Positions 1 to 64,000 of a DNA stretch of 64,000 nt are shown here, one piece after another. Every line of letters begins with the position of its first letter. The first letter of the stretch is position 1. A program made the position numbers and the translations under genes. The notes below the pieces were generated by a model, which saw only the letters and a list, made by a program, of their open reading frames with translations, was not told where the DNA came from and did not search any database. This DNA comes from Myxococcota bacterium (lineage in GTDB: Bacteria > Myxococcota_A > UBA796 > JAJRTE01 > JBJTQF01), in assembly GCA_046075485.1 (NCBI GenBank), contig JBJTQF010000153.1:1722-65721 (forward strand), read 5' to 3'.

Positions 1-33
1 AAAAATAGGGTGGCCAGTCCACGGGGCTGACCA
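1..33 (-). terminator. Putative intrinsic terminator read on the minus strand
   Basis: Minus strand reads TGGTCAG-ccccgtgga-CTGGCCA (7-bp stem with one G-U, plus coords 33-11), then CCCTATTTTT (coords 10-1). It lies about 310 nt downstream of the pbpC stop. Confidence 0.4.
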
Positions 34-342
34 AAAAATGCTCGATCTTCTGGGGCACTACCCGGGGCTGACACAGTGGGGTCTTGGTTCATGGGCATTC
101 CTGTACTCGAGGGGTGATGGGCCAAAATGCTGTCGGAGGCACTCAGGGGGAGCCCTCCACGGGTGCTGTCAGGCTAACCGGTGGACTTTCTCGCGTCAAG
201 GCGCAAGTCCGGTGGACACTCGCTGGGGCTGAGGAGCTCACGCTTTTTGTCGTACCGGCGCGGCGAAAACATCCTGCATAGCCGGATTCTGCTGAGAACG
301 CCCCCCGCTCATCGTCTCAGCACCTTGCCTCGGAGCGTAGGT

Positions 343-2793
343 CTACGGCAACACCTCCACCCACACACGGGAGGAACGCAGCGGGGTTCCCGGCACGCCC
401 ACCTGAAAGTGGTGTCGCCCCGGCTCAAGGGTCCAGCGGGTCTCGTAAGGATGGGAGACCATCCGGTAAGGCTCCCCGTCCACATACCAGAGAAGCTGGG
501 GCAAAACCGGCTCCACCAGCGCCTTGAGGGAGAGGGTGGCCGCATTCTCCGGCAAGCTCGGATCTCGACGCAAACGCCCCCCCACACGCGGAGAGAGCAC
601 CGTCAGCTTCACCGGTCGATCCAGCCTCTGCTCTTGTGTTGCCGGAGAATTTTCCACCGCATCGAGCAGCGGCAGCTTCATACTCTGCGCCCAGCTCTGA
701 TACTCCGGGGGAAGTCGCAGCTTCACGCCCTCACGCCCGCGTGTGCGCACATGAAAGGAACAGTCCTCGAGGGGAAGCAACGAAGGTGGCACAAACTCCG
801 GCACCACCTGATCACAGGCAGGCCCCCCTGCTTTGCCACTCAGCCCACACACTCGAACGGAGACATATCCACGCGGGGGAGGAAAACTGCCATCCGCAAG
901 GCCATCCTGCTGATCGGCGTGGAGCTGACGCATCACCGCCGCCAAGACGCGACCTGCTCCGGTATAGCCGGTCACTTGATGCATCGGCTGAAAGTCCGGC
1001 TGCCCCAACCAGACCCCCACCAAGTAGGACTGGCTCCACGCCACCGCCCAGGCGTCACGATATTGGCTCGAGGTGCCGGTTTTGATCGCCACCGGAAAGG
1101 GGAACTCGGTAAAACCCAAGCGTGGAAAGGTCGGAAGCCGCGCCAGAGGGTCGGAGAGCCACACGGTCAAGAGCTGCGCCACCGCTGGGTCAAAGACCGG
1201 TCGCAGACGTAAGGAGGACATTTCTTGCTCTATCGGTTGCCAATAACGCAGCGGCGTGAGAGATCCGGCCCTGCTCGACGCCAGCGGGTCGAGTGTGCCC
1301 TCGTGGGTGGTACGGGCAGGCTGTGAGGTGAAGGCGGTATAGGCTTGCACCAACTGCTCCAGCGTTACGGGAATTCCACCGATGGCAGGCCCCATCCCGT
1401 GTTGCTCCGCTCTCACCGAAGCATCCGCCAGGGCCAGCCGACGCAGCAGCCCATAACCCGTCTCCAGCCCCAGCCCCCGCAGCAGCTCCAGCGCGGGAAT
1501 ATTTCGGGAATTCGCCAGCGCCACCCGTGGACGTAAGGGCCCCAAGTATCGCCGGTCCATGTTCTCCACCCCCTCGGGTCCACGCGCCAAGTCCGCCAGC
1601 AACGAAGTCGGGGTGAGCAGCCCTCGCTGGAGGGCCTCGGCGTACAAAAATGGCTTGAGGGTCGAACCCGCCAGACGCGGCACGCGGGTATAGTCGATGG
1701 CGCCATGATGAGCGTCGTCAAAATAGTCGGTGGAACCAAGCTGCACGCGCACTTCTCCCGAGTGGGCATCGACCACCAGAAGCGCCGCATTGCCCACCCC
1801 TTGACCGGCGAGGGCCTGCACCTCCCGCAACAGGACCGAGGCCAGGCGCTGCTGAAGGGACAAATCGAGGGTGGTCTGCACTCGCGGCTGCATCCGCCGC
1901 AGCTCCGGCAGACGTGCTTTCACACCCAACACAAAATGTAAGGATTCCGTCGGTCGAGGGGTCAAGGGCAGGAGCCGTAGGCTCTCCAGCTCGTGAAGCG
2001 CAAGCTGAAGCTCCGCTTTGTTGAGCCAGCCTTCACGCTCGAGTGCCAGCAGAATTCGTTTGGCGCGGGCTTGAGCGTGGGTACGTCCTTCTGATGTGAA
2101 CGGATTCATCCGAGCCGGTGCTTGAGGCAAGGCGGTCAAAAAGGCGGTCTCAGCCCAGCTTAGGTCTTCTACAGGCTTGTCCAGATAGCGCCGAGCGGCA
2201 TAGGCAATCCCATGAAAGCGGTTTCCATAGGGCACACGCTGGAGATAATGGCGGAGAAGCTGCTCTCGGCCATGTCGAAGGGTGAGGGCCACGGCGGTTA
2301 AGGCTTCAAGTCCTTTGCGCCAGAGGGTGCGCGTTCCCGGATGCTGAAGGCGCGCCACCTGCATGGCGAGGGTCGAAGCGCCCGACACCCGCCGCCCAAG
2401 CCGGAGATTGTCGTAGGCCGCTCGTAGGATGGCCCCCACATCGACCCCCGGATGTTGCCAAAAGTGTCGATCTTCGAGGGTTAAGGTGGCCGCGACCACC
2501 CGCTTGGGCAAGGGCTCCACCGGCCAGAAGCCCAAGGGCCCCTGCCCTTCGTCGGCCAAAAACCGCCCGTGCCGATCCAGCAGCAGATAGGTCGGTGCAG
2601 GGCTCTCGAGGTGAGACCGCTGCCACACGAGCACCAAGAGGCCACACAAAAATAGCGGAAGTAGGAGCAGGAGCAGCCGCCAAAACCCGCACAGGAATTG
2701 TCTCAGACGCTTGAGAAAAGGCCAACGCTGCTCGAGCGCGCGCCAGCGGGCAGGCAGGAAAGGCTGAGGGTGAGACTCAGCGGCGGATTTCAA
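343..2793 (-). CDS. pbpC: Penicillin-binding protein 1C (bifunctional GT51 transglycosylase / transpeptidase)
   Basis: GT51 motifs EDRHFWQHPGVD and GASTLAMQVAR. Transpeptidase motifs STLKPF (SxxK), SRN and KTGTS. N-terminal TM helix. Apparent TTG start overlaps the upstream alpha-2-macroglobulin stop by 17 nt. Classic pbpC-yfhM gene pairing. Confidence 0.9.
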   Translation of the reverse strand: MKSAAESHPQPFLPARWRALEQRWPFLKRLRQFLCGFWRLLLLLLPLFLCGLLVLVWQRSHLESPAPTYLLLDRHGRFLADEGQGPLGFWPVEPLPKRVVAATLTLEDRHFWQHPGVDVGAILRAAYDNLRLGRRVSGASTLAMQVARLQHPGTRTLWRKGLEALTAVALTLRHGREQLLRHYLQRVPYGNRFHGIAYAARRYLDKPVEDLSWAETAFLTALPQAPARMNPFTSEGRTHAQARAKRILLALEREGWLNKAELQLALHELESLRLLPLTPRPTESLHFVLGVKARLPELRRMQPRVQTTLDLSLQQRLASVLLREVQALAGQGVGNAALLVVDAHSGEVRVQLGSTDYFDDAHHGAIDYTRVPRLAGSTLKPFLYAEALQRGLLTPTSLLADLARGPEGVENMDRRYLGPLRPRVALANSRNIPALELLRGLGLETGYGLLRRLALADASVRAEQHGMGPAIGGIPVTLEQLVQAYTAFTSQPARTTHEGTLDPLASSRAGSLTPLRYWQPIEQEMSSLRLRPVFDPAVAQLLTVWLSDPLARLPTFPRLGFTEFPFPVAIKTGTSSQYRDAWAVAWSQSYLVGVWLGQPDFQPMHQVTGYTGAGRVLAAVMRQLHADQQDGLADGSFPPPRGYVSVRVCGLSGKAGGPACDQVVPEFVPPSLLPLEDCSFHVRTRGREGVKLRLPPEYQSWAQSMKLPLLDAVENSPATQEQRLDRPVKLTVLSPRVGGRLRRDPSLPENAATLSLKALVEPVLPQLLWYVDGEPYRMVSHPYETRWTLEPGRHHFQVGVPGTPLRSSRVWVEVLP

Positions 2794-5700
2794 CCCAGGC
2801 TCCCGGTGATTGAGCCCGCACGGCTTCGTTGTACATCAACGCAGCGGTGGCGCCAGGCTGGATGAACTTTCCGGGCACACTGGCGCGGGTGCGCACGTAG
2901 AGCTCAAAGGTGCCCGCAGGCAGACGGTTAAAGAAATAAGCCACCTGATCATCCAACAGTGCGGTATAGGTCGGTGTGATGGTGGAGCGGCCACGAGGGA
3001 TCGCCTCGGGGGGTGAGGTCGCCAGAGCCGGGTTCAGCGGCTCGATGCCCGCCGCCAGGGGCAGGATCAAGGCCACATGGTAACGCTCCTGGGGATTGAC
3101 CACCTGGAGCTGCTCCTCCTGCACCTCCCCCACTTGCCAGCGTAGGAGCGTACCAGATTTGTCCAGCGGCACGCGAGTCAGTCCGCCCTGCGCATCCACC
3201 TTCGAGACCGTGCGGGTGAGCACAAAACCTTGTGTGCGGGCTTCCATCTCTGCACCCGGCTCCACCGGAATGAAGCGGCTCTCTTCACGCACCAGCACCG
3301 GAGCGCCGTCGATCAGCTCCAACATCCCCGCCAGCGCCTGCCCACTCACCCACCGCTGCACCGGGGTCTTGCCGGTCAAGACCTTACGCTCGGGATCGGC
3401 CCCCAGCCGCAGGGCCACGGTCGCACTCGGCCCAGTCGGATTGGCCCCCTCCATACGCGCTGCCAAGCTCAGGAGGGCTTCCGCATCGGCATTCGGATTG
3501 CCCCAGCCTGCCGGACCTCCCCGAGCTATCAGGTTGTCCAACACCAGCCCCAGCCGTGGGGCATTCGGCGTGACTTGAAAGAGCGCCCGCGCCACCTGCG
3601 CCACCGCCCGAGTCTCAGAGCCTAACAACAAAGCACTGCGAGGCCACCGCCCTTTGAGCCCCACAAACACTTCTTTACCCTGCGAGAGCTGGAAAAGAAG
3701 CTGTGTTTGCAGGTTGTTCGCCAGTCCTTGCACGGCGGGGGTCTGCTCCTGACCTTGCGCAGCAAAGGCGAGCAAAATCCGCGCCATGCCTTCTTCGTCG
3801 AGCAGCTCCGCCTGACGCAGCAGCTCCGCCGCATATGCTTGCTCAAACTGACCCGCCCGTGCGAGGGCCGAGAGCGCCCAAGCCCGCTCAAGCCAGGCTT
3901 GCCCATCCACAAAGGCCCCCGCATCGGAACGTAAGGACTGCTTTAAGGTGCTGATCAGCTTGTCTCTCAAGGCAGTATCCACCGAGAGCCCGACGGCTTT
4001 GGCCTCCACCAGCAGCTCCAGGCTCCAGGCGGTCAAGGTCACAGTGCCCGGAGAACCCGGCCAAAAGGCCACCCGTCCCCCCGCATCTTGGGTCGAGCGC
4101 AGAAATTCTCCGGTCTGGCCCAAGAGGGTGTCGAGGGGCAAGGTGCTGGGATCGAGCTGGAGCAGATTTTGAAGGCGAGACAAGGCCAGCTCCGCCCGCA
4201 CCCGGCTGATGCGCTGCTCGGCACACCCGTAAGGATATTGCCGCAAGGCTTCAAGGCCCGCCACAAGCTGGAGCATGGCCGGCTGCGTGGAGACCCACAC
4301 CTGTCGTCGAAGGCTTCCCACCCTTGAAGGTGGCAGGGCGTCGAGGCTCAGGCTCTTGCCCGACTCCAGCAGGCGCTGCTGACGCACGACCTCAAGCGGG
4401 CGATCCGGCTTGATCGGAAGGCTGATCTCAAAGGCGTCGTTGCCCGGCTCACGCTGGCGCTCCACTCCGATGGTGAGCTTCACTTCTTGGCGCGCTTGGC
4501 CACTCGAAGGGGTCACGGGGGTGGGGACAAACACTGGAAACTCGATGCGGACGCTCTGTTTCGGGTCGAGTAAAACCTTTCGAGTGGCACCTTCGAGCAG
4601 GTTGAGCCCCTCCACGCGGGCTTGAGCATTGGCTTCTCCGGCGACACCATCCACCACACGGGTGAGTGCGGTGGCCACAAACTGATCGCCCGGTCGCACA
4701 AAACGGGGCAAGGCAGGCTGGACTTGAACCGGCAGTCGAACCGCCACTTTACCGGTGGCATAACCAAATCGCTCCAGCCCACTCACCACTTTGGCCCGCA
4801 CTTTAAAGAGGGTCAGGTTGTCTGGGAGCTTTACCATGAGGGTGGTCTTGCCACTGCTGCCGATCTGAATGGCAGGGGCATAAAACGGAACGGTGCGGAA
4901 ATCTTTTCGCACGGTCACTTTGTCCAGAAAATCCAGCTCCTCTTCAGGGCCTCCATCCCCTCCGGGCAGGCGATAAAACGGCAGGGCCCCTTGCACGAGG
5001 TTGCGAGCGTCCACCACCCTCACCCGGCTTACCGGATCTTCCAAGAAGCTCGGGACCGGATCCAAGCGTGCTTCACGCGCCAGGGAGAGCACGGCTTGAT
5101 CCACCAGCCACAGGGCCACTTCTCCCGAGAGTGGCTTGCCTGCCGGATCTTTGAGGGTGATTTCCACCGGAATGGAGCTGCCGGGCAAGGCTTTTTCGGG
5201 ATGTTTGAGGGTCATGTTGACTTGATGGGCTTGAGGGGTCAACGTCAGCCACACCGTCGATGCCAGGGAGATCGGTCGGCTCAGGTCAGACGGCTCCCCT
5301 CCCGCTCGGCTGGTGGCCGCGACCCGCCCCCGCTGAAGCACCACGGTGATCGGAAAACTCGGGGTGAGCTCTTTCCTCAGCGGCAGGGTCAAGACCCCCT
5401 GCCCTTTGCTGATCACCATATTAATATAGTCTGTGCGGTCAGGGCCTTCGACAATGGCCAGGGCCTGGGCATCCTGATAAGGACTCTGCACCACCACGCG
5501 CGCCAGCTCACCGGGGTTGTAGCTGCTCTTATCGGGGGTGAGGCTAAAAACCCCTCCTTCGGGGGGCTGCCAGGCCACCGGGGTATCTCCCGCTGCAAAA
5601 AAGTCCAGGTTGACCCGCTGACTCCGCCCCAACCGGTCTTGAGCCTCCACTTCGAGCACGTAGACGCCCGCACGCGGGAGGGTCAAGGGCAGGTCGATGG

Positions 5701-8623
5701 CTCCTTTGCCACTCACCACACTCAAGGTTGAGATGGGAGTCTCCACCACGTCGGTAAGGTAACGGGGGGCTTCGCTGGAAAAGTCTCCTTCTTGCAGGAC
5801 CGAATGCCACTCCCGCAGGGTCAAGCGCGCATTCACCTTCTGATCGGGGAGCGGCTGACCTTTGGGATCCACCACCAGCAGAGACGCCAGCACTGGCCCC
5901 GGTTTCTCCACAAAACGAGGCACCTTCACCCCCAGGGCAAAGGCCGGCACGGAGAGCACCGAACGACGCTGGGTCACGGTCTGGCCATCGTCGCCGGTCA
6001 CGGTGGCTTCCACCACATAACGCCGAGGCGCACTCGATGCTTCGAGGCCCGGATCGAGGGTCAGGCGCGCAGCTCCATCTTCTCCGCTCACATCGGAACG
6101 CTCCAGCTCCCCTTGTGCTTCGTTGCGCGCACCGCCGCCGAAGCGGGCATCGGTCGAAAAATAATAACCGGGGACACTACGAGGAGCCCACACCTCCGGG
6201 AGATGGGTCACTCGCCAGCGCACGGGGGCTGCATTCAGCCGCCCTCCGGCAAAAAACGAGGCGGTCAAGCTGACGTCAAAAGGCCGGTCGTTGGGCACCG
6301 TATCGGGGCTCTGAAGGCGCACTTCAAAGCGAGGGATACGATATGCCTCCACCTGAAAGCTCATATAGGCTAGGGGGTTGGCCTCGGCATCTTCAAGCTG
6401 AACGGTATAGGTTCCCACCGGCATGGGATTCTCATCCTTCAAGCGATGGTAGAAGGTTCCCAGGCTCGAGAGTTTCACCGGAATACGCTGGGTAAAGTCA
6501 TCCGGTCCCACCACCACCAGGGTCAAGCTCTGACTGGGCAGGCGAAGCTGTCCACTCACCCGCTCGCGCACCCAGGCTTGCAGATGCACTTCTTCTTCGG
6601 GACGATAGATCGGACGCTCCGAAAAGAGATGGGCCAGCAAGGTCGCGGGCGGCAGCCGATCTTTTTCTTGCGCCTGCGTGCCGTCCAGCCAATTGCCATA
6701 GTCGGTACGCCAATAACCATCTTGAAAGAGCTGGCGGGGATGCTGCGGGTCGAGCACCAGGGTATCGTCTCCCGTGCTCACCACCAGCCGCTGAAGGGTG
6801 TGGCTCGAGCCCAGCGGCGGCGGGTTCCACATCACCTTGCCTTCTTTGTTGGTGGTGCCTTGAAAGACGGTCAGCCAAGTCGGGGCACGGTTGGCCACCA
6901 CTTGACCGGCTTCGAGCTTGACACTCGCCCCCGAGACGGGCAACCCCGTGCTCAGGGCCGAAACTTGAAAGACCACGCCACGCGGCTCTTCGACGGTCAG
7001 CAGGCTCAGGTCGGTGACTTGCACCCGCGACCAGCTCCGGGTGGGACTGCCGTTGAGTCGCTTCACGCCCACCAAGTAGGTGCCACTTTTATCGGGCCCC
7101 GCCACCTTCTCCAGCAGCGGCTTGAGGTCCAGCCCAAATCGAGCCGCATCTTCTTGCCGTTTGAGGGGCAAACTGACCCGCTCCGAGAGACGTGGCAAGC
7201 TCAGGCTGCGCAGGTAGAGGGCCAGACGTTCGCCATCGGGTCGCCCCAGCGGGTCGGTGAAGGCCGCCGGCAGCTCTCCAGGACCGGGCGGACGCTCACG
7301 CTCGTTGACCTCCACCGGCTGCTCAGGAAAGGGCCACAACGAACGCTCGAGGGGATCCACCGTGTGAATGCGCACCTCCACTTCGGTCTCACCTCGAGCT
7401 TCGAGGGGCAGGCGCTGAGGGCCTCGGCGCTCGAGCAGCAGTGCTCCTTGATCCACTTGGAGGTAACGAGGCTGAGGCGCAAAATGGAGAGGCACTTCGA
7501 CCGGGGCTAGGAGCTGGAGCGGTCGCCCACTTTGGTCACGTAAGGCCGTCGGAAGCAGGCGCACGGTATAGAGCACACCCGATGCAAAATCACCGATAAT
7601 CTCAATGGTTCGATCTTCATTCTTAAAGAAAAGGTTTTCAACCGGAGGCTCAAGTCGCACCAGATGGCGCGCCAGTGCGGGGGTCAAGGACTCGGGCACT
7701 GCGGTCAGCTCCAGGCGAATGGCACGCGGCGAAGGAGCACAGGCCAGGGCTTGATCGGCTCGATAACGAGTTCCTTCCACACTCAAGGGCAGGCTCTGTC
7801 CTCCACAGGCGACCTGACGAATGGCAAACGGCGCTGCGGTGCTGAAAGAGGTCTCGTAACGGGCACTGAGGCTCTTGTCTCCGGGGGCAAGCTGGAGCGA
7901 CAACAGCACCCGAGTTGCGGGGGGCACGGGCTCGAGCAGCTCGATGCGCACACGGGAGGGCTCACTGGCATTTCCGCGCTCCAGGGCCTTGAGGCGATAG
8001 GCGGAGGGCGGCAGGCGCTGTTCCTGGGTCTCGTCGAGTCCCGGAAGCGGTCGATATCGCAGCTCGAGCTGAGGGGCCAGCAGTGCCGGATCGGTAGGCT
8101 CGGAGAAGACCAGGGTGAGGGTCTTTACGGCGCTGAGGCCCTCGGCATCGGGGGCGGGTTCCTGCTGAATCGGAGGCTGGAGCCGGGTCAGGTACTCAAA
8201 GGTCTTGCCTTCCACCTTCAACTTTACCTGCTGGAGTGGAATCCAGGGCTCCGCAGGGCGAAACTGGAGGGTTGAGCCGTCAAGCCAGCGCCATTCTCCG
8301 GGCTGAGGTGGGTCGAGCTGGACCAGCGCGGAGGGATCATCGGCAGGGCCTCCCCCGGCTGGACCCAACACACGGGGGAAAAAGAGGGTCACTGGATCCC
8401 AGCTTTGTAGGAACCGATCCGGCACCACCTGAAGCTGAGCGGGCCGCGTGCGTTGTGTCCCCACATCCAGCACCACTGGCGCAAGCTGTGCCAGCGCCAC
8501 CCCTCCCAGCAGCAGCAGCCCTCCCAACATCCAGCGCCAGCGGGTGGGGTCGCGTCGAGGAGGAAGGCCACCGGTGCTCTTTTCCAAATTCAAAGATGGG
8601 GGTAAAAAATCCAGCCTGCGCAT
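2777..8623 (-). CDS. yfhM: Bacterial alpha-2-macroglobulin family protein (thioester type), 1948 aa
   Basis: Very large secreted protein with the YPYGCAEQR thioester motif (CxEQ), an N-terminal hydrophobic anchor (WRWMLGGLLLLGGVALAQL) and pbpC immediately downstream. ATG at 8623 is preceded by GAGG. Confidence 0.9.
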   Translation of the reverse strand: MRRLDFLPPSLNLEKSTGGLPPRRDPTRWRWMLGGLLLLGGVALAQLAPVVLDVGTQRTRPAQLQVVPDRFLQSWDPVTLFFPRVLGPAGGGPADDPSALVQLDPPQPGEWRWLDGSTLQFRPAEPWIPLQQVKLKVEGKTFEYLTRLQPPIQQEPAPDAEGLSAVKTLTLVFSEPTDPALLAPQLELRYRPLPGLDETQEQRLPPSAYRLKALERGNASEPSRVRIELLEPVPPATRVLLSLQLAPGDKSLSARYETSFSTAAPFAIRQVACGGQSLPLSVEGTRYRADQALACAPSPRAIRLELTAVPESLTPALARHLVRLEPPVENLFFKNEDRTIEIIGDFASGVLYTVRLLPTALRDQSGRPLQLLAPVEVPLHFAPQPRYLQVDQGALLLERRGPQRLPLEARGETEVEVRIHTVDPLERSLWPFPEQPVEVNERERPPGPGELPAAFTDPLGRPDGERLALYLRSLSLPRLSERVSLPLKRQEDAARFGLDLKPLLEKVAGPDKSGTYLVGVKRLNGSPTRSWSRVQVTDLSLLTVEEPRGVVFQVSALSTGLPVSGASVKLEAGQVVANRAPTWLTVFQGTTNKEGKVMWNPPPLGSSHTLQRLVVSTGDDTLVLDPQHPRQLFQDGYWRTDYGNWLDGTQAQEKDRLPPATLLAHLFSERPIYRPEEEVHLQAWVRERVSGQLRLPSQSLTLVVVGPDDFTQRIPVKLSSLGTFYHRLKDENPMPVGTYTVQLEDAEANPLAYMSFQVEAYRIPRFEVRLQSPDTVPNDRPFDVSLTASFFAGGRLNAAPVRWRVTHLPEVWAPRSVPGYYFSTDARFGGGARNEAQGELERSDVSGEDGAARLTLDPGLEASSAPRRYVVEATVTGDDGQTVTQRRSVLSVPAFALGVKVPRFVEKPGPVLASLLVVDPKGQPLPDQKVNARLTLREWHSVLQEGDFSSEAPRYLTDVVETPISTLSVVSGKGAIDLPLTLPRAGVYVLEVEAQDRLGRSQRVNLDFFAAGDTPVAWQPPEGGVFSLTPDKSSYNPGELARVVVQSPYQDAQALAIVEGPDRTDYINMVISKGQGVLTLPLRKELTPSFPITVVLQRGRVAATSRAGGEPSDLSRPISLASTVWLTLTPQAHQVNMTLKHPEKALPGSSIPVEITLKDPAGKPLSGEVALWLVDQAVLSLAREARLDPVPSFLEDPVSRVRVVDARNLVQGALPFYRLPGGDGGPEEELDFLDKVTVRKDFRTVPFYAPAIQIGSSGKTTLMVKLPDNLTLFKVRAKVVSGLERFGYATGKVAVRLPVQVQPALPRFVRPGDQFVATALTRVVDGVAGEANAQARVEGLNLLEGATRKVLLDPKQSVRIEFPVFVPTPVTPSSGQARQEVKLTIGVERQREPGNDAFEISLPIKPDRPLEVVRQQRLLESGKSLSLDALPPSRVGSLRRQVWVSTQPAMLQLVAGLEALRQYPYGCAEQRISRVRAELALSRLQNLLQLDPSTLPLDTLLGQTGEFLRSTQDAGGRVAFWPGSPGTVTLTAWSLELLVEAKAVGLSVDTALRDKLISTLKQSLRSDAGAFVDGQAWLERAWALSALARAGQFEQAYAAELLRQAELLDEEGMARILLAFAAQGQEQTPAVQGLANNLQTQLLFQLSQGKEVFVGLKGRWPRSALLLGSETRAVAQVARALFQVTPNAPRLGLVLDNLIARGGPAGWGNPNADAEALLSLAARMEGANPTGPSATVALRLGADPERKVLTGKTPVQRWVSGQALAGMLELIDGAPVLVREESRFIPVEPGAEMEARTQGFVLTRTVSKVDAQGGLTRVPLDKSGTLLRWQVGEVQEEQLQVVNPQERYHVALILPLAAGIEPLNPALATSPPEAIPRGRSTITPTYTALLDDQVAYFFNRLPAGTFELYVRTRASVPGKFIQPGATAALMYNEAVRAQSPGAWVEIRR
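4214..4225 (-). other. Thioester CAEQ codons of the alpha-2-macroglobulin
   Basis: Plus-strand ctgctcggcaca is the reverse complement of TGT GCC GAG CAG (C-A-E-Q), within QYPYGCAEQRIS. Confidence 0.8.
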
Positions 8624-8707
8624 GATATACCTCTACTTTTCAGCCTTCAGCAGACGAAAACGAGCACTTCAAAACGTGGGGCGACGACACGCCCAAAGGA
8701 GTCCACT

Positions 8708-9823
8708 ATGTCCATGCGGTTGCAGCCGCTGAGAGGCGTGACCCCACTTGCCCAGCTCTGTCAGCAGGTGCATTCCGTGGAGGGGCTGGGGCCCAACACC
8801 TGGCTGTCGTTGGGGTCTCCAGAGCGCCTACCGGACACAAAGCCGCTGCTGATCAACTCCGTGTATGAGGATGTGTGGCAGGAGATCCAGTCACACAAGC
8901 TCGATACGTTTGAAAATCGTACCCCTTCTCCCTGGATCGCCCGCCTCGACCATGCATCCGTGATGGGGCTGCATTATCTGGTGGCCACCGGCGAAGGTCA
9001 GGTGGTGGCGGAGACCCTCCAAAACCGTCCTGCACTGCTGGAGTCGCTGCTCCAGCCGGTGCCAGAGCCCCTTCACGCGGACGTGCCGGTCACCCGGGTG
9101 CTCGAGGGGGATGTGGTGCGTCTGGGCTCCACCTGGAGCGGGGCTTTTTATCATCAGGTGCAGGATTTTTTGCCCATGCTCCTGCTGTTGGATGCGCTGC
9201 CCGCTCATGTCCAGCCCCGGTTTTTGACGGATCGGCTCACCCCGGTCTATCGTGCGCTGCTCGAGCGCTTGGGTGTTCCGCTCGAGCAGGTGGTGGAGCA
9301 CGACTGGGGCGTCTGTCAGGTGGAGCGGCTGTGGATGCCCTCCCGCCTCAACCATCATATGAGCACCACTCCTTCGATTCAACGCTGGCTCAAGCGGTCG
9401 CTGCTGGAGCCGGATGCCCAAGCGCCCCGCCGTCTTTATGTGTCTCGCCGGGATACGCATTCCCGCCGGGTGGTCAACGAAGAACGGCTGCTGCGCCTGC
9501 TCGAGCCGCTGAACTTTACCTGCCTGACCGGAGATGAGGGCAATTTTGAGGCTCAAGCGCGACGCTTCAGCAACGCGGAGGTGGTCATTGCGCCACATGG
9601 AGGGGCGCTGACGCACTTAACGTTCTGTCCTCCAGGCTGTCTGGTGATCGAGCTGCTGCCCGAAGGACGGCTCACCTTCCCGTTTTATAATCTGGCGCGT
9701 TGCAACCAGCTCTGTTATCTCTTCCTCATCTGTCGGAGTGTGAACGAGGCGGCGGATATGGAAGCGCCCCTCGAGCTGCTGGCATCCCTTCTGGGCCTGC
9801 CTTCGCCTTCGTCTGAGGGCTGA
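8708..9823 (+). CDS. Glycosyltransferase family 61 / DUF563-like protein
   Basis: The C-terminal half matches the DUF563/GT61 pattern (RLYVSRRD..R.VVNEE.L..LL..L.F......G.F.AQARRFSNAEVVIAPHGGALTHLTFCPPG.LVIELLP). AGGAG lies upstream of the ATG at 8708. Confidence 0.7.
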   Translation: MSMRLQPLRGVTPLAQLCQQVHSVEGLGPNTWLSLGSPERLPDTKPLLINSVYEDVWQEIQSHKLDTFENRTPSPWIARLDHASVMGLHYLVATGEGQVVAETLQNRPALLESLLQPVPEPLHADVPVTRVLEGDVVRLGSTWSGAFYHQVQDFLPMLLLLDALPAHVQPRFLTDRLTPVYRALLERLGVPLEQVVEHDWGVCQVERLWMPSRLNHHMSTTPSIQRWLKRSLLEPDAQAPRRLYVSRRDTHSRRVVNEERLLRLLEPLNFTCLTGDEGNFEAQARRFSNAEVVIAPHGGALTHLTFCPPGCLVIELLPEGRLTFPFYNLARCNQLCYLFLICRSVNEAADMEAPLELLASLLGLPSPSSEG

Positions 9824-9836
9824 GCCTGCACGGGCC

Positions 9837-12800
9837 TCAATCTCCTTCTTCAGAGGGCTCTTCTGAGGGTGCTTCCGAGGGCTCTTCTGGCACCACCGGG
9901 AGATCTTCCCCTGCTTCTGCGTCGAGTGCCCCTTCTGCGTCGCTCTCACCGACACCCACCCCATCCAGGGCCAGCACCCGGGCTTGAAGGGCCGGATCAT
10001 GCGGGTAGAGAGGTCGCACCAACGCGGGGCCTCTCGGAAGCTGGCCCGGCAACACCTCCGACACCATATCCCACCCAAGCTGGGCGCTGGTAGATTGTTC
10101 GGACTCATCGGGGCTCAGCCGAGGCTCACTGTAGGCCGTGGCTTCTCGGAATTGCCGCTGAAGCGCCGGGGCTGGCAAGGTGCCACGAGGCTCCAGGCCA
10201 AACACGCGCAGGGTGACAGGCAAGGGCTTTTCGTCGGCAGGCAAGTACGCGCCCAGATAATAGGTGCCCGCCGAGAGGGTCTTGCCGATGACCGGTCCTT
10301 GTGCCAGCCGCTTGCCCGTGGCGTCGAGCAAGAGAGCGGTGCTCACCTCTTTTCGCGCACGCAGGCCCACGCCCAGGGGGGTTTCTTCTGGGATCACCAG
10401 CTTGCCAAAGCGCACCCCTCCAGGCTCGAGCAGCCCTAGAGACTGCTCCCCTTCCCGCCAGGGCAAGAGGGATTCCCGCTCAATCCGCACCACCAGGGAG
10501 CCACTGCCGGGCACTTGAGGGCTCAATACCACCCGCACGGTGCCAGGGGTTGAGCCGCAGCTTCCGCCCGCCCCGACGGTCCAGAAGGTGGGCTGTCCAG
10601 GCTCGAGGGCCAACAGGGGGCCTCGCGTCTCGCCGCACAGGAGCTGAACCCAGCCGGGTTGTCCAGCCAGGGCGCTGTAGAGGGCATCCACCGCTGGGAG
10701 CGGAATGCCGACTGGGGCGCTGGCAACGGTCACACCGTGGGATTGACCGGGCTCAAAGGTGAGGCGCTGTTCTTGCATGGCACGAAGCTGCTCCGGTATC
10801 CAGGCAAGCTGGAGCGCGCCGGAGCCGTGCTCCACACGAATCAGGGTATTCTCCGTCCAGAGGCGGGCTTTATCTGCCAGAGGTTCCCATTGATCACCGG
10901 TCCAGACGTGTACCTGCTGCACCATGCCTTGCGCACTCAAGCGCATAGGATCCAGCATGACCGGAGTTTTGAGCCACAACACCCCCCCTTCGGTGGGCGA
11001 GAGCCTCAGCACATTGGGTTCGGCGCTCACCGAGACCGCATAAGGCAGGCTCGAGCGTTCGTGCCAGCTCACCTGTCCATCGTCGAGGGCATGCAACACC
11101 AGGGTCTGCCCTTCCCAGCGCAGCCGGTGAAAGCTGGCGTCTCCCCCGCTCGAGAGCACCCGCTCCACCTTGCCTGCTTTTATCAGGGTGGCTAAGATGC
11201 CCGCAGGAAAGCTGATCCAACCTTCACCCTGGGCGGGCAAGCTCTGCATGCCGGTTTCACCCGCTTTTAAGGTGATGGAAAGCCGCCCACCTTCCACTCG
11301 ACTGGGGCTCAACGTGCGGGTTGTCCAGCTCTGGCGCTGAAGGCGCTGCTGGAGGGCTACCGTGACACCATTCGGAAAATCTGTTTCTTTTATAGATACT
11401 TGACCCGAATTATCTCGAAATGAGATAAGACTTTGAGGCGCTACTACTGATGATGCTTGAGGTTTTTGCTGCTGCGCTTTCAGCCGCTGCTCGGCTTCGG
11501 CATCCAGCTTCTGAAAGCGGAGCTGGCAGCGCACACTCGGTTGCAGAGCGTCCAGGCTCAACTGAACCTGCCCTACCGGAAGGAGTGTCTCCAGGCGAGG
11601 ATTCCAGTCGGGGCCGTTGTCGTCTCCCTCTAGGAGCAGAGTGCCATCCGGCAAACTCAGCCGTGCGCGGGCATCGTCGTTGCAGCGGGTGCTCACGGCG
11701 TAAGCACCTGCCACACCCACGGCCAGGGTCTGAACGACGGGGAGCTTCACCTTCCGGCTCAACCCTGGCAAGAGCACCGAGGGATACACCTCCAGGGTAT
11801 AGGGCTGGCGATGGTTGGGCCGAAAGGAAGTCACCTCGAGCTGATATTTGCCCGGCTCGAGCTGCAAGAGGGCCCCCCTTCGAGGTGGGATATAACCCGT
11901 AGCTGTGCTCTGGCCTTCTCGCAGGAGGGTGGCATGCATTTCTCCGGTCAGGGCAAAACGCAGGGAAGCGGTCGCCGGAAGCTCAAAGGTCCACCGATCT
12001 GGGAGACGCTCGGCACCCGGCTCCGGCTCGCGCCACTCGTGGGCCACTTGTTCGGTGAGGGACAGGACAAAGGGTCCGTGTCCTTCTCGCTTAATTGGAA
12101 GTTTCTCGGCCTCCCAGCGGGTCTGGACACGCTGCTCCACGGCTTCAGGCAAGATGATCAGGCGATAGGTGCCCGTCAACAGGTCCAGGGTGGCTCGGCC
12201 TCCCTGCTCCGACAGGATCGGATATCCTGCCTCGTCTTCCAGCCGCACCCGCGCCAGCCTGCCCATCCGCTGGCTGCTGAGCCGATATCGCCCCGGCTCC
12301 TTCACTTTGAGGGTGTAAAGAGCACCTTCTCGAGGGCTCAGGGCGAGGGTCGAAGGCTGCTCAGGCTCAAGGGCTCCGGCTTGACGCAGGGGCAAGCGGG
12401 TAAAGGAGAGGCCCAGCCGCCCTTCGGAGGCCCCTTGCGCGCGTGTGCTCAGGCGATAACTTCCGGGCTGGAGCCAGGTCTCAAAACGATAATTTCGGCC
12501 TGCTCCGGTTCCAGCGGTTGCCAACAGACTCCCCCCCAGGGCAGAGGCCAGCTCACCGGACACTTCGAGCAAGCCGAGGCTCTCCAGGCGATAGAGGCCC
12601 GCTTCCTGCACGGTAAGCTGGAGGTTAAAGGTCTGCTGCCGGGCCAGCTCCAGGTAGGAGCTCTGCCCTTCACGCAGGACTGGCATGTTGGGCAGTGGAC
12701 TCAGCAGCCGGGCTGGGCTGAGACGCTCGGGCTGCTGAAGGTTCATGGTCAGGCCCACACGCGCGCCCGCGAGGGGTGGACGCACGAGCATATAAGGAAA

Positions 12801-14426
12801 TTGTGATTCAAGTTTTACACGACCTATATCTGCATAAACCTCTGTCTCAGAAGGCATAATGTATTCTGAGTTGGCCGTCTCCACATGGGTCAGCCGCAGG
12901 GTACAAATGGCGGGCGTGGAGGTATCCAACAAGATGCTGTGCAGGCCCACACCGAGATTTGCGGTAAAGGGTGTGCTCCTGGGCTCAGGGCTTCGATACT
13001 CCGGCGGAGGTGCCAAAAGCACCGGCTCCAGCTTGGCAAGGGCTTTGCACCCTTCCACCTTCACGAGATAGTCACCCGCTTGGGTCACGTCTATAAAAAT
13101 GCCGGTCTGCCCCTGGAGGTTAAAGCGCCGCACCAGCGGTTGCTGCTGGCTCAGGCGGAGGGCCGACTTTTGGACCAGCTCGATCTGATCACGCTCTCCG
13201 GGCACAGACTTTCGACGCAGGAGCAAGGCGGTGATGGGGGGCGCTTCCCCTTCTCCCGCGACCATCACACCCAGTTGATAGGTATCGGATCCCGTCAAGG
13301 GCACCATCTGTCCCATCGGGTTGAGGATCTGCAAGGTATACGGAGTGCCCGGCGGCGCTTCGAGGCTCAACACCCGCGCTTGACCGGTTTTGTCCAAGTC
13401 CAGCTCCAGCAGGGGGAGTTTGCCCGCCTTTCGCTCGGCATCGCCCAGCTCCACCTGACGGATGCCTGCGCCCAGCTTGGCTTCTCCAGGGCCGGAGTGC
13501 AGGCTCAGCTTGGCGTTGACCATGCTCTGAAAGGTCACGCGGGCATATCCCGCCTCTGCCGGAAGCTCAAACCGCTCGATGCCCAGGGCGGAGACTTCCC
13601 GCCGCTCCAGCAAGTTGGGGGCCAAGCTGGAGAGCTGCGCTCGATAACTCACGGTGGGAGGCTGTGCGCCGTTGGGCTGCGGCAGCCGCTCGCCACCATA
13701 AAACGTCACCCGATAGGTGCCCGGCTCCAAGGTGCTGGCCATTCGACACCAACGTCGAGCGCCCGCGCCCGGCTCCAGCCGACAGAGGGGCACGTCCGGC
13801 TGCAACCAGAGGCCATCCCGCCAGATGCGCAGGTCGTTGAGGGCTTCTCCTCGGGCTTCCAGCAGCAGCTCTTGTTTTTCGGTCACTTCCAGCCAAGCGG
13901 AGAGCTGCTGGCCGTCGTCGAGGGGCTCTTGTTGGTCGCTGCGTAAGGGCAAGAAGCTCCGAACCGGATGCAGCTCTTCCACCCCACGCACTTCCAATAC
14001 GGCGGCACCGGAGGCACCCGGCGGCACCGTCAGGCGCACGCGGGCAGGACCGGCATCCAGAAAGACGTCCAAGCGGCCATCCAGCTCCCCTGCTCGTCCC
14101 GCACGCGGTCCCAGACCACTCAGCCGATCTTCAAGCTGAATGCCCACGCCCACTTGACTCTTGAGCTGGAGGATAAAGCGTCCCGGATAGGGCAGCTCGA
14201 TGTTGATGGGCTCGGGCTGGCTCAAGGAGACGGCGTAAGACGGGATGGCGAGCTGGAGTCCACTGCCCGGCTCAACAAGGGGAAGGGCCTGGATGTGCTC
14301 AAACGGGAGCATTCCGGTCATCCCGAGGGCACACAGGAGCGCCCAACGCCGAGGCGGTCGCCGTAAGGTGGGGGTCGAATTCCGGTTCGATTGAGGCAAG
14401 AGAGCTTCCAAGTTCCGCACAGCCAT
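9837..14426 (-). CDS. Very large secreted repeat protein of unknown function (about 1529 aa)
   Basis: Long ORF. I prefer the ATG at 14426, preceded by AGGAGG, over the track start at 14471. Signal-like RRWALLCALGMTGMLPF. At least 8 recurrences of G-x-Y-x-(L/V): GTYRVTF, GDYLVKV, GLYRLES, GSYRLST, GRYRLSS, GTYRLII, GKYQLEV, GTYYLGA. Acidic tail EEPSEAPSEEPSEEGD. Confidence 0.75.
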   Translation of the reverse strand: MAVRNLEALLPQSNRNSTPTLRRPPRRWALLCALGMTGMLPFEHIQALPLVEPGSGLQLAIPSYAVSLSQPEPINIELPYPGRFILQLKSQVGVGIQLEDRLSGLGPRAGRAGELDGRLDVFLDAGPARVRLTVPPGASGAAVLEVRGVEELHPVRSFLPLRSDQQEPLDDGQQLSAWLEVTEKQELLLEARGEALNDLRIWRDGLWLQPDVPLCRLEPGAGARRWCRMASTLEPGTYRVTFYGGERLPQPNGAQPPTVSYRAQLSSLAPNLLERREVSALGIERFELPAEAGYARVTFQSMVNAKLSLHSGPGEAKLGAGIRQVELGDAERKAGKLPLLELDLDKTGQARVLSLEAPPGTPYTLQILNPMGQMVPLTGSDTYQLGVMVAGEGEAPPITALLLRRKSVPGERDQIELVQKSALRLSQQQPLVRRFNLQGQTGIFIDVTQAGDYLVKVEGCKALAKLEPVLLAPPPEYRSPEPRSTPFTANLGVGLHSILLDTSTPAICTLRLTHVETANSEYIMPSETEVYADIGRVKLESQFPYMLVRPPLAGARVGLTMNLQQPERLSPARLLSPLPNMPVLREGQSSYLELARQQTFNLQLTVQEAGLYRLESLGLLEVSGELASALGGSLLATAGTGAGRNYRFETWLQPGSYRLSTRAQGASEGRLGLSFTRLPLRQAGALEPEQPSTLALSPREGALYTLKVKEPGRYRLSSQRMGRLARVRLEDEAGYPILSEQGGRATLDLLTGTYRLIILPEAVEQRVQTRWEAEKLPIKREGHGPFVLSLTEQVAHEWREPEPGAERLPDRWTFELPATASLRFALTGEMHATLLREGQSTATGYIPPRRGALLQLEPGKYQLEVTSFRPNHRQPYTLEVYPSVLLPGLSRKVKLPVVQTLAVGVAGAYAVSTRCNDDARARLSLPDGTLLLEGDDNGPDWNPRLETLLPVGQVQLSLDALQPSVRCQLRFQKLDAEAEQRLKAQQQKPQASSVVAPQSLISFRDNSGQVSIKETDFPNGVTVALQQRLQRQSWTTRTLSPSRVEGGRLSITLKAGETGMQSLPAQGEGWISFPAGILATLIKAGKVERVLSSGGDASFHRLRWEGQTLVLHALDDGQVSWHERSSLPYAVSVSAEPNVLRLSPTEGGVLWLKTPVMLDPMRLSAQGMVQQVHVWTGDQWEPLADKARLWTENTLIRVEHGSGALQLAWIPEQLRAMQEQRLTFEPGQSHGVTVASAPVGIPLPAVDALYSALAGQPGWVQLLCGETRGPLLALEPGQPTFWTVGAGGSCGSTPGTVRVVLSPQVPGSGSLVVRIERESLLPWREGEQSLGLLEPGGVRFGKLVIPEETPLGVGLRARKEVSTALLLDATGKRLAQGPVIGKTLSAGTYYLGAYLPADEKPLPVTLRVFGLEPRGTLPAPALQRQFREATAYSEPRLSPDESEQSTSAQLGWDMVSEVLPGQLPRGPALVRPLYPHDPALQARVLALDGVGVGESDAEGALDAEAGEDLPVVPEEPSEAPSEEPSEEGD

Positions 14427-14505
14427 GCGCCTCCTGTGATCACCATCGCTTGAGCATCCGCTGAGAACCAAGATGCCGAGTTGAGGAGCCGAGTTCAGAT
14501 CTTCA

Positions 14506-14539
14506 GGGCATCGTGATGTTCGATGCCCAGCCGGTTTTT
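14506..14539. terminator. Perfect 8-bp hairpin between the pfk stop and the start of the giant ORF
   Basis: GGGCATCG-tgatgtt-CGATGCCC, then AGCCGGTTTTTG on the plus strand. There is no plus-strand gene upstream, so its role is unclear (pfk terminator without a T-run, or a regulatory hairpin). Confidence 0.3.
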
Positions 14540-14639
14540 GTAAACACGAAGGCGTTTGTCAACCCGCTCCACCAGTCGATCATAAAAGCTGAGCGTACTC
14601 CATCCGCGGGGCTTACGCATTGTCAGCGGACATTACGCA

Positions 14640-15938
14640 TTATCCCCGTGGCACCTTCTCTTCCAAGAAGCGGGCCAAGCGGAAGAAATCGCTGTCCTGC
14701 TCGATGAAGCGTACCTTTGTGACCAGTGTCTCGGGATCCACCAGCTCCTGGAACGGCACGTAGGTCAGAGACATCTGGCCTGCCGTGCTCACCATGTGGC
14801 CATCCAGCCCCCGCTCCACCAGCGCACGATAGGCACCGTGGCCGAGCTGACAGCCCAACATCACGTCAAAAGCATGCGGACGGGCGCAGCGCGCTTCATA
14901 GCCGAGCTGGATGCCGTTGACCTTCTTAGCCTTGCCGGTACGCTTCTCGTACTCGTTGGCCACCACGGAGGCCATCAGCTTACCAAAGTCCAGCTTGCCG
15001 AGGCTGATATGCCCGTGGTCATCGCGGCTCACGTGGGTGATAAACCGGGCGGGGAGAAGCTCTCCAAGGCCCTCGGCCAGCACCACCACGCCAAATTTTT
15101 TGCCGGATTTCTCGCGGTGCAAGATCAGATCGACGATGCGGCCCGCCAATGCATCCACGTTGAGCTTTTTCTCCACCTTCGTCTTACCGGTCGCCTCATC
15201 TGTAAAGGACTCCTCCAACGTCAAGCTGGCGTCGAGATCCTCCACACTCACAATCAGATTGGCCTTACCCGCAATGCCCACACCATACGAGAGCCAGCCC
15301 GCCTTACGTCCCATCACCTCAGCAATAAAGTAGGAGCGGGTGGCTTTGGCATCGGCCCGCAGGTTCTTGACCTCTTCGGAGAGGAAATCCACGGCTGTAA
15401 AATACCCAAAGGTAAAGTCGATGCCATGATAGTCATTGTCGATGGTCTTGGGCAGATGCACCACCTTCACCCGCCGGGCCTCCGGGGAGAGCCGCTTCTG
15501 ATACTCCACCATAAAGTTGGCGGTCTTGAGGGTGTCGTCGCCCCCAATGGAGATCAACGCATCGATCTCAAGAGAGCAGAGTGCCTCGTAGACCCGCTGG
15601 AGTGGCTTATTTTTTTCGGGATTGGCCAAATCGACGGGTTTTTTGATGGCTTTGCCAGGATTGGCACGGGCTGTTCTGATGAAGATCCCCTGCACCGTCC
15701 GCAGTCCGGGGGTCTCTTTTAAGGTAAAACGATGATAATGTTCACCTTCTTCAAGCGTAAACTGTTGCGCATCAAACTTCTGAAGATGCTCATATCCATC
15801 ATAAAAACCAATCACTTCTAAGCCAGCGTCCAAGAAGCTCATGGCAGCCGAGCAGATGACCGCATTGGCGGCTGGAGCTGGGCCTCCCGAAAACAGAATG
15901 CCCACCCGACGAATTGCAGAAGACGCAGCGGACTGCAT
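14640..15938 (-). CDS. pfp: 6-phosphofructokinase, probably the pyrophosphate-dependent subtype
   Basis: PFK family motifs GILFSGGPAPAANAVI, IGGDDTLKTA, PKTIDNDY and GYEARCA. GGDD replaces the GGDG of ATP-PFKs. AAGGAG lies 7 nt upstream of the ATG. Confidence 0.88.
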   Translation of the reverse strand: MQSAASSAIRRVGILFSGGPAPAANAVICSAAMSFLDAGLEVIGFYDGYEHLQKFDAQQFTLEEGEHYHRFTLKETPGLRTVQGIFIRTARANPGKAIKKPVDLANPEKNKPLQRVYEALCSLEIDALISIGGDDTLKTANFMVEYQKRLSPEARRVKVVHLPKTIDNDYHGIDFTFGYFTAVDFLSEEVKNLRADAKATRSYFIAEVMGRKAGWLSYGVGIAGKANLIVSVEDLDASLTLEESFTDEATGKTKVEKKLNVDALAGRIVDLILHREKSGKKFGVVVLAEGLGELLPARFITHVSRDDHGHISLGKLDFGKLMASVVANEYEKRTGKAKKVNGIQLGYEARCARPHAFDVMLGCQLGHGAYRALVERGLDGHMVSTAGQMSLTYVPFQELVDPETLVTKVRFIEQDSDFFRLARFLEEKVPRG

Positions 15939-16116
15939 GACAAGCTCCTTTCATACATGCTAAAGTAAGGGAAAAGATGGCTCAGACCATACCCTGAAGT
16001 GCTGCCGTTGTAAAGAGAGCGTGGAGATACATTCGGCAAACTCAGGCAGGTCGAATGAGGATGGGATGCAGCACGGACTCCCCAACCTCTCGAGAAGCAC
16101 AGCGTCAAAGCCGCAG

Positions 16117-16155
16117 GTTGTAGATTTCTGTTGTAGAATTCTGTTGTAGATTTCT
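16117..16155. repeat. 3 x 13-bp tandem direct repeat GTTGTAGA(T/A)TTCT
   Basis: gttgtagatttct / gttgtagaattct / gttgtagatttct, head to tail. It lies about 180-215 bp upstream of the pfk start on the minus strand and just after the stop of the lipoprotein gene. Confidence 0.85.
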
Positions 16156-16158
16156 CTC

Positions 16159-16193
16159 GGGCAGGCGCGGGCATCACACGGGCAGGCGCGGGC
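16159..16193. repeat. 2 x 14-bp direct repeat GGGCAGGCGCGGGC separated by 7 nt
   Basis: Exact copies at 16159-16172 and 16180-16193, adjacent to the 13-bp iterons. Confidence 0.8.
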
Positions 16194-16201
16194 GAAAGGG
16201 C

Positions 16202-17191
16202 TCACTCCTCCGCCGGAGCTTCTCCATAGAGCACGGTGGTGGTGGCTCCATACACCAAACTGACAGAGATGGCATCTTCGCCGCTGTCCAGGCGAATATC
16301 CGCCACTTCTTCGAGCAAATCTTGCAGATCGGCCTGGAGCTCTTTGATACTATCCTTGTCAAAAAACGGCAACAAGCCCAGCTTGTCCAGCACGTCGTTG
16401 ACAAAGGTCTCAAGCTCGGCTATCGAAATGCCCCCGGCCAAGCGCGCATCCTGGAGCGGGAGGGTGGCCACGTAGCTGTGAACGGAGCGCACGTCCTCCA
16501 AGTCCAAAGAGACGTCGGTGCTGGCCCCCTGAGTCACCAGGGTCAAGTTGACGGTAAAGGCTGGACCTCGCGCATCCACTTGATAGCTGCTGTGCGTATA
16601 GGCCCCGTTCATGGACGCAAGCTGCGCCACGGTCTGATATCCGTCGGAGTGCTCTTGACCCGTCCACCAAGCCATGCTCACGGTGCCCGGCCCCGTCGAG
16701 TCCAGCGACTCCAGCCAGGGGGTCGCGCCCAGGGTGGCCTCCAGCGAACGGTTGATGGTCTCGACGTTAAAAATCGCAGCAATGGCGGCAGAAGCGGAAG
16801 CACTCAGCGCCCGATACTGCTCCTCGGTGATGGTGCCTTCGTCGAGAAGCTCTCTGAGCTGAGCCTTTATCCGGCTGCTCAAGAACGAACCCAGCTCATT
16901 GAGGGCGTTGGAGAGGCCGTTGTCGGTTTTGCCGTCTCCATCCACGTCGAGCTCGCCGGCGTTGCTGTCCGCCACCACCATCGTGGTGACTCGGTAGTCC
17001 GCATCCAAGACAGGCACAGCGGTGGCCGTGGGGGTCGGCTCAGGCGTCGGACTCACATTCACCGAGGGATCGGTCGCTTGGGGTTCACAGGCCGAGAACA
17101 GCATAAGGGTTGGAATCGCCAGCAGCGCGGCCAGCCGACGGCGGGCAAAACGATTCACAAGCTGAAGAGTCGATGCAACAGGCGCAGTCAT
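16202..17191 (-). CDS. Lipoprotein of unknown function (paralog of 48314..49234)
   Basis: ATG at 17191 preceded by GGAGG. Signal plus lipobox LMLFSAC. A Pro/Thr linker is followed by DVDGDGKTDNGLSNALNELG. It aligns along its length with the 48314 protein (DLDGNGTLDNNLPSVFDTLN). Confidence 0.7.
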   Translation of the reverse strand: MTAPVASTLQLVNRFARRRLAALLAIPTLMLFSACEPQATDPSVNVSPTPEPTPTATAVPVLDADYRVTTMVVADSNAGELDVDGDGKTDNGLSNALNELGSFLSSRIKAQLRELLDEGTITEEQYRALSASASAAIAAIFNVETINRSLEATLGATPWLESLDSTGPGTVSMAWWTGQEHSDGYQTVAQLASMNGAYTHSSYQVDARGPAFTVNLTLVTQGASTDVSLDLEDVRSVHSYVATLPLQDARLAGGISIAELETFVNDVLDKLGLLPFFDKDSIKELQADLQDLLEEVADIRLDSGEDAISVSLVYGATTTVLYGEAPAEE

Positions 17192-17406
17192 AAAAAACCT
17201 CCAGAGGTTGGCTGCCTGACCCACGACCTCCCGAGGCTCAAGGCACGACCAGCATCTTGATCTTAGCAAGTGAATGCGCTGGCATCAACAGTCCAGTGGC
17301 ACAAAATATCCAGACACCTTGGAATCTTCTGCCAATATTGTACCGATATTGCGCTGAGATGCAAAAGGCTTGTCGTATGAGTATAGAGCAGGCATAAAAT
17401 ACGACT

Positions 17407-20400
17407 ATGACACTCGTGGTAAATGATCGATATGCGCTGCTTCGGCAGCTTGGCAGCGGTGGCATGGGCCGGGTCTATTTGGCACAGGATCTGCGGCAAG
17501 CAGATATGCTGGTGGCCCTCAAGACCCTCTCGCCGGAAACGGCGACAGAAGCGTATGCCGCCAGCCTCGCCGATGAATTCCGCCTGCTGGCCGACCTCTC
17601 CCATCCCTATGTGGTGAGGGCCTACGACTATTCTTCCGTCCGCTATGTGGTGGGAGAGCCCGCTGAGCACGAACCCACCGAAGCACCCCCCCTCGGTGCC
17701 CCCCTGCTCACCCGAGAGTTTATCGCAGGCACTCCCCTGCCCTCTTTGATCGGCACACTGGATCTCGACGCGCAGCTTCGCGTCATGCTGGAGCTGACCG
17801 CGACGCTCCACTACCTGCATCGACAAGGGGTGCTGCATCGAGACGTCAAACCCGACAACGTGCTGGTGGTGGCTGCCGGAACCCTCCACCGACAGCTTCA
17901 AGCCCGACTGGTCGATTTTGGACTCGCTTGTTTTAAGGAACAAAGCACCACCCCCGTCGGCAATGCGCGCTATCTCGCCCCCGAAGTCCTGCTCGGTGGC
18001 ACCTTTGATGAAGCCGCTGAGCTCTACGCCCTCGGGGTGGTCTTCTACGAGCTGCTCACCGGCCATACCCCTTACACCGGAGAGAGCGCCGCAGACCTCG
18101 CACGGGCCCACGCACAGCTCCCCATTCCACCTCTGCCGGAGAATTTACCCCCTCGTCTGGCCCAGTGGGTGATGCGCCTGCTCGAGCGTGAGCCCTCTCG
18201 CCGACCCAGCAGTCAAGAGCTGCTCACTGGCCTTCAGAGCCTGCTTCAGCGTGATGGGGCCTCGTCTCCGGCACCGTGGAGCACTACCGGCGCAGCAAGA
18301 ATGGTGGGACGGCAGGAGGATGTGGCCTTCTTCAACCGCTGCCTCGAAGAGTTGGGCCAGCCCCTACCGGATCGACGCCCCATCCGCAGCTTGGTGTTGA
18401 CAGGACCGCCGGGGATCGGCAAAACCCGCCTCGTGAATCGCCTGAAACAGCTCGCTCAGCTCCGAGGTTTTCGGGTGGGCATGGCACAATGTCATCACGG
18501 CGGTGAGACCTTTCTGGCCGCCCGTCGCCTGCTCTCTGGTCTGATCCAAGAGCGTCCCGACCTGATCAGCAGCGACCGTGAGATCTTCAGAACCGTGCTG
18601 GCCGGAAAAACTCAGACCTATGCCGAACGTCCATCGCCTGAGCTCACCCCCGCGCAGGTGATGCTGCGGGTGCTCGACGGAGCACGCGGCTTTCTCGAAG
18701 CCCTCTCCGCCGAACAACGCATGGTGCTGATCCTCGAAGATGTTCACTTCATCGACCCCGAGAGCCTGGCACTCATGCGGCATCTGCTCCTGCACCTGAG
18801 CGCGCGCCAAGTACTGCTGATCTTTACGTCCTGGCCCCCCAGCCCAGCGCATTCCGAGATCGACCGGCTCACCCAAGAGCTGCCGGAGGAGGTCGGAGTT
18901 CCGGTCTCGCGAGAGCTGGAAGGGCTCGATCTGGAAGCGGTTCAACACCTGCTGCTGCGCACCTTCGGCGAGGATCCCCTCAACTTAGAGCTCGCGGAGC
19001 AGCTTCGACGCCAAACCGAAGGCAATCCCCTCTTCATCGAAGAGGTGCTGAAGCTCGCCCCCAATCCAACCGCACTCAGCCAGCGCATGCGAGAGAGCCA
19101 CCTGCCCGGTGCCGTGGGAGACGCCTTCCGTCAGCAGCTCAAGGTGCTCGGCGATGACGCCCTCGACACGCTCAAGGGCATTGCGGTGTGGGGAACGCCC
19201 GCCACACCCGCCGATATCATGGAGATCACCCGTCAGGCTCGCTCAGAATGCCTAGAAGGGCTGGAGGAAGCCCTCGCTTGCCAGCTCTTGCGTGAACAAG
19301 GCAACGGGTACTGGTTCTGGCACAGCACGATGGTGCAGCTCGTCGAAGAGCATATGAGCCCCGAAGAAATGCGGGAGTTCCACCGACGAGCAGGACGGCG
19401 ACGAGAAGCCGCAGGTGGATTGGGCGATCCGGAGCAGCTCAGCCGACTGGTGCTTCACTTTACCCGCGCACGCGATCCCTCGCGCGCACTCGGGTATGCA
19501 CTCACCGGCGCACGCACTGCCGCCGACCGTTTTCTTTCGCGTCAAGCCATCGAGCTCTACGAACGCGCCCGCGAGCTGAGCCTGGAGCTGATCGGCATCC
19601 ATCTGGGGGGCATGGGTGGACTGGTCGAAGTGCGTCAGCGCCTCGCTTCGCTCTATGCCTCCACCGGCGACCTGAACCGGGCGGAGAGTGAAGCCAGAAG
19701 TCTGCTGGACGATCCGTGGTTGCACTCCGATAAGTCAGCGCGCAGTCGGCTGCGGGTGCTCTTGGGCGAAGTGACCATGCGCCGAGGGGATCTCGCGGGT
19801 GCGCTGCAACACTTCAGCACGGCACTGGAGGAGACCACCGATGCGCAGCTCTGTGCAGGCATTTTGGACAATATGGCCGAGCTGCACATTCGACGCAGTG
19901 AGGTGGATGATGCCCTCTATGCTTGCCATCAAGCCATTCAGCGGCTGGGCAATGCGGAGGCCAGCTCTCAGCGGGGCTCCATCGCGTTCCATCGAGGGCG
20001 CTGTGCGGAGCTCCGGGGCAATCATCGTGAGGCGCTCCAGCACTACAATGAGGCACGCCAGCACTATCAGAAGCTGGCCCATCCGCCCCCTGGCATGGCG
20101 GCGGCCCTCAACGCCATTGCCACCATCTTGAACTACTTTGAGCAGTATCAGGATGCTCGTCATGTATTGTTGGACGCGCTGGATCTTCAAGAGCGGCAAG
20201 GTGCGCTCGAAGGGGCAGCCGCCACGCTGGATCGACTGGCCCTCAACAGCTTGGGTTTGGCCGATAACCAAGCGGCTATTACCTACGGAAAACGCAGTGT
20301 GGCCACCTGGAAACGTCTGGGCAACCCACAAGGTGAAGCCATAGCCGCCGCCAGCTTGGGCATCATCTTCCTCACCCGAGGGCTCTATCGAGACTCGCTG

Positions 20401-21150
20401 GCCAGCACGCAGCAGGCCCTGGAGCTTCAGCGGAAGCTCGGCGACCGTCAAGGCACCCTCAACAGCTTGATCAACCTCAGCATTCAGTACCTGGAGATCG
20501 GCGCGCACCGGCAGGCCCAGACCATCTTGATCGAGGCGTTGGAGCTCGCCAGCAGCTTAGGCCACCGCATGCGGCTGGGACGTTGTCATCACGTCTTGGG
20601 GGTCATCGACACCAGCTTGGGGAGTCTCACCTCGGCCCGCGAGCACCTCGAGCATGCGCATCGCGTGATGTCGGACATGGAAAACAAGGAGCTGCTCTCG
20701 GACGTGCTCTGTGCGGTGAGTGAGCTGGAAGTGAAGGAGCAGCGGTTTGATGCCGCCATTGAACACTGTGGGGAGGCCCTCGAGCTGGTGAAAGGTTCTC
20801 AGCGCCTGACCGCACAGCTTCAGGCTCACTTGGCGGAGGCACGCGCGAACCTCTCCAAAGGCACCGGGGACTTTAAGACCCTGCTGGCCGAGCTCGAAGG
20901 CTTTGAAGATCAGTCGCAGGCTCCTCTCAACCCGGATCAGCTCTGGCAGCTCTGGGAGGTGCGCGGTCGGCTGTGTTTGGCACTCGGTCGCCCCCAGGTG
21001 GCCTGCAAGTATCTCTCTCGGAGCATGGAGATCATGCGCTTGTGTTATGAGCAGATCCCCGAGCAGCTCCAGGCGCTCTATATCAACGACCCACGGCGAA
21101 AGCAGGTCCGAAAGATGCTGGAGCAGGCTCTAAAGTTGGCTCAGCGTTGA
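17407..21150 (+). CDS. Ser/Thr protein kinase fused to a STAND/AAA ATPase and TPR-like repeats (1247 aa)
   Basis: Kinase motifs GSGGMGRVY, HRDVKPDNVL, DFG and APE. Walker A LTGPPGIGKTRLV. Long C-terminal helical repeat region with TPR-like periodicity. Confidence 0.9.
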   Translation: MTLVVNDRYALLRQLGSGGMGRVYLAQDLRQADMLVALKTLSPETATEAYAASLADEFRLLADLSHPYVVRAYDYSSVRYVVGEPAEHEPTEAPPLGAPLLTREFIAGTPLPSLIGTLDLDAQLRVMLELTATLHYLHRQGVLHRDVKPDNVLVVAAGTLHRQLQARLVDFGLACFKEQSTTPVGNARYLAPEVLLGGTFDEAAELYALGVVFYELLTGHTPYTGESAADLARAHAQLPIPPLPENLPPRLAQWVMRLLEREPSRRPSSQELLTGLQSLLQRDGASSPAPWSTTGAARMVGRQEDVAFFNRCLEELGQPLPDRRPIRSLVLTGPPGIGKTRLVNRLKQLAQLRGFRVGMAQCHHGGETFLAARRLLSGLIQERPDLISSDREIFRTVLAGKTQTYAERPSPELTPAQVMLRVLDGARGFLEALSAEQRMVLILEDVHFIDPESLALMRHLLLHLSARQVLLIFTSWPPSPAHSEIDRLTQELPEEVGVPVSRELEGLDLEAVQHLLLRTFGEDPLNLELAEQLRRQTEGNPLFIEEVLKLAPNPTALSQRMRESHLPGAVGDAFRQQLKVLGDDALDTLKGIAVWGTPATPADIMEITRQARSECLEGLEEALACQLLREQGNGYWFWHSTMVQLVEEHMSPEEMREFHRRAGRRREAAGGLGDPEQLSRLVLHFTRARDPSRALGYALTGARTAADRFLSRQAIELYERARELSLELIGIHLGGMGGLVEVRQRLASLYASTGDLNRAESEARSLLDDPWLHSDKSARSRLRVLLGEVTMRRGDLAGALQHFSTALEETTDAQLCAGILDNMAELHIRRSEVDDALYACHQAIQRLGNAEASSQRGSIAFHRGRCAELRGNHREALQHYNEARQHYQKLAHPPPGMAAALNAIATILNYFEQYQDARHVLLDALDLQERQGALEGAAATLDRLALNSLGLADNQAAITYGKRSVATWKRLGNPQGEAIAAASLGIIFLTRGLYRDSLASTQQALELQRKLGDRQGTLNSLINLSIQYLEIGAHRQAQTILIEALELASSLGHRMRLGRCHHVLGVIDTSLGSLTSAREHLEHAHRVMSDMENKELLSDVLCAVSELEVKEQRFDAAIEHCGEALELVKGSQRLTAQLQAHLAEARANLSKGTGDFKTLLAELEGFEDQSQAPLNPDQLWQLWEVRGRLCLALGRPQVACKYLSRSMEIMRLCYEQIPEQLQALYINDPRRKQVRKMLEQALKLAQR

Positions 21151-21218
21151 CTCCGCGTTGACCCCAAGTCCTCCGCGTGGAGGCGTTGCCCATAGATTCA
21201 CCATGAGGAGATAAGCCC

Positions 21219-23078
21219 ATGCCACAGCTTAAAGATCCGTTCCTGCCACCGATCCCCGATGAAGAAGGGATCCCCAGCTCCGAAGGCGATGGTTTTTTCG
21301 ACATCGGCAAGATGGTCGAGCGCTTTGAACAAGAGCAGACCGAGCGCATGAAGGCCCTGCTCGACATCACCCGGCAGATGAACGCCACCCTCGACGAAGA
21401 AACACTCCTGCCCTACATGATGGACCGCGTGGTGGAGCTGATGCGCGCCGATCATGGCCACCTCGTGCTGCTCAAACAGAGCTCCGAGATGAACCCGGAA
21501 GATCATCTCGTCACCTGGGATGTGAAGGTCTCGGTGTCCCGCTCCGGTGCTACCGGTGAAGGCAACCCGCCCAGTCAGACCCTCATCCGCCGTATCATCG
21601 AGACCCGCTCCCCCATGCGACTGGACGACGCCCTCTCCGACGCCTCCATCAAAGACAGCAAGAGCGCCCATGAGCTCGGGTTGCGCTCCGTGATGGCCGT
21701 GCCCCTGATCACCCGAAATCGGCTCATCGGTGTGCTCAGCGTGGAAAATCGTGGCAAGTTTGCTCAGTTTAATGAGGAGCAGCTCGATTTTTTGCAGATC
21801 TTTGGCCATCAAGCCGCCGTTGCCATCGAAAATGCCCGCCTCTACCGCAGCTTTCGAGATGCACAAGCTCAGCTCTCTCGCTCTCAACGCAGCCTGCGGG
21901 AAGAGGTGGAGGAGTCCCATCAAGCCCTTCGCTCCGAACGCCAGCGCCTGGAGACCCTCGAGAGTGAGGTGCGGCATCTGGACAAAATGGCCGCTTTGGG
22001 CATGATGGTCTCGGGCATCGCCCATGAGCTGAACAATCCGCTGACCGGCGCTTTGGGTTTTGCGCAGCTTTTGGCGATGGGCACCAATTTAACCGACCGA
22101 CAGCGGCAGATGCTCAACAACATCACCTCTGAGATGACACGGTGTGCGGAGATCACCCGCAACCTGCTGCGCTTCTCGAGGAAGTCGAAGTTTCAGCGCT
22201 CCTCGACCGATCTCAACAAGCTGATCAGCGAGGCGGTGGATCTGCGACGCTATCACTTCCAGGTCAACAATGTGCGGCTCTCGGAGGAGTATGACCATAA
22301 TATCACGCCGGGGATGATGGATCATTTTCAGCTTAAAGGGGTGATCCTCAACATCTTCAACAACGCTTTTGATGCGATCCAGGAGCACCGAGGCAGTGGT
22401 CATATCCGCGTTTTGACCCGACTCCAGGATGAGCGGCTGGCGTGTATTGAGATTCTGGACGACGGCGGGGGCATCAAGGAGCCTGAGAAGATCTTCGACC
22501 CCTTTTATACCACCAAAGAGGTGGGCAAAGGCACCGGCTTGGGCATGAGTGTTGCTTATGGAGTGGTGCGTTCGCATGGTGGAACGATCTCGGCCAGCAA
22601 TACGGAGGTGGGAGCGCGAATCACCATCACCTTACCGCTCGAGAGTCCAGAGCCGGAGCTGTTGACAAAACCGGTGGTGGAGCAGCCGACGGCGCAGCAG
22701 CTCAAGGGTGCCCGGATTCTGGTGGTGGACGACGAGGCGGTGATTCGGGAGCTCTGTCAGGCCCTGCTGGAAGGGGAAGGGTTTACGGTGGAGCTGGCCC
22801 CCGATGGCGTCTCCGCTCAGCGTGTGCTCAAAGATCGCACCTTTGATCTGATCATCTCCGACATTCGTATGCCGGGGGAGATGAGTGGGGTGGATCTCTA
22901 TCGTTGGCTCAAGACGGAGCGTCCGGAGAGCTGCCGAAGGGTGGTGTTTATCACCGGAGATCTGCTCACACAGGATTTGCGGGAGGCGTTGGGCGAAGTG
23001 GGCCGTCGGCTCCTCACCAAACCTTTTGAAGTGACCACATTGCTGGATGTGGTAAAAACCACCCTCGCCACCCCCTGA
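21219..23078 (+). CDS. GAF-domain hybrid sensor histidine kinase with C-terminal receiver
   Basis: GAF-like N-terminus, H-box HELNNPLTGA, N-box NIFNNAFDA, G-boxes DDGGGI and GTGLGMS, then a REC domain (ILVVDDE...DLIISDIRMPG...K). Confidence 0.9.
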   Translation: MPQLKDPFLPPIPDEEGIPSSEGDGFFDIGKMVERFEQEQTERMKALLDITRQMNATLDEETLLPYMMDRVVELMRADHGHLVLLKQSSEMNPEDHLVTWDVKVSVSRSGATGEGNPPSQTLIRRIIETRSPMRLDDALSDASIKDSKSAHELGLRSVMAVPLITRNRLIGVLSVENRGKFAQFNEEQLDFLQIFGHQAAVAIENARLYRSFRDAQAQLSRSQRSLREEVEESHQALRSERQRLETLESEVRHLDKMAALGMMVSGIAHELNNPLTGALGFAQLLAMGTNLTDRQRQMLNNITSEMTRCAEITRNLLRFSRKSKFQRSSTDLNKLISEAVDLRRYHFQVNNVRLSEEYDHNITPGMMDHFQLKGVILNIFNNAFDAIQEHRGSGHIRVLTRLQDERLACIEILDDGGGIKEPEKIFDPFYTTKEVGKGTGLGMSVAYGVVRSHGGTISASNTEVGARITITLPLESPEPELLTKPVVEQPTAQQLKGARILVVDDEAVIRELCQALLEGEGFTVELAPDGVSAQRVLKDRTFDLIISDIRMPGEMSGVDLYRWLKTERPESCRRVVFITGDLLTQDLREALGEVGRRLLTKPFEVTTLLDVVKTTLATP

Positions 23079-23346
23079 AGCCTGCCACGATGGACCGCGT
23101 ACTTGCCCTGCCGCTCCTCCCTTTCCCCAGCTTTCAGCCGTGTAAGCCACCCACATAAGCGATGCAGGACAAAATGACCCAGCGGGACATCCATGCCCGG
23201 ACAATCCTGTCCCACTGGAAAATCAGCATACGACCGCAGCGGACAGGCGATCCGATACAGCGGGCTCCGCATGTCCAGAGGCTGGAGAGCCGTCTTGAGC
23301 ACAGGTGACAGGGAGGAGCCAGTGGAAACAGTCGAGCATGGGTGGC

Positions 23347-23428
23347 ATCAGCGATCTTGAGGAGGCGGTCTGAGGCGTGGAATCAGCGATTTTGAGGAGG
23401 TGGTCTGAGGCGTGCAATCAGCGGATGG
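23347..23428. repeat. 35-bp tandem repeat, about 2.3 copies, abutting the stop codon of the PADN-repeat gene
   Basis: atcagcgatcttgaggaggcggtctgaggcgtgga / atcagcgattttgaggaggtggtctgaggcgtgca / atcagcggatgg. The third, partial copy contains the gene stop codon (tca at 23418-23420). Confidence 0.85.
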
Positions 23429-24275
23429 CGAGGCAGAGCTTGCTGGCCAAGTTGGAGCCGGTGCCACATGCATTCTCACCGGCCAGGAAGGCAGCCTGCT
23501 CAGCGGCACTCCAGACCAGGGCGTAGGTTTGTTCGTTCGCCGGCAGGTTGGCGATGGCCTTGCTGACCCGGTCGAGCTGGATACGGGAGGGGACCGCACC
23601 GGAAGCGACCAGTGCCAGTACAGTCTCAGCCTTCACCGTGGAGCGTCCATCGAGCTTCTCAATGCCGGTGGAGCCATTGACCACGGAAGAGAGACCATCT
23701 TCGTTGGTCAGCACCACGAAGGAAGTCTGGCGGTTGTCGGCGGGGGTGATGATCACCTCGGAGCCGGGCGCGGTGGCGTTGTCCGCCGGGGTGATGATCA
23801 CGCCCTGGAAGGGGCAGTTGATGCGATTGTCTGCCGGGGTGATGATCACGTTGTCAGCGGGTCCGAGGATGATCTCGGGGAGCTGGCAGGCGATCCGGTT
23901 GTCGGCGGGGGTGATGATCACCTCGGAGCCGGGGGCGGTGGCGTTATCCGCCGGGGTGATGATCACCTGATGAGGCCGAGGACGGCGATTGTCCGCCGGG
24001 GTGATGATCACTTGGCGAGGGCGACCGGGGCGATTGTCGGCAGGCCCGAGGATGACGCTGGACTCGGCGTCGGCGCACAGTCCTTCAAAGATGCGGGGCA
24101 TGGCGTTGTCGGCGGGGCCGAGGATCACGCAGGAGGTGCGCTCCGATCCATCAGCATACACCGAGGTCACTTCAAGCTGCTTGTCAGCGCCTTGAGCCTG
24201 TCCGGCGAGCAGCACGCACAGTCCAAACACCGTGCTCTTCATCACCTGCTTTGCCGTTTCAAGATAGCACTTCAT
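23418..24275 (-). CDS. Secreted protein with nine (V/I)I(I/L)(T/G)PADN octapeptide repeats, unknown function
   Basis: ATG at 24275 lies 5 nt after GGAGG; alternative start at the MKS at 24242. Signal peptide STVFGLCVLLAGQAQGA. Repeats VILGPADN x2, VIITPADN x6 and IILGPADN x1, then a roughly 100-aa non-repetitive C-terminal domain. Confidence 0.7.
   Translation of the reverse strand: MKCYLETAKQVMKSTVFGLCVLLAGQAQGADKQLEVTSVYADGSERTSCVILGPADNAMPRIFEGLCADAESSVILGPADNRPGRPRQVIITPADNRRPRPHQVIITPADNATAPGSEVIITPADNRIACQLPEIILGPADNVIITPADNRINCPFQGVIITPADNATAPGSEVIITPADNRQTSFVVLTNEDGLSSVVNGSTGIEKLDGRSTVKAETVLALVASGAVPSRIQLDRVSKAIANLPANEQTYALVWSAAEQAAFLAGENACGTGSNLASKLCLAIR
23733..24128 (-). repeat. 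Intragenic repeat block encoding the PADN octapeptides
   Basis: The 24-nt core GTTGTC(G/C)GC(G/C)GGGGTGATGATCAC recurs at irregular spacings of 24-72 nt. Two 69-bp segments (23733-23801 and 23898-23966) differ at only about 2 positions. Confidence 0.9.
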
Positions 24276-24579
24276 GGTCGCCTCCAAGTGAACAAGTCTT
24301 CGCATCCGGTCCGACGTGCGTTTGCTGTTGTCTCTATATACTTACATTTTCCGTGCCAAACTCCGCCCTTACCTGAAAATCGTCCAGACTTCAGATCCAA
24401 GACGGCATCGATTCCTGTGCCAGTTTTTTGGCAAGATGCTGAATCGCTTGAAGTTTCAACTTTATAAGGCGTCAATTCTCCAGATGAACTTTAGTCATTT
24501 CTTGTAGAATCAGAAAAACTGTCTGAAGGAGGAGGGAGTGCTCCGGAGGGGCGTGGGGGGGGATCCAACGGAGAATGGT

Positions 24580-24676
24580 CATAATGTCCGTTTCCAGGGC
24601 TTCCCAAAATGTCCGAATCGCCAAAATGTCCGAATGACTGCGAGGTCAAAATGTCCGAATGCTTAAATGTACGTGA
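24580..24676 (+). promoter_or_regulatory. Array of five AATGTCCG-type sites with alternating 25/17-bp spacing
   Basis: Exact CAAAATGTCCGAAT at 24605, 24622 and 24647. Degenerate CATAATGTCCGTTT at 24580 and TAAATGTACGTGA at 24664. The array sits in the divergent spacer between the PADN-repeat gene and bioB. Confidence 0.55.
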
Positions 24677-24792
24677 GAACAGTGCAGACACAGCGCCTAC
24701 ACTCTGAGTAAAATTGGGGGGGTGTTTTGGGGGGATGGGAGGGATTTGAGGGGAGAACGGCTTCAGACTTTTTGTCTGAATCACGTATTTTG

Positions 24793-24809
24793 ATACAGTT
24801 ATACTGTAT
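24793..24809. promoter_or_regulatory. Perfect palindrome ATACAGT-TAT-ACTGTAT (candidate operator)
   Basis: 7-bp inverted arms with a 3-nt spacer in an AT-rich stretch about 300 bp upstream of bioB. An ATGTACAT palindrome lies nearby at 24817-24824. Confidence 0.4.
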
Positions 24810-25110
24810 TACTTTAATGTACATGCATCAAAAGGCAGGTTTTATCTTATTTTCGGTCATTCTGACTGAACCGGAATGTGCGCATGCCTTCTACCATTCT
24901 GGCGGCGTATGTCCCACTTCTTCACCGAGCCGGCGTGCGCTTCGTACCTCCCAAACGCTCCCGTTTCGCCGCATCATCCCCCTTGAGACGCCCCCTTTTC
25001 CAGCCCTTGTGCTGACAATAGAAGTGGCAGTTGACGCGACTATCGGCTACATTTCATTTCGACGAAGCCCCCGCTGGGTACACCTTTAATTCACTGCTAG
25101 GGAGTCTCTT

Positions 25111-26082
25111 GTGCAAGCCATTCCTTCTGACGTGCGCTCTGACTGGACACGCGAAGAGGTGGAGGCGGTTTACCGCACACCCCTGCTTGAGCTGGTGTTT
25201 CGCGCCGCCACACTCCACCGGCGCTATCATCCCGCTCACGAAGTCCAGCTCTCGACCCTGCTGAGCATCAAGACCGGTGGCTGCCCGGAAGATTGTGCGT
25301 ACTGCCCACAGAGCGCACATTATGAAACGGACCTCGAGAGTGAAACGCTACTCGAAACGCATCGGGTTGTTGAAGCCGCTCAGCAAGCGCAGGCTCAAGG
25401 GGCCACCCGCTTTTGTATGGGGGCCGCTTGGCGAACGCCCCCCTCTGAGCGCCGATTCACGGAAGTGCTTGAGATGGTTAAAGAAGTTCGCTCACTCGGT
25501 CTGGAGACCTGCGCCACGCTCGGCATGCTCAAGCCCGGTCAAGCGGAGCGTCTCAAAGATGCGGGGCTGGATTATTACAACCATAACTTGGACACGTCGC
25601 CCGAGTATTATGGCAACATTATCTCCACCCGCACCTATCAGGATCGGCTGGAAACCCTCGCGCGGGTGCGTGGAGCAGGTCTCAACGTGTGCTGCGGGGG
25701 CATCATCGGCATGGGAGAGAGCCCTGAGGATGTCTGTGGCCTGCTTCACCAGCTCTGCTCCATGACCCCTCATCCCGAGAGTGTGCCCATCAACTCCCTC
25801 GTCGCGGTCGAAGGCACTCCGCTGGGCGATCAAGCGCCCGTGGATCCACTGGATTTCGTTCGTACCGTCGCCACGGCCCGCGTGCTCATGCCCAAGTCCT
25901 TCGTGCGCCTGAGCGCAGGTCGTACCCGCTTGAGCCCAGAAGCCCATGCTCTGGCTTTCCTCTCGGGTGCCAACTCCATCTTCACGGGAGATAAGCTGCT
26001 TACCACACCCAATCCCGGCGAAGATTTTGACAGCATGCTGCTACACCGGCTCGGTCTTCGTCCCCTTCAGATTGAAGCCTGA
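25111..26082 (+). CDS. bioB: Biotin synthase
   Basis: Radical [14 protein letters not shown] motif with typical BioB length and sequence ([15 protein letters not shown]...[12 protein letters not shown]...YNHNLDTS). GTG start at 25111 preceded by GGGAG. Confidence 0.95.
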
Positions 26083-26643
26083 GTCTTGCCTCTGCGTGTG
26101 ACGGATCCTTCACAAATCCCCCCGTAATGAAACTTACCCATGCGTTTCAGCCCCTGCCCCCTCTCAGAAGAGGCCGATCCCGCAGCCGCCCCCCTGATTC
26201 GGACATTCTGACCTACCGAACGATATTCCAGCACAGGCATTATGATTATGCTCTCATTAACCGGAAATATTGACCTTTTTTTACCCAGATGGCAGATTAT
26301 CATTTTAGTATCATCGAAAAAATGTGTTCGGACTTTATTTCCGACTCACGCTCGTCACATGCGGACATCCTGATGCACGCTCATCAGCGGACCTCTTGAC
26401 AACCTGAACAGGCAGATGACTCCAATTCGACCGCTCATGTGGAGCCTCAGAGCGCCGCCGTGCTCCTGCCCGACCGCGGTTTGAGCCCCCCTCAGCCCAT
26501 GCCCAGCTCCGATAGGCCCTTTTCGGACACCACTCGGGGGTCTTCGCCAGGCTCCGCGTACACTTTTGAGACATATTTATGGAGAAAAGAGGGTCATTTT
26601 TGGAAAGCATGCTTGTCAGCATGGTGGAGCGGAGGGACACTCG

Positions 26644-28860
26644 TTAGGCAGCGGTCTCTTCGGCGGGTGCTCTGGAGGGGCTCAAAGGCTCTCGGCTCGG
26701 CTGCTCTTGCTCTCCTTGGCGCGATTTCCAGGCCATCCACAGCCCTTCCAGCACCAACAAGAGCAGGCCCGCCCACAGCAGGGGATGATTCAGAGGCCGA
26801 CGGCGATCCACCGTGACCTCCCCTTTGACTTCTCCTTGTCCTTCCATCAGCACGGGCAATCCCAGCAGCTTCGCCTGGAGCGCACCGGCGGGCATTGGGC
26901 TGAGATCCGTCTCACGCTCCGGGATGTTCACCGCAAAACCCAGCTCGGGACGCACCACCACGTTGCTGCCCTCACGCTCCATCACCGTATAATGGCCCGG
27001 CACCCGCGCACCTCGGAAGATCACTCGGCGAGGCCGTCCTTCTTCTCCCGGTCTCAACGCACCTCCTTGATCCAGCAGCTCTTCTTTGCCGTCTGGTGTC
27101 AAGACCCAGAGCTTTTTCTGAGAGGGCACCAGCTCCAAGACCACCGGCTGCTCCACCAAAAAGCGCGCGTTTTTTTCCTCTCCCGTCGGATTTCGGGCCA
27201 AATAATGGGTCGCTTCTTGCACAAAGGGCAAAAAGATCGACTTCAGCGGAAAATCTGTCCAGTCTCGATCCATGCTGGAGGTAAAGAGCAGCACCCGCCC
27301 TGCCCCCACTTCCCGCGCCAGCAACGCCGGAAGCCCGTTGGTGAACTTCAGCAGGACCGAGGCATCCGCCTTCAGCGTCGGGGCCGTCGGCACCACCTTA
27401 TAGAAGGCAATGGTGCCAAACACATTGGATCCCGCTTCACGAAAGACCTGAAAGATCGGATGGTTGACCTCGGGCATCATCAGCGCCGGTGGTTTTTCTC
27501 CGGTCAGATCCATCGATGCGGCCTTCACCTCTCCCATCGAAGCGGGCAGAAGCTCTCCCAGCCGTCGGTTGTAGACTTCCGGGTTCACTTGGCTGCCCAC
27601 GCCAATCAAGAGCCCACCGCCCGCCTTCACGTAGTTGAGCAGGCGCTCCGCCAGCGGCCCCGGATCACTCACGTTGAGCAGGTAGACCACCGGATATTGA
27701 CGCGGATCCAGCTTGGGCACCGCCCCTTCTCCCACCACCACCGGCGTCACCCGCGAACCACTGGCCCGCCGAGGGTTCAGCGCCCGCTCGACAAAAAACG
27801 ACTCCGCGCTGGTCAAATATTCCCCAGGCTCACCGTCGATCACCAAGACGTTCAGATCTCGCCGACTGGTGAGGCGAAAGTAGGTGCTGTTGTCCGCTTC
27901 CAGGTTGTCGGGGCCCAAGGTCAAGGTGCCTTCCCCTTCTGGATCCACCTGCGCCGGAAGGGTGAACACCTTCTCACGCTGCCCTTCTCCGCCCGACACA
28001 AACCCTCGGGACAGCACCTGCCCACCCAAGCTCAGATCCAGCGGACTCTCGGCGCTGAGCCCTTCCCCTTGCGCACGCACCTGCGCGGTGATCTTGACCT
28101 TTCCCCCTTCGCCCCCTTCTCGTCCAGCCTGCACACTCAGGAGCGAACGATTGGAGCGTTTTTCATCGCTGAGCTGCGTCACCACCAAACGTACCCGCCC
28201 CTCAAGCTGCGGCGGCAATTTCAGTCCCACTTCTCCTGGCAAGCTCACCGCCGTATTGTCTGAGAGCAGATACAGATCGCCGCCTCCTTCTGGAGAGGAG
28301 AGCAGTGCTCGTAATCCAGCCAAGACCGCGGGCTTGAGATTGGTCTCACCATACGAGGGCTTAACCTCGGCGAGCACCCGGCGCAAGCGTCCCAGATCCG
28401 GGGTCACGCCACCCAGCAGGTCGTTGGGCTCCTGATTAAAGACGATCAGCCCCACCCGGCCTCCTTCGGGGAGCCGCTGGACCACTTCTTCTACCCGCTC
28501 GCGTGCGCGCTCGAGCAAGCTCTTGCCATCCACTTGGTAAGACATTGACATCGAGTTGTCGAGCAAGAAGATCACGTTGTTGCCCAGATCGGCACCGGCG
28601 GGCACTTGGGTCTGATACTGAAGCAAGGGACTGGTGAAGGCCAACACCACCGCCAGCAACGCCAGAATGCGCAGGAGCAACAGGAAGGGATCACGCACCC
28701 GACGCCGACGCTTGAGCTTCTTCTGCGCGCTGAGCAAAAAACGTAAGGCAGGAAAGTCGATCTGCGGCACACGCCGACGGTCAATCAGATGCAGGAGCAG
28801 GGGCACGGCCACCGCGAGGGCACCCAAAAAAGCCAGCGGCACCAGGAAATTGAGGCTCAT
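26644..28860 (-). CDS. BatA-type N-terminal double-TM / vWA domain protein (738 aa)
   Basis: N-terminus MSLNFLVPLAFLGALAVAVPLLLHLIDRRR..FPALRFL matches the aerotolerance BatA N-terminal pattern. vWA MIDAS LLDNSMSMS. ATGA overlap with the upstream DUF58 gene. Confidence 0.8.
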   Translation of the reverse strand: MSLNFLVPLAFLGALAVAVPLLLHLIDRRRVPQIDFPALRFLLSAQKKLKRRRRVRDPFLLLLRILALLAVVLAFTSPLLQYQTQVPAGADLGNNVIFLLDNSMSMSYQVDGKSLLERARERVEEVVQRLPEGGRVGLIVFNQEPNDLLGGVTPDLGRLRRVLAEVKPSYGETNLKPAVLAGLRALLSSPEGGGDLYLLSDNTAVSLPGEVGLKLPPQLEGRVRLVVTQLSDEKRSNRSLLSVQAGREGGEGGKVKITAQVRAQGEGLSAESPLDLSLGGQVLSRGFVSGGEGQREKVFTLPAQVDPEGEGTLTLGPDNLEADNSTYFRLTSRRDLNVLVIDGEPGEYLTSAESFFVERALNPRRASGSRVTPVVVGEGAVPKLDPRQYPVVYLLNVSDPGPLAERLLNYVKAGGGLLIGVGSQVNPEVYNRRLGELLPASMGEVKAASMDLTGEKPPALMMPEVNHPIFQVFREAGSNVFGTIAFYKVVPTAPTLKADASVLLKFTNGLPALLAREVGAGRVLLFTSSMDRDWTDFPLKSIFLPFVQEATHYLARNPTGEEKNARFLVEQPVVLELVPSQKKLWVLTPDGKEELLDQGGALRPGEEGRPRRVIFRGARVPGHYTVMEREGSNVVVRPELGFAVNIPERETDLSPMPAGALQAKLLGLPVLMEGQGEVKGEVTVDRRRPLNHPLLWAGLLLLVLEGLWMAWKSRQGEQEQPSREPLSPSRAPAEETAA

Positions 28861-29843
28861 CGGCGACGTCCTCCCTGTCGATCCGCCGAGAGCGCGGCCA
28901 GGGCTTCGACCACCGGTGTCTGGGTGTTGATCAGCCGATGTTCGACCTGCGCTTCAAAGCTGCCCTGTCGGATGAGCTCAAGCCATGCTTGAAGTTCTCT
29001 CAGATAACCGTCCTTTATTTCACGCGGATCGGCGATCAAAAATGATTCGCGAGCTTCTGGATCTTCAAACCGGCTCACATCGTCGTAGGGAAACTCCAGC
29101 TCGTCTTTGTGAAGGAGCTGAGCCAGCAGCACATCGTTTCGGCGGGTGCGGAGCCCCTTCAGACTCTCCAAGATCTCCGGGGTGTCTTCCAACAGATCGG
29201 AGATTAAGATCACCAACGAGCGGCGGGTCACACGGGGGGCAAAGTCTCGTAAGGCTTGGGCGATAAACCCTTGCCCTCGACTCTCCGTCTGGCTCAGGGT
29301 GGCCATCAAGGTCGTGAGGTGGGTGCCTCGGGAGCGCGGGGGCAGGATCGTCGAGCCCTCACTTCCAAACGTGACCAAACCCACCGCATCCCCTTGTGTT
29401 ACCAAGAGGGTGGCCAGGGAGGCCGCCAGTAAGGTCGCATAGTCCAAGCGTGTGCTCGGGAGTCGCTCTTCTTCCCGGGCGAGGCTGGGTTTGATGCCTC
29501 GAATCCGCTCCCACCAAGAGCTTAACGGCAGCTTCTGAACCCCTTGCCGCCCGAATCCCATCGAAGCACTCGTGTCGAGCAGGATCCAGGCTTGGAGGTT
29601 GGTCTCCTCTTCATATCGCTTGACGTAATATTTGTCAGACTTGCCAAAGAGTTTCCAGTCCATGTTCTTGAGGGGATCGCCGGGTGCATATTCCTTATGC
29701 TCGGCAAACTCCACCGACGAACCATGAAAGGGGCTGCGATGGTGGCCGGCACGGAGGCCCTCCACAATACGGCGAGATCTGAGCGCAAGCTGCTCCGCTC
29801 GCCCCAGCGTCTCCCGGTCAAACTGGTGTATGATCTCACTCAA
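28857..29843 (-). CDS. DUF58 domain protein (MoxR-associated, vWA-like)
   Basis: Typical DUF58 core (GHHRSPFHGSSVEFAEHKEYAPGDPLKNMDWKLFGKSDKYYVKRYEEE). Starts 4 nt after the moxR stop. Confidence 0.85.
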   Translation of the reverse strand: MSEIIHQFDRETLGRAEQLALRSRRIVEGLRAGHHRSPFHGSSVEFAEHKEYAPGDPLKNMDWKLFGKSDKYYVKRYEEETNLQAWILLDTSASMGFGRQGVQKLPLSSWWERIRGIKPSLAREEERLPSTRLDYATLLAASLATLLVTQGDAVGLVTFGSEGSTILPPRSRGTHLTTLMATLSQTESRGQGFIAQALRDFAPRVTRRSLVILISDLLEDTPEILESLKGLRTRRNDVLLAQLLHKDELEFPYDDVSRFEDPEARESFLIADPREIKDGYLRELQAWLELIRQGSFEAQVEHRLINTQTPVVEALAALSADRQGGRRR

Positions 29844-29847
29844 AGGC

Positions 29848-30876
29848 TCACCCGTTCTCAGGAACCAGCTTCAGGAGCTCGCGCACGATGTCGTCGGGCT
29901 TTTTGCCTTCCGCCTCAGCGCGATAGCTCATCACCAAGCGATGGCGAAGCACCGGGCCCGCCAGGGCTTTGATATCGGACATATCCGCTGCAAAGCGCCC
30001 TTCCAGCACCGCCCTTGCTTTGGCCCCCAAGATCAGAAACTGACTGGCGCGAGGCCCTGCTCCCCACTCCACCCAGTCGTTGACAAAAGACGGAGTTCCG
30101 GGCTCCTTCGGACGGGTGGCCCGTGCCAGCCGCACGGCGTAACGCACGACATGCTCCGCCACCGGCACTCGGCGCACGAGCTCCTGGCAGGCCATAATCT
30201 CGTCGGGGCTGAGGGTCTTCTGAGGCAACGTGCCGCCCCGGGTCGTATTCCGCAGCACGATCTGCACTTCGTCTTCGAGGTTGGGATAGCGCACGACAAT
30301 ATGGAGCATAAAGCGGTCGAGCTGCGCTTCAGGGAGGGGATAGGTGCCCTCTTGCTCCACCGGATTTTGAGTGGCAAACACCATAAAAGGCGGTGGCAAG
30401 GTGTAGGTCTGACCAGCGGCGGTCACGCGATATTCCTGCATCGACTGGAGCAACGCCGCTTGGGTTTTGGGGGGCGTGCGGTTGATCTCATCGGCCAGCA
30501 GGATGTTGGCAAAAACGGGGCCTTGAAGGAATCGATAGACACGCTTGCCTGTGGTCCGATCTTCCTCCAAAATCTCCGTACCGGTGATGTCTGAGGGCAT
30601 CAGATCGGGGGTAAACTGGATACGACTGAAGCTGAGGTTGAGCACGTCGGCCAGGGTGCTCACGAGCAGGGTCTTGGCAAGGCCCGGCACCCCTTCAAAC
30701 AGACAGTGTCCTCGCGCAAACAGCGCAATGAGGAGCAGGTCGATCACCTCGTCCTGTCCGATGATCACATGGTGAAGCTCTTGGCGAATGCGATCTCGCG
30801 CCGCACGGAGGGCCGCCACTTTTGCCACGTCATCCGCAGCGGGATCAAGAAGCACGGTATGGTCAAAGGAAGACAT
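29848..30876 (-). CDS. MoxR-family AAA+ ATPase
   Basis: Walker A GVPGLAKT, Walker B LLADEINR, and the MoxR-typical IIGQDEVIDLLLIAL and C-terminal lid. First gene of the moxR-DUF58-batA operon. Confidence 0.92.
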   Translation of the reverse strand: MSSFDHTVLLDPAADDVAKVAALRAARDRIRQELHHVIIGQDEVIDLLLIALFARGHCLFEGVPGLAKTLLVSTLADVLNLSFSRIQFTPDLMPSDITGTEILEEDRTTGKRVYRFLQGPVFANILLADEINRTPPKTQAALLQSMQEYRVTAAGQTYTLPPPFMVFATQNPVEQEGTYPLPEAQLDRFMLHIVVRYPNLEDEVQIVLRNTTRGGTLPQKTLSPDEIMACQELVRRVPVAEHVVRYAVRLARATRPKEPGTPSFVNDWVEWGAGPRASQFLILGAKARAVLEGRFAADMSDIKALAGPVLRHRLVMSYRAEAEGKKPDDIVRELLKLVPENG

Positions 30877-31010
30877 CGGACTCCCGAACTCAAAACAGGC
30901 TCAGAGGTGACGGCGCAGGCAGCGTTTCCAACGCCAAGACGCAGGTGCATAACACTAGCATCGGGGCGTGCGGGTTTCAAGCCAACGGGCGCACAAACCT
31001 TGCGGTGGCT

Positions 31011-31046
31011 GCATCGCTGGCGGCATCGCTGGCTGCATCGCTGGCG
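31011..31046 (+). repeat. 3 x 12-bp tandem repeat GCATCGCTGGC(G/T)
   Basis: gcatcgctggcg / gcatcgctggct / gcatcgctggcg. It would encode (HRWR/HRWL) repeats if the SpoIID gene starts at the TTG at 31000. Confidence 0.8.
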
Positions 31047-31056
31047 GCTCCTGAGT

Positions 31057-32196
31057 ATGTGCCTGCTTTTTACGGGGCTGTTGTGGTGGGCTCCGCTGCC
31101 GGTGGCACTTCCGTCGTTCCTCGTTTCCAACTTGGCGGCCCAGCCTTTAGAGGTGTCAGTGCCCTCCGCTTCGCCTGCGCCTTCGGTGAGAATTCAGGTG
31201 CTGAGCCGATATCGGCTCGAGCAGCTCAAGCTCTCGGGTCCAGCGGCCTACCATTTGGTGTGGAAAGCGCCACATTTGTTTATGGAGGGCCAGCCGGTGG
31301 CGCTCCCCCTTCGGTTGCCTTCTGCTCGGTGGACCGTACAACTTCCGGGAGGACTCACGCGCACCTACGTGGGCGCGCTCGAGCTGCATGCTCCAGACGG
31401 GACACTGCGGCTGATCTTAAATACCCAGCTTGAGTCCTATGTGGCCCAAGTGGTGCGGGCGGAGAGTGATCCCAAGACACCTCCGGCGACCCTGGAGGCG
31501 CTGGCAGTGGTGGTGCGCTCGTTCGCTCTGGCGCGTCGAGGTGCTCATGAGGGCTCAAACTTGTGTGACCTGGCACACTGTCAGGTCTTTCAAGGACTTC
31601 GTGACAGTGCTGATGCCACCCGTGCGCGACGGGCCACCACTCGGACGCGAGGTTGGCGGCTGGTGCTCGCCGATGGTCGCCCTGCCCTGCCCCTCTTTCA
31701 TGCGGCCTGTGGAGGCCAGACCTTGGATCCCACCGAGCTCTACGAAGGGGCGGATCTCAGTGGTGCGGCAAGTGTGGGAGACTCGGGCTGTGCGCCTCAG
31801 CCCTGGCAGCTCCGGCTGACTCGGAAGGCGCTGGCGGATGGGCTCGCTCAGCTCTTTTGGCCTGGCGGACAAGCGGGGGTGCCGGGGCCCGAACACATCC
31901 GGCTTGACACGGGAGTGGGCGGTGTGCTCCGCTGGGTGCAGGATCTGCGCTCGGGCGAGCGGCGGCGCGGCGAGAAGCTCTTTCGGCTGCTGGGGGAGTC
32001 TCAGGGTTGGGATCGTCTCCGCAGCCCCCGCTTTACGTGGGAGCGTCAAGGTGAGCTTTACCTCATACGAGGGCAAGGGCTGGGGCATGGGGTGGGGTTA
32101 TGTCAGCTCGGGGCGAGGCGGCGGGCACTCGAAGGTGCTTCGGCGGAGGCCATCTTGCAGCATTATTTTCCGCATGCTCGGCTCTTCAAGGAGTGA
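31057..32196 (+). CDS. SpoIID/LytB domain protein
   Basis: SpoIID-like motifs YVAQVVRAE...EALAVVVRSFAL, CDLAHCQVFQG, ACGGQT and GHGVGLCQLGA. The track start at 30706 overlaps moxR. The start is more likely the ATG at 31057 or the TTG at 31000, ahead of a hydrophobic signal (MCLLFTGLLWWAPLP). Confidence 0.8.
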   Translation: MCLLFTGLLWWAPLPVALPSFLVSNLAAQPLEVSVPSASPAPSVRIQVLSRYRLEQLKLSGPAAYHLVWKAPHLFMEGQPVALPLRLPSARWTVQLPGGLTRTYVGALELHAPDGTLRLILNTQLESYVAQVVRAESDPKTPPATLEALAVVVRSFALARRGAHEGSNLCDLAHCQVFQGLRDSADATRARRATTRTRGWRLVLADGRPALPLFHAACGGQTLDPTELYEGADLSGAASVGDSGCAPQPWQLRLTRKALADGLAQLFWPGGQAGVPGPEHIRLDTGVGGVLRWVQDLRSGERRRGEKLFRLLGESQGWDRLRSPRFTWERQGELYLIRGQGLGHGVGLCQLGARRRALEGASAEAILQHYFPHARLFKE

Positions 32197-32497
32197 CCTG
32201 CCACTGGCTTGAGTCTTGCCCTTGGGTAGCAAATCCGCAGAAAGATGTGTGGCTTTTTCAGAGGGATGTGTCATCACTTCGCTACAAGACACCCAGCAAC
32301 AGACAGAATGTTGAATCAAAACCCTCTCAATCGATTTCCAACCCTTTGAATTTATTCATTTTTATTCCCCTCAAAAATATGATCGGCGGCTGCTCAACAT
32401 GGCCGTCGAGTTGCTTCTGGGTGTATTGCACCGCTGAAGCGTCCAAATCTTAGCCCTTATTATATGGCGGTGTTGACTCAAACCCTGGAGGACACCA

Positions 32498-32973
32498 TGC
32501 ATTCCCCTACCCTTTTTCCGGAAGCTGGCAAGAAAGGTGTGACGGTGTTGGCATTTGGCTCCTGCTCGATGCACCCGTGGTCCCCCCCTGTCTGGGTGTG
32601 GCGGTTTAGCCTGCTCAGCCTGCTCAGCCTGCTCAGCCTGCTCAGCCTGCTGGGATGGACTCCCTCTCTGATGGCCAAGCCGGATGTCTCCACCGCCGAG
32701 GGGGTGGACTCAGCCGTATCCTCTCAGGGGCTCCTGTTGTACCCGCCCTCCCATGCACTTTTTCCGCCCACACGCCATCAAGAGCGCCAAGCTGCGCCGG
32801 TTGTGGCGATGCCTGAGGAGGTAGAGCCGCAGTCTGCACCGGCTCAGACGGAAGAGGAGGAAGATCCCTGTCCTCGCCCCACCGAGCCCAGCGACACCGA
32901 GGAGCTTCCGGCTTGGCTCAAGTCGCTGATCGAGACCGGTGCTGGCCCTCTGGGAACCTGTGGCAGTCCGTAA
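32498..32973 (+). CDS. Hypothetical small secreted acidic protein
   Basis: ATG at 32498 lies 5 nt after GGAGG. Hydrophobic (LLS)4 segment, then an acidic, Pro-rich region. No recognisable domain. Confidence 0.35.
32608..32650 (+). repeat. 9-bp in-frame tandem repeat AGCCTGCTC, about 4.5 copies
   Basis: It encodes LLSLLSLLSLLSLL inside the putative signal peptide of the 32498 ORF. Confidence 0.85.
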
Positions 32974-33043
32974 GCAGCTCCTCCGCGACCGGTGAGAGGC
33001 CATCGTTTGGCAGACCGTATGATTCATCTGCTCATGTGCCTGC

Positions 33044-34324
33044 TTATTCGCCCGCTCCACCTCGAAGGGTGTCTTGCTTGAGACGTTTGATCAGCACGCG
33101 GCTCAGCTCGGGATCCTCTTGACCGATCAGCAGGTCTACCGCCCGCTCCAGCTCCAGATTGGCCAGCCGAAGCGCCGTCTCTTTGATGTGAGGCCAATGC
33201 ACTTCATAGATGCGGTTCTTACGAAAATGGCTCGGATGGCTGCGGATCACCAGCTCCATGATAAACTGGCGCTCTCGGAGGGCGCTCAGCAGCTCACGTT
33301 CTTCTCGCGGCAGCTCGAGCCAGAGGATGTCCAAGCTGAAGGGCATCGGGATATCTTGATAGTTTAGAATCTGGACGATCTGCTCATTCAGCAGCCACAG
33401 AGAGCTGGGCGGACGAAGCACCATCCACATCACCGCTTTCATCTCAAAGGGCTCTCGTCGCCAGCCCATGCCGGGCTTCCAATCCAACTGTCGAGGCAGG
33501 ATCAACGCCCGATGGGTCAGCAGCGCCGCCCGCATCAGCAGGGGAATGTCTTCAATTCGCTGAGAAAGTGGAGGTGAGCTCAGGGACGGGTGCCCTTTAC
33601 CCAGCACTTCAGACGCCGCCCGCTGAAGGGTCTGCTCCACCGCGCGCCGGGTCTGCTCCTGAAGCCGGAGACGCTCGCGGTGTTGCCAAAGCAGAGGACT
33701 TTCTCCAATCTCTCCCCAGGCATCGGGCTTGCCAAACGGGGGCTCACGCTCCAGCTCATGCTCTTGGTCAAACTCAAAAGCGCGATGAGAAAACAGCAGC
33801 AAGAGCTGATTGCCCAGGGCGATCACGTCTCCTTCTTGGCAGGTATGCTCCTGCATCTGTCGGCGATTCACCCGCATGAGCTTCTCGCCACTCTGATCGG
33901 ACAGGATCACTTCTCCCAGCCGAGACCAGCTACACTCGACGAGCGAGCGCGAGATGTGGGGATCGGTCAGCGGCCCGCCATCGGCAAATCCCCGAGGGTG
34001 CCACATGCCAAAGCTCACCATCCGACCCGGTTTACGGAAGCTGGCATGCAGCCGTCCCACATGCTGCTTCCCGTAAAAAAGCCGAGCACACTCTCCCACC
34101 CGCTCTGGCTCATACTTGCACCACAGGATAATAAAGGTCGGTCGCAACATCGGCACGGGCGGAACCAGCATCCCTTGCCCCAGCGTCATGGCCGGAAGCT
34201 CCTCACGGCTGACCGTCTCTGAGAGGGTCTCGGAGGCCGCATGCTCCAGCCCCGACTCGTCCAACGTGTTCGCCCCAGGCGAATGACGATGGCTCTGATC
34301 ACGCATGCAACCCTCCACGAACAA
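33044..34324 (-). CDS. FHA-like domain protein resembling a sigma54 enhancer-binding protein without its AAA+ core (tentative)
   Basis: FHA-like stretch HISRSLVECSW..EVILSDQSGEKLMRVNRRQM....QEGDVIALGNQLLLLF. Then IGESPLLWQ and EDIPLLMRAAL, which resemble EBP linker and lid motifs but lie only about 50 aa apart. Starts 17 nt after the kinase stop. Confidence 0.55.
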   Translation of the reverse strand: MFVEGCMRDQSHRHSPGANTLDESGLEHAASETLSETVSREELPAMTLGQGMLVPPVPMLRPTFIILWCKYEPERVGECARLFYGKQHVGRLHASFRKPGRMVSFGMWHPRGFADGGPLTDPHISRSLVECSWSRLGEVILSDQSGEKLMRVNRRQMQEHTCQEGDVIALGNQLLLLFSHRAFEFDQEHELEREPPFGKPDAWGEIGESPLLWQHRERLRLQEQTRRAVEQTLQRAASEVLGKGHPSLSSPPLSQRIEDIPLLMRAALLTHRALILPRQLDWKPGMGWRREPFEMKAVMWMVLRPPSSLWLLNEQIVQILNYQDIPMPFSLDILWLELPREERELLSALRERQFIMELVIRSHPSHFRKNRIYEVHWPHIKETALRLANLELERAVDLLIGQEDPELSRVLIKRLKQDTLRGGAGE

Positions 34325-34341
34325 GGCGAGAGAAAGAGGAA

Positions 34342-37300
34342 TTATGCGCCCAACAGCGCATCCACCGGCAGATAAAGGCGAGCAAATCGGCGAGGATGCA
34401 CCACCCCCAGAGCACGAAGCTGTGTTTGAATACGCGCACGCTCGGCCTGATCCTGGTGGAGACGGGCCCAGCGTACATAAAGACGGTGCGCTTCCTGCTC
34501 CGCCTGCTCAAAGAGCTGCTCCGATGCCAGCAGAAGCTCCTCGAGCGGCGGCTTCAACCGGGGAAGTCTCCGCGCCTGCAAACACTTCAGCCCCGCTTCC
34601 AGCAACAGCGCCTGAGCCTTCGCCGGGGCCTGTTGCTCCAACCGGAGCACCCAGCAGCATCGCCTTACCCGTGCATGCCACCCAAAACGCTGAGGATGCT
34701 GTGGATGTTGCTCCAGCGCCGCCAACAGACTGTGACCCAAAATGCAGGTCCGAAAGATGCGCATGTGCTGCGGAAACATCAGCATGCTTGACCAAAACGC
34801 ACGCCCCGCCGGGAGCAGTGTTGTCACCGCTTCTTCTGCCTTGCCCATATAAAGCAGGTAACGAGCGAGCGAGTGGGTCCAAAAAAAATGCTGGAGATGC
34901 GTCTCTTGGAAAGGCCACGCGGCTTGTCCCTCCTCAAAGAGCGGCAAAAAATCTTCCGGGCGATCTTCCACCAAGGTCTGAAAGGCCAGCCCCACCGTGA
35001 GGAGGTGGACTTTCACATGCCGCTGCTGACGCTGCGTGGCATCGTCGAGCATGCCTGCCATCCAGCCTGCATGGGCCACAAAATCACCCCGCTGAAATGC
35101 AGACTCCATCCCGTAGATTTTGGCTGAAACGATACGAAATGCATCAATATTATCCAGTGAGTTGACTTTCTGAAGTGAGAGCTGCTGAAGCAGTTGGATC
35201 GCAGGCGCACACAGGGCCTCACACGCTCGCCAGCGACATTGATGATGGTAAGCCTTGCCAAGCTGAAGCATCCAGCTCCCCCTCAGCTCACTCAGCCCTT
35301 GAGCCGCCATCAGCCGCTCGGCTTCTTGGCGCATGCGCTCCACCCATCCCAGCGACAGAACACCTCCCGCCGAAAAACAGAAGACCTCCATCGCCAGGGC
35401 ACGAAGCAGCCGCATCGGATCGTTGCGTCGCAATAACAGACGCATGCGTCGGCCTTGAAACTCCGCCGCCGTCAGCGGGTCGATCAGCCCCAAACTCTGG
35501 ACGACACTGGCGCAGACATCCAGATAGTGCTGCTCTGAAGATGTGGGAGGCTGTTTCCAGCACTTCCGCCAGGGCCACAAGAGCTGAATGAGCAATAACG
35601 ACCCCATGATGGACACAATACGCCGCCACGCCGGACGACGCAGCTTCAGCCCATACCGGTTAAACTGGAGCTGCATCAGCGTGAGCCCCTTCTCCAGCGC
35701 CCCACTCACCGCATAATGCAGGGTCGCCGCCCTCAACAGCTCATCACGCTCCGGCTCGTCAGGAGGCGAGAGGGCATACGCCTGCTCGAGCAGCTCCGCC
35801 GCGTGCAAGCCGTCCCCTGCGAGCTGACAGCTTTGAGAATAACGGATCAACATGTCTCGTCTACGGCGAGGCGCCCACGCCAGCCGGGTCTGAAGCGGCT
35901 CCGCTCGCTGAAACAACGAGAGGGCCAGGGCCACCGCACCATGTTGAAGGGCCTTCTCCGCTCGGGTCAAGAGCTGGGTCATGGCCTGCTCCCAGGCTTC
36001 GGCCTCCAGATACAGCTCCGCGAGGGCTTCATGCTCGGCTCCTTCCAGCACCTCCAGCGCCTGTGCCAGCCGCAGGGCCAAGAGCCGTTTCATCGGTGAC
36101 TGTAACCTCGAGAGCACCGCCCGCCGATACTGAAAGTGGGTAAACTCCACCACCCGCAGCAGCCGAGTGCCTGCGGTTTTGATCCATCGAAGCTCCAGCA
36201 GCCGCTCCAGCCACGCCTGAAGTTGAGGCGGCTCTTGCAGGGCCTGAAACAACACGGGCCAAGAGAGGGGTTGATCCAGCAGGGCCAGCAGCTCCAAGGG
36301 GGTTTGCAACGGCGGGGGCAGTCGCTCCAGCTCTTGTAATAGCAGATCTTCCCGCGTAAGCACGGGCGCGGGTGAGGTCTGGCTCAGCTCTTGCAGTCCA
36401 TGCTGCAACCACTTCTGGAGAAAGAGCGGACTGCCACCGGCGATTGCCACCGCACGTTGTCGTTGCTCTGGGCTCAGCTCTGGAAAGAGCCAGTCGGCGA
36501 GCTGAGCTGCGGCTTCAGGGGCCAAGGGCTCGAGGCGCAGGCGACGACACCGCACCCGGGAGGTCTGGTCCAGCAGCACCTGAAAAAAAGGGGTGAGGCT
36601 GGCGCCGATGGGCTGCATAAAACCCAACATGCGCATGGGAGGGCCGGAATCCGCCAGATGTAAGGCGCGCAAGAGCTGGGCGGAGTCTTCGTCGGCCCAC
36701 TGAAGGTCATCGATCAGCCACACCACCGGCTTGAGGGTCTGAAGCTGACGCACCACCATCACTACACCCGAAAAAAAGAGCTGCTGCCGACGCTGAGGGG
36801 GCATCGGCTCTGGCTCTTCACGAAGCTGAAAAACATCCTCCAGGCGTGGAAACCGCTGACAGAGTGCTGCCCGTTCATCCAAGCTGAGGGCCTGCAAGCA
36901 GTGTGATGGCAAGCGACGCACTTCCTCCATCACCTCTTCCAGCACGTCGTCGAGGGCCTTAAACGGAACGTCGGCGCGCTCACGACACAGGCCACCAAAG
37001 ACCCACACCACACGCTGCTGAAGGCGCTGCTGAAGCGCACGCAGCAAGGCGGACTTGCCAATGCCCGATTCTCCCTCCACCAGCAACAGCCGCTCGGGGG
37101 TCAGCGGTCGCCCCAAGAGCCACTGCTCCAGCAGGTCCAGCATGGCATGACGCCCGATCAAGGGGGGCTCCGTTTGAAGCGGAGGCGCTTGTTCTCGCCG
37201 CACCTGCTCAGCCCCGAGCTGCTCCAAGAGCTGTGTACCTCCCGCTCGTACACGCGGTGAGGGGACCAGCAACTGGTTGATCCATTGGCTCCACATCGGC

Positions 37301-38145
37301 GGATAATGCAGCCCGATGGACTCCAGGGAGGGAAACTCACCTCGGAGCTTTCGGTGTCGCCGCATGGCCGGTCGGCCCGTAAACGGAAGTCGCCCGCTGA
37401 GGAGCTGATAGAGCATCACCCCCACGGCGTACCAATCGCTGGCGGGGGTGGGGACTCGTTTTAAGAGCTGCTCCGGTGCGGCATAATCGAAGGTGCCACC
37501 CCCTCCACGGAGGCGCATTTGACCTTCTATCAACTGGACGAGGCCAAGATCTAGGATCACCAGGCGATTGTCTGGGGTCACCAAGAGGTTGCCGGGTTTG
37601 AGATCACAGTGAACGCGGTGACTCGCATGCAGGGCCAGCAGTCCTTCACAGAGCTGCACCAGCAGCTTCTCGAGCAAGACAAGCTGGGGGGGCTGGAGGG
37701 TTTTGCCCCCAAAATCAGCGACTGAGAGCCGGTCATCCTCGGCATCCCGGGGCGGGCTGGGCGCGTTTTTTAAGCCCGTGCTGAGGGGCTGTGAGGACGA
37801 GAGGGTCTCCGTGATCCAGCCTGCTCTGCTGGCCTCGCGACTGGATGGACCGGGACGTTGGCCTCCCCAGACGGCATCGAGCAGACGGACTCCCGGCACG
37901 TACTCCATGACGATGCCCAGTGCATGCTCCAATCGAATCAGCTCATAGATCTTGATCACATTGGGATGACGGAGGCTACTGTGCAGGTTGGCTTCTTGTT
38001 TAAATGCATGGTGATGCCGCTTTGAATGGAGAACCTTGAGGGCAACATGTTCCTGACGGTCTCGATCAAACACCAACTGGACTTCACCAAAACCACCGCG
38101 TCCCAGTACCTGCTTCAACTGAAAGCGTGGGGGAAGCTCGAGCAT
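34342..38145 (-). CDS. Ser/Thr protein kinase fused to a STAND/AAA ATPase and a long helical region (1267 aa)
   Basis: Kinase motifs GRGGFGEV, HCDLKPGNLL, DLG and APE. Walker A LLVEGESGIGKSALL. Same architecture as 17407..21150. Confidence 0.9.
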   Translation of the reverse strand: MLELPPRFQLKQVLGRGGFGEVQLVFDRDRQEHVALKVLHSKRHHHAFKQEANLHSSLRHPNVIKIYELIRLEHALGIVMEYVPGVRLLDAVWGGQRPGPSSREASRAGWITETLSSSQPLSTGLKNAPSPPRDAEDDRLSVADFGGKTLQPPQLVLLEKLLVQLCEGLLALHASHRVHCDLKPGNLLVTPDNRLVILDLGLVQLIEGQMRLRGGGGTFDYAAPEQLLKRVPTPASDWYAVGVMLYQLLSGRLPFTGRPAMRRHRKLRGEFPSLESIGLHYPPMWSQWINQLLVPSPRVRAGGTQLLEQLGAEQVRREQAPPLQTEPPLIGRHAMLDLLEQWLLGRPLTPERLLLVEGESGIGKSALLRALQQRLQQRVVWVFGGLCRERADVPFKALDDVLEEVMEEVRRLPSHCLQALSLDERAALCQRFPRLEDVFQLREEPEPMPPQRRQQLFFSGVVMVVRQLQTLKPVVWLIDDLQWADEDSAQLLRALHLADSGPPMRMLGFMQPIGASLTPFFQVLLDQTSRVRCRRLRLEPLAPEAAAQLADWLFPELSPEQRQRAVAIAGGSPLFLQKWLQHGLQELSQTSPAPVLTREDLLLQELERLPPPLQTPLELLALLDQPLSWPVLFQALQEPPQLQAWLERLLELRWIKTAGTRLLRVVEFTHFQYRRAVLSRLQSPMKRLLALRLAQALEVLEGAEHEALAELYLEAEAWEQAMTQLLTRAEKALQHGAVALALSLFQRAEPLQTRLAWAPRRRRDMLIRYSQSCQLAGDGLHAAELLEQAYALSPPDEPERDELLRAATLHYAVSGALEKGLTLMQLQFNRYGLKLRRPAWRRIVSIMGSLLLIQLLWPWRKCWKQPPTSSEQHYLDVCASVVQSLGLIDPLTAAEFQGRRMRLLLRRNDPMRLLRALAMEVFCFSAGGVLSLGWVERMRQEAERLMAAQGLSELRGSWMLQLGKAYHHQCRWRACEALCAPAIQLLQQLSLQKVNSLDNIDAFRIVSAKIYGMESAFQRGDFVAHAGWMAGMLDDATQRQQRHVKVHLLTVGLAFQTLVEDRPEDFLPLFEEGQAAWPFQETHLQHFFWTHSLARYLLYMGKAEEAVTTLLPAGRAFWSSMLMFPQHMRIFRTCILGHSLLAALEQHPQHPQRFGWHARVRRCCWVLRLEQQAPAKAQALLLEAGLKCLQARRLPRLKPPLEELLLASEQLFEQAEQEAHRLYVRWARLHQDQAERARIQTQLRALGVVHPRRFARLYLPVDALLGA

Positions 38146-38242
38146 ATGGAATCCTCTCTGGCGTGAACAATATGGCTCGCCGAGACACGCTCAAAGGTGT
38201 CCTTCTAGGTGGATCATATGGGTGTCGTGGGGTGATTTAAGA

Positions 38243-39253
38243 TCAGATCAGGAGATCTTCGGGGAGCTGCTCTGCCATCAGCCAGGTGAAGGCATATGAG
38301 CGGGCGGAGGTGGGGTTTGCCTGTTCTTCTAGCTTTTGAAGGGCGTGCAAGACATACAGACGATGTTCACGAAGGAAGGACTTCAGATCGTCGGGTGATG
38401 CGGTAAAACGAAAATTGCGCTGGCCAAAGGTCTCATCGTGGGGAGCCCGAAATACCGCTGTCAGTTGACGCTTCATGAGGGTAAACATATCGAGCATACC
38501 ACTACGCCAACGTAAGCTGGGCTGGTCCAATACCAAATGATGAGAGGCAGGTCGAAGGGTCCAACGGATGGGGGATTCAGACGGAGGGGTGGCCTTCACG
38601 ATCTGACCTCTGCGCTCCAACGTTTCCAGCAAGCTGGACAGCTCTTGATGAGGCAAGTTCTGACGCTTCAACACCTCCTGCAATTTTATACTGGTCTGGT
38701 GGCGGATGCTCAGAGTCTCCAGGATCATGAGCTGCGCCAGATGCTGCAACTCCAGCTTTCGTAAGGCACTGTCTAAGCGGTGGCGGGGTGAATCTGACTT
38801 GACGGGAATAATGGGCGCATCGGGGCCTTCTTTCATGGGCTCGATATAACCTTGACGGGTCAACATATCGAGCCCCACTTCCACCACATCAAAGCCGAAG
38901 GTCTCGCGACAATTGGCCAGGATACTCTCGCGGGTGTGTTGACCGGATTGCACAAGCTGCAACATCAGACGGAAGGTAGACTTCTCGACAGGCTCGAGCA
39001 GCTTCTGCCGACGGGCATTGACGGTGCGTTCGCAACAGTCGAGCTTCATGGCCTGCTCTGCCACCGTCATATTCATGCCAAGTTGGACGCGCATGGTGGC
39101 TTTATGCAGCAGCAGCTCAAGGGTTTCACCGGAACAAAGCTCAAAATAGTGTGCCAGATATACGGCCACTTCAAAGGCTTTGAGGACCATGCGAAACTCA
39201 AGAGATTCTTCGTCCAATTTGGCCTGTGTACCTGTGACCTTCTTTTTTGACAT
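38243..39253 (-). CDS. Hypothetical protein with two winged-helix-like segments
   Basis: 336-aa ORF in a visibly AT-richer stretch. Two MarR-like wHTH-looking segments (LQLVQSGQHTRESILANC...DMLTRQGYIEP and ILETLSIRHQTSIKLQEVL...LLETLERRGQIVK). No confident family assignment. Confidence 0.55.
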   Translation of the reverse strand: MSKKKVTGTQAKLDEESLEFRMVLKAFEVAVYLAHYFELCSGETLELLLHKATMRVQLGMNMTVAEQAMKLDCCERTVNARRQKLLEPVEKSTFRLMLQLVQSGQHTRESILANCRETFGFDVVEVGLDMLTRQGYIEPMKEGPDAPIIPVKSDSPRHRLDSALRKLELQHLAQLMILETLSIRHQTSIKLQEVLKRQNLPHQELSSLLETLERRGQIVKATPPSESPIRWTLRPASHHLVLDQPSLRWRSGMLDMFTLMKRQLTAVFRAPHDETFGQRNFRFTASPDDLKSFLREHRLYVLHALQKLEEQANPTSARSYAFTWLMAEQLPEDLLI

Positions 39254-39457
39254 CGGTGCATCCTCCGGCTAGATGACGACCTCGTATGCAAAGAGCTTCC
39301 ACGTCTTCGCACACTGTATTCTATATCTGTAGCGCGTGGGGGTGAGGGCTGTCAAGAAGTATTAAGGCATTCAGGAACAGGCTGTCTGAGGGTTATGAAC
39401 TCCGATTTCCTATGCTGTCATGGTGATCAGCTTCATGTGTTTTCCTTTCGATTGAGG

Positions 39458-40150
39458 TTACATCCAGGCGTTTGATTCGCCCACCAGTCGCCATCCTTGA
39501 AAAATTCGATAGTGTGCTTCTCCCAGCTTCATTCCCAGCTCGTGGCCGAACTGTTCAGCCGATTTGAGTGCCTGCTCTGTAAGGCCAAAGGGTGGGACTT
39601 TATCACCAAAGAAGTGGTGTTGAGTGGGGTCTTGATGCTCAAAGAGATGATAGACGGTGGTGATGATGTTGGCAGGTTCTTTGCCCGGATGTAATAAGAC
39701 CAACACATCCATCACCCGCCCGCCTCGCCGCTCCACCTTTTCGCGGGCCAGGCGATAACATCGTTCCCAACGTCCTCGTGCGGTGATCACCAAGACCACA
39801 TCGGTATTGCGCAAGATCTCGGCGTCATCACTCTCCAAAAAGTTGTTCATGGGAATGGAGATCTGCAAATTCCAGGGCTGAAAACCGAGCACAATACAAT
39901 CGTAAACCTTTCGCTGGAGCTGAAGGGGTTGAATCGGGTGCTGAGGCTCTTCTTGAAGCCACATCATCTTCAGCCAATACCGAAAGAACTCCGCCTTATC
40001 CATCGGCACCGTCCATTCTTTGAGGGGTCGCAGCTTGACCAGCTCCACCTGATGCTGCTGAACCTCCAAGGTGGTCGCCACCCGCTGCATCACCTGCGCC
40101 GTCTGCTGGGTCATGGAGTAATACAAAGCAAGGACATGACGCTGTTGCAT
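39458..40150 (-). CDS. Flavodoxin-fold protein, possibly DarA-like (tentative)
   Basis: ATG at 40150 preceded by GGAGGA; the track start at 40261 is unlikely. N-terminus HVLALYYSMTQQTAQV and YDCIVLGFQPWNLQISIP resemble flavodoxin-like / DarA-type proteins. This is from memory and not verified. Confidence 0.5.
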   Translation of the reverse strand: MQQRHVLALYYSMTQQTAQVMQRVATTLEVQQHQVELVKLRPLKEWTVPMDKAEFFRYWLKMMWLQEEPQHPIQPLQLQRKVYDCIVLGFQPWNLQISIPMNNFLESDDAEILRNTDVVLVITARGRWERCYRLAREKVERRGGRVMDVLVLLHPGKEPANIITTVYHLFEHQDPTQHHFFGDKVPPFGLTEQALKSAEQFGHELGMKLGEAHYRIFQGWRLVGESNAWM

Positions 40151-40395
40151 ACGCTCTCCTCCTAGATGACACGGTGAAAATTGCGGGCCTGAGCCAAGCA
40201 CGGGTGTGTTCGGTGAGGAGCCGGGTCTTGTGTGGAATGACCAATGGCTCAGCCCACCCATCGAGTATAGGAAGGATTTTGAAGGTGGAATAGCGCAAGA
40301 TCTTGCGCTCGAGCAGGCTTTTTGAGCAGCGGAAGGTCAGGTGAAGGCGTGCGCTGCATGATGGAGCGGCTCACGCCTGCCCGAGCTTGCAGGTC

Positions 40396-40493
40396 TGCGC
40401 GCATGTACGTGCGCGGGTGCGCGTTGTGCGTGCGTGTATGCGTGATGCGTGTGAGCGTATGTGCGTGATGCATGTGAGCGTGCGGGCGTATGG
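40396..40493. repeat. Alternating purine-pyrimidine (TGCGTG/CATG-rich) low-complexity tract
   Basis: About 100 bp of tgcgcgcatgtacgtgcgcg...gtgcgtgcgtgtatgcgtgatgcgtgtgagcgtatgtgcgtgatgcatgtgagcgtgcg, between the LysR stop and the next gene. Related tracts occur at 48262 (inverted) and 52987. Confidence 0.8.
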
Positions 40494-40508
40494 GCAGGCG
40501 GGCGGGTA

Positions 40509-41408
40509 TTAAAGCTCTCCTTCATCCTCCAGCGCGTATTTTTTCCAGAGCCATTCCGCCAGAGGGCTGAGGGTGGCACGCGGGCTGACCACCATCCAGA
40601 GCTGCTCTTGGGCCAGCTCCGGCCCGAGCTGAATCAGCGCCCCACTCTCCAGCTCCGCCGAGACCGCCCGCAGATTGAGGGGCGCCAGCCCCATGCCCTC
40701 CAGGGCAAAACGTTTGAGCAGCTCCGTATCTTGAAACTCCGCCAGCACCCGCAACTGGACGCCTTGACGAGACAACCAGTCATCTACCTCGTGACGCAGT
40801 GGACTGTGCAGGGTTGGCAGAGCCAGCGGCGCATCTTGGAGACTGCTGGGCAGATCTCGCTTGAGGTGACGCCACGCCGCCGAGCACACCAGCCCCACCG
40901 CCATGCGGCCCAATGGACGGCTCATGGTCGGCTGAGCGGGCTCATTTGAAGCCGCCACGTCACTCAAGATCAGGTCCAGCCGGTTTTCATTCAGCTCTTG
41001 GAGCATGCCCTGGAGCCGCCCTTCATGCACCGTCACCCGCACCAGCGGCTCTTCGTCGAGCAGCCTTCGCACCAGGGCAAAACTCACCGGCTTGGGCACC
41101 GCATCCACCACCCCCACGTTGAGGAGCTGAGGGCCACCGGTCGGGCGCTCCGCCACCGTATCCATCAGCTCTTGCCCAAGCTGGAAGATGCGATCCGCGT
41201 AGGTCAGCACCACCCGCCCCGTGGAGGTCAGGATCAACCGTCGCTGCCGCCGCTCAAACAGGGGCTGGCCAAGCTGCTCTTCCAGCGCCTTGAGCTGCGC
41301 CGAGAGAGTCGGTTGTGCCAGTCTCAGCACTTGACAGGCTTTGGCAATACTTCCTTGATGGGCAATCACCCAGAAGTAATGCAGATGATGATAATTCAGC
41401 CACTCCAT
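40509..41408 (-). CDS. LysR-family transcriptional regulator (NhaR-like N-terminus)
   Basis: N-terminal wHTH MEWLNYHHLHYFWVIAHQGSIAKACQVLRLAQPTLSAQLKALEEQLG plus a LysR substrate-binding region. ATG at 41408; an alternative TTG at 41414 overlaps the ACAD stop. Confidence 0.9.
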   Translation of the reverse strand: MEWLNYHHLHYFWVIAHQGSIAKACQVLRLAQPTLSAQLKALEEQLGQPLFERRQRRLILTSTGRVVLTYADRIFQLGQELMDTVAERPTGGPQLLNVGVVDAVPKPVSFALVRRLLDEEPLVRVTVHEGRLQGMLQELNENRLDLILSDVAASNEPAQPTMSRPLGRMAVGLVCSAAWRHLKRDLPSSLQDAPLALPTLHSPLRHEVDDWLSRQGVQLRVLAEFQDTELLKRFALEGMGLAPLNLRAVSAELESGALIQLGPELAQEQLWMVVSPRATLSPLAEWLWKKYALEDEGEL

Positions 41409-41410
41409 GC

Positions 41411-42631
41411 TCAAGACCCCACCTTGAGCATCTCACGGGCGATGGTCAAGAGCTGAATTTCGTTGGTGCCGCCACCGATCTCAAAGAGCTTGGCGTCTCG
41501 AGCCAACATCTCCACCCGGTACTCGGCCATATAACCGTTGCCCCCCAAGAGCTGAACCGCCGCAAGGGCCACTTTGGTGGTCTCTTCAGCGATATACAGC
41601 TTGGCAGCACAGGCCAGCTTCAGGTCGATGTTGTCACTGGCCATGCCGTCGAGCAGGCGGGAGAAGAGGCCCAGTCCGTTTTCATAGGCGACCTGCATTC
41701 TGGCAAGTGTTGCCTGAACGAGCTGAAAATTAGAAATCGGCTGGCCAAACTGCTCCCGCTCCCGCGTATACAAAACCGCCACCTCGATACATCGCTCCAT
41801 GATGCCCAGACACATGGGCACCATACCCGCCCGCTCCGCCGCCAGACGTTTGACCACCTCTCCCCGCCGAGCTGCCTGTTCCCCTCCCAAGAGCTGCTGC
41901 GCCGGAATTCGCACATCATCCAGAAAGATATCCCCCGTCGGGGAGGCATGCAGTCCCATCTTCTTGAGAGGCCGGGAGGTCTCCAGGCCCGGTGTCCCAC
42001 GCTCGACGATAAAGGCCCCCACCCGCTCCACGCCGTCTTGACCTTCAAACTTGGCGTAGATCACAAAAAGATCGGCATAAGGCGCGTTTGTGATAAAACG
42101 TTTCTGGCCTCGCAGGATAAAATCCGCCCCGTCTCGCACCGCTCGAGTCCGCATCGCCCCCAGCGCATCGGAGCCCGCATCCGGCTCGGTCAAGGCCCAT
42201 GCTCCGATCTTGTCAAAGCGGAGAATAGGCAGGCCCCACTGGAGCTTCTGCTCGGGGGTGCCCTTCGACATCACCGCCGAGCCTGCCAGCCCCAAACTCG
42301 CCCCCAATGCAAAACAAAAGCCCGGACAGACACGGCACAGCTCCCAGCTCAAAATGGCAGAGAGGAGCTGCTGATCACGCTCCCGCGCTTTCCGTTTGGC
42401 ACGCTTTTCATCATCTTCGGGCAGCTCACCCTGCTCCATGCTGCGCCAGAGACGGCGTCCCACCGCATCGGCCTGCTCGATCAGACCAAAACTTTCCGCA
42501 AATGAGCGTACCAGCGGATAAGGCAGCTCCTCCCCACTCTCCAGGGCATCCACTCGTGGGGCGAGGGTCTCTTCACACCAACGCCGCAACATACTACGGG
42601 CAAGCTCATGCTCAGGAGAAAAGAGAGACAT
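41411..42631 (-). CDS. Acyl-CoA dehydrogenase
   Basis: ACAD-typical C-terminus LLGGNGYMAEYRVEMLARDAKLFEIGGGTNEIQLLTIAREML, plus matching length and middle-domain pattern. Confidence 0.92.
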   Translation of the reverse strand: MSLFSPEHELARSMLRRWCEETLAPRVDALESGEELPYPLVRSFAESFGLIEQADAVGRRLWRSMEQGELPEDDEKRAKRKARERDQQLLSAILSWELCRVCPGFCFALGASLGLAGSAVMSKGTPEQKLQWGLPILRFDKIGAWALTEPDAGSDALGAMRTRAVRDGADFILRGQKRFITNAPYADLFVIYAKFEGQDGVERVGAFIVERGTPGLETSRPLKKMGLHASPTGDIFLDDVRIPAQQLLGGEQAARRGEVVKRLAAERAGMVPMCLGIMERCIEVAVLYTREREQFGQPISNFQLVQATLARMQVAYENGLGLFSRLLDGMASDNIDLKLACAAKLYIAEETTKVALAAVQLLGGNGYMAEYRVEMLARDAKLFEIGGGTNEIQLLTIAREMLKVGS

Positions 42632-42646
42632 GGCAACTCCTCACAC

Positions 42647-44251
42647 TCAGGCTTCAGATGCTTGTTTGACCGGAGATTTGGGCCCCAGCTTACCCACCAA
42701 ACGCGCCCCCATCCCCACCAGCTTCTGCTTAAACGACTGCTCCGGCACTTCCGAGTCCAGCGGCTGCTCGTGCAGGGTCTTCAGCACATAACTGCGAGTG
42801 GCGGCTTCTTCGATCACCTGCTCCAGCCCCTGAGACCACAGGCGCGGATGAGGCCGCAACACCGCCGTTAACGCCACCGCTCGAGCCACCTGCTCCAGTC
42901 GCGCTTCTTCGGGATGTTTTAACGTTCCGGCCATGCACAACAAGAGCGCCTGCACATCCTCCAGCTCCAGCCAAGCACCACGGGGCGGATATTGCTCCGC
43001 TTCTTCGTAGAGCTTCCGCAGACGCAGCTCCAGGCTGAGCGGACTGTACGCCGTCTGCAACAGGCTGCGAAGCTGGGCGAGAAAGCCTTCTTTGTCCACA
43101 AAGGGCAGCTTAAAATTAGGCGCATCAAGCAACAAGATGTCCAGACGTGCTTCACGCATGCTGGCAAACACCCGCCCCTGAGCCTTCAGGCGCTCGTAAA
43201 GCGGAGTTCCCGGCAAGGTCTTGGCCACTCGAGGCCACAAAATGGCCCCTCCGTCACGGGCTAGGGCCACTTGCTCCTCCAGTGCGCGGGCATCGTCGAT
43301 GGCTCGGCCCAGATACAGCCGTCCCGCCACGCGAATGCCATGCGCGAGCATCCGCCGAACCGACTCCGCCGCTTGTAGGAGGGTCTCATGGCTTTCCGGC
43401 TGAGCCGGTTCAGGGGCGTTCAGAGGCAAGACCACCCGCCGCACATGAGCCGCAACCAATATTCTCAACACCTCGTCGGACTTCACACCATTCAGTGAAA
43501 TGTGAGCCTCAAACTTCACCGGGCGCTTCCGAGCGGCATTCCACGCGGCCAGGGCTTGCAATACACTCAACCCCTGTGGAACGGAGGCCAAAAGATCCGG
43601 TCCTGCCAAATGAATGCGGCGCATCCCTTGTTGTGCCAGGGTCTCCACCTGCTCCACCACTCGAGCAGCGGCTTGATAGAGGCGTCCGGTGCGGCCTTCT
43701 TCCAGCGAGTCTGGATCGAGGGGGCCCAGCTCTCGCACCACTTCGACGGTGCCCATCCGATAGGCGCTCAGGGGAAAGGCATCCCAACGCGGCGCGGGCA
43801 GGTCGTGCAGGCTCTCCAGGGCCGGTCCTCGAAAGACCCGCTCCCGCACACCTGCCGAAAATTGCTGAAGAAACAGAGGCCAGACCGTCTCCAGAGGACC
43901 GATCAGCTTGTGATCTACCATGTCCACCCGGCCAGGATGAGCACTCACGAAAGAACCGGCCAAGGCGGTCGGCACTTTCCGAGCACGAAAACGTCCAGCC
44001 AAATAACTCAGGGGGGAGAGCTGCTCAAAGGCGGCCACAAAGACCACCACATCCACATCCGCTTGAAAATCAACCACTTGGCCCACGGATTGGTCCACCC
44101 AGCACACTTCATGCGTAGACGGGGTGAGCGCGGCAAGCTGTGCCAGGGCGTGTGGCGCGTGCAGGCTCTTAAAACCGTACCACCGCTGGGCTTCGCTGAG
44201 TTGCTCGATGGTGAGGCTGGTTTTGGGGGCAACGACGAGGAGCTTCATCAA
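42647..44251 (-). CDS. B12-binding-domain / radical-SAM-like protein lacking the CxxxCxxC cluster motif
   Basis: The N-terminus resembles the B12-binding Rossmann domain of class B radical SAM enzymes (KLLVVAP...LHAPHALAQLAALTPSTHEVCWVDQ...DVVVFV). After LPAPRWD, where SRGCPxxCxFC is expected, the sequence is TVEVVRELGPLDPDSL. I found only two Cys in 534 aa. Confidence 0.6.
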   Translation of the reverse strand: MMKLLVVAPKTSLTIEQLSEAQRWYGFKSLHAPHALAQLAALTPSTHEVCWVDQSVGQVVDFQADVDVVVFVAAFEQLSPLSYLAGRFRARKVPTALAGSFVSAHPGRVDMVDHKLIGPLETVWPLFLQQFSAGVRERVFRGPALESLHDLPAPRWDAFPLSAYRMGTVEVVRELGPLDPDSLEEGRTGRLYQAAARVVEQVETLAQQGMRRIHLAGPDLLASVPQGLSVLQALAAWNAARKRPVKFEAHISLNGVKSDEVLRILVAAHVRRVVLPLNAPEPAQPESHETLLQAAESVRRMLAHGIRVAGRLYLGRAIDDARALEEQVALARDGGAILWPRVAKTLPGTPLYERLKAQGRVFASMREARLDILLLDAPNFKLPFVDKEGFLAQLRSLLQTAYSPLSLELRLRKLYEEAEQYPPRGAWLELEDVQALLLCMAGTLKHPEEARLEQVARAVALTAVLRPHPRLWSQGLEQVIEEAATRSYVLKTLHEQPLDSEVPEQSFKQKLVGMGARLVGKLGPKSPVKQASEA

Positions 44252-44335
44252 GGGGCCTCATGGATAGTCGGGACTGTGCGCCCGAAGGGAGAAGGTGTGC
44301 TGAGGCCGAAAATCCAGCCGGTCGGTGAAGCAGGC

Positions 44336-45151
44336 TCAGATTTCGGGCTCATAGGGCAGGTAACGGCGGCGCGGACGCTGATCTTCTTCTTCAAAAGCCA
44401 CCACCACGCAGGTCACGTTGTCGGGTCCACCTCGCTCTTTGGCAAGCTGGATCAGTCGTTCAACCCCCAGCCGAGGGGAGTGATTGAGCACGAGCCGAAA
44501 GATCTCGGCGTCGGTGACAACACCGTGGAGACCGTCGCTGCACAGCAGATAACGATCTCCTGCTTCAATCCGGCGCGCGGTGGTGTCCGAGTTGACCCGG
44601 GCTTCGATGCCCACGGTGCGGGTCAGCAGGTTTCGATATTGAGAGGTCGCGGCCTGCTCTTCGGTGATCAACCCTGCGCGCACTTGGTCGGCGATCCAAG
44701 TATGATCTCGCGTCAGTCGTCGCAGGCCATCCGGTCGGATCAGGTAGGCACGAGAGTCACCGGCATGAGCTATAAAAGCGGTATTATGCTCAACGGAGAG
44801 CATCACAACGGTGGTGCCCATCCCGCGACAAGAAGGTCGGATCACTGCTTCCGCTTGAATGGCTTGGCTGGCGCGGTTGATGGCATATCGCAGACGCTCG
44901 AAGGTCTGGCCATGTTCCGCCGGATAGATGGCCGAAAAGTCGGCGATGGTGGCTTCTGGATCTTCAGGTTGAGAATAGACGTCGTAGATCACCTTCACGG
45001 CCAACCCGCTGGCGACCTCACCACCTGCGTGTCCACCCATACCATCGGCGACCACGTAGAGACCTTGTCCTTCGTGGATCAGGAAGCTGTCCTGATTGGA
45101 TTCGCGGACACAGCCTCGATCTGTCAGTCCATAGGAGATGCGTTTCAGCAT
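44336..45151 (-). CDS. PP2C-family Ser/Thr protein phosphatase
   Basis: Motifs GLTDRGCVRESNQDSF, VVADGMGGHAGGEVAS and LLCSDGL, with DNVT near the C-terminus. Confidence 0.9.
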   Translation of the reverse strand: MLKRISYGLTDRGCVRESNQDSFLIHEGQGLYVVADGMGGHAGGEVASGLAVKVIYDVYSQPEDPEATIADFSAIYPAEHGQTFERLRYAINRASQAIQAEAVIRPSCRGMGTTVVMLSVEHNTAFIAHAGDSRAYLIRPDGLRRLTRDHTWIADQVRAGLITEEQAATSQYRNLLTRTVGIEARVNSDTTARRIEAGDRYLLCSDGLHGVVTDAEIFRLVLNHSPRLGVERLIQLAKERGGPDNVTCVVVAFEEEDQRPRRRYLPYEPEI

Positions 45152-45170
45152 GCGGGCCCTAACCTCTTGC

Positions 45171-45743
45171 TCACTCCGCTGCCATCAGCTCTTTGAGACG
45201 CGCTTGGGACGCCTCGAGCACTTCTTGGTGGAGGCTCTTTCCATGAGCATCCATCGTGACCACCACGGGAAAATCTTTAACATCCAACACCCAGATGGCT
45301 TCTGGACTGCCAAACTTCTCTAGCAAGTATACATCTTGCACTTGGGTGACACACTCGGCCAGCACTTGGGCCGCCCCGCCGATGGCATGAAAATAGACCG
45401 CGCCGTGCTCCTTACAAGCGTTGAGGGTCTTGGCACCCATGCCACCTTTGCCGATCACCCCTCGGAGCCCCTGAGCAATCAGCTCGTGCTGATAAGGTTC
45501 CTCCCGAATGGAGGTGGTGGGTCCAGCCGCTTTGACCACCCACTTTTCGCCCTCTCGCACCACCACCGGACCACAATGGTAGATGATCTGATTTTCCAGC
45601 GGAACCGGCGAAGGATTCCCTTCGTGCAGGTATTTATGCACGGCGTCGCGTCCGGTGTACACGGTGCCAGAGATCAACACCATGTCTCCGACCTTCAATG
45701 CACGGATCTTTTCTTCTGAAAACGGAGCTTCAAGCCGAATCAT
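45171..45743 (-). CDS. Fe-S hydro-lyase beta subunit (class I fumarate hydratase / tartrate dehydratase type)
   Basis: Typical beta-subunit sequence (LKVGD.V.ISG.VYTGRDA.HK......GPTTS.R). Lies 24 nt after the alpha subunit. Confidence 0.88.
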   Translation of the reverse strand: MIRLEAPFSEEKIRALKVGDMVLISGTVYTGRDAVHKYLHEGNPSPVPLENQIIYHCGPVVVREGEKWVVKAAGPTTSIREEPYQHELIAQGLRGVIGKGGMGAKTLNACKEHGAVYFHAIGGAAQVLAECVTQVQDVYLLEKFGSPEAIWVLDVKDFPVVVTMDAHGKSLHQEVLEASQARLKELMAAE

Positions 45744-45767
45744 GCAGTTTCTCCCTTCTCACCGGGC

Positions 45768-46658
45768 TCAGTAGAGCCACTTGAGCAGCGTTCCGGTTGG
45801 GTCCAACTCCATGCCTTGCCGACGATAGGCCCAGCACATATAGGAGATCGACACAAAATAGCTGGCGGGCAGGCGGTTCAGGGCGCTGATTTTACATCCC
45901 ATCAGGGTGGTTTTGCCGCCGAATCCCATCGGGCCAATGCCAAGCTGGTTGGCTTTGATCATGACGTCTTTTTCTAAGGCGTCCAGCTCTGGATGGGGAT
46001 TTTCGTCGTCAAGCATGCGTAGGAGCTGCTCTTTGGAGTGCAGATAACCGGTGGCACGATCTCCGCCGATGGCCACGCCGAGCACACCGGGACCGCAGCC
46101 TTTGCCTTGCGCTTGAATCACGCAGTCGAGGATGCACTTTCGCACGCCGTCGAGGTCACGACCGGCGCCCAAGCGTCCGTCAGGCAGGCTATATTGAGCG
46201 CCTACGTTTTCACAGCCGCCCCCTTTGAGCATGAGCTTCACTTCGATATGGGGTTTGCGCCACTGCTCAAAATGGAAGGTGGGGGTGCCGGGGCCGAGGT
46301 TGTTGCCAGAGTTTTTGCCGGTGATGGAGTCTACCGAGTTCTGGCGCAGAAATCCTTTTTGAGTGGCCGTGACGACAGCAGCGCGGGCCTGCTCTTCAAA
46401 CGAGAGGGTGTCAAAACCCACGGGGACATGGGCAAAAAACAGAATAGAGCCGGTATCTTGGCACAGAGGCTGACTTTTGGAGCGTGCCAAGCCGATGTTT
46501 TTGTCAATGACATCCATTGCATACTGGGCGGAGGTGCCAGCTTCTTCGCGGGCGCGGCTGGCTTCAATGATCCGCAAGACGTCCTCGGGGATTTCGGCGG
46601 AGGTCTTACGAATCAGCTCCAGGAGGGGTGCGGTCAGGTCGAGAGATGACGCTTCCAT
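45768..46658 (-). CDS. Fe-S hydro-lyase alpha subunit (class I fumarate hydratase / tartrate dehydratase type)
   Basis: PLCQDTGSILFF motif and typical alpha-subunit length. ATG at 46658 (MEASSLDL) preceded by AGGAGGA; the track start at 46697 is less likely. Confidence 0.88.
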   Translation of the reverse strand: MEASSLDLTAPLLELIRKTSAEIPEDVLRIIEASRAREEAGTSAQYAMDVIDKNIGLARSKSQPLCQDTGSILFFAHVPVGFDTLSFEEQARAAVVTATQKGFLRQNSVDSITGKNSGNNLGPGTPTFHFEQWRKPHIEVKLMLKGGGCENVGAQYSLPDGRLGAGRDLDGVRKCILDCVIQAQGKGCGPGVLGVAIGGDRATGYLHSKEQLLRMLDDENPHPELDALEKDVMIKANQLGIGPMGFGGKTTLMGCKISALNRLPASYFVSISYMCWAYRRQGMELDPTGTLLKWLY

Positions 46659-46934
46659 AGTTGTGGGGATCCTCCTACGGCCCTTCAAGGGGGGCATGAT
46701 TTCGTTTCAAATTCAGGAGGAATGTAACCTAAAGCGGCGGCCCTGTCCAGACGTTCCTCAAGGGCGGCGGGCGGAGGGTCTTGACCTCTTGGGAGCTACA
46801 TTGAGGCTTCCGTTGGGGGATGAGTCCTGCGTTGAAGTGCGCTGAGACGACGATGCAGCGGCAGTTTGCCTGCTTTCTCCTGGACATTCGCACGACTCTT
46901 GGCCAAAATGCAGCCCATTTTTGGGAGGCAGTTT

Positions 46935-48104
46935 ATGTACGAAACCATCACCATCGTTAAAAAAGGGGCCAAACGTCTGCGGGGAGGCCATCCCTGGGCG
47001 TTTCGCGGTGAAATCAGCGCCGCTTCTCCCGATATTGTACCGGGCAGTGTGGTCAAAGCCATCGATGAGCTGGGATATCTGATCGGCTTGGGCTTTTATA
47101 ATGCAAAGACCCTGATCACCTTTCGTTTGATCACCCGCCAGGATGAAGTGATCGACAGAACGTTTTGGAAACGACGGCTGGAGCGGGCACTCTCGCTGCG
47201 TCGGCAGGTCTTAGACCCACAAGATGATACCGGTCGAATGGTCCATGCGGAGGCCGATGGCATTCCCGGGCTGATCGCCGACCGGTATGGCTCAGTGCTG
47301 GTGGTGCAGCTTCTCACGGCAGGCATCGAACGAGAGCGGGCCCAATGGATTGACCTCCTTCGAGAGGTATATCAGCCTCATGCCATTCTCGCCCGCAATG
47401 ATCAGAAGCCCCGCGAGCTGGAAGGTCTGATCCAAGAGAAGGTGGCACTCTATGGTGAGGTGCCGAGTGAGCTGATCGTCAAAGAGAACGGCATTCGATT
47501 GATCGTGGATCCCTGGAATGGTCAAAAGACGGGGGCCTTCTTAGATCAGCGTGAAAACCGAGTGGCGATTCGTCCTTTTGCCAAAGGAAAGGTGCTGGAT
47601 GCCTTCTGTTATCAAGGATGGTTTGCGCTCCACTGTGCGCCCACCGCCGAGAAGGTGATCGCACTGGATGGCAGTGCTCCAGCGGTGGAGATGGTGCGTC
47701 GAAATGCCACGCTCAACGGCTTTGAGAACATCGTAGCGGTGCAAGAGAATGTGTTCGACTATCTTTATGCCGCCGACAAACGCGGAGATCGTTTTGACAC
47801 GATTCTGCTGGATCCTCCGGCATTTGCCAAGAGCAAGGACAGCATCGAAGCGGGGGTGAAAGGTTACAAGGAGATCAACCTTCGGGCCATGCGACTGCTC
47901 CCGGAAGGTGGTATCTTGGTGACCAGCTCGTGCAGCTATCACCTCTCGGAAGAACGTTTTTTGACCGTGGTGGAGGAAGCGGCCCGCGATGGTGGACGAC
48001 AGATCCAAGTGCTCGAGAAACGCACACAAGGCAAGGATCATCCGCTGCTGCTCACCCATCCTGAGTCGTATTACCTGAAGTGTTTCATCTTGCGGGTACT
48101 GTAA
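46935..48104 (+). CDS. Class I SAM-dependent rRNA methyltransferase with N-terminal PUA-like domain (RlmI-like)
   Basis: ATG at 46935 follows GGGAGG. N-terminus KKGAKRLRGGHPWAF. MTase motifs VLDAFCYQGWFAL and ILLDPPAFAKSK. Confidence 0.85.
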   Translation: MYETITIVKKGAKRLRGGHPWAFRGEISAASPDIVPGSVVKAIDELGYLIGLGFYNAKTLITFRLITRQDEVIDRTFWKRRLERALSLRRQVLDPQDDTGRMVHAEADGIPGLIADRYGSVLVVQLLTAGIERERAQWIDLLREVYQPHAILARNDQKPRELEGLIQEKVALYGEVPSELIVKENGIRLIVDPWNGQKTGAFLDQRENRVAIRPFAKGKVLDAFCYQGWFALHCAPTAEKVIALDGSAPAVEMVRRNATLNGFENIVAVQENVFDYLYAADKRGDRFDTILLDPPAFAKSKDSIEAGVKGYKEINLRAMRLLPEGGILVTSSCSYHLSEERFLTVVEEAARDGGRQIQVLEKRTQGKDHPLLLTHPESYYLKCFILRVL

Positions 48105-48261
48105 AAGACGGCCTCTCCCCTGCCCCCCTTTTCGATCTAGCGCGTCTCCATCGCACAACAGCCCGACTCAAAAAAGGAAGCCAGCTCACCCGCACCTTCC
48201 ACCACTCGAGGGGTGAGATGAATGCAGATGGCTGGCCCTTCTGTCTGCGCTTCGGCTGGCT

Positions 48262-48305
48262 CATGCATGCACACGCTCACGCGCATACTCACACGCATGC
48301 GCGCC
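48262..48305. repeat. Alternating purine-pyrimidine tract (inverted relative of the 40396 tract)
   Basis: catgcatgcacacgctcacgcgcatactcacacgcatgcgcgc. Its reverse complement shares ATGCGTGTGAG..TATG.GCGTGA with 40441-40470. It lies between convergent genes. Confidence 0.75.
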
Positions 48306-48313
48306 TGAAGCCA

Positions 48314-49234
48314 TCACTTATCACTGATGTCAATCGAAGCCGTCGAGAAATTAAAGGCGACCGAGAAGGCTGCTTCTTCTTCGATGGTCAGATCCATAAA
48401 TGGAGCGATGGCTTCGAGGGCAGCGGTGACGATCTCATCCTCGGGGATCTGGTTAGAGTCCGGGATGGCATTACGCAAGAGTGCTTCAACTTCAGACTGA
48501 AGAATCGCCCCTCCCAGCAGTCCCGAGGTCAATGCAGTGGAGTTGCCTGTGATGGTATAGTCACAGCTCGCCAGGGTGCCGGTCACGTCCAAGCTGAGGG
48601 AGCCGCCGATCACATAGGTGAAGCTGCCAGGGCCAAAGGTGCCCTTGCCTGCGTCCAGATCCACCGAGCCAGTCTGTATGCCCACCGAGATATCGGTCAC
48701 GTAGGCACCAGCACCATTCTTGAGGCCGTTAAACCAGGTGAGCACCGCCTCATCGGGGGGTCCGGTGAGGGTCTCCAGGTAGATCAAGGCGTCGGAGTTG
48801 ATGGCCGCCGTGAGGTTGGTGTTGAGGGTATCCACATCCAGCACCAGCCCGGCTTCTTCCAGCGCGGACCAGATCTGATCGGTGAGGGCTTGGGCTTGGG
48901 TGGTATTGCCGCCATTGCCCTGCAAGATGGCATCGTAGATCGAGCTATAGAGTTGGGTGTTGAGCGTATCAAACACACTGGGCAGATTATTGTCCAATGT
49001 GCCGTTGCCATCCAGGTCAAACCCGCTGCCGATCGGGGCGATCAAGAAGCTGGTGGTCTTGTACTCACCCGCCAAGTTGGGCACTGCTGTGGGTGTAGCC
49101 GGAATTGGGGTCGGTGAATCTTCTGGGGTGGGAGATTCAACAGGCGGCTTCGCCTCACAAGCCACCAGGGGCAGGGTCAAGAGGGCCCCTCCAAGAAGGC
49201 GAGACATCAGCGAAGTACGGGGCGAGAGCATCAT
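48314..49234 (-). CDS. Lipoprotein of unknown function (paralog of 16202..17191)
   Basis: ATG at 49234 lies 5 nt after GGAGG. Lipobox LPLVAC. Pro/Thr linker, DLDGNGTLDNNLP motif, and colinear similarity to the 16202 protein. Confidence 0.7.
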   Translation of the reverse strand: MMLSPRTSLMSRLLGGALLTLPLVACEAKPPVESPTPEDSPTPIPATPTAVPNLAGEYKTTSFLIAPIGSGFDLDGNGTLDNNLPSVFDTLNTQLYSSIYDAILQGNGGNTTQAQALTDQIWSALEEAGLVLDVDTLNTNLTAAINSDALIYLETLTGPPDEAVLTWFNGLKNGAGAYVTDISVGIQTGSVDLDAGKGTFGPGSFTYVIGGSLSLDVTGTLASCDYTITGNSTALTSGLLGGAILQSEVEALLRNAIPDSNQIPEDEIVTAALEAIAPFMDLTIEEEAAFSVAFNFSTASIDISDK

Positions 49235-49710
49235 AAAATCCTCCAAGTTGGCTCATCCGGGGGAGAAAAACGGGGGAGGCGTGGGCGTTCACGCAGCCCA
49301 GCTAAAAATGGAGGTCTGAGCACCATGACCCAGCAAACGCAGGCGCATCCATGATCGTTGAGACAGTCCCAATCTGCAACAAAATCAGCACAATAGAATG
49401 CTTCAGACGCCACTTAACAGCGTAATTGAAACAAATTATGTCTGCGCTGTCAAGTGCCATTGTTGACATTGGCGGATGATTTCTGGATCGGTTCGTCTGC
49501 TTTCATACGCTTTTCTACAAATTCATACCTCTGCCATTTTTGTTCGGATGGGATGGACTCGTCGCCACAGACACCCATGCTTGCCACTTCCCTTTTCCCG
49601 CTCAGCACGACTTTTCCGGCCCTGCCCTTTTATTTCCTGCCTTCCCCCTTGAAACTCGCGCTTCAGGGACACATCCTTTCCTACAGAACCCACATCCACA
49701 GGGAGGATTT

Positions 49711-50373
49711 ATGGTGACGCCCCTTTTACCCGCAGAATTACAGCGGCTGCCCATGTTTCCGCTGCCCAAGCTGGTGTTTTTTCCGCATACCCTGCTCCCG
49801 CTGCACATCTTTGAGCCCCGCTATCGCAAGATGACGGCGGATGTCCTGGCGCAGAAGCTCCCCCTGGCCATCGTGCAGCTCAAAGAGGGTGCCCGAACAC
49901 CGGACGAGGTTTTTCCCGTGGCGGGTGTTGGCCGCATTGTTGAGCACCGCACACTCCCGGATGGACGTTATCAGCTCATGCTGGCAGGCGTCGGACGGGT
50001 GCGCATCCGAGAGGAGCTGGACAGTGATCAACCCTATCGAGTGGTTCAGGCGGAGCTGCTCTCGGACGAGCTACATCCCACCGAGCAGGTGCGACTCCAC
50101 GCCGCCCGCTTGACCCTCCAGGGTCTGGCCCTCAGTCTCACCCGCACCAACCCACGTCTGGCGGGTGTGCTGAGTGAGATCTTACGCATCAGCGACGGTC
50201 CTGCCACCCTCGCCGATGTGCTGGCATCGATCTTTGTGCCCGATCCAGCGGAACGTCAGCTCTTGCTGGAGACCCTCGAGGTCGAGAAACGCCTGTCTCG
50301 GGTCATCGACGCGGTGGCGGAGGTGGCGGCAGAACCTCCCGCTGGGACACCTTCTGGCCAGCTCTTGAATTGA
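49711..50373 (+). CDS. LON substrate-binding (LON N-terminal) domain protein
   Basis: ATG at 49711 follows GGGAGG. LPMFPLPKLVFFPHTLLPLHIFEPRYRKM is the canonical start of the LON N-domain. Confidence 0.8.
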   Translation: MVTPLLPAELQRLPMFPLPKLVFFPHTLLPLHIFEPRYRKMTADVLAQKLPLAIVQLKEGARTPDEVFPVAGVGRIVEHRTLPDGRYQLMLAGVGRVRIREELDSDQPYRVVQAELLSDELHPTEQVRLHAARLTLQGLALSLTRTNPRLAGVLSEILRISDGPATLADVLASIFVPDPAERQLLLETLEVEKRLSRVIDAVAEVAAEPPAGTPSGQLLN

Positions 50374-50531
50374 CAGCCGGACTTCAACCCGCCTGCCTTC
50401 TTCTGGGTTGTGCCCTTGATACGGCCTTGAGCTTTCTCACCATATCCCGCTGATTCTACGTCTGGTTTTGAGCACTTCATGGCCCCCCTGTTGCATCATG
50501 GCAAGTGTTGTCTGAAGCGCTTTCAATTGCC

Positions 50532-50561
50532 TTTACGACCCTGCCATCTCTCCAGTATAAT
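50532..50561 (+). promoter_or_regulatory. Candidate sigma70-type promoter for the FHA-GAF-cyclase gene
   Basis: Perfect TATAAT at 50556-50561. A weak -35 (TTTACG/TTACGA) lies 17-18 nt upstream. The ATG at 50607 is about 40 nt downstream of the predicted start site. Confidence 0.4.
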
Positions 50562-50606
50562 TCCGAGAACTGTATCTTTCTTGTCACATAAGAAGGGCTG
50601 TCTGCA

Positions 50607-52976
50607 ATGGCGAAGCTCATTGAAATTGCAGGGTATTCCCCCGGACGGGAGACTCCGGTGGGGGACATGCTGCTGCTGGGCAGAGATCCGGGAGAAGGAG
50701 GGCTGGCGGTCGCCAACCGAGAAGCCTCTCGTAAACACGCCCGTATCCGCCGCCAGGGCAGTGAGTACGTCATTGAAGATCTGAACAGCGCCAATGGCAC
50801 GTATATCAATGGCGTGCGAAAACCCTTCTCAGCCTTACCAGAAGGGACACTTCTCACAGTTGGACGTACTACTTTTCGGTTTTCCCTCGAAACCGGCAAA
50901 AATGCCCTCGCATCTCAACCTGCTGTGCCGCTGAAGCTCGATGCCCGTCCCGCCGCAGGCCAAGAAGATCCTGCCATCGAGATGATCGAAGCCGCCGAGG
51001 ACGAAGAAACATCGCTGGGCGAAGTAACCATCGCGCGGGAGTCCTTTGCCCCCCGGAGTACCGCGCCGGGGGGGGTGCCGGCACAAAACCTCCTGCATCT
51101 CTGGAATGATGTGGGGGCCTCGCATGATCGCCGTAGCTCAGCTCCTCCGCCTCCCGGTGTGCCCACCTTGCCCGGACGGGGAAGTCCCGGTGCATCTTCT
51201 CCTTCGCATCCGGCGCAGGTGTTCTCGAGTGCCCCTGCGGTTCCGTTGAATGCAGCGGCAAATGCTGCGGGCGTGGTGTCTCCGGCTGTTTTGGGGACGG
51301 CTCCAAGCTCCCCGCATGCCAGCGCCAGCTCGGCCACGGCTCCGTCGGCACCCTCCGTTCCAGTCTCTCGCCCGCCGGACAAACAGCGCGCACCGGTCTG
51401 GAACATGATGCTCGATGCACGCGCCACACGCATGGGTCAGTCGCTGACCCTCGAGCCGGAAAACCTCCAGCGTGAGCGTGACATTCTCCAGATCTTGACG
51501 GAGATCAGCCGAACCATTGGGAGTATTTTGCACTTGCCCTCGCTGGTGCATCAGATCTTGTTGAAGGCGTTTGAGCTGTTCCCGGTGGCGGAAAATGCGT
51601 CCCTCCATCTATTAGATCAGGATGGAAAGCTGGTGCCCCTGGCGGCTCGCTCGCGCAGTGGCGGTGAGATTGATGCCCCTCCCCTCTCGCTGACGATTGC
51701 GAACATGGCGCTGACGGATCGTCAAGCGGTGCTCTCAACGGATGCAGCGGGGGATGAGCGTTTTCTCAACAAGCAGAGCGTGATCATCAACCGGGTGCGC
51801 TCGTTTATGTGTACACCCCTGCTCTTTCAAGAGGAAGTGCTGGGGGTGCTCTACGTGGACACGACAGACGCACGGCCTCGGTTTACGGGGGATGACCTAC
51901 GGCTCTTCACGGCGGTGTCGGCTCAGATGGCGGTGGCGGTCAAAAATTCTCAGCTCATGGCGGACAATCTGCGGGAAGCGGAGCTGCGTCTGCACATCAC
52001 CCGTTATCTTCCACCGGGTCTGGTGGAGCAGGTCTTGACCAAACAGATCGACCTGAATCCGGGTGGCAGTCTCTACGAAGGGACGGTGCTGTTTTCAGAC
52101 ATCGTGGGCTTTACGCCGATGGCGGAGCGGCTCGGCCCCGTCCAGCTTGTGACCACACTCAACCGCTATTTCCAGCACATGGTGGATGTGATCTTCCGCT
52201 ACAACGGGTCGATCAACAAGTTTGGCGGGGATGCGATCATGGCGCTGTGGGGAGTTCCGGTCAAGCTGGGGGATGACATCCTCAAGGCGACTTGTGCGGC
52301 CCTCGAGATGCAGGTGGCCATCTTTGGCTTTAATCTTGCCGCACCGGATGAGGCGGAGCCCCTTCGCGTCGGCATCGGGCTCAACACCGGCAACTTCGTG
52401 ATGGGGAATGTGGGCAGTGTGCAGCATATGGAGTACACGGCGCTGGGCAATCACGTCAACCTGGCTCAGCGGGTGGAGAGCCAAGCCAGCGGTTGTCAGT
52501 GTTTTCTCTCGGAGAACACCTTTGATCCGATTGCCAAAGACGTGAGCGTGTTTGCGCTGCCTGCCAAGATGCTCAAGGGGGTGCGGGTGCCCATGCCAAT
52601 CTACTCGGTGCGGGCAGCACACTTTCGGGATGTGACGCTGTGTGCGGTGCCGGGGATGGTGCAGTGGCCCACCGGTATGACCGCGCTGGCCATGATTGCC
52701 AAACTCTTTGAGGATGGCTCGTTTGAGGTCTGGATGTCGCGCCGTCCCGAACCGGGGGCGGAGCTCCAGCTTCGCCTGGATCCCCCCGAATATCCCGGCA
52801 TGGAGGTGGTGAGCATGGTGGTGCTCAGCAGTGAGACGCTGCATGAGTTTACGGCGGACTCCACACGGTTGGGCTGGCGCGCACGCGCGAGGTTTGCCGG
52901 GGCGATTCCTGCCGTGTTGGTGACGGGAACACGACACACCCCCCGAGAAGGCTTTGAGTATCTCGAGCGGGGATGA
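50607..52976 (+). CDS. FHA - GAF - class III adenylate/guanylate cyclase
   Basis: FHA (LLLGRD....ASRKHARIRRQGSEYVIEDLNSANGTYINGV....L.EGTLLTVGRTTFRF), a low-complexity Pro/Ala/Ser linker, a GAF-like region, and cyclase motifs GTVLFSDIVGFT, GDAIMALWG and GLNTGNFVMGNVG. Confidence 0.9.
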   Translation: MAKLIEIAGYSPGRETPVGDMLLLGRDPGEGGLAVANREASRKHARIRRQGSEYVIEDLNSANGTYINGVRKPFSALPEGTLLTVGRTTFRFSLETGKNALASQPAVPLKLDARPAAGQEDPAIEMIEAAEDEETSLGEVTIARESFAPRSTAPGGVPAQNLLHLWNDVGASHDRRSSAPPPPGVPTLPGRGSPGASSPSHPAQVFSSAPAVPLNAAANAAGVVSPAVLGTAPSSPHASASSATAPSAPSVPVSRPPDKQRAPVWNMMLDARATRMGQSLTLEPENLQRERDILQILTEISRTIGSILHLPSLVHQILLKAFELFPVAENASLHLLDQDGKLVPLAARSRSGGEIDAPPLSLTIANMALTDRQAVLSTDAAGDERFLNKQSVIINRVRSFMCTPLLFQEEVLGVLYVDTTDARPRFTGDDLRLFTAVSAQMAVAVKNSQLMADNLREAELRLHITRYLPPGLVEQVLTKQIDLNPGGSLYEGTVLFSDIVGFTPMAERLGPVQLVTTLNRYFQHMVDVIFRYNGSINKFGGDAIMALWGVPVKLGDDILKATCAALEMQVAIFGFNLAAPDEAEPLRVGIGLNTGNFVMGNVGSVQHMEYTALGNHVNLAQRVESQASGCQCFLSENTFDPIAKDVSVFALPAKMLKGVRVPMPIYSVRAAHFRDVTLCAVPGMVQWPTGMTALAMIAKLFEDGSFEVWMSRRPEPGAELQLRLDPPEYPGMEVVSMVVLSSETLHEFTADSTRLGWRARARFAGAIPAVLVTGTRHTPREGFEYLERG

Positions 52977-52986
52977 GATGCAGGTT

Positions 52987-53010
52987 CACGCGCGCACGCG
53001 AGCGCATCAC
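52987..53010. repeat. Short alternating purine-pyrimidine tract CACGCGCGCACGCGAGCGCATCAC
   Basis: It begins 11 nt after the cyclase stop, between convergent genes. Same compositional class as 40396 and 48262. Confidence 0.6.
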
Positions 53011-53144
53011 GAAGCCCTTGTTTGCTCTTCGCTGCTCTTTGAGATGGGATGGGTGAGATGGGATGGGTTGGAAGGGGCTATTTTTGGAATCCCGCCAGCT
53101 TATGCGCTTGATCTAGGAAATAGTCGTGGAGGCACAGGGCTACC

Positions 53145-54764
53145 TCAAAATCCTCGCTGATAGGTCAATCCGAACTGTCCCAACACTTCACCGCTGAAGA
53201 GAAATCCAAACCCAAGAGTGAACTCGATTCCATTCTGTTTTAAGGGGTCTATGAAGAAGTAACCGGTCCCCCCTCGCACTTCTGCTCCCAACGACGCCGT
53301 CTCCACTTTGGCACACTTACACGCCAACATGCCCCCTTCGATGAAGAGGCTAAACGGATCCAGCTCCCAAGTCCGACGCACCCCCAGATGCAGGGCCAGC
53401 GCCGCCCCCCCTCCCGAGTACCCCGCCAGCGCCAGCGCCAAGCGCGCATCCAGAGAGGGTATCACCTCACGCGCGCCTCCCAGCTCCAAGCCGATATATC
53501 GCCCCTGCAAACCATTGAGCTGCTGAATGAGCTGTGGTCCCAGCCCCACTTGCCAGCCCCTCAGCGCGGTGGGCACCTTCACCGTCTTGCCTCCACGCCC
53601 CGCCACCGATGGCAACTTGACCTCTTGCCCACTGGTGTAAAGCCCCGCTGGAGGCTCCGTCACTTGACCAGCCGTCACGTCTACGTACAATACGCGCTGC
53701 GCAACCGCATATTCGTTGGGCTGATACAGCAACAACCAGCGCCGCCCCGAATCCCGCGCCACTCGCAGAAACGCATCGAGCACCAACGCCCGCAACACGG
53801 GAGAGCTCTCCGGCTCAAAGAGATGTTGCCAACCCAAAAGCTGAGTGCTGGCGCTGAACCAGACGGTGGAACCCTCCGCTTCTTGGCTCAGATCGAGCAA
53901 AAAGGAAGTCTGCCCCCCCTCACGGTCCACCCACTGCGCCAGATGAACACTACGCGCCACTTTTCGCGGCGCATCGGTCAGCACAGCGCCGTCGATCAGC
54001 ACCTTCACCCCCTCCAAGTCAAGGGACTGGCGAAGCTGAACACCCTGCTGGTTAAAGAACCCCTTCTGTGCCTTGTAGAAGATCTGAAGGGCTCGCGGGG
54101 GATAACGATTGTCCCACTCACGATCCGGGTTGATGCCCACCGCACGGGTAAAACCCGCCAAGGCTTCGTCTTGCTTGTTGAGCCCAAATCCGAGCATGCC
54201 TTGCAGGAAAAAAGCCCGATAGAGCAGCTCGCCCACCTTGTCCGAGCGCAGACAGGGCAAGAGTGGCGCCGCCGCCTTCAAGAGACTCTCCCCCTTTTCG
54301 TACTCCCCCAGCAGCAGCTCTTTGTCTACGTCGTCGAGGGCCTGGAGTAAGCGCGCATCAGGATCGGCCTCTGCACTCTCACAAGCAGTCCGTGTCCCTC
54401 GACTCAGCACCACCCGGCCTTCGCCAAAGTCTGCCATCACTTGGCGTCCATCGGCCAGCTCGAGCTGATTGCCCGGCGGATTATATCCCCCCCGCTTGAG
54501 TGAAACGAGGGTGGTGGTCAGATCCGGCATCTCAGCACCTGGATCCGGCAGCACAAAAATAGCACCCGGTCCCAACCCCTGGGAAGGTTTAACAACGCCG
54601 GTGGTGCCGGATGGAGAAGCCGCCTGCACAGAATAATCCAGGCTCAAGGCCATCAAGCCCAGCACGCATGCCAGCCCCATCCCCCGGACCCGCCGCTTGA
54701 GCGCCCCTCGAGACGGAACTTCAACCACCGCTTGCAGGCGTTCGCCGATTACTGGCCCAGCCAT
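53145..54764 (-). CDS. Secreted / possible outer-membrane protein of unknown function
   Basis: Signal-like MGLACVLGLMALSL. The C-terminal ~130 aa have alternating hydrophobic/Gly-rich strands and end in ...GLTYQRGF (terminal aromatic, OMP-like). The start overlaps the upstream kinase stop by 16 nt; the start is uncertain and could be M29 at 54680. Confidence 0.6.
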   Translation of the reverse strand: MAGPVIGERLQAVVEVPSRGALKRRVRGMGLACVLGLMALSLDYSVQAASPSGTTGVVKPSQGLGPGAIFVLPDPGAEMPDLTTTLVSLKRGGYNPPGNQLELADGRQVMADFGEGRVVLSRGTRTACESAEADPDARLLQALDDVDKELLLGEYEKGESLLKAAAPLLPCLRSDKVGELLYRAFFLQGMLGFGLNKQDEALAGFTRAVGINPDREWDNRYPPRALQIFYKAQKGFFNQQGVQLRQSLDLEGVKVLIDGAVLTDAPRKVARSVHLAQWVDREGGQTSFLLDLSQEAEGSTVWFSASTQLLGWQHLFEPESSPVLRALVLDAFLRVARDSGRRWLLLYQPNEYAVAQRVLYVDVTAGQVTEPPAGLYTSGQEVKLPSVAGRGGKTVKVPTALRGWQVGLGPQLIQQLNGLQGRYIGLELGGAREVIPSLDARLALALAGYSGGGAALALHLGVRRTWELDPFSLFIEGGMLACKCAKVETASLGAEVRGGTGYFFIDPLKQNGIEFTLGFGFLFSGEVLGQFGLTYQRGF

Positions 54765-56797
54765 TGTTTCTCCTTAAAGCTCCAGACCTTCTTGACGCTG
54801 CCGCCTGAAGGCACCTCCAGCGTGAAGGCATATTCTTCGCCCGAGCTGGCCTTGAGCTTCACAGCATATCGACCCGCCGGAAGTTTTCCTCGATAGGGCG
54901 CGTCATATTGCTGACCGTTTAGCGTGATCTCAGACCAAGGATCTGAGTTGATAAAAACTGTTCCGGGGCTCACTTCCGGCTTGGCAGGCTCAGCGGGTGC
55001 AGGGGACACCTCCACCGCTCGAGTGGCCACCGCCGCTTCTCGCGGACGCGCAGAGGATTTGTTGCCAGCAGGCTTTTTCGGCGACTCCTGACGAGCAGGC
55101 TCGAGCTTAACCGGAGCGGCTGTCGGGGCGGAGTCCACCACCGTCGAGACCGTCTGGGCTCCAACTTCCGCCATTGCAGGAGCCTGAGCCACTGCGACTT
55201 CCGGTGAGACACTGGTTTTGGCCTCCGCGCCTGCGTTCTCTCCCACCGCTGGGGTCATCAGAGCCGCTGCCGAGGGCGTGGTGTCGCTCGAGCTGGCCTG
55301 CTCTTCGGCTCCAGAGGTCAACAGCCAGATGACGCCCGCTGCCACCACAATTCCCACCAGGCCCACACCCGTTAACACGCCTCCTGCGGCAGATGCCACC
55401 AGATGCCGCCGGGTATAACCGGTGGAGCGCACATCTTGGGCGTCCGAAGCCCCCCCTCGGACAGGCGCTGGTGGCTCGATGCTGCGCAACGCAGACACAT
55501 CCGATTCAGGCCGCTGAGCTGGAGCGGCTTCAGCACCGGACACCTTCGCGGCGGACGCCGCTTCATCGGACCCCGCAGGACGGCCATTCAGCCGAGCGGC
55601 ACCGGCTGGCACGGCACTGGCTCTTACCTTTTCAAAAGCCCCGGCAGCAGAACCTGGAGGCGTCTGGGCATCACCGCGCAGAGAAGCGGCCACTGCCGCC
55701 GCATCTCCCGTCAACGGATTGAGGGCGGCACTGGGCAGCTCGATGGTCGAACCACGCTCGATGCCCTCCCCTTCTAAGACAAAAGAAGGCTGAGCAGCCT
55801 GAATACCCGAGGCACGAACCGGCTTAAACTGAGGCACGGAGGCCAGGGTTTTGACCTCTCGACCGCGTGGGCCGCCTTGAGTCAGCTCTTGCAGGAATTC
55901 TGACAGCTCCAGCGCACTGGCATGAAACTTCAGCGGACGCAGCTCGTACATGAGCGCACGCGCATCTGGGTAACGTTTCTCAGGGTAAAAGTCGAGCAAG
56001 CGGCTCACAATGGGCACGAGCTCCGGAAAACAGGCGCTGAGACGCTCTCTGGCTGGACCCGCCAACCCCGTCTGCATCGAGGCCGCCAGCTTAAAGAGGT
56101 TGGAGTCGTCGTAGAGGCGCTGAAGGGTGGCCAGCTCGTAGAGGACCAACCCGAAGCTGTACAGGTCGGAGGCAGGCTTGAGATCCGGCTCGCCCGAGAG
56201 CTGTTCCGGTGACATATACGACAGGGTGCCCTTCACCGAGCCGTGTTGGGTGGTCTTGTAGGCATTCGTGGAGGCCCGCGCAATGCCAAAATCCATCAGC
56301 TTTACTTGGCCTTGCCGCGAAATCATGATATTCGATGGCTTGATGTCACGATGGACAAGCTGAAGGGGCTCACCCAGGTCATTGCGGGCCGTATGGGCAT
56401 AATCCAGCCCCGCGCAGACCTCCATTGCAATGTAGCTCACCAGTCCTGCCGGAAGATAGATGCCCGCTGCGGCTGCCCGATCCATCACGGTCTCTAGGGT
56501 CATGCCGTCGATGAACTCCATCGCCAGACAATAGGAGCGGTCGATCAGCTCAAACTCCAGCACCTGCACCAAGTTCTGATGGGAGAGCTGGGAGACCAAG
56601 CGCGCTTCGTTGATGAGCCCTCGGATCAACATCTCGTCTTCGGCCTTCTGAGCGGAGATGCGCTTGATGGCCACCTTCTTCTCAAATCCAGCAGCACCGG
56701 TTCGACGCGCGAGAAAAACTTCCGCCATGCCACCGGCACCTAGCCGTCCGAGGATCTCATATTTGCCGATGTGTTGTGGTGTCTCCACGGGATGCAT
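54749..56797 (-). CDS. Ser/Thr protein kinase with TM segment and C-terminal PEGA-like domain
   Basis: Kinase motifs GAGGMAEVF, HRDIKPSNIM, DFG and SPE. Low-complexity Ala/Pro/Ser region. TM helix GVLTGVGLVGIVVAAGVIWLL. C-terminal VFINSDPWSEITLNGQQYDAPYRGKLPAGRYAVKL. Confidence 0.9.
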   Translation of the reverse strand: MHPVETPQHIGKYEILGRLGAGGMAEVFLARRTGAAGFEKKVAIKRISAQKAEDEMLIRGLINEARLVSQLSHQNLVQVLEFELIDRSYCLAMEFIDGMTLETVMDRAAAAGIYLPAGLVSYIAMEVCAGLDYAHTARNDLGEPLQLVHRDIKPSNIMISRQGQVKLMDFGIARASTNAYKTTQHGSVKGTLSYMSPEQLSGEPDLKPASDLYSFGLVLYELATLQRLYDDSNLFKLAASMQTGLAGPARERLSACFPELVPIVSRLLDFYPEKRYPDARALMYELRPLKFHASALELSEFLQELTQGGPRGREVKTLASVPQFKPVRASGIQAAQPSFVLEGEGIERGSTIELPSAALNPLTGDAAAVAASLRGDAQTPPGSAAGAFEKVRASAVPAGAARLNGRPAGSDEAASAAKVSGAEAAPAQRPESDVSALRSIEPPAPVRGGASDAQDVRSTGYTRRHLVASAAGGVLTGVGLVGIVVAAGVIWLLTSGAEEQASSSDTTPSAAALMTPAVGENAGAEAKTSVSPEVAVAQAPAMAEVGAQTVSTVVDSAPTAAPVKLEPARQESPKKPAGNKSSARPREAAVATRAVEVSPAPAEPAKPEVSPGTVFINSDPWSEITLNGQQYDAPYRGKLPAGRYAVKLKASSGEEYAFTLEVPSGGSVKKVWSFKEKQWLGQ

Positions 56798-56944
56798 TCC
56801 TAATACGTGGGGGAAAGTGGCTCAGGTCTCTTGATTGAGCACACCGAGGCATCCGGGCGCATCTTATGAGCGGATGTGGGTGATGGGATTGACGCCAGAC
56901 TCAGCCCATTCTTCGGCACATTTTGGCTGCATCACTCGCCAATG

Positions 56945-58348
56945 TCAATGTCCTGACGCATCCGACCCCACGGGGGAGAGCAGGCGCTCCAAGAGATCGG
57001 GATAGAGCTGCTGTCCCAGGGGCTCTTCCCAGACAAAGTCGATGGTGCGCACGTCTTTAAAGGGATTAAAACCAGGGGCGAGCAGGTGGGCAAAACGATC
57101 CACGTAAAGGAGCTGTTTCAGCAACAAAATCAATGCTTTTGGTAGACGAAGGTTGTGACGAGCGCCCAGCTCAATCACCGACTGAAGAATACGCCCAAAG
57201 TTCATGTCCCCCACTTTACTGCGCATGATGGGACGTAAGGTCTTCTCGAGATCCACGGCAAACGCATCGGCCTGCGCCGGGGGCAGCTTTTCAAGGGCCA
57301 GGAGCGCTTCGGCCATGCCCCTAAAGTTACGCTTGGCCATCGCCACAAAAAGCCACGCAATCTGCTTGCGCTCTTCTTGATTCAGGCGACCCATCAAACC
57401 AAAATCCATCAACACCACTCGGTCGCCCTCCGCCAAGCGCAAATTGCCCGCATGCAGATCGCCATGAAACAGCCCATGAAACATCACCGAGCGTAAAGTT
57501 GCCCGCATCAGCCGCAACAGACACTCCTCGGCGTTGATGCCCGCTGTTTTGACGGCGCGCTTGTCGTCGGCTCGAATGCCCTCCAGCCGCTCCATCACCA
57601 AGACCTGCTGCGTACAAAACTCTGGATATACCTCGGGAATATCGATCTGGAACTCAAACCCTTCGAGCAAGATCTCACGATAACGGGCCATGCTGCGGGC
57701 CTCGAGGCTCAGATCCAGCTCTTCCAAGAGGGTGCGGGAGAAGTCTTCGACGACCCCCAGCGGATTTGCCATGCGAGAGGTCTTGTGGAAACGCTCGAGC
57801 AGGCGGGCAAAGGCCAGCATGTTGCCAATATCACGCTGAATCTGAGGGCGGATATTGGGCCGCAGGATCTTCAGCACCACCCGACGACCATCCACCAGCT
57901 CTGCTGCATGCACCTGGGCCATCGATGCGGTGGCCAGCGGGAGCTCGTCGAGCCGCTTAAATTGGCTCAGCTTGTCTCCCAGCTCGCGCTGAAGAATGCC
58001 CCGGATCACCTCAAAGGAGAGGGGTGGCATCCGATCCAGGCAAGCCTGAAACTCATCGGCAACGGCACGCGGGAAGATGCCAGGGCTGGAGGCAATGAGC
58101 TGTCCAAACTTAATAAAGGTCGGGCCGAGGGCTTCAAAAGAATGGCGAAGTCGGCGCGGTAAGGTCGCCCGCTGCCGTTTAAGCCGGTCGAACAGGAAAT
58201 GAGCCCCGTTTTTACCAAAAACCAGGGCGGCTTCGGCCATCCGAAACATCGATGGCCGGAAATGATGGGGCTGAAACGCCATCGGGAGCAGCTCCGCAGG
58301 CAGCGGAAGGTGCGCGTCAGAGCTCGGAGGCATGTCGGATGGATGCAT
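56945..58348 (-). CDS. ABC1/UbiB-family atypical kinase
   Basis: ABC1 motifs LGPTFIKFGQLIASSPGIFP, ASMAQVHAA, VLKILRP and HGDLHAGNL...DFG. Confidence 0.88.
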   Translation of the reverse strand: MHPSDMPPSSDAHLPLPAELLPMAFQPHHFRPSMFRMAEAALVFGKNGAHFLFDRLKRQRATLPRRLRHSFEALGPTFIKFGQLIASSPGIFPRAVADEFQACLDRMPPLSFEVIRGILQRELGDKLSQFKRLDELPLATASMAQVHAAELVDGRRVVLKILRPNIRPQIQRDIGNMLAFARLLERFHKTSRMANPLGVVEDFSRTLLEELDLSLEARSMARYREILLEGFEFQIDIPEVYPEFCTQQVLVMERLEGIRADDKRAVKTAGINAEECLLRLMRATLRSVMFHGLFHGDLHAGNLRLAEGDRVVLMDFGLMGRLNQEERKQIAWLFVAMAKRNFRGMAEALLALEKLPPAQADAFAVDLEKTLRPIMRSKVGDMNFGRILQSVIELGARHNLRLPKALILLLKQLLYVDRFAHLLAPGFNPFKDVRTIDFVWEEPLGQQLYPDLLERLLSPVGSDASGH

Positions 58349-58447
58349 GAACCAGCCTTTTTGTGGATGGGCAACTCGTGGGAGCGGTCAGGCCGCTTTT
58401 TGGCAATCGTCAGGTTGGATCGGCGTGTGTGGGCAGCGCTCGTGAGA

Positions 58448-60640
58448 CTAACGAATGGGACGATTTCCAGCCTGCTGCGGCGGATTCAAACGAATCATGC
58501 CACCCTCCGCCGGAACACCATCCTGAGCGCGGAACCACTGCCAGATCCGTCCCCAGTTTACCTGAACCTGCTCCAATCGTTCAAACCCCATCTGCGATTT
58601 TGCTTCGGTCAGGTCCAGTACCACGGTGCGGTCGTTGGTCCAGCTCCCCAAGCCCCCCTTTAACCGTTCCGGGCCAATCTGCACGCCGTCCAGGGTCAGG
58701 TCCACCCGCTCCTGCAACATCGGACGACTGAAGGCCACCACCAAACGAGACCCCTCCAGCCACAGATCCACCGTGGGCCGCTCAAAGGTCTGCGCTTGAA
58801 GTGCGGTCACAAAGGTAGCCCACGAACGCTCCAGGCTCTTCACTTTCCCCCCCGATGCCACCGTCAAGAAGCTGCTCAGCACCGGCCCCACGGTATGACG
58901 CGGAATGGCGTAACCTTGAGCATTCCGCCGAAACGGATTTGCCGCCAACATCTGCCAGAGCTGCAAAAATCCAGGCACGCCCAGGCCCTGCTCTTCAATC
59001 AGCGCCCGCACATAAGCCCCCGCCAACAATCCAGCTTCCACCCGGCGCGGATGTAAGGAGGTCGAAAGGTTGAGTGCTTCTGCTCGATCCGGCAGCCGCT
59101 CCCAGAAGTCTTCCAGACCAAAACGATGGGCCAGCTCCACCTGCGCAGAAAATGAGAGGAAGTTCGACATGGCTTCGGGACGGCCTCCCACCGCTGCTTG
59201 CTCCGGGCGAGTCGTCAGATAATGACCAAACCCCTCCTCCAGAAAACGAAGGCCCTTCTCTTCGCGGCTCAGCGCATGGTCCCCCTGACGGCTGGTGTTG
59301 GCCAAACAAAGACGCCCCAGCCACGCAAAAAGCTGGCTGTCAAATCCGTCGGCTTTGTAAAAATCAGGCTCGTCGCTTCGCACGTAAATATAAGGACGAA
59401 GGGGATCCACCCACATCGAGCCCTCGCTGCGCAGCTCCGAAAATGGAATGCGCACCACCCGGACTTGAGCAGGACAGGTCTCCGGCATCAGCCGACTCAC
59501 CAGCTTGTATAATAAGGGATAGTCGATCAGCTCTCCGCCCGAGACCAAATATAGAGAGGAAGGCACTCGCCCCGACGGAATCGGCTCAAGGGCCGCCAGA
59601 TCCAGCTCGGTGGGCTCCAGCATGGAGACAGAGGGCTCCGCAGCGGAAGTGGCTGGCTCGGTCATCGCAACAGTCGGCTCAGGCAGCTTCACCGGCTCAG
59701 GCAGCTTCACCGGCTCAGGGAACTTCAGCGGCTCGGAGATCGGCGGCAAAACCCGCACGGACATGTCGTTTGATGCCACCACCACCGGATCAGATTGCCC
59801 CGAGGAGGAGGCATCAACGGCTGAATCAGAAGCCCCCGGCAAATCGGAGGGGGCTGCTGGCTGCAACTCCCCCTCTGAGACCCCCTCTGAGACCCGCTCT
59901 GAGACCTGCTCTGAGACCCGCTCTGAGTCCCCCTCTGAGACCCGCTCCAGCGGACGCGATACCGCTGAGTCCTCACGAGCTGGTAAAGATGACAACATCG
60001 GATCAAGGACAGCCGACGCCTCAGCCGCGACGTCTTCAGGCGGAATCGCACCCGGTGAGGGCGAACGGTAACGGGTTCTCGCACGCGCGGACGCAGGGGC
60101 AGGCGTGAGCGCAGGGGCAGGCAGGCTCGACGGCTCGGAGGATACCAGCGGGGCCGGATAGGGCGAAGCAGGCAGGCTCGACGAAACAACGGCGGACGGC
60201 TCAACACGCTCAACGGCGGAGGTCTCGGGCTGCGAAGCGGGTGCCAGAGGTGCGACGGAAGAAACAGAGGCCGTGGGTTCTTCGGAAGGCGCGGGACGCA
60301 CAAGGGCCTGCTTTTGGGCGGCTTCTTCTGCTCGACGGGTCTCCAACACTTCGACCAGCGCTTCAACTTCTGCCGGATCCAGGGCCTCGAGACGAGCCAG
60401 CAGCTCCGGGGAAAAACCACGCAGGGTTGAGGTGCCTTCGGGGAGTCGTTCCGGAGTGCGGGGAACGGTTCCGGGAGAGGCGGAGCTGAGCACAGGAGCA
60501 GCGCCGTCTAAGGTGACACAAGCCACACTCAGACTGGTAGAAAGAGCCAGCAACAAGAGTGTTAGGCGCCATGCACTGCGCGAAAACGTGTTCTGTAACG
60601 GAGACTGCTGAGGGTTCCGCATCCGATCTGCTGCCGCCAT
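58448..60640 (-). CDS. Hypothetical lipoprotein/secreted protein with two short-period repeat blocks (730 aa)
   Basis: Signal plus possible lipobox LALSTSLSVAC. Ser/Pro/Ala-rich region with (SERVSE)n and (KLPEPV)n repeats. A roughly 400-aa C-terminal globular part with no motif I recognise. Confidence 0.65.
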   Translation of the reverse strand: MAAADRMRNPQQSPLQNTFSRSAWRLTLLLLALSTSLSVACVTLDGAAPVLSSASPGTVPRTPERLPEGTSTLRGFSPELLARLEALDPAEVEALVEVLETRRAEEAAQKQALVRPAPSEEPTASVSSVAPLAPASQPETSAVERVEPSAVVSSSLPASPYPAPLVSSEPSSLPAPALTPAPASARARTRYRSPSPGAIPPEDVAAEASAVLDPMLSSLPAREDSAVSRPLERVSEGDSERVSEQVSERVSEGVSEGELQPAAPSDLPGASDSAVDASSSGQSDPVVVASNDMSVRVLPPISEPLKFPEPVKLPEPVKLPEPTVAMTEPATSAAEPSVSMLEPTELDLAALEPIPSGRVPSSLYLVSGGELIDYPLLYKLVSRLMPETCPAQVRVVRIPFSELRSEGSMWVDPLRPYIYVRSDEPDFYKADGFDSQLFAWLGRLCLANTSRQGDHALSREEKGLRFLEEGFGHYLTTRPEQAAVGGRPEAMSNFLSFSAQVELAHRFGLEDFWERLPDRAEALNLSTSLHPRRVEAGLLAGAYVRALIEEQGLGVPGFLQLWQMLAANPFRRNAQGYAIPRHTVGPVLSSFLTVASGGKVKSLERSWATFVTALQAQTFERPTVDLWLEGSRLVVAFSRPMLQERVDLTLDGVQIGPERLKGGLGSWTNDRTVVLDLTEAKSQMGFERLEQVQVNWGRIWQWFRAQDGVPAEGGMIRLNPPQQAGNRPIR
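59676..59747. repeat. 18-bp tandem repeat GGCTCAGGCAGCTTCACC, about 4 copies (the last two degenerate)
   Basis: It encodes the KFPEPVKLPEPVKLPEP segment of the 58448 ORF on the minus strand. Confidence 0.85.
59869..59940. repeat. 12-bp tandem repeat CC(C/T)(C/G)CTCTGAGA x 6
   Basis: It encodes ERVSEGDSERVSEQVSERVSEGVSEGE on the minus strand. Confidence 0.85.
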
Positions 60641-60983
60641 GCCACCACCTCTTCCGCAACGGGCTATCTTTCAGGGATCATCGCTGCTCTACATATAGAT
60701 GATTCTCTTGCAGATGCCAAGTGTTACGCCTTTCACAGCGACGTGTCCTATCATTTGGAGAATGTGTAGAACACGCGGGCAAAAGGCATACTGGCGCGCC
60801 CATTCCCACTCTGAACGGAAAATCGGCGTGTCCTGACGCGCCTGTCAGGGCCTACGACGCTGGATCTGTTGCAACAACATTGACATTCCCTTCCAACCTC
60901 CGCATCCTTCAAGCGACAGTGTTGTCAGCCAAGCCTGTCATTGGTGTCAGTTCATGGACCCCCAACCGTGGAGAAGTCTTTCC

Positions 60984-63900
60984 ATGTCCAGTCGCCCCTT
61001 GCCGCTCCCCGCCTCCCCCCTACACTGGATTGTGCCGGTCTCACTCCTGCTCGCCGCGTGCGCTGGTCAGGCCGATGAAGACCAGGACGGATACCAAGTC
61101 CGCGAAGGAGACTGCGACGACCAAGATGCCACCGTCCACCCCAACGCAGAAGAGCTGTGTGATGGACAGGATCAAGACTGCAATGGTCTGATCGATGAAG
61201 CGGCTTCCGCACAAGATGCCGACGGTGACGGCTATTTTACCGTGCTGACCTCCGATTGTGCCTCCCCTCAATACCGCGATGCACGTCAGGGTGACTGTGA
61301 TGATGCCAACAGCACCACTTATCCTGCGGCACCGGATGCAGAGGGAGATGGCATCGACTCCGACTGCGGTGGCCACGATGAGGCCGATCCCAATGTCGGT
61401 TTTGAGGGTCAGCTCAGCCTCGAACAGGCCCTCAACAACGCCAAAGATGGCACAACGATCTGGCTGGCTCCTCAGCGGCATGCATTCCCGGCTTGGGAAG
61501 TTCAAGGCAAAAAGCTCCACCTGCGTGGCGTCGCCGCGCCCGAAGAAACCGTGCTGGCTGGCACTCAGAGCACCGGCCTCCAAGTGCTTGGCTCGGCCTC
61601 CAATGCCACCGATGAGAATGTGACGCTCACCTCGCTGAGCCTGTCCGACCTCACCGTGACCTCTTCCAGCGCCAGCATCACCGCCGCCATCGAAGTCGAA
61701 GGTGCCAGCCTCGTTCTCGAGCGGGTCGCGCTGGTGGACAGCCTCGGGCTCGATGGAGGTGCCATCCGCCTCCAAAATGCTCGGGCCAGCCTGCAACAGG
61801 TTCTATTTGAAGGGAATGTGTCCACCGCTCGCGGGGGTGCCTTGTATGGTCTCAACAGTGAGATTTCGTTAACGGATGTGCAGTTTCGCTACAATCAAGC
61901 CCTGGGCGAAACCCTGGCGGAAGGGGGAGCGCTGGCCCTGGAAGGAGGACGGCTGGTCGCTCAACGGCTCTCGCTGACCGAAAACAGCGCAAAAGAAGCA
62001 GGTGGAGCGATCAGCCTTCGCGCCGTGGATGCCCAGCTCCGCCAGGTGGTGCTGCACGCCAATCATACCGGGTCGGAAGGAGGCGGACTGCGTGTCCTCG
62101 ATCCCGTCTCGTTTGTGCTGGATCAAGCCACGGTGGTGGCCAATTCTGGGCGCTCGGGAGGGGGACTGGCCCTCTCGTTGACAGATGGAGCGACTTCCAC
62201 GGAGAGGTTTAAGGTCTCGAATAGTGTGCTGGCTTATAACGCCAGTGAAAACCTCCACCTCGCAGCCCCCGTGGAGACCCTGAAGCTCACCTGGAGCAAC
62301 CTCTTTGTGGTGGGGGGTGACTCCACTAACCTGGAAGTGCTGCCCGAGAGCATCACGGTGGCAGAGCCAGGATTTGTATACTACACAAACAACGGAGTGC
62401 CTTCCGATGATGTGCTCCTGCCATGCCCAGGCTCGGTGCTCTACAACGGCGGCGATCCCCTCCTGCTGGACTCGGACAATACACGCGCCGACATCGGTGC
62501 TTTCGGAGGTGAAGGCGCAGACCGACGTTTTTATCAAGATGTGGATCGCGATAACCTCTTTGATGGCTGGGAGCTGCTCTTTGCCACGGATCTCAACGCC
62601 CTCAAGAGCAACCAGGACAGTGACGGTGATGGGGCTTCCAACTTGGATGAGCTGAGAGCCGGCACCCTGCCGCTGATCGCTGATTCCGATGAGGATGAGG
62701 TCTCCGATGGCATCGAGCTGGATGCCAGCAGCGATCCCAATGACTGGTACAGCCGCCCCGGTGAAGCGTATCCCGTGAAGATCTCGGTCAGTCCCCTCAA
62801 CGAAGCCCTCGCGCGCGCCATCGCCCGCATCCAGTACCGTGGGCATGTGGTGCTCGATGCGGGCACGTATCAAGGACCATTTTTGGTCTTCAACCAAGAC
62901 TTGACCCTGGAGGGCTCCAGTGATGCCGGACAAGTGACACTGCTCGGGGGCAGTGGGGGCCTGTTCACCGCCACACAAAGCCGCATCAACCTCTCGGGTG
63001 TGACGTTCAGCAACGGAAAAAGTGCTCAGGGGGGCGCGCTAAAACTGCTCAATGTGAATGCGAGCCTCGAGAATGTACGCTTTCTCAACAACCAGGTGGA
63101 AGATCCCAGCGGAGCCGGTGGGGGGGCACTTTACCAAGAAAATGGCGAGCTGACGCTCAAAGATGCCCACTTTGAAGGCCAACGTTCCGCCTCCGAAGGA
63201 GGAGCGGTCTTGCTGCGAGAGGTGGAGGGCACGCTGGAGCGGGTTAATTTCCAGCAGAACCGGTCAGAAGAAGGGGGGGGAGCCCTCAAGCTCGAGAACG
63301 CCCAGGTCTTGTTGAAGGACTGCACCTTTGATGGGAACAGTGCCGGAGGGGATGGTGGTGCCGTGCTGGCCACAAATTCAGGGCTGGAGCTGCGAGATGT
63401 GCAGATACTGGGAGGCTCCGCAGGCTCAGACGCCGCTGGAGGTGGCCTTGCATTGATCAGTGGCACCCTTCAGAGCCGGAATTTGCTGCTCTCCAGCCTC
63501 AGCGCGGGTCGAGGGGGCGCACTCTACGCCAGCGGTACTCAAGGTGAGCTGCTCAACACCTGGGTGCAGCGAGCGAGCGCCGATGGAAATGGCGGAGGAC
63601 TCTACGTCGACAACAAGGCCGCCCTCAGCCTGGTCAATGCCTTGTTGCTCGAAGGAGAAGCTGGCGGGTCAGGAGGAGGGCTGTGGGTGAGCTGTGCGGA
63701 TCTCAGCCTCCAGAATGTTACGTTGGTGAGAGGGCTGGCGATGGTGGGAGGCGGGGCGTATGTGGCCTCCAGTCTGCTGCCGAGCTGCCCCAGTGTGACG
63801 TTGCGGGTGAACAACACCATCATGGTGTACAATGACGTCTATAATCTGTATACGGATGAGCCGAGGCTGGTCTCGACGCTCTATTCAGACTATTGGAACC

Positions 63901-64000
63901 CGGAGGGTCATGAGAACACCAATATTCCGAGCTTGGTTGCCACTAATTTGTCGGTGGAGCCCGGTTTTTTAAGGTATGGAGACGATCTGCTGCCGACGGA
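60984..64000 (+). CDS. Large lipoprotein (partial, runs off the window): MopE-type Cys-rich motifs, calcium-binding-like D-rich repeats, Pmp-type parallel beta-helix repeats
   Basis: Absent from the ORF track because it has no stop in the window. My manual translation from the ATG at 60984 reaches 64000 without a stop. Lipobox SLLLAAC. DGYQVREGDCDDQDATVHPNAEELCDGQDQDCNG and GDCDDANSTTYPAAPDAEGDGIDSDCGG. NQDSDGDGASNLDE. Many FxxN...GGA(L/V/I) units (VTFSNGKSAQGGAL, VRFLNN..GGGAL, AHFEGQ..EGGAV, VNFQQN..GGGAL, CTFDGN..DGGAV). Confidence 0.8.
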   Translation, partial: MSSRPLPLPASPLHWIVPVSLLLAACAGQADEDQDGYQVREGDCDDQDATVHPNAEELCDGQDQDCNGLIDEAASAQDADGDGYFTVLTSDCASPQYRDARQGDCDDANSTTYPAAPDAEGDGIDSDCGGHDEADPNVGFEGQLSLEQALNNAKDGTTIWLAPQRHAFPAWEVQGKKLHLRGVAAPEETVLAGTQSTGLQVLGSASNATDENVTLTSLSLSDLTVTSSSASITAAIEVEGASLVLERVALVDSLGLDGGAIRLQNARASLQQVLFEGNVSTARGGALYGLNSEISLTDVQFRYNQALGETLAEGGALALEGGRLVAQRLSLTENSAKEAGGAISLRAVDAQLRQVVLHANHTGSEGGGLRVLDPVSFVLDQATVVANSGRSGGGLALSLTDGATSTERFKVSNSVLAYNASENLHLAAPVETLKLTWSNLFVVGGDSTNLEVLPESITVAEPGFVYYTNNGVPSDDVLLPCPGSVLYNGGDPLLLDSDNTRADIGAFGGEGADRRFYQDVDRDNLFDGWELLFATDLNALKSNQDSDGDGASNLDELRAGTLPLIADSDEDEVSDGIELDASSDPNDWYSRPGEAYPVKISVSPLNEALARAIARIQYRGHVVLDAGTYQGPFLVFNQDLTLEGSSDAGQVTLLGGSGGLFTATQSRINLSGVTFSNGKSAQGGALKLLNVNASLENVRFLNNQVEDPSGAGGGALYQENGELTLKDAHFEGQRSASEGGAVLLREVEGTLERVNFQQNRSEEGGGALKLENAQVLLKDCTFDGNSAGGDGGAVLATNSGLELRDVQILGGSAGSDAAGGGLALISGTLQSRNLLLSSLSAGRGGALYASGTQGELLNTWVQRASADGNGGGLYVDNKAALSLVNALLLEGEAGGSGGGLWVSCADLSLQNVTLVRGLAMVGGGAYVASSLLPSCPSVTLRVNNTIMVYNDVYNLYTDEPRLVSTLYSDYWNPEGHENTNIPSLVATNLSVEPGFLRYGDDLLPT

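Follow-up and report, generated by a model that had tools for sequence, protein, structure and literature searches.

The repeat gene and its product

The window (the whole 64-kb stretch of DNA that was analysed) carries on its minus strand, at 23418-24275, a real gene of a small undescribed family, the product of which contains nine copies of an octapeptide. This gene, its parts and control elements, and the genes on either side of it are listed below by position.

16202-17269, minus strand: lipoprotein-like conserved protein, divergent from the Ser/Thr kinase; probable ATG at 17191, lipobox FSAC
17407-21150, plus strand: Ser/Thr kinase with AAA_16 and TPR regions (STAND-like; Pfam), upstream of the histidine kinase
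21219-23078, plus strand: cytoplasmic GAF-HisKA-HATPase-REC hybrid histidine kinase (Pfam), convergent with the repeat gene
23342-23423, no strand assigned: 35-bp tandem duplication, 2.3 copies, from the last two codons and the stop of the repeat gene into its 3' UTR
23418-24275, minus strand: repeat-protein gene, coding for 285 aa, with its stop codon at 23418-23420 (ORF, motif map, orthologues)
23421-23732, minus strand: post-repeat beta hairpin and C-terminal four-helix domain, aa 182-285 (AlphaFold2, alignment A3)
23733-24128, minus strand: octapeptide array, aa 50-181, nine copies of (V/I)I(I/L)(T/G)PADN with spacers of 0-16 residues
24075-24188, minus strand: mature N-terminal segment, aa 30-67, with the first octapeptide inside it, bracketed by Cys49 and Cys67
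24189-24275, minus strand: Sec-type signal peptide, aa 1-29, predicted cleavage AQG/AD, no lipobox
24281-24285, minus strand: ribosome-binding site GGAGG, 5 nt from the ATG, invariant in all orthologous upstream regions
24343-24358, minus strand: predicted sigma-54-type promoter TGGCACGGAAAATGTA, with the -24 GG present and GT instead of GC at -12
24604-24660, plus strand: CCAAAATGTCCGAAT in three direct copies, lying 330-385 nt ahead of the start; candidate site for an activator (enhancer)
25111-26082, on the other side of the repeat gene: biotin synthase gene bioB, Radical_SAM+BATS (Pfam)

The full minus-strand ORF spans 23418-24305 and holds all nine octapeptides. Its true start is the ATG at 24275, the position given in an earlier note on this DNA, as supported by the GGAGG just ahead of it and by the equivalent Met at which the orthologues begin. 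A longer antisense ORF on the plus strand (23412-24467) is spurious, because the repeat copies vary at the third codon positions of the minus-strand frame.

The Sec-type signal peptide proposed earlier could be read directly from the sequence as MKCYLETAKQVMKSTVFGLCVLLAGQAQG followed by ADK, with an A-x-G cleavage site; the same n/h/c layout, with an A-x-A or A-x-G site, was found in the family members P0002, P0003, P0005, and P0012. Anchoring signals (a lipobox, a C-terminal sorting signal, or a transmembrane segment) were all absent from the repeat protein, the C-terminal domain of which closes with a predicted disulfide loop, C-x10-C-LAIR. The protein is probably a Sec-exported, disulfide-bonded product.

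The array consists of VILGPADN (two copies), VIITPADN (six), and IILGPADN (one), spaced start to start by 24, 15, 15, 15, 16, 8, 16, and 15 residues, exactly the nine octapeptides, mostly on a 15-16-residue period and with one abutting pair, that the earlier note had described. The linkers are, in order, AMPRIFEGLCADAESS, RPGRPRQ, RRPRPHQ, ATAPGSE, RIACQLPE, none, RINCPFQG, and ATAPGSE. The array was also seen at the DNA level by Tandem Repeats Finder and by a second repeat search, and a search of all frames of the 64-kb window found the motif at no other place.

A small family that matches no named one

The family comprises about 11 members of 185-310 aa, all of them metagenomic, with one metagenome-assembled genome labelled Myxococcota; about ten are orthologues that share a common architecture and a signal peptide. 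The repeat protein evolves fast, with 24-41% identity between members vs 63-80% for its slow neighbours. The main limitation is that the family is confined to a rare, uncultured clade.

The repeat protein belongs to no named family, as had been suspected. Scanned against Pfam, the window protein and all nine aligned members yielded nothing above E = 0.003 and nothing in common, NCBIfam and PDB sequence searches gave no match, and no adhesin-type domain was detected. The search for anti-phage defence systems with PADLOC matched neither the repeat protein nor the neighbouring lipoprotein, and the neighbouring Ser/Thr kinase was matched only through its generic kinase domain. Functional amyloids were also searched for: no profile match to curli CsgA or Fap was obtained, and no csg- or fap-like genes were present in any locus. 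A literature search for the motif strings returned irrelevant matches only.

In a word-indexed search of 5.8 billion proteins, the single-sequence query recovered only itself, the full-alignment query added one member, and a profile of the C-terminal domain alone found nothing. Six proteins from the exhaustive HMMER search (P0007, P0008, P0009, P0011, P0013, and P0014) were set aside as low-complexity or unrelated repeat proteins. Scans of genome collections gave no match for the window protein or its close clade; alignment A1 offered no stretch usable as a search pattern for such scans, and the histidine kinase as a query returned generic matches only, at 37% identity or less. Among the matches listed from a metagenome DNA-pattern scan with three spaced motifs, we found only the already known locus L009 and unrelated repeats. 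The exact window protein has no record in the contig index.

Selection on the octapeptide copies and drift of the spacers

Every member carries the motif in the form h-h-h-x-P-x-D-N. It is near-invariant inside each protein and unlike from protein to protein: VIITPADN, VIISPADN, ILISPADN, VVIRPSDN, VVIQPSDN, LIASPTDN, and IV(I/V)SPTDN are found, one version per protein, with T, S, G, R, or Q at position 4. Conservative variants are therefore tolerated in orthologues yet kept out within any one protein.

This sameness is seen at the amino-acid level, with synonymous sites between copies near saturation. Across the family, copies gave a pS of 0.45-0.62 vs a pN of 0-0.125; in the window protein, the values were 0.46 and 0.105 for the copies and 0.55 and 0.50 for the spacers. 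Equal-length spacers showed a pN about equal to pS. At locus L003, all seven VIISPADN copies (7/7) are written in distinct DNA with zero amino-acid change, and in P0003, P0004, and P0006 the motif Ser is spelled by both TCN and AGY codons. Judging from these patterns, selection holds each octapeptide copy the same while the spacers drift neutrally.

The spacers range from 0 to 28 residues across the family and are enriched in R, P, S, G, T, and A; motif spacings of 8, 12-13, 15-16, 17, and 19-36 residues occur, the abutting copies setting an exact 8-residue unit. Two kinds of spacer can be told apart: those of 7 residues are hydrophilic and evolve neutrally, while those of 8 residues show an alternating hydrophobic (amphipathic) pattern and paired Cys. 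An R or K directly follows the motif in 34 of 54 non-abutting copies (about 63%). No dibasic pattern at the copies and no uniform cleavage site were found across the family, the residue preceding the motif being merely small or polar. Copy number varies from 3 to 10 per protein; it differs to this full extent, 3 vs 10, between loci with neighbouring genes of 99.7-100% identity, a difference that could be an assembly artefact.

Predicted structure and cysteines

The earlier note had proposed an AlphaFold prediction of the mature protein. Run on the sequence alone, AlphaFold2 yielded no informative model. Run with the family alignment, it gave a pLDDT of 87-91 for the C-terminal four-helix domain (about aa 210-285), the sole confidently folded part, and of 31-41 across the whole array, where it nonetheless put short strands on every motif. 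A Foldseek search of the alignment-based model against the PDB found nothing (best E-value 0.33). The small N- and C-terminal domains are conserved in the family, the conserved columns of the latter being taken from alignment A3. P0012 and P0005 lack the C-terminal domain and keep the signal peptide and the array; the domain thus seems dispensable, although the truncation of both members may be an artefact of assembly.

Every mature protein has an even number of Cys. In seven of the ten tabulated members, one Cys lies just ahead of motif 1 and a second follows 16-19 residues on. The predicted disulfide loops (C49-C67 and C130-C154, with equivalents in P0002, P0005, and P0012) would enclose one or two motifs. 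The amphipathic 8-residue spacers and the even, paired Cys suggest local folded hairpins rather than a simple cleavable string.

A candidate sigma-54-type control region

Our criterion for a sigma-54 promoter was a GG and a GC at a distance of ten bases (TGGCAC-N5-TTGCW), the position of which ahead of the gene is conserved. The window match is by itself not above chance. However, the orthologues carry TGGAACGCAGATTGCT, TGGAACGCAAATTGCA, CGGCACAGAAATTGCA, TGGAATGCAAATTGCA, and TGGAATGCAACTTGCT at the same distance, so that five orthologous loci show GG and TTGC equally far from the gene in surrounding DNA that cannot be aligned. In alignment A2, the promoter is the main conserved block besides the ribosome-binding site, scattered single columns aside. 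Since the predicted promoter is of the sigma-54 type, the gene would be silent until an enhancer-binding activator acts.

The candidate activator site is also found beyond the window. Four matches to the upstream element were found in the window vs 0.77 expected, and L001/L009, L002, L003/L004, and L251 have this 9-11-mer, in either orientation, at 300-450 nt ahead of the gene; it is degenerate in L249. Together, the predicted sigma-54-type promoter and the upstream AAAATGTCCGA element occur at six independent loci, five of them sequence-divergent. The earlier note had called this neighbourhood unusual, AT-richer and laden with repeats. That description holds for the 800-nt intergenic stretch upstream of the gene, which has a GC content of 0.50-0.55 vs 0.60-0.64 and contains direct repeats, but its oddity is probably that of a regulatory region containing the conserved candidate promoter and upstream element.

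At the 3' end, the 35-bp tandem was considered as a terminator hairpin and rejected because shuffled sequence folds better than it does; L003 and L001 show no conservation of the tandem. A generic terminator scan found nothing on the strand of the repeat gene, and an Rfam scan of the window returned nothing.

Neighbouring genes

A survey of the neighbourhoods of homologs, also proposed in the earlier note, showed that wherever the 3' flank is visible, the repeat gene is convergent with the same kinase pair. The hybrid histidine kinase has the same arrangement in L001, L002, L003, L004, L009, and L250 (63-80% identity between loci), and the Ser/Thr kinase is syntenic in L001, L002, and L003 (44-57%). 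In gene content, the kinase pair alone is conserved among the window and L001, L002, L003, L009, L249, and L250. Synteny is what suggests an association between the repeat gene and the kinases. The TPR region of the Ser/Thr kinase showed no excess of divergence over the kinase domain, that is, no signal of co-evolution with the peptide. The lipoprotein-like protein, which matches no Pfam family, has homologues at the equivalent place in L001 (35% identity) and L003 (58%).

The two neighbours named earlier, a histidine kinase and bioB, are both present; the kinase proved to be syntenic rather than incidental, whereas bioB is not conserved. It adjoins the repeat gene in the window and in L003 (80% identity between loci), and a GDSL lipase takes its place in the other clade. 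The reported lack of an adjacent tailoring enzyme or protease extends from the window to every homologous locus, none of which has a conserved adjacent tailoring enzyme, protease, transporter, exporter, or membrane receptor.

A possible multi-copy peptide precursor

Fungi, animals, and plants are well known to secrete precursors with many copies of one peptide, and the Phr systems of Bacillus phages and hosts are a recent addition. We know of no such precursor in Gram-negative bacteria or Myxococcota, and the intercellular signals of Myxococcota are only partly defined.

Our preferred reading, which we put forward tentatively, is that the repeat protein is an array of individually recognised octapeptides and most likely a multi-copy peptide precursor. 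Transcription from the predicted promoter would wait for the activator. The working part would be the 3 to 10 copies of a lineage-specific octapeptide (three aliphatic residues, any residue, Pro, a small residue, Asp, Asn), set among spacers essentially unconstrained in sequence and length. The sameness of the copies within a protein and their difference between lineages suggest that each copy is read singly by one specific, co-evolving partner. Once the protein is exported, its array would be cleaved by proteases of the envelope or the extracellular space to yield many molar equivalents of one short peptide ending in ...P-x-D-N, which may act as a diffusible ligand or signal. The proteolytic release, the identity of the partner, and any tie to the neighbouring kinases are points that we infer.

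The observations in favour of a precursor are the per-copy selection, the single version per protein, the free spacing, the array without a confident fold, the dispensable C-terminal domain, the variable copy number, and the conserved promoter and upstream element. Those against it are the lack of a uniform cleavage site and of a protease, transporter, or receptor gene conserved nearby; the adjacent kinases, which are cytoplasmic and convergently transcribed, with a TPR region that gives no co-evolution signal; and the signs of local structure in the amphipathic 8-residue spacers and even Cys counts. The data are also thin, at about 11 sequences, metagenomic throughout. Of the two readings offered in the earlier note, a short-period solenoid and a multi-copy precursor, the latter is the better supported, if unproven, and this in the processing-only sense of a pheromone or Phr propeptide, not as an enzyme-tailored RiPP precursor.

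A bolder version would make this the first dedicated multi-copy peptide-signal precursor of a Gram-negative, myxobacterium-like lineage: a sigma-54-gated, Sec-exported polyprotein yielding up to 10 strain-specific octapeptides as a quorum or kin signal, re-imported and read by the TPR sensor of the STAND-type Ser/Thr kinase, which would pass it to the GAF hybrid histidine kinase. We regard this full scheme as speculative and improbable.

Alternative readings

An uncleaved multivalent display protein is possible, nearly as likely as a precursor. The chain would stay intact in the periplasm, at the surface, or in the matrix and present many strand-plus-turn modules (an hhh-x strand, then a P-x-D-N turn, some in disulfide-closed loops) to one partner, as an adhesin, a matrix cross-linker, or a multi-headed inhibitor or decoy. 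Such a protein would show the same pattern of selection and homogeneity as a precursor. It would also account for the even Cys counts, with pairs that bracket one or two motifs, the amphipathic 8-residue spacers, the conserved small terminal domains, and the absence of a conserved cleavage site; the fast evolution and variable copy number are typical of exposed proteins. However, the only domain with a confident fold, a potential anchor, is missing from two members, and there is no lipobox, sorting signal, transmembrane segment, or adhesin-type domain. A binding repeat would also seldom be so strictly identical at all eight positions.

A regular beta-solenoid or beta-roll, in which the octapeptide would form half a coil (a short strand and a turn, with ladders of stacked Asn and aliphatic residues) and the spacer the other half, seems unlikely, and the suggestion of a short-period solenoid is accordingly disfavoured. 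Spacings do cluster at 8, 15-16, and 24 residues, near multiples of 8 in 38 of 58 intervals; some 8-residue spacers, such as RILFPSLP and RINCPFQG, resemble decayed motifs, the Asn and Asp are invariant within a Pro-containing turn, and AlphaFold2 places its strands on the motifs. Yet P0004 is made entirely of 12-13-residue units, whereas P0012 and P0016 have runs of 8-residue units, so no one coil length fits the family. The 7-residue spacers, hydrophilic and neutral, offer no core-facing positions, the array has a low pLDDT even with an alignment, and no solenoid family or structure was matched in Pfam, the PDB, or Foldseek. Identity of copies within a protein is, moreover, not needed by such a fold.

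We consider an enzyme-tailored multi-core RiPP precursor, with graspetide-like Thr/Ser-Asp cross-links or radical-SAM chemistry by the bioB-like gene, very unlikely. Its cores would be the repeated, conserved octapeptides, with Thr or Ser and Asp inside the motif and a radical-SAM gene adjacent in the window and L003. That gene is rejected as a maturase because it is a conserved housekeeping-type biotin synthase, absent from the loci of the other clade, where the lipase replaces it. None of the loci has a conserved ATP-grasp enzyme, cyclodehydratase, MNIO, peptidase, or ABC exporter, and a Sec signal peptide together with disulfides suggests that the protein resides outside the cytoplasm. Several members have Arg, Gln, or Gly at position 4, which leaves no conserved Thr/Ser nucleophile.

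The idea that there is no real gene, but an ORF arising by chance from tandemly repeated DNA or a genuine antisense ORF, has a negligible probability: the antisense ORF is longer and the exact protein is missing from the contig index, but about ten orthologues have this architecture and the signal peptide in common, conservation extends to the ribosome-binding site and the predicted promoter, and the copy variation is synonymous in the minus-strand frame, a codon-position pattern that effectively refutes it.

Likeness to known systems

Short conserved repeats alternate with variable segments in one polypeptide here as in cyanobactin and graspetide (plesiocin) precursors; these, however, are cytoplasmic substrates with co-located tailoring enzymes, unlike the repeat protein with its Sec signal peptide and no conserved tailoring gene. 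RTX beta-rolls and ice-nucleation proteins (16-residue coils) share the short strand and a turn rich in small residues, Asp, and Asn. Compared with two-sided beta-solenoids of 8-9-residue half-coils, the spacings are often 8 or 16, but coil length is not conserved, the second half-coil would be hydrophilic and unconstrained, and AlphaFold2 builds no solenoid.

Fungi are known to have repeat-peptide precursors (PMC7329392). In those of the Kex2-processed, yeast alpha-factor type, a signal peptide likewise precedes many short peptides set on spacers, identical inside one precursor but not across species. These precursors have a dibasic KR or RR at every copy, which the repeat protein lacks. They also pass through the eukaryotic secretory pathway, whereas the repeat protein would act in the bacterial envelope.

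In Bacillota, tandemly duplicated Sec-exported pheromone propeptides are cut by extracellular proteases (PMC11343458). The Rap-Phr (RRNPPA) systems resemble the present case in a Sec-exported precursor (here predicted) with several copies of a short lineage-specific peptide (PMC11343458), in processing that would fall to general extracellular proteases encoded elsewhere, and in a TPR-containing cytoplasmic protein encoded nearby. Phr propeptides, however, are about 40-60 aa long with 2-3 copies, have a co-transcribed Rap receptor, and belong to Gram-positive bacteria and their phages. The repeat protein exceeds them in length by a factor of 4-6, carries 3-10 copies, and adds disulfides and flanking domains; its gene, from a Myxococcota-like diderm, is convergent with the kinases and lies behind a predicted sigma-54-type promoter. 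In place of an adjacent, co-transcribed TPR receptor, the nearest TPR region is that of the Ser/Thr kinase, two genes off and on the opposite strand.

Even as an uncleaved scaffold for display, or as a new fold of strands and turns, the protein would represent an undescribed family under an uncommon selection regime. The evolutionary signature (identical copies, neutral spacers, a lineage-specific peptide, and a conserved candidate sigma-54 control region) is unusually clean. It picks out one eight-residue sequence as the functional unit, and the precursor hypothesis is therefore directly testable with a synthetic peptide.

The octapeptide-repeat gene and its family

The repeat gene is a minus-strand ORF that ends at position 23418 and is read from the ATG at 24275, giving a product of 285 aa. 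An upstream ATG at 24305 was ruled out as the start, since a GGAGG ribosome-binding site sits immediately before the one at 24275 and every orthologue starts from the corresponding Met. A longer antisense ORF was also rejected as spurious, because in the minus frame the differences between copies occupy third codon positions. Translation reproduced the nine octapeptides reported in the earlier note behind a Sec-type signal peptide (MKCYLETAKQVMKSTVFGLCVLLAGQAQG, with cleavage read in the sequence before ADK), and its linker sequences were matched exactly. VIITPADN occurs six times, VILGPADN twice, and IILGPADN once, at start-to-start distances of 24, 15, 15, 15, 16, 8, 16, and 15 residues. The array was also picked up as a DNA repeat by independent detection, and the motif was found nowhere else in the 64-kb window in any frame. 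A 35-bp tandem duplication (23342-23423; 2.3 copies, 91% identical) starts with the final two codons and the stop codon of the gene; it forms no stable hairpin and is not kept in the orthologous loci.

That the repeat belongs to no named family was borne out by searches of Pfam, NCBIfam, and PADLOC with the window protein and of Pfam and PDB sequences with the family members, none of which gave a match. When 5.8 billion proteins were searched with a word index, only the window protein itself came back. Scanning 1.84 billion cluster representatives exhaustively with HMMER returned 15 matches, including eight true relatives (P0002-P0006, P0010, P0012, and P0015), the remainder being unrelated low-complexity proteins; later additions were P0016 and one member in locus L249. 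A literature search with the motif strings found no relevant context. The family is real, very rare, and undescribed, and is documented here by about 11 sequences, all metagenomic and from an uncultured lineage.

In full-length members, the signal peptide is followed by a short N-terminal segment that is conserved, the motif array, a short beta hairpin that looks like a degenerate motif, and a C-terminal domain of ~80 residues with the terminal pattern G-x-C-x10-C-x-A-L-R. The arrays hold 3-10 motifs of consensus h-h-h-x-P-x-D-N (h, aliphatic), near-invariant inside one protein and varying in version between proteins: VIITPADN in the window, and VIISPADN, ILISPADN, VVIRPSDN, VVIQPSDN, LIASPTDN, or IV(I/V)SPTDN in other members. 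Spacer length varies between 0 and 28 residues, with start-to-start distances of 8 (14 times), 12 (6), 15 (13), and 16 (8), plus scattered longer values. In 7/10 tabulated members, a Cys precedes the first motif and a second follows 16-19 residues on; the Cys count of the mature proteins is even in every member, and spacer Cys pairs enclose one or two motifs, which fits residence outside the cytoplasm in an oxidising environment. Given the family alignment, AlphaFold2 confidently predicted four helices for the C-terminal domain (pLDDT about 90) and, across the whole array (pLDDT 31-41), only strands of 3-4 residues, on the motifs. The single-sequence model of the window protein was poor, and a Foldseek search with the predicted structure found nothing.

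Two members end soon after the array:
L251, 1008-1565: P0012, without the C-terminal helical domain; sigma-54-type promoter and upstream element retained
L252, 108-551: P0005, without the C-terminal helical domain

No remnant of this domain is visible downstream of P0012 in any frame. These shortened forms may be assembly or frameshift artefacts.

An unrelated low-GC secreted protein on metagenome contig L246 (plus strand, frame 0) carries a long collagen-like G-x-y region and then five decapeptides with the pattern V(I/V)IPP(V/A/N)DN(G/T)T. These are close to the octapeptide (hhh-P-P-x-D-N) but have a 10-residue period, and the likeness is possibly convergent.

Selection on motif copies and spacers

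The key result of this analysis is the selection signature of the array. All seven VIISPADN copies in locus L003 are unlike in DNA, with synonymous variation at 8/8 codons and zero amino-acid changes, and the motif Ser is encoded by TCN and AGY codons alike in P0003, P0004, and P0006; copies inside one gene are old. Nei-Gojobori proportions between copies were 0.45-0.62 for synonymous (pS) and 0-0.125 for nonsynonymous differences (pN), whereas in equal-length spacers of the same genes pN was about equal to pS (0.44-0.84). These values show that purifying selection, not recent duplication or gene conversion, keeps the copies identical and that the spacers are close to neutral. Conservative motif variants work, as the orthologues show, yet they are excluded within one protein, so copies are selected to match one another within each protein. 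Such mutual identity is expected if each copy has to fit one specific partner or to be released as one molecular species.

The exception is P0016 (locus L009), whose copies are nearly identical in DNA, as near-identical 24-bp units, which points to a recent array expansion. Its flanking genes share 99.7-100% identity with the ones around P0015 (L001/L250), and the two proteins have 10 and 3 octapeptides, respectively; this difference is either strain-level variation or a collapse of identical repeats in assembly. Between loci, the repeat protein is 24-41% identical versus 63-80% for the adjacent histidine kinase and thus evolves much faster.

Gene neighborhood and upstream region

The features around the repeat gene in the window are:
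16202-17269 (-), lipoprotein-like protein with lipobox FSAC and a DVDGDGKTDN segment; no Pfam family; kept beside the Ser/Thr kinase in L001 and L003
17407-21150 (+), Ser/Thr kinase
21219-23078 (+), hybrid histidine kinase
23418-24275 (-), repeat gene
24343-24358 (-), sigma-54-type element, TGGCACGGAAAATGTA
24604-24660, three copies of AAAATGTCCGA
25111-26082, bioB
26199-26209 (-), fourth AAAATGTCCGA-type copy with one mismatch (AGAATGTCCGA), intergenic, just downstream of bioB and a convergent BatA-like gene

The gene convergent with the repeat gene encodes, in every locus with a visible 3' flank (window, L001, L002, L003, L004, L009, and L250), a cytoplasmic hybrid histidine kinase with GAF-HisKA-HATPase-REC domains. 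Upstream of this kinase lie a Pkinase-AAA_16-TPR Ser/Thr kinase and the conserved lipoprotein-like gene (window, L001, L002, and L003); no excess divergence of the TPR region was found. The 5' neighbor is variable: bioB in the window, where it encodes an ordinary biotin synthase (Radical_SAM and BATS domains), and in L003, and a GDSL lipase in L001, L002, L009, L249, and L250. Both neighbors named in the earlier note are therefore present, with the kinase side conserved and the bioB side replaced elsewhere; its remark that no tailoring gene is adjacent extends to all homologous loci, none of which conserves one. As all loci come from one clade, the kinase synteny could in part reflect descent.

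Between clades, the intergenic DNA upstream of the gene can be aligned only at the ribosome-binding site and at a sigma-54-type block (plus scattered single columns). This element lies ~65-75 nt before the start and reads TGGAACGCAGATTGCT, TGGAACGCAAATTGCA, CGGCACAGAAATTGCA, TGGAATGCAAATTGCA, and TGGAATGCAACTTGCT in orthologues; the sigma-54 assignment rests on positional conservation, because in the window the element departs from consensus at -12 and its match alone is not above chance. In every locus, 1-3 copies of AAAATGTCCGA occur in either orientation 300-450 nt upstream (degenerate in L249), with four matches in the window versus 0.77 expected. Promoter and upstream element lie at 9914-9929 and 9619-9656 in L003; positions in other loci are 9553 (L001), 2568 (L002), and 702 (L251). 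The placement of AAAATGTCCGA would look like that of an enhancer site, making it a candidate target of a sigma-54 activator; no such activator is encoded in any homologous locus retrieved. The upstream region indicates that the repeat gene may be tightly switched. The AT-richer, ORF-poor, repeat-laden stretch noticed earlier is present and is explained as a regulatory region with a sigma-54-type promoter and a repeated upstream element.

In its half nearer bioB, the shared intergenic region contains AT-rich palindromes in the window (ATACAGT-TAT-ACTGTAT, 24793-24809; TCAGAC-TTTTT-GTCTGA, 24763-24779) and in L003 (TTGTATTAATACAA, 9437-9450); these may be bio operators or sites for another regulator.

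Possible functions of the array

We favor an array of octapeptides that would be individually recognized on free spacers, and two mechanisms fit. Ranked first, though tentatively, is a multi-copy peptide precursor: the exported array would be cut to release octapeptide copies as one molecular species. We place it first because abutting copies define a unit of exactly eight residues, all eight positions are held identical while spacer length and sequence are unconstrained, copy number appears variable, and the one well-folded domain is dispensable. Precedents for such an architecture also exist: tandem Phr propeptides (PMC11343458) and repeat-peptide precursors of fungi (PMC7329392). Possible, and nearly as good, is an uncleaved protein displaying the motifs multivalently, which would suit the paired Cys, the amphipathic 8-residue spacers, and the failure to find a uniform cleavage site around the motifs. 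The short-period solenoid proposed in the earlier note is unlikely: spacings do cluster near multiples of eight, but the unit is 8, 12, or 15-16 residues depending on the member, the 7-residue spacers are hydrophilic and neutral, and AlphaFold2 confidence in the array is low. Of its other proposal, a multi-core precursor, the many-copy part is the reading ranked first here, but an enzyme-tailored RiPP is highly improbable, with no tailoring gene conserved in any locus and a protein built for export. If the precursor reading is true, secreted peptide precursors with tandem copies would also occur in a myxobacterium-like, Gram-negative lineage, here with putative sigma-54 control.

Host lineage and other features of the window

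One family member sits in a MAG labelled Myxococcota bacterium, and the window MoxR ATPase reaches at most 66-67% identity to Myxococcota genomes. Given these and the signalling gene content of the window, the host is probably an uncultured myxobacterial lineage sparsely covered by reference genomes. The window has a high density of signalling genes and many Ser/Thr kinases, alongside PP2C, FHA-GAF-cyclase, and BatA/MoxR genes:
34342-38145 (-), second Pkinase-AAA_16 protein
44336-45151 (-), PP2C phosphatase
50607-52976 (+), FHA-GAF-adenylate/guanylate cyclase
54749-56797 (-), third Ser/Thr kinase

Large ORFs at 9837-14471 (1544 aa), 58448-60640 (730 aa), 42647-44251, and 53145-54764 have no Pfam match. 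The ORF at 32464-32973 (+), which has no family match, is hydrophobic in its N-terminal region, where an (LLS)n run, LLSLLSLLSLLSLL, occurs. A bacterial alpha-2-macroglobulin (1948 aa) and an adjoining PBP1c-type transglycosylase/transpeptidase, the usual periplasmic protease-trap pair, are encoded at 343-8623 (-); by position unrelated to the repeat gene, this pair shows that the envelope meets proteases.
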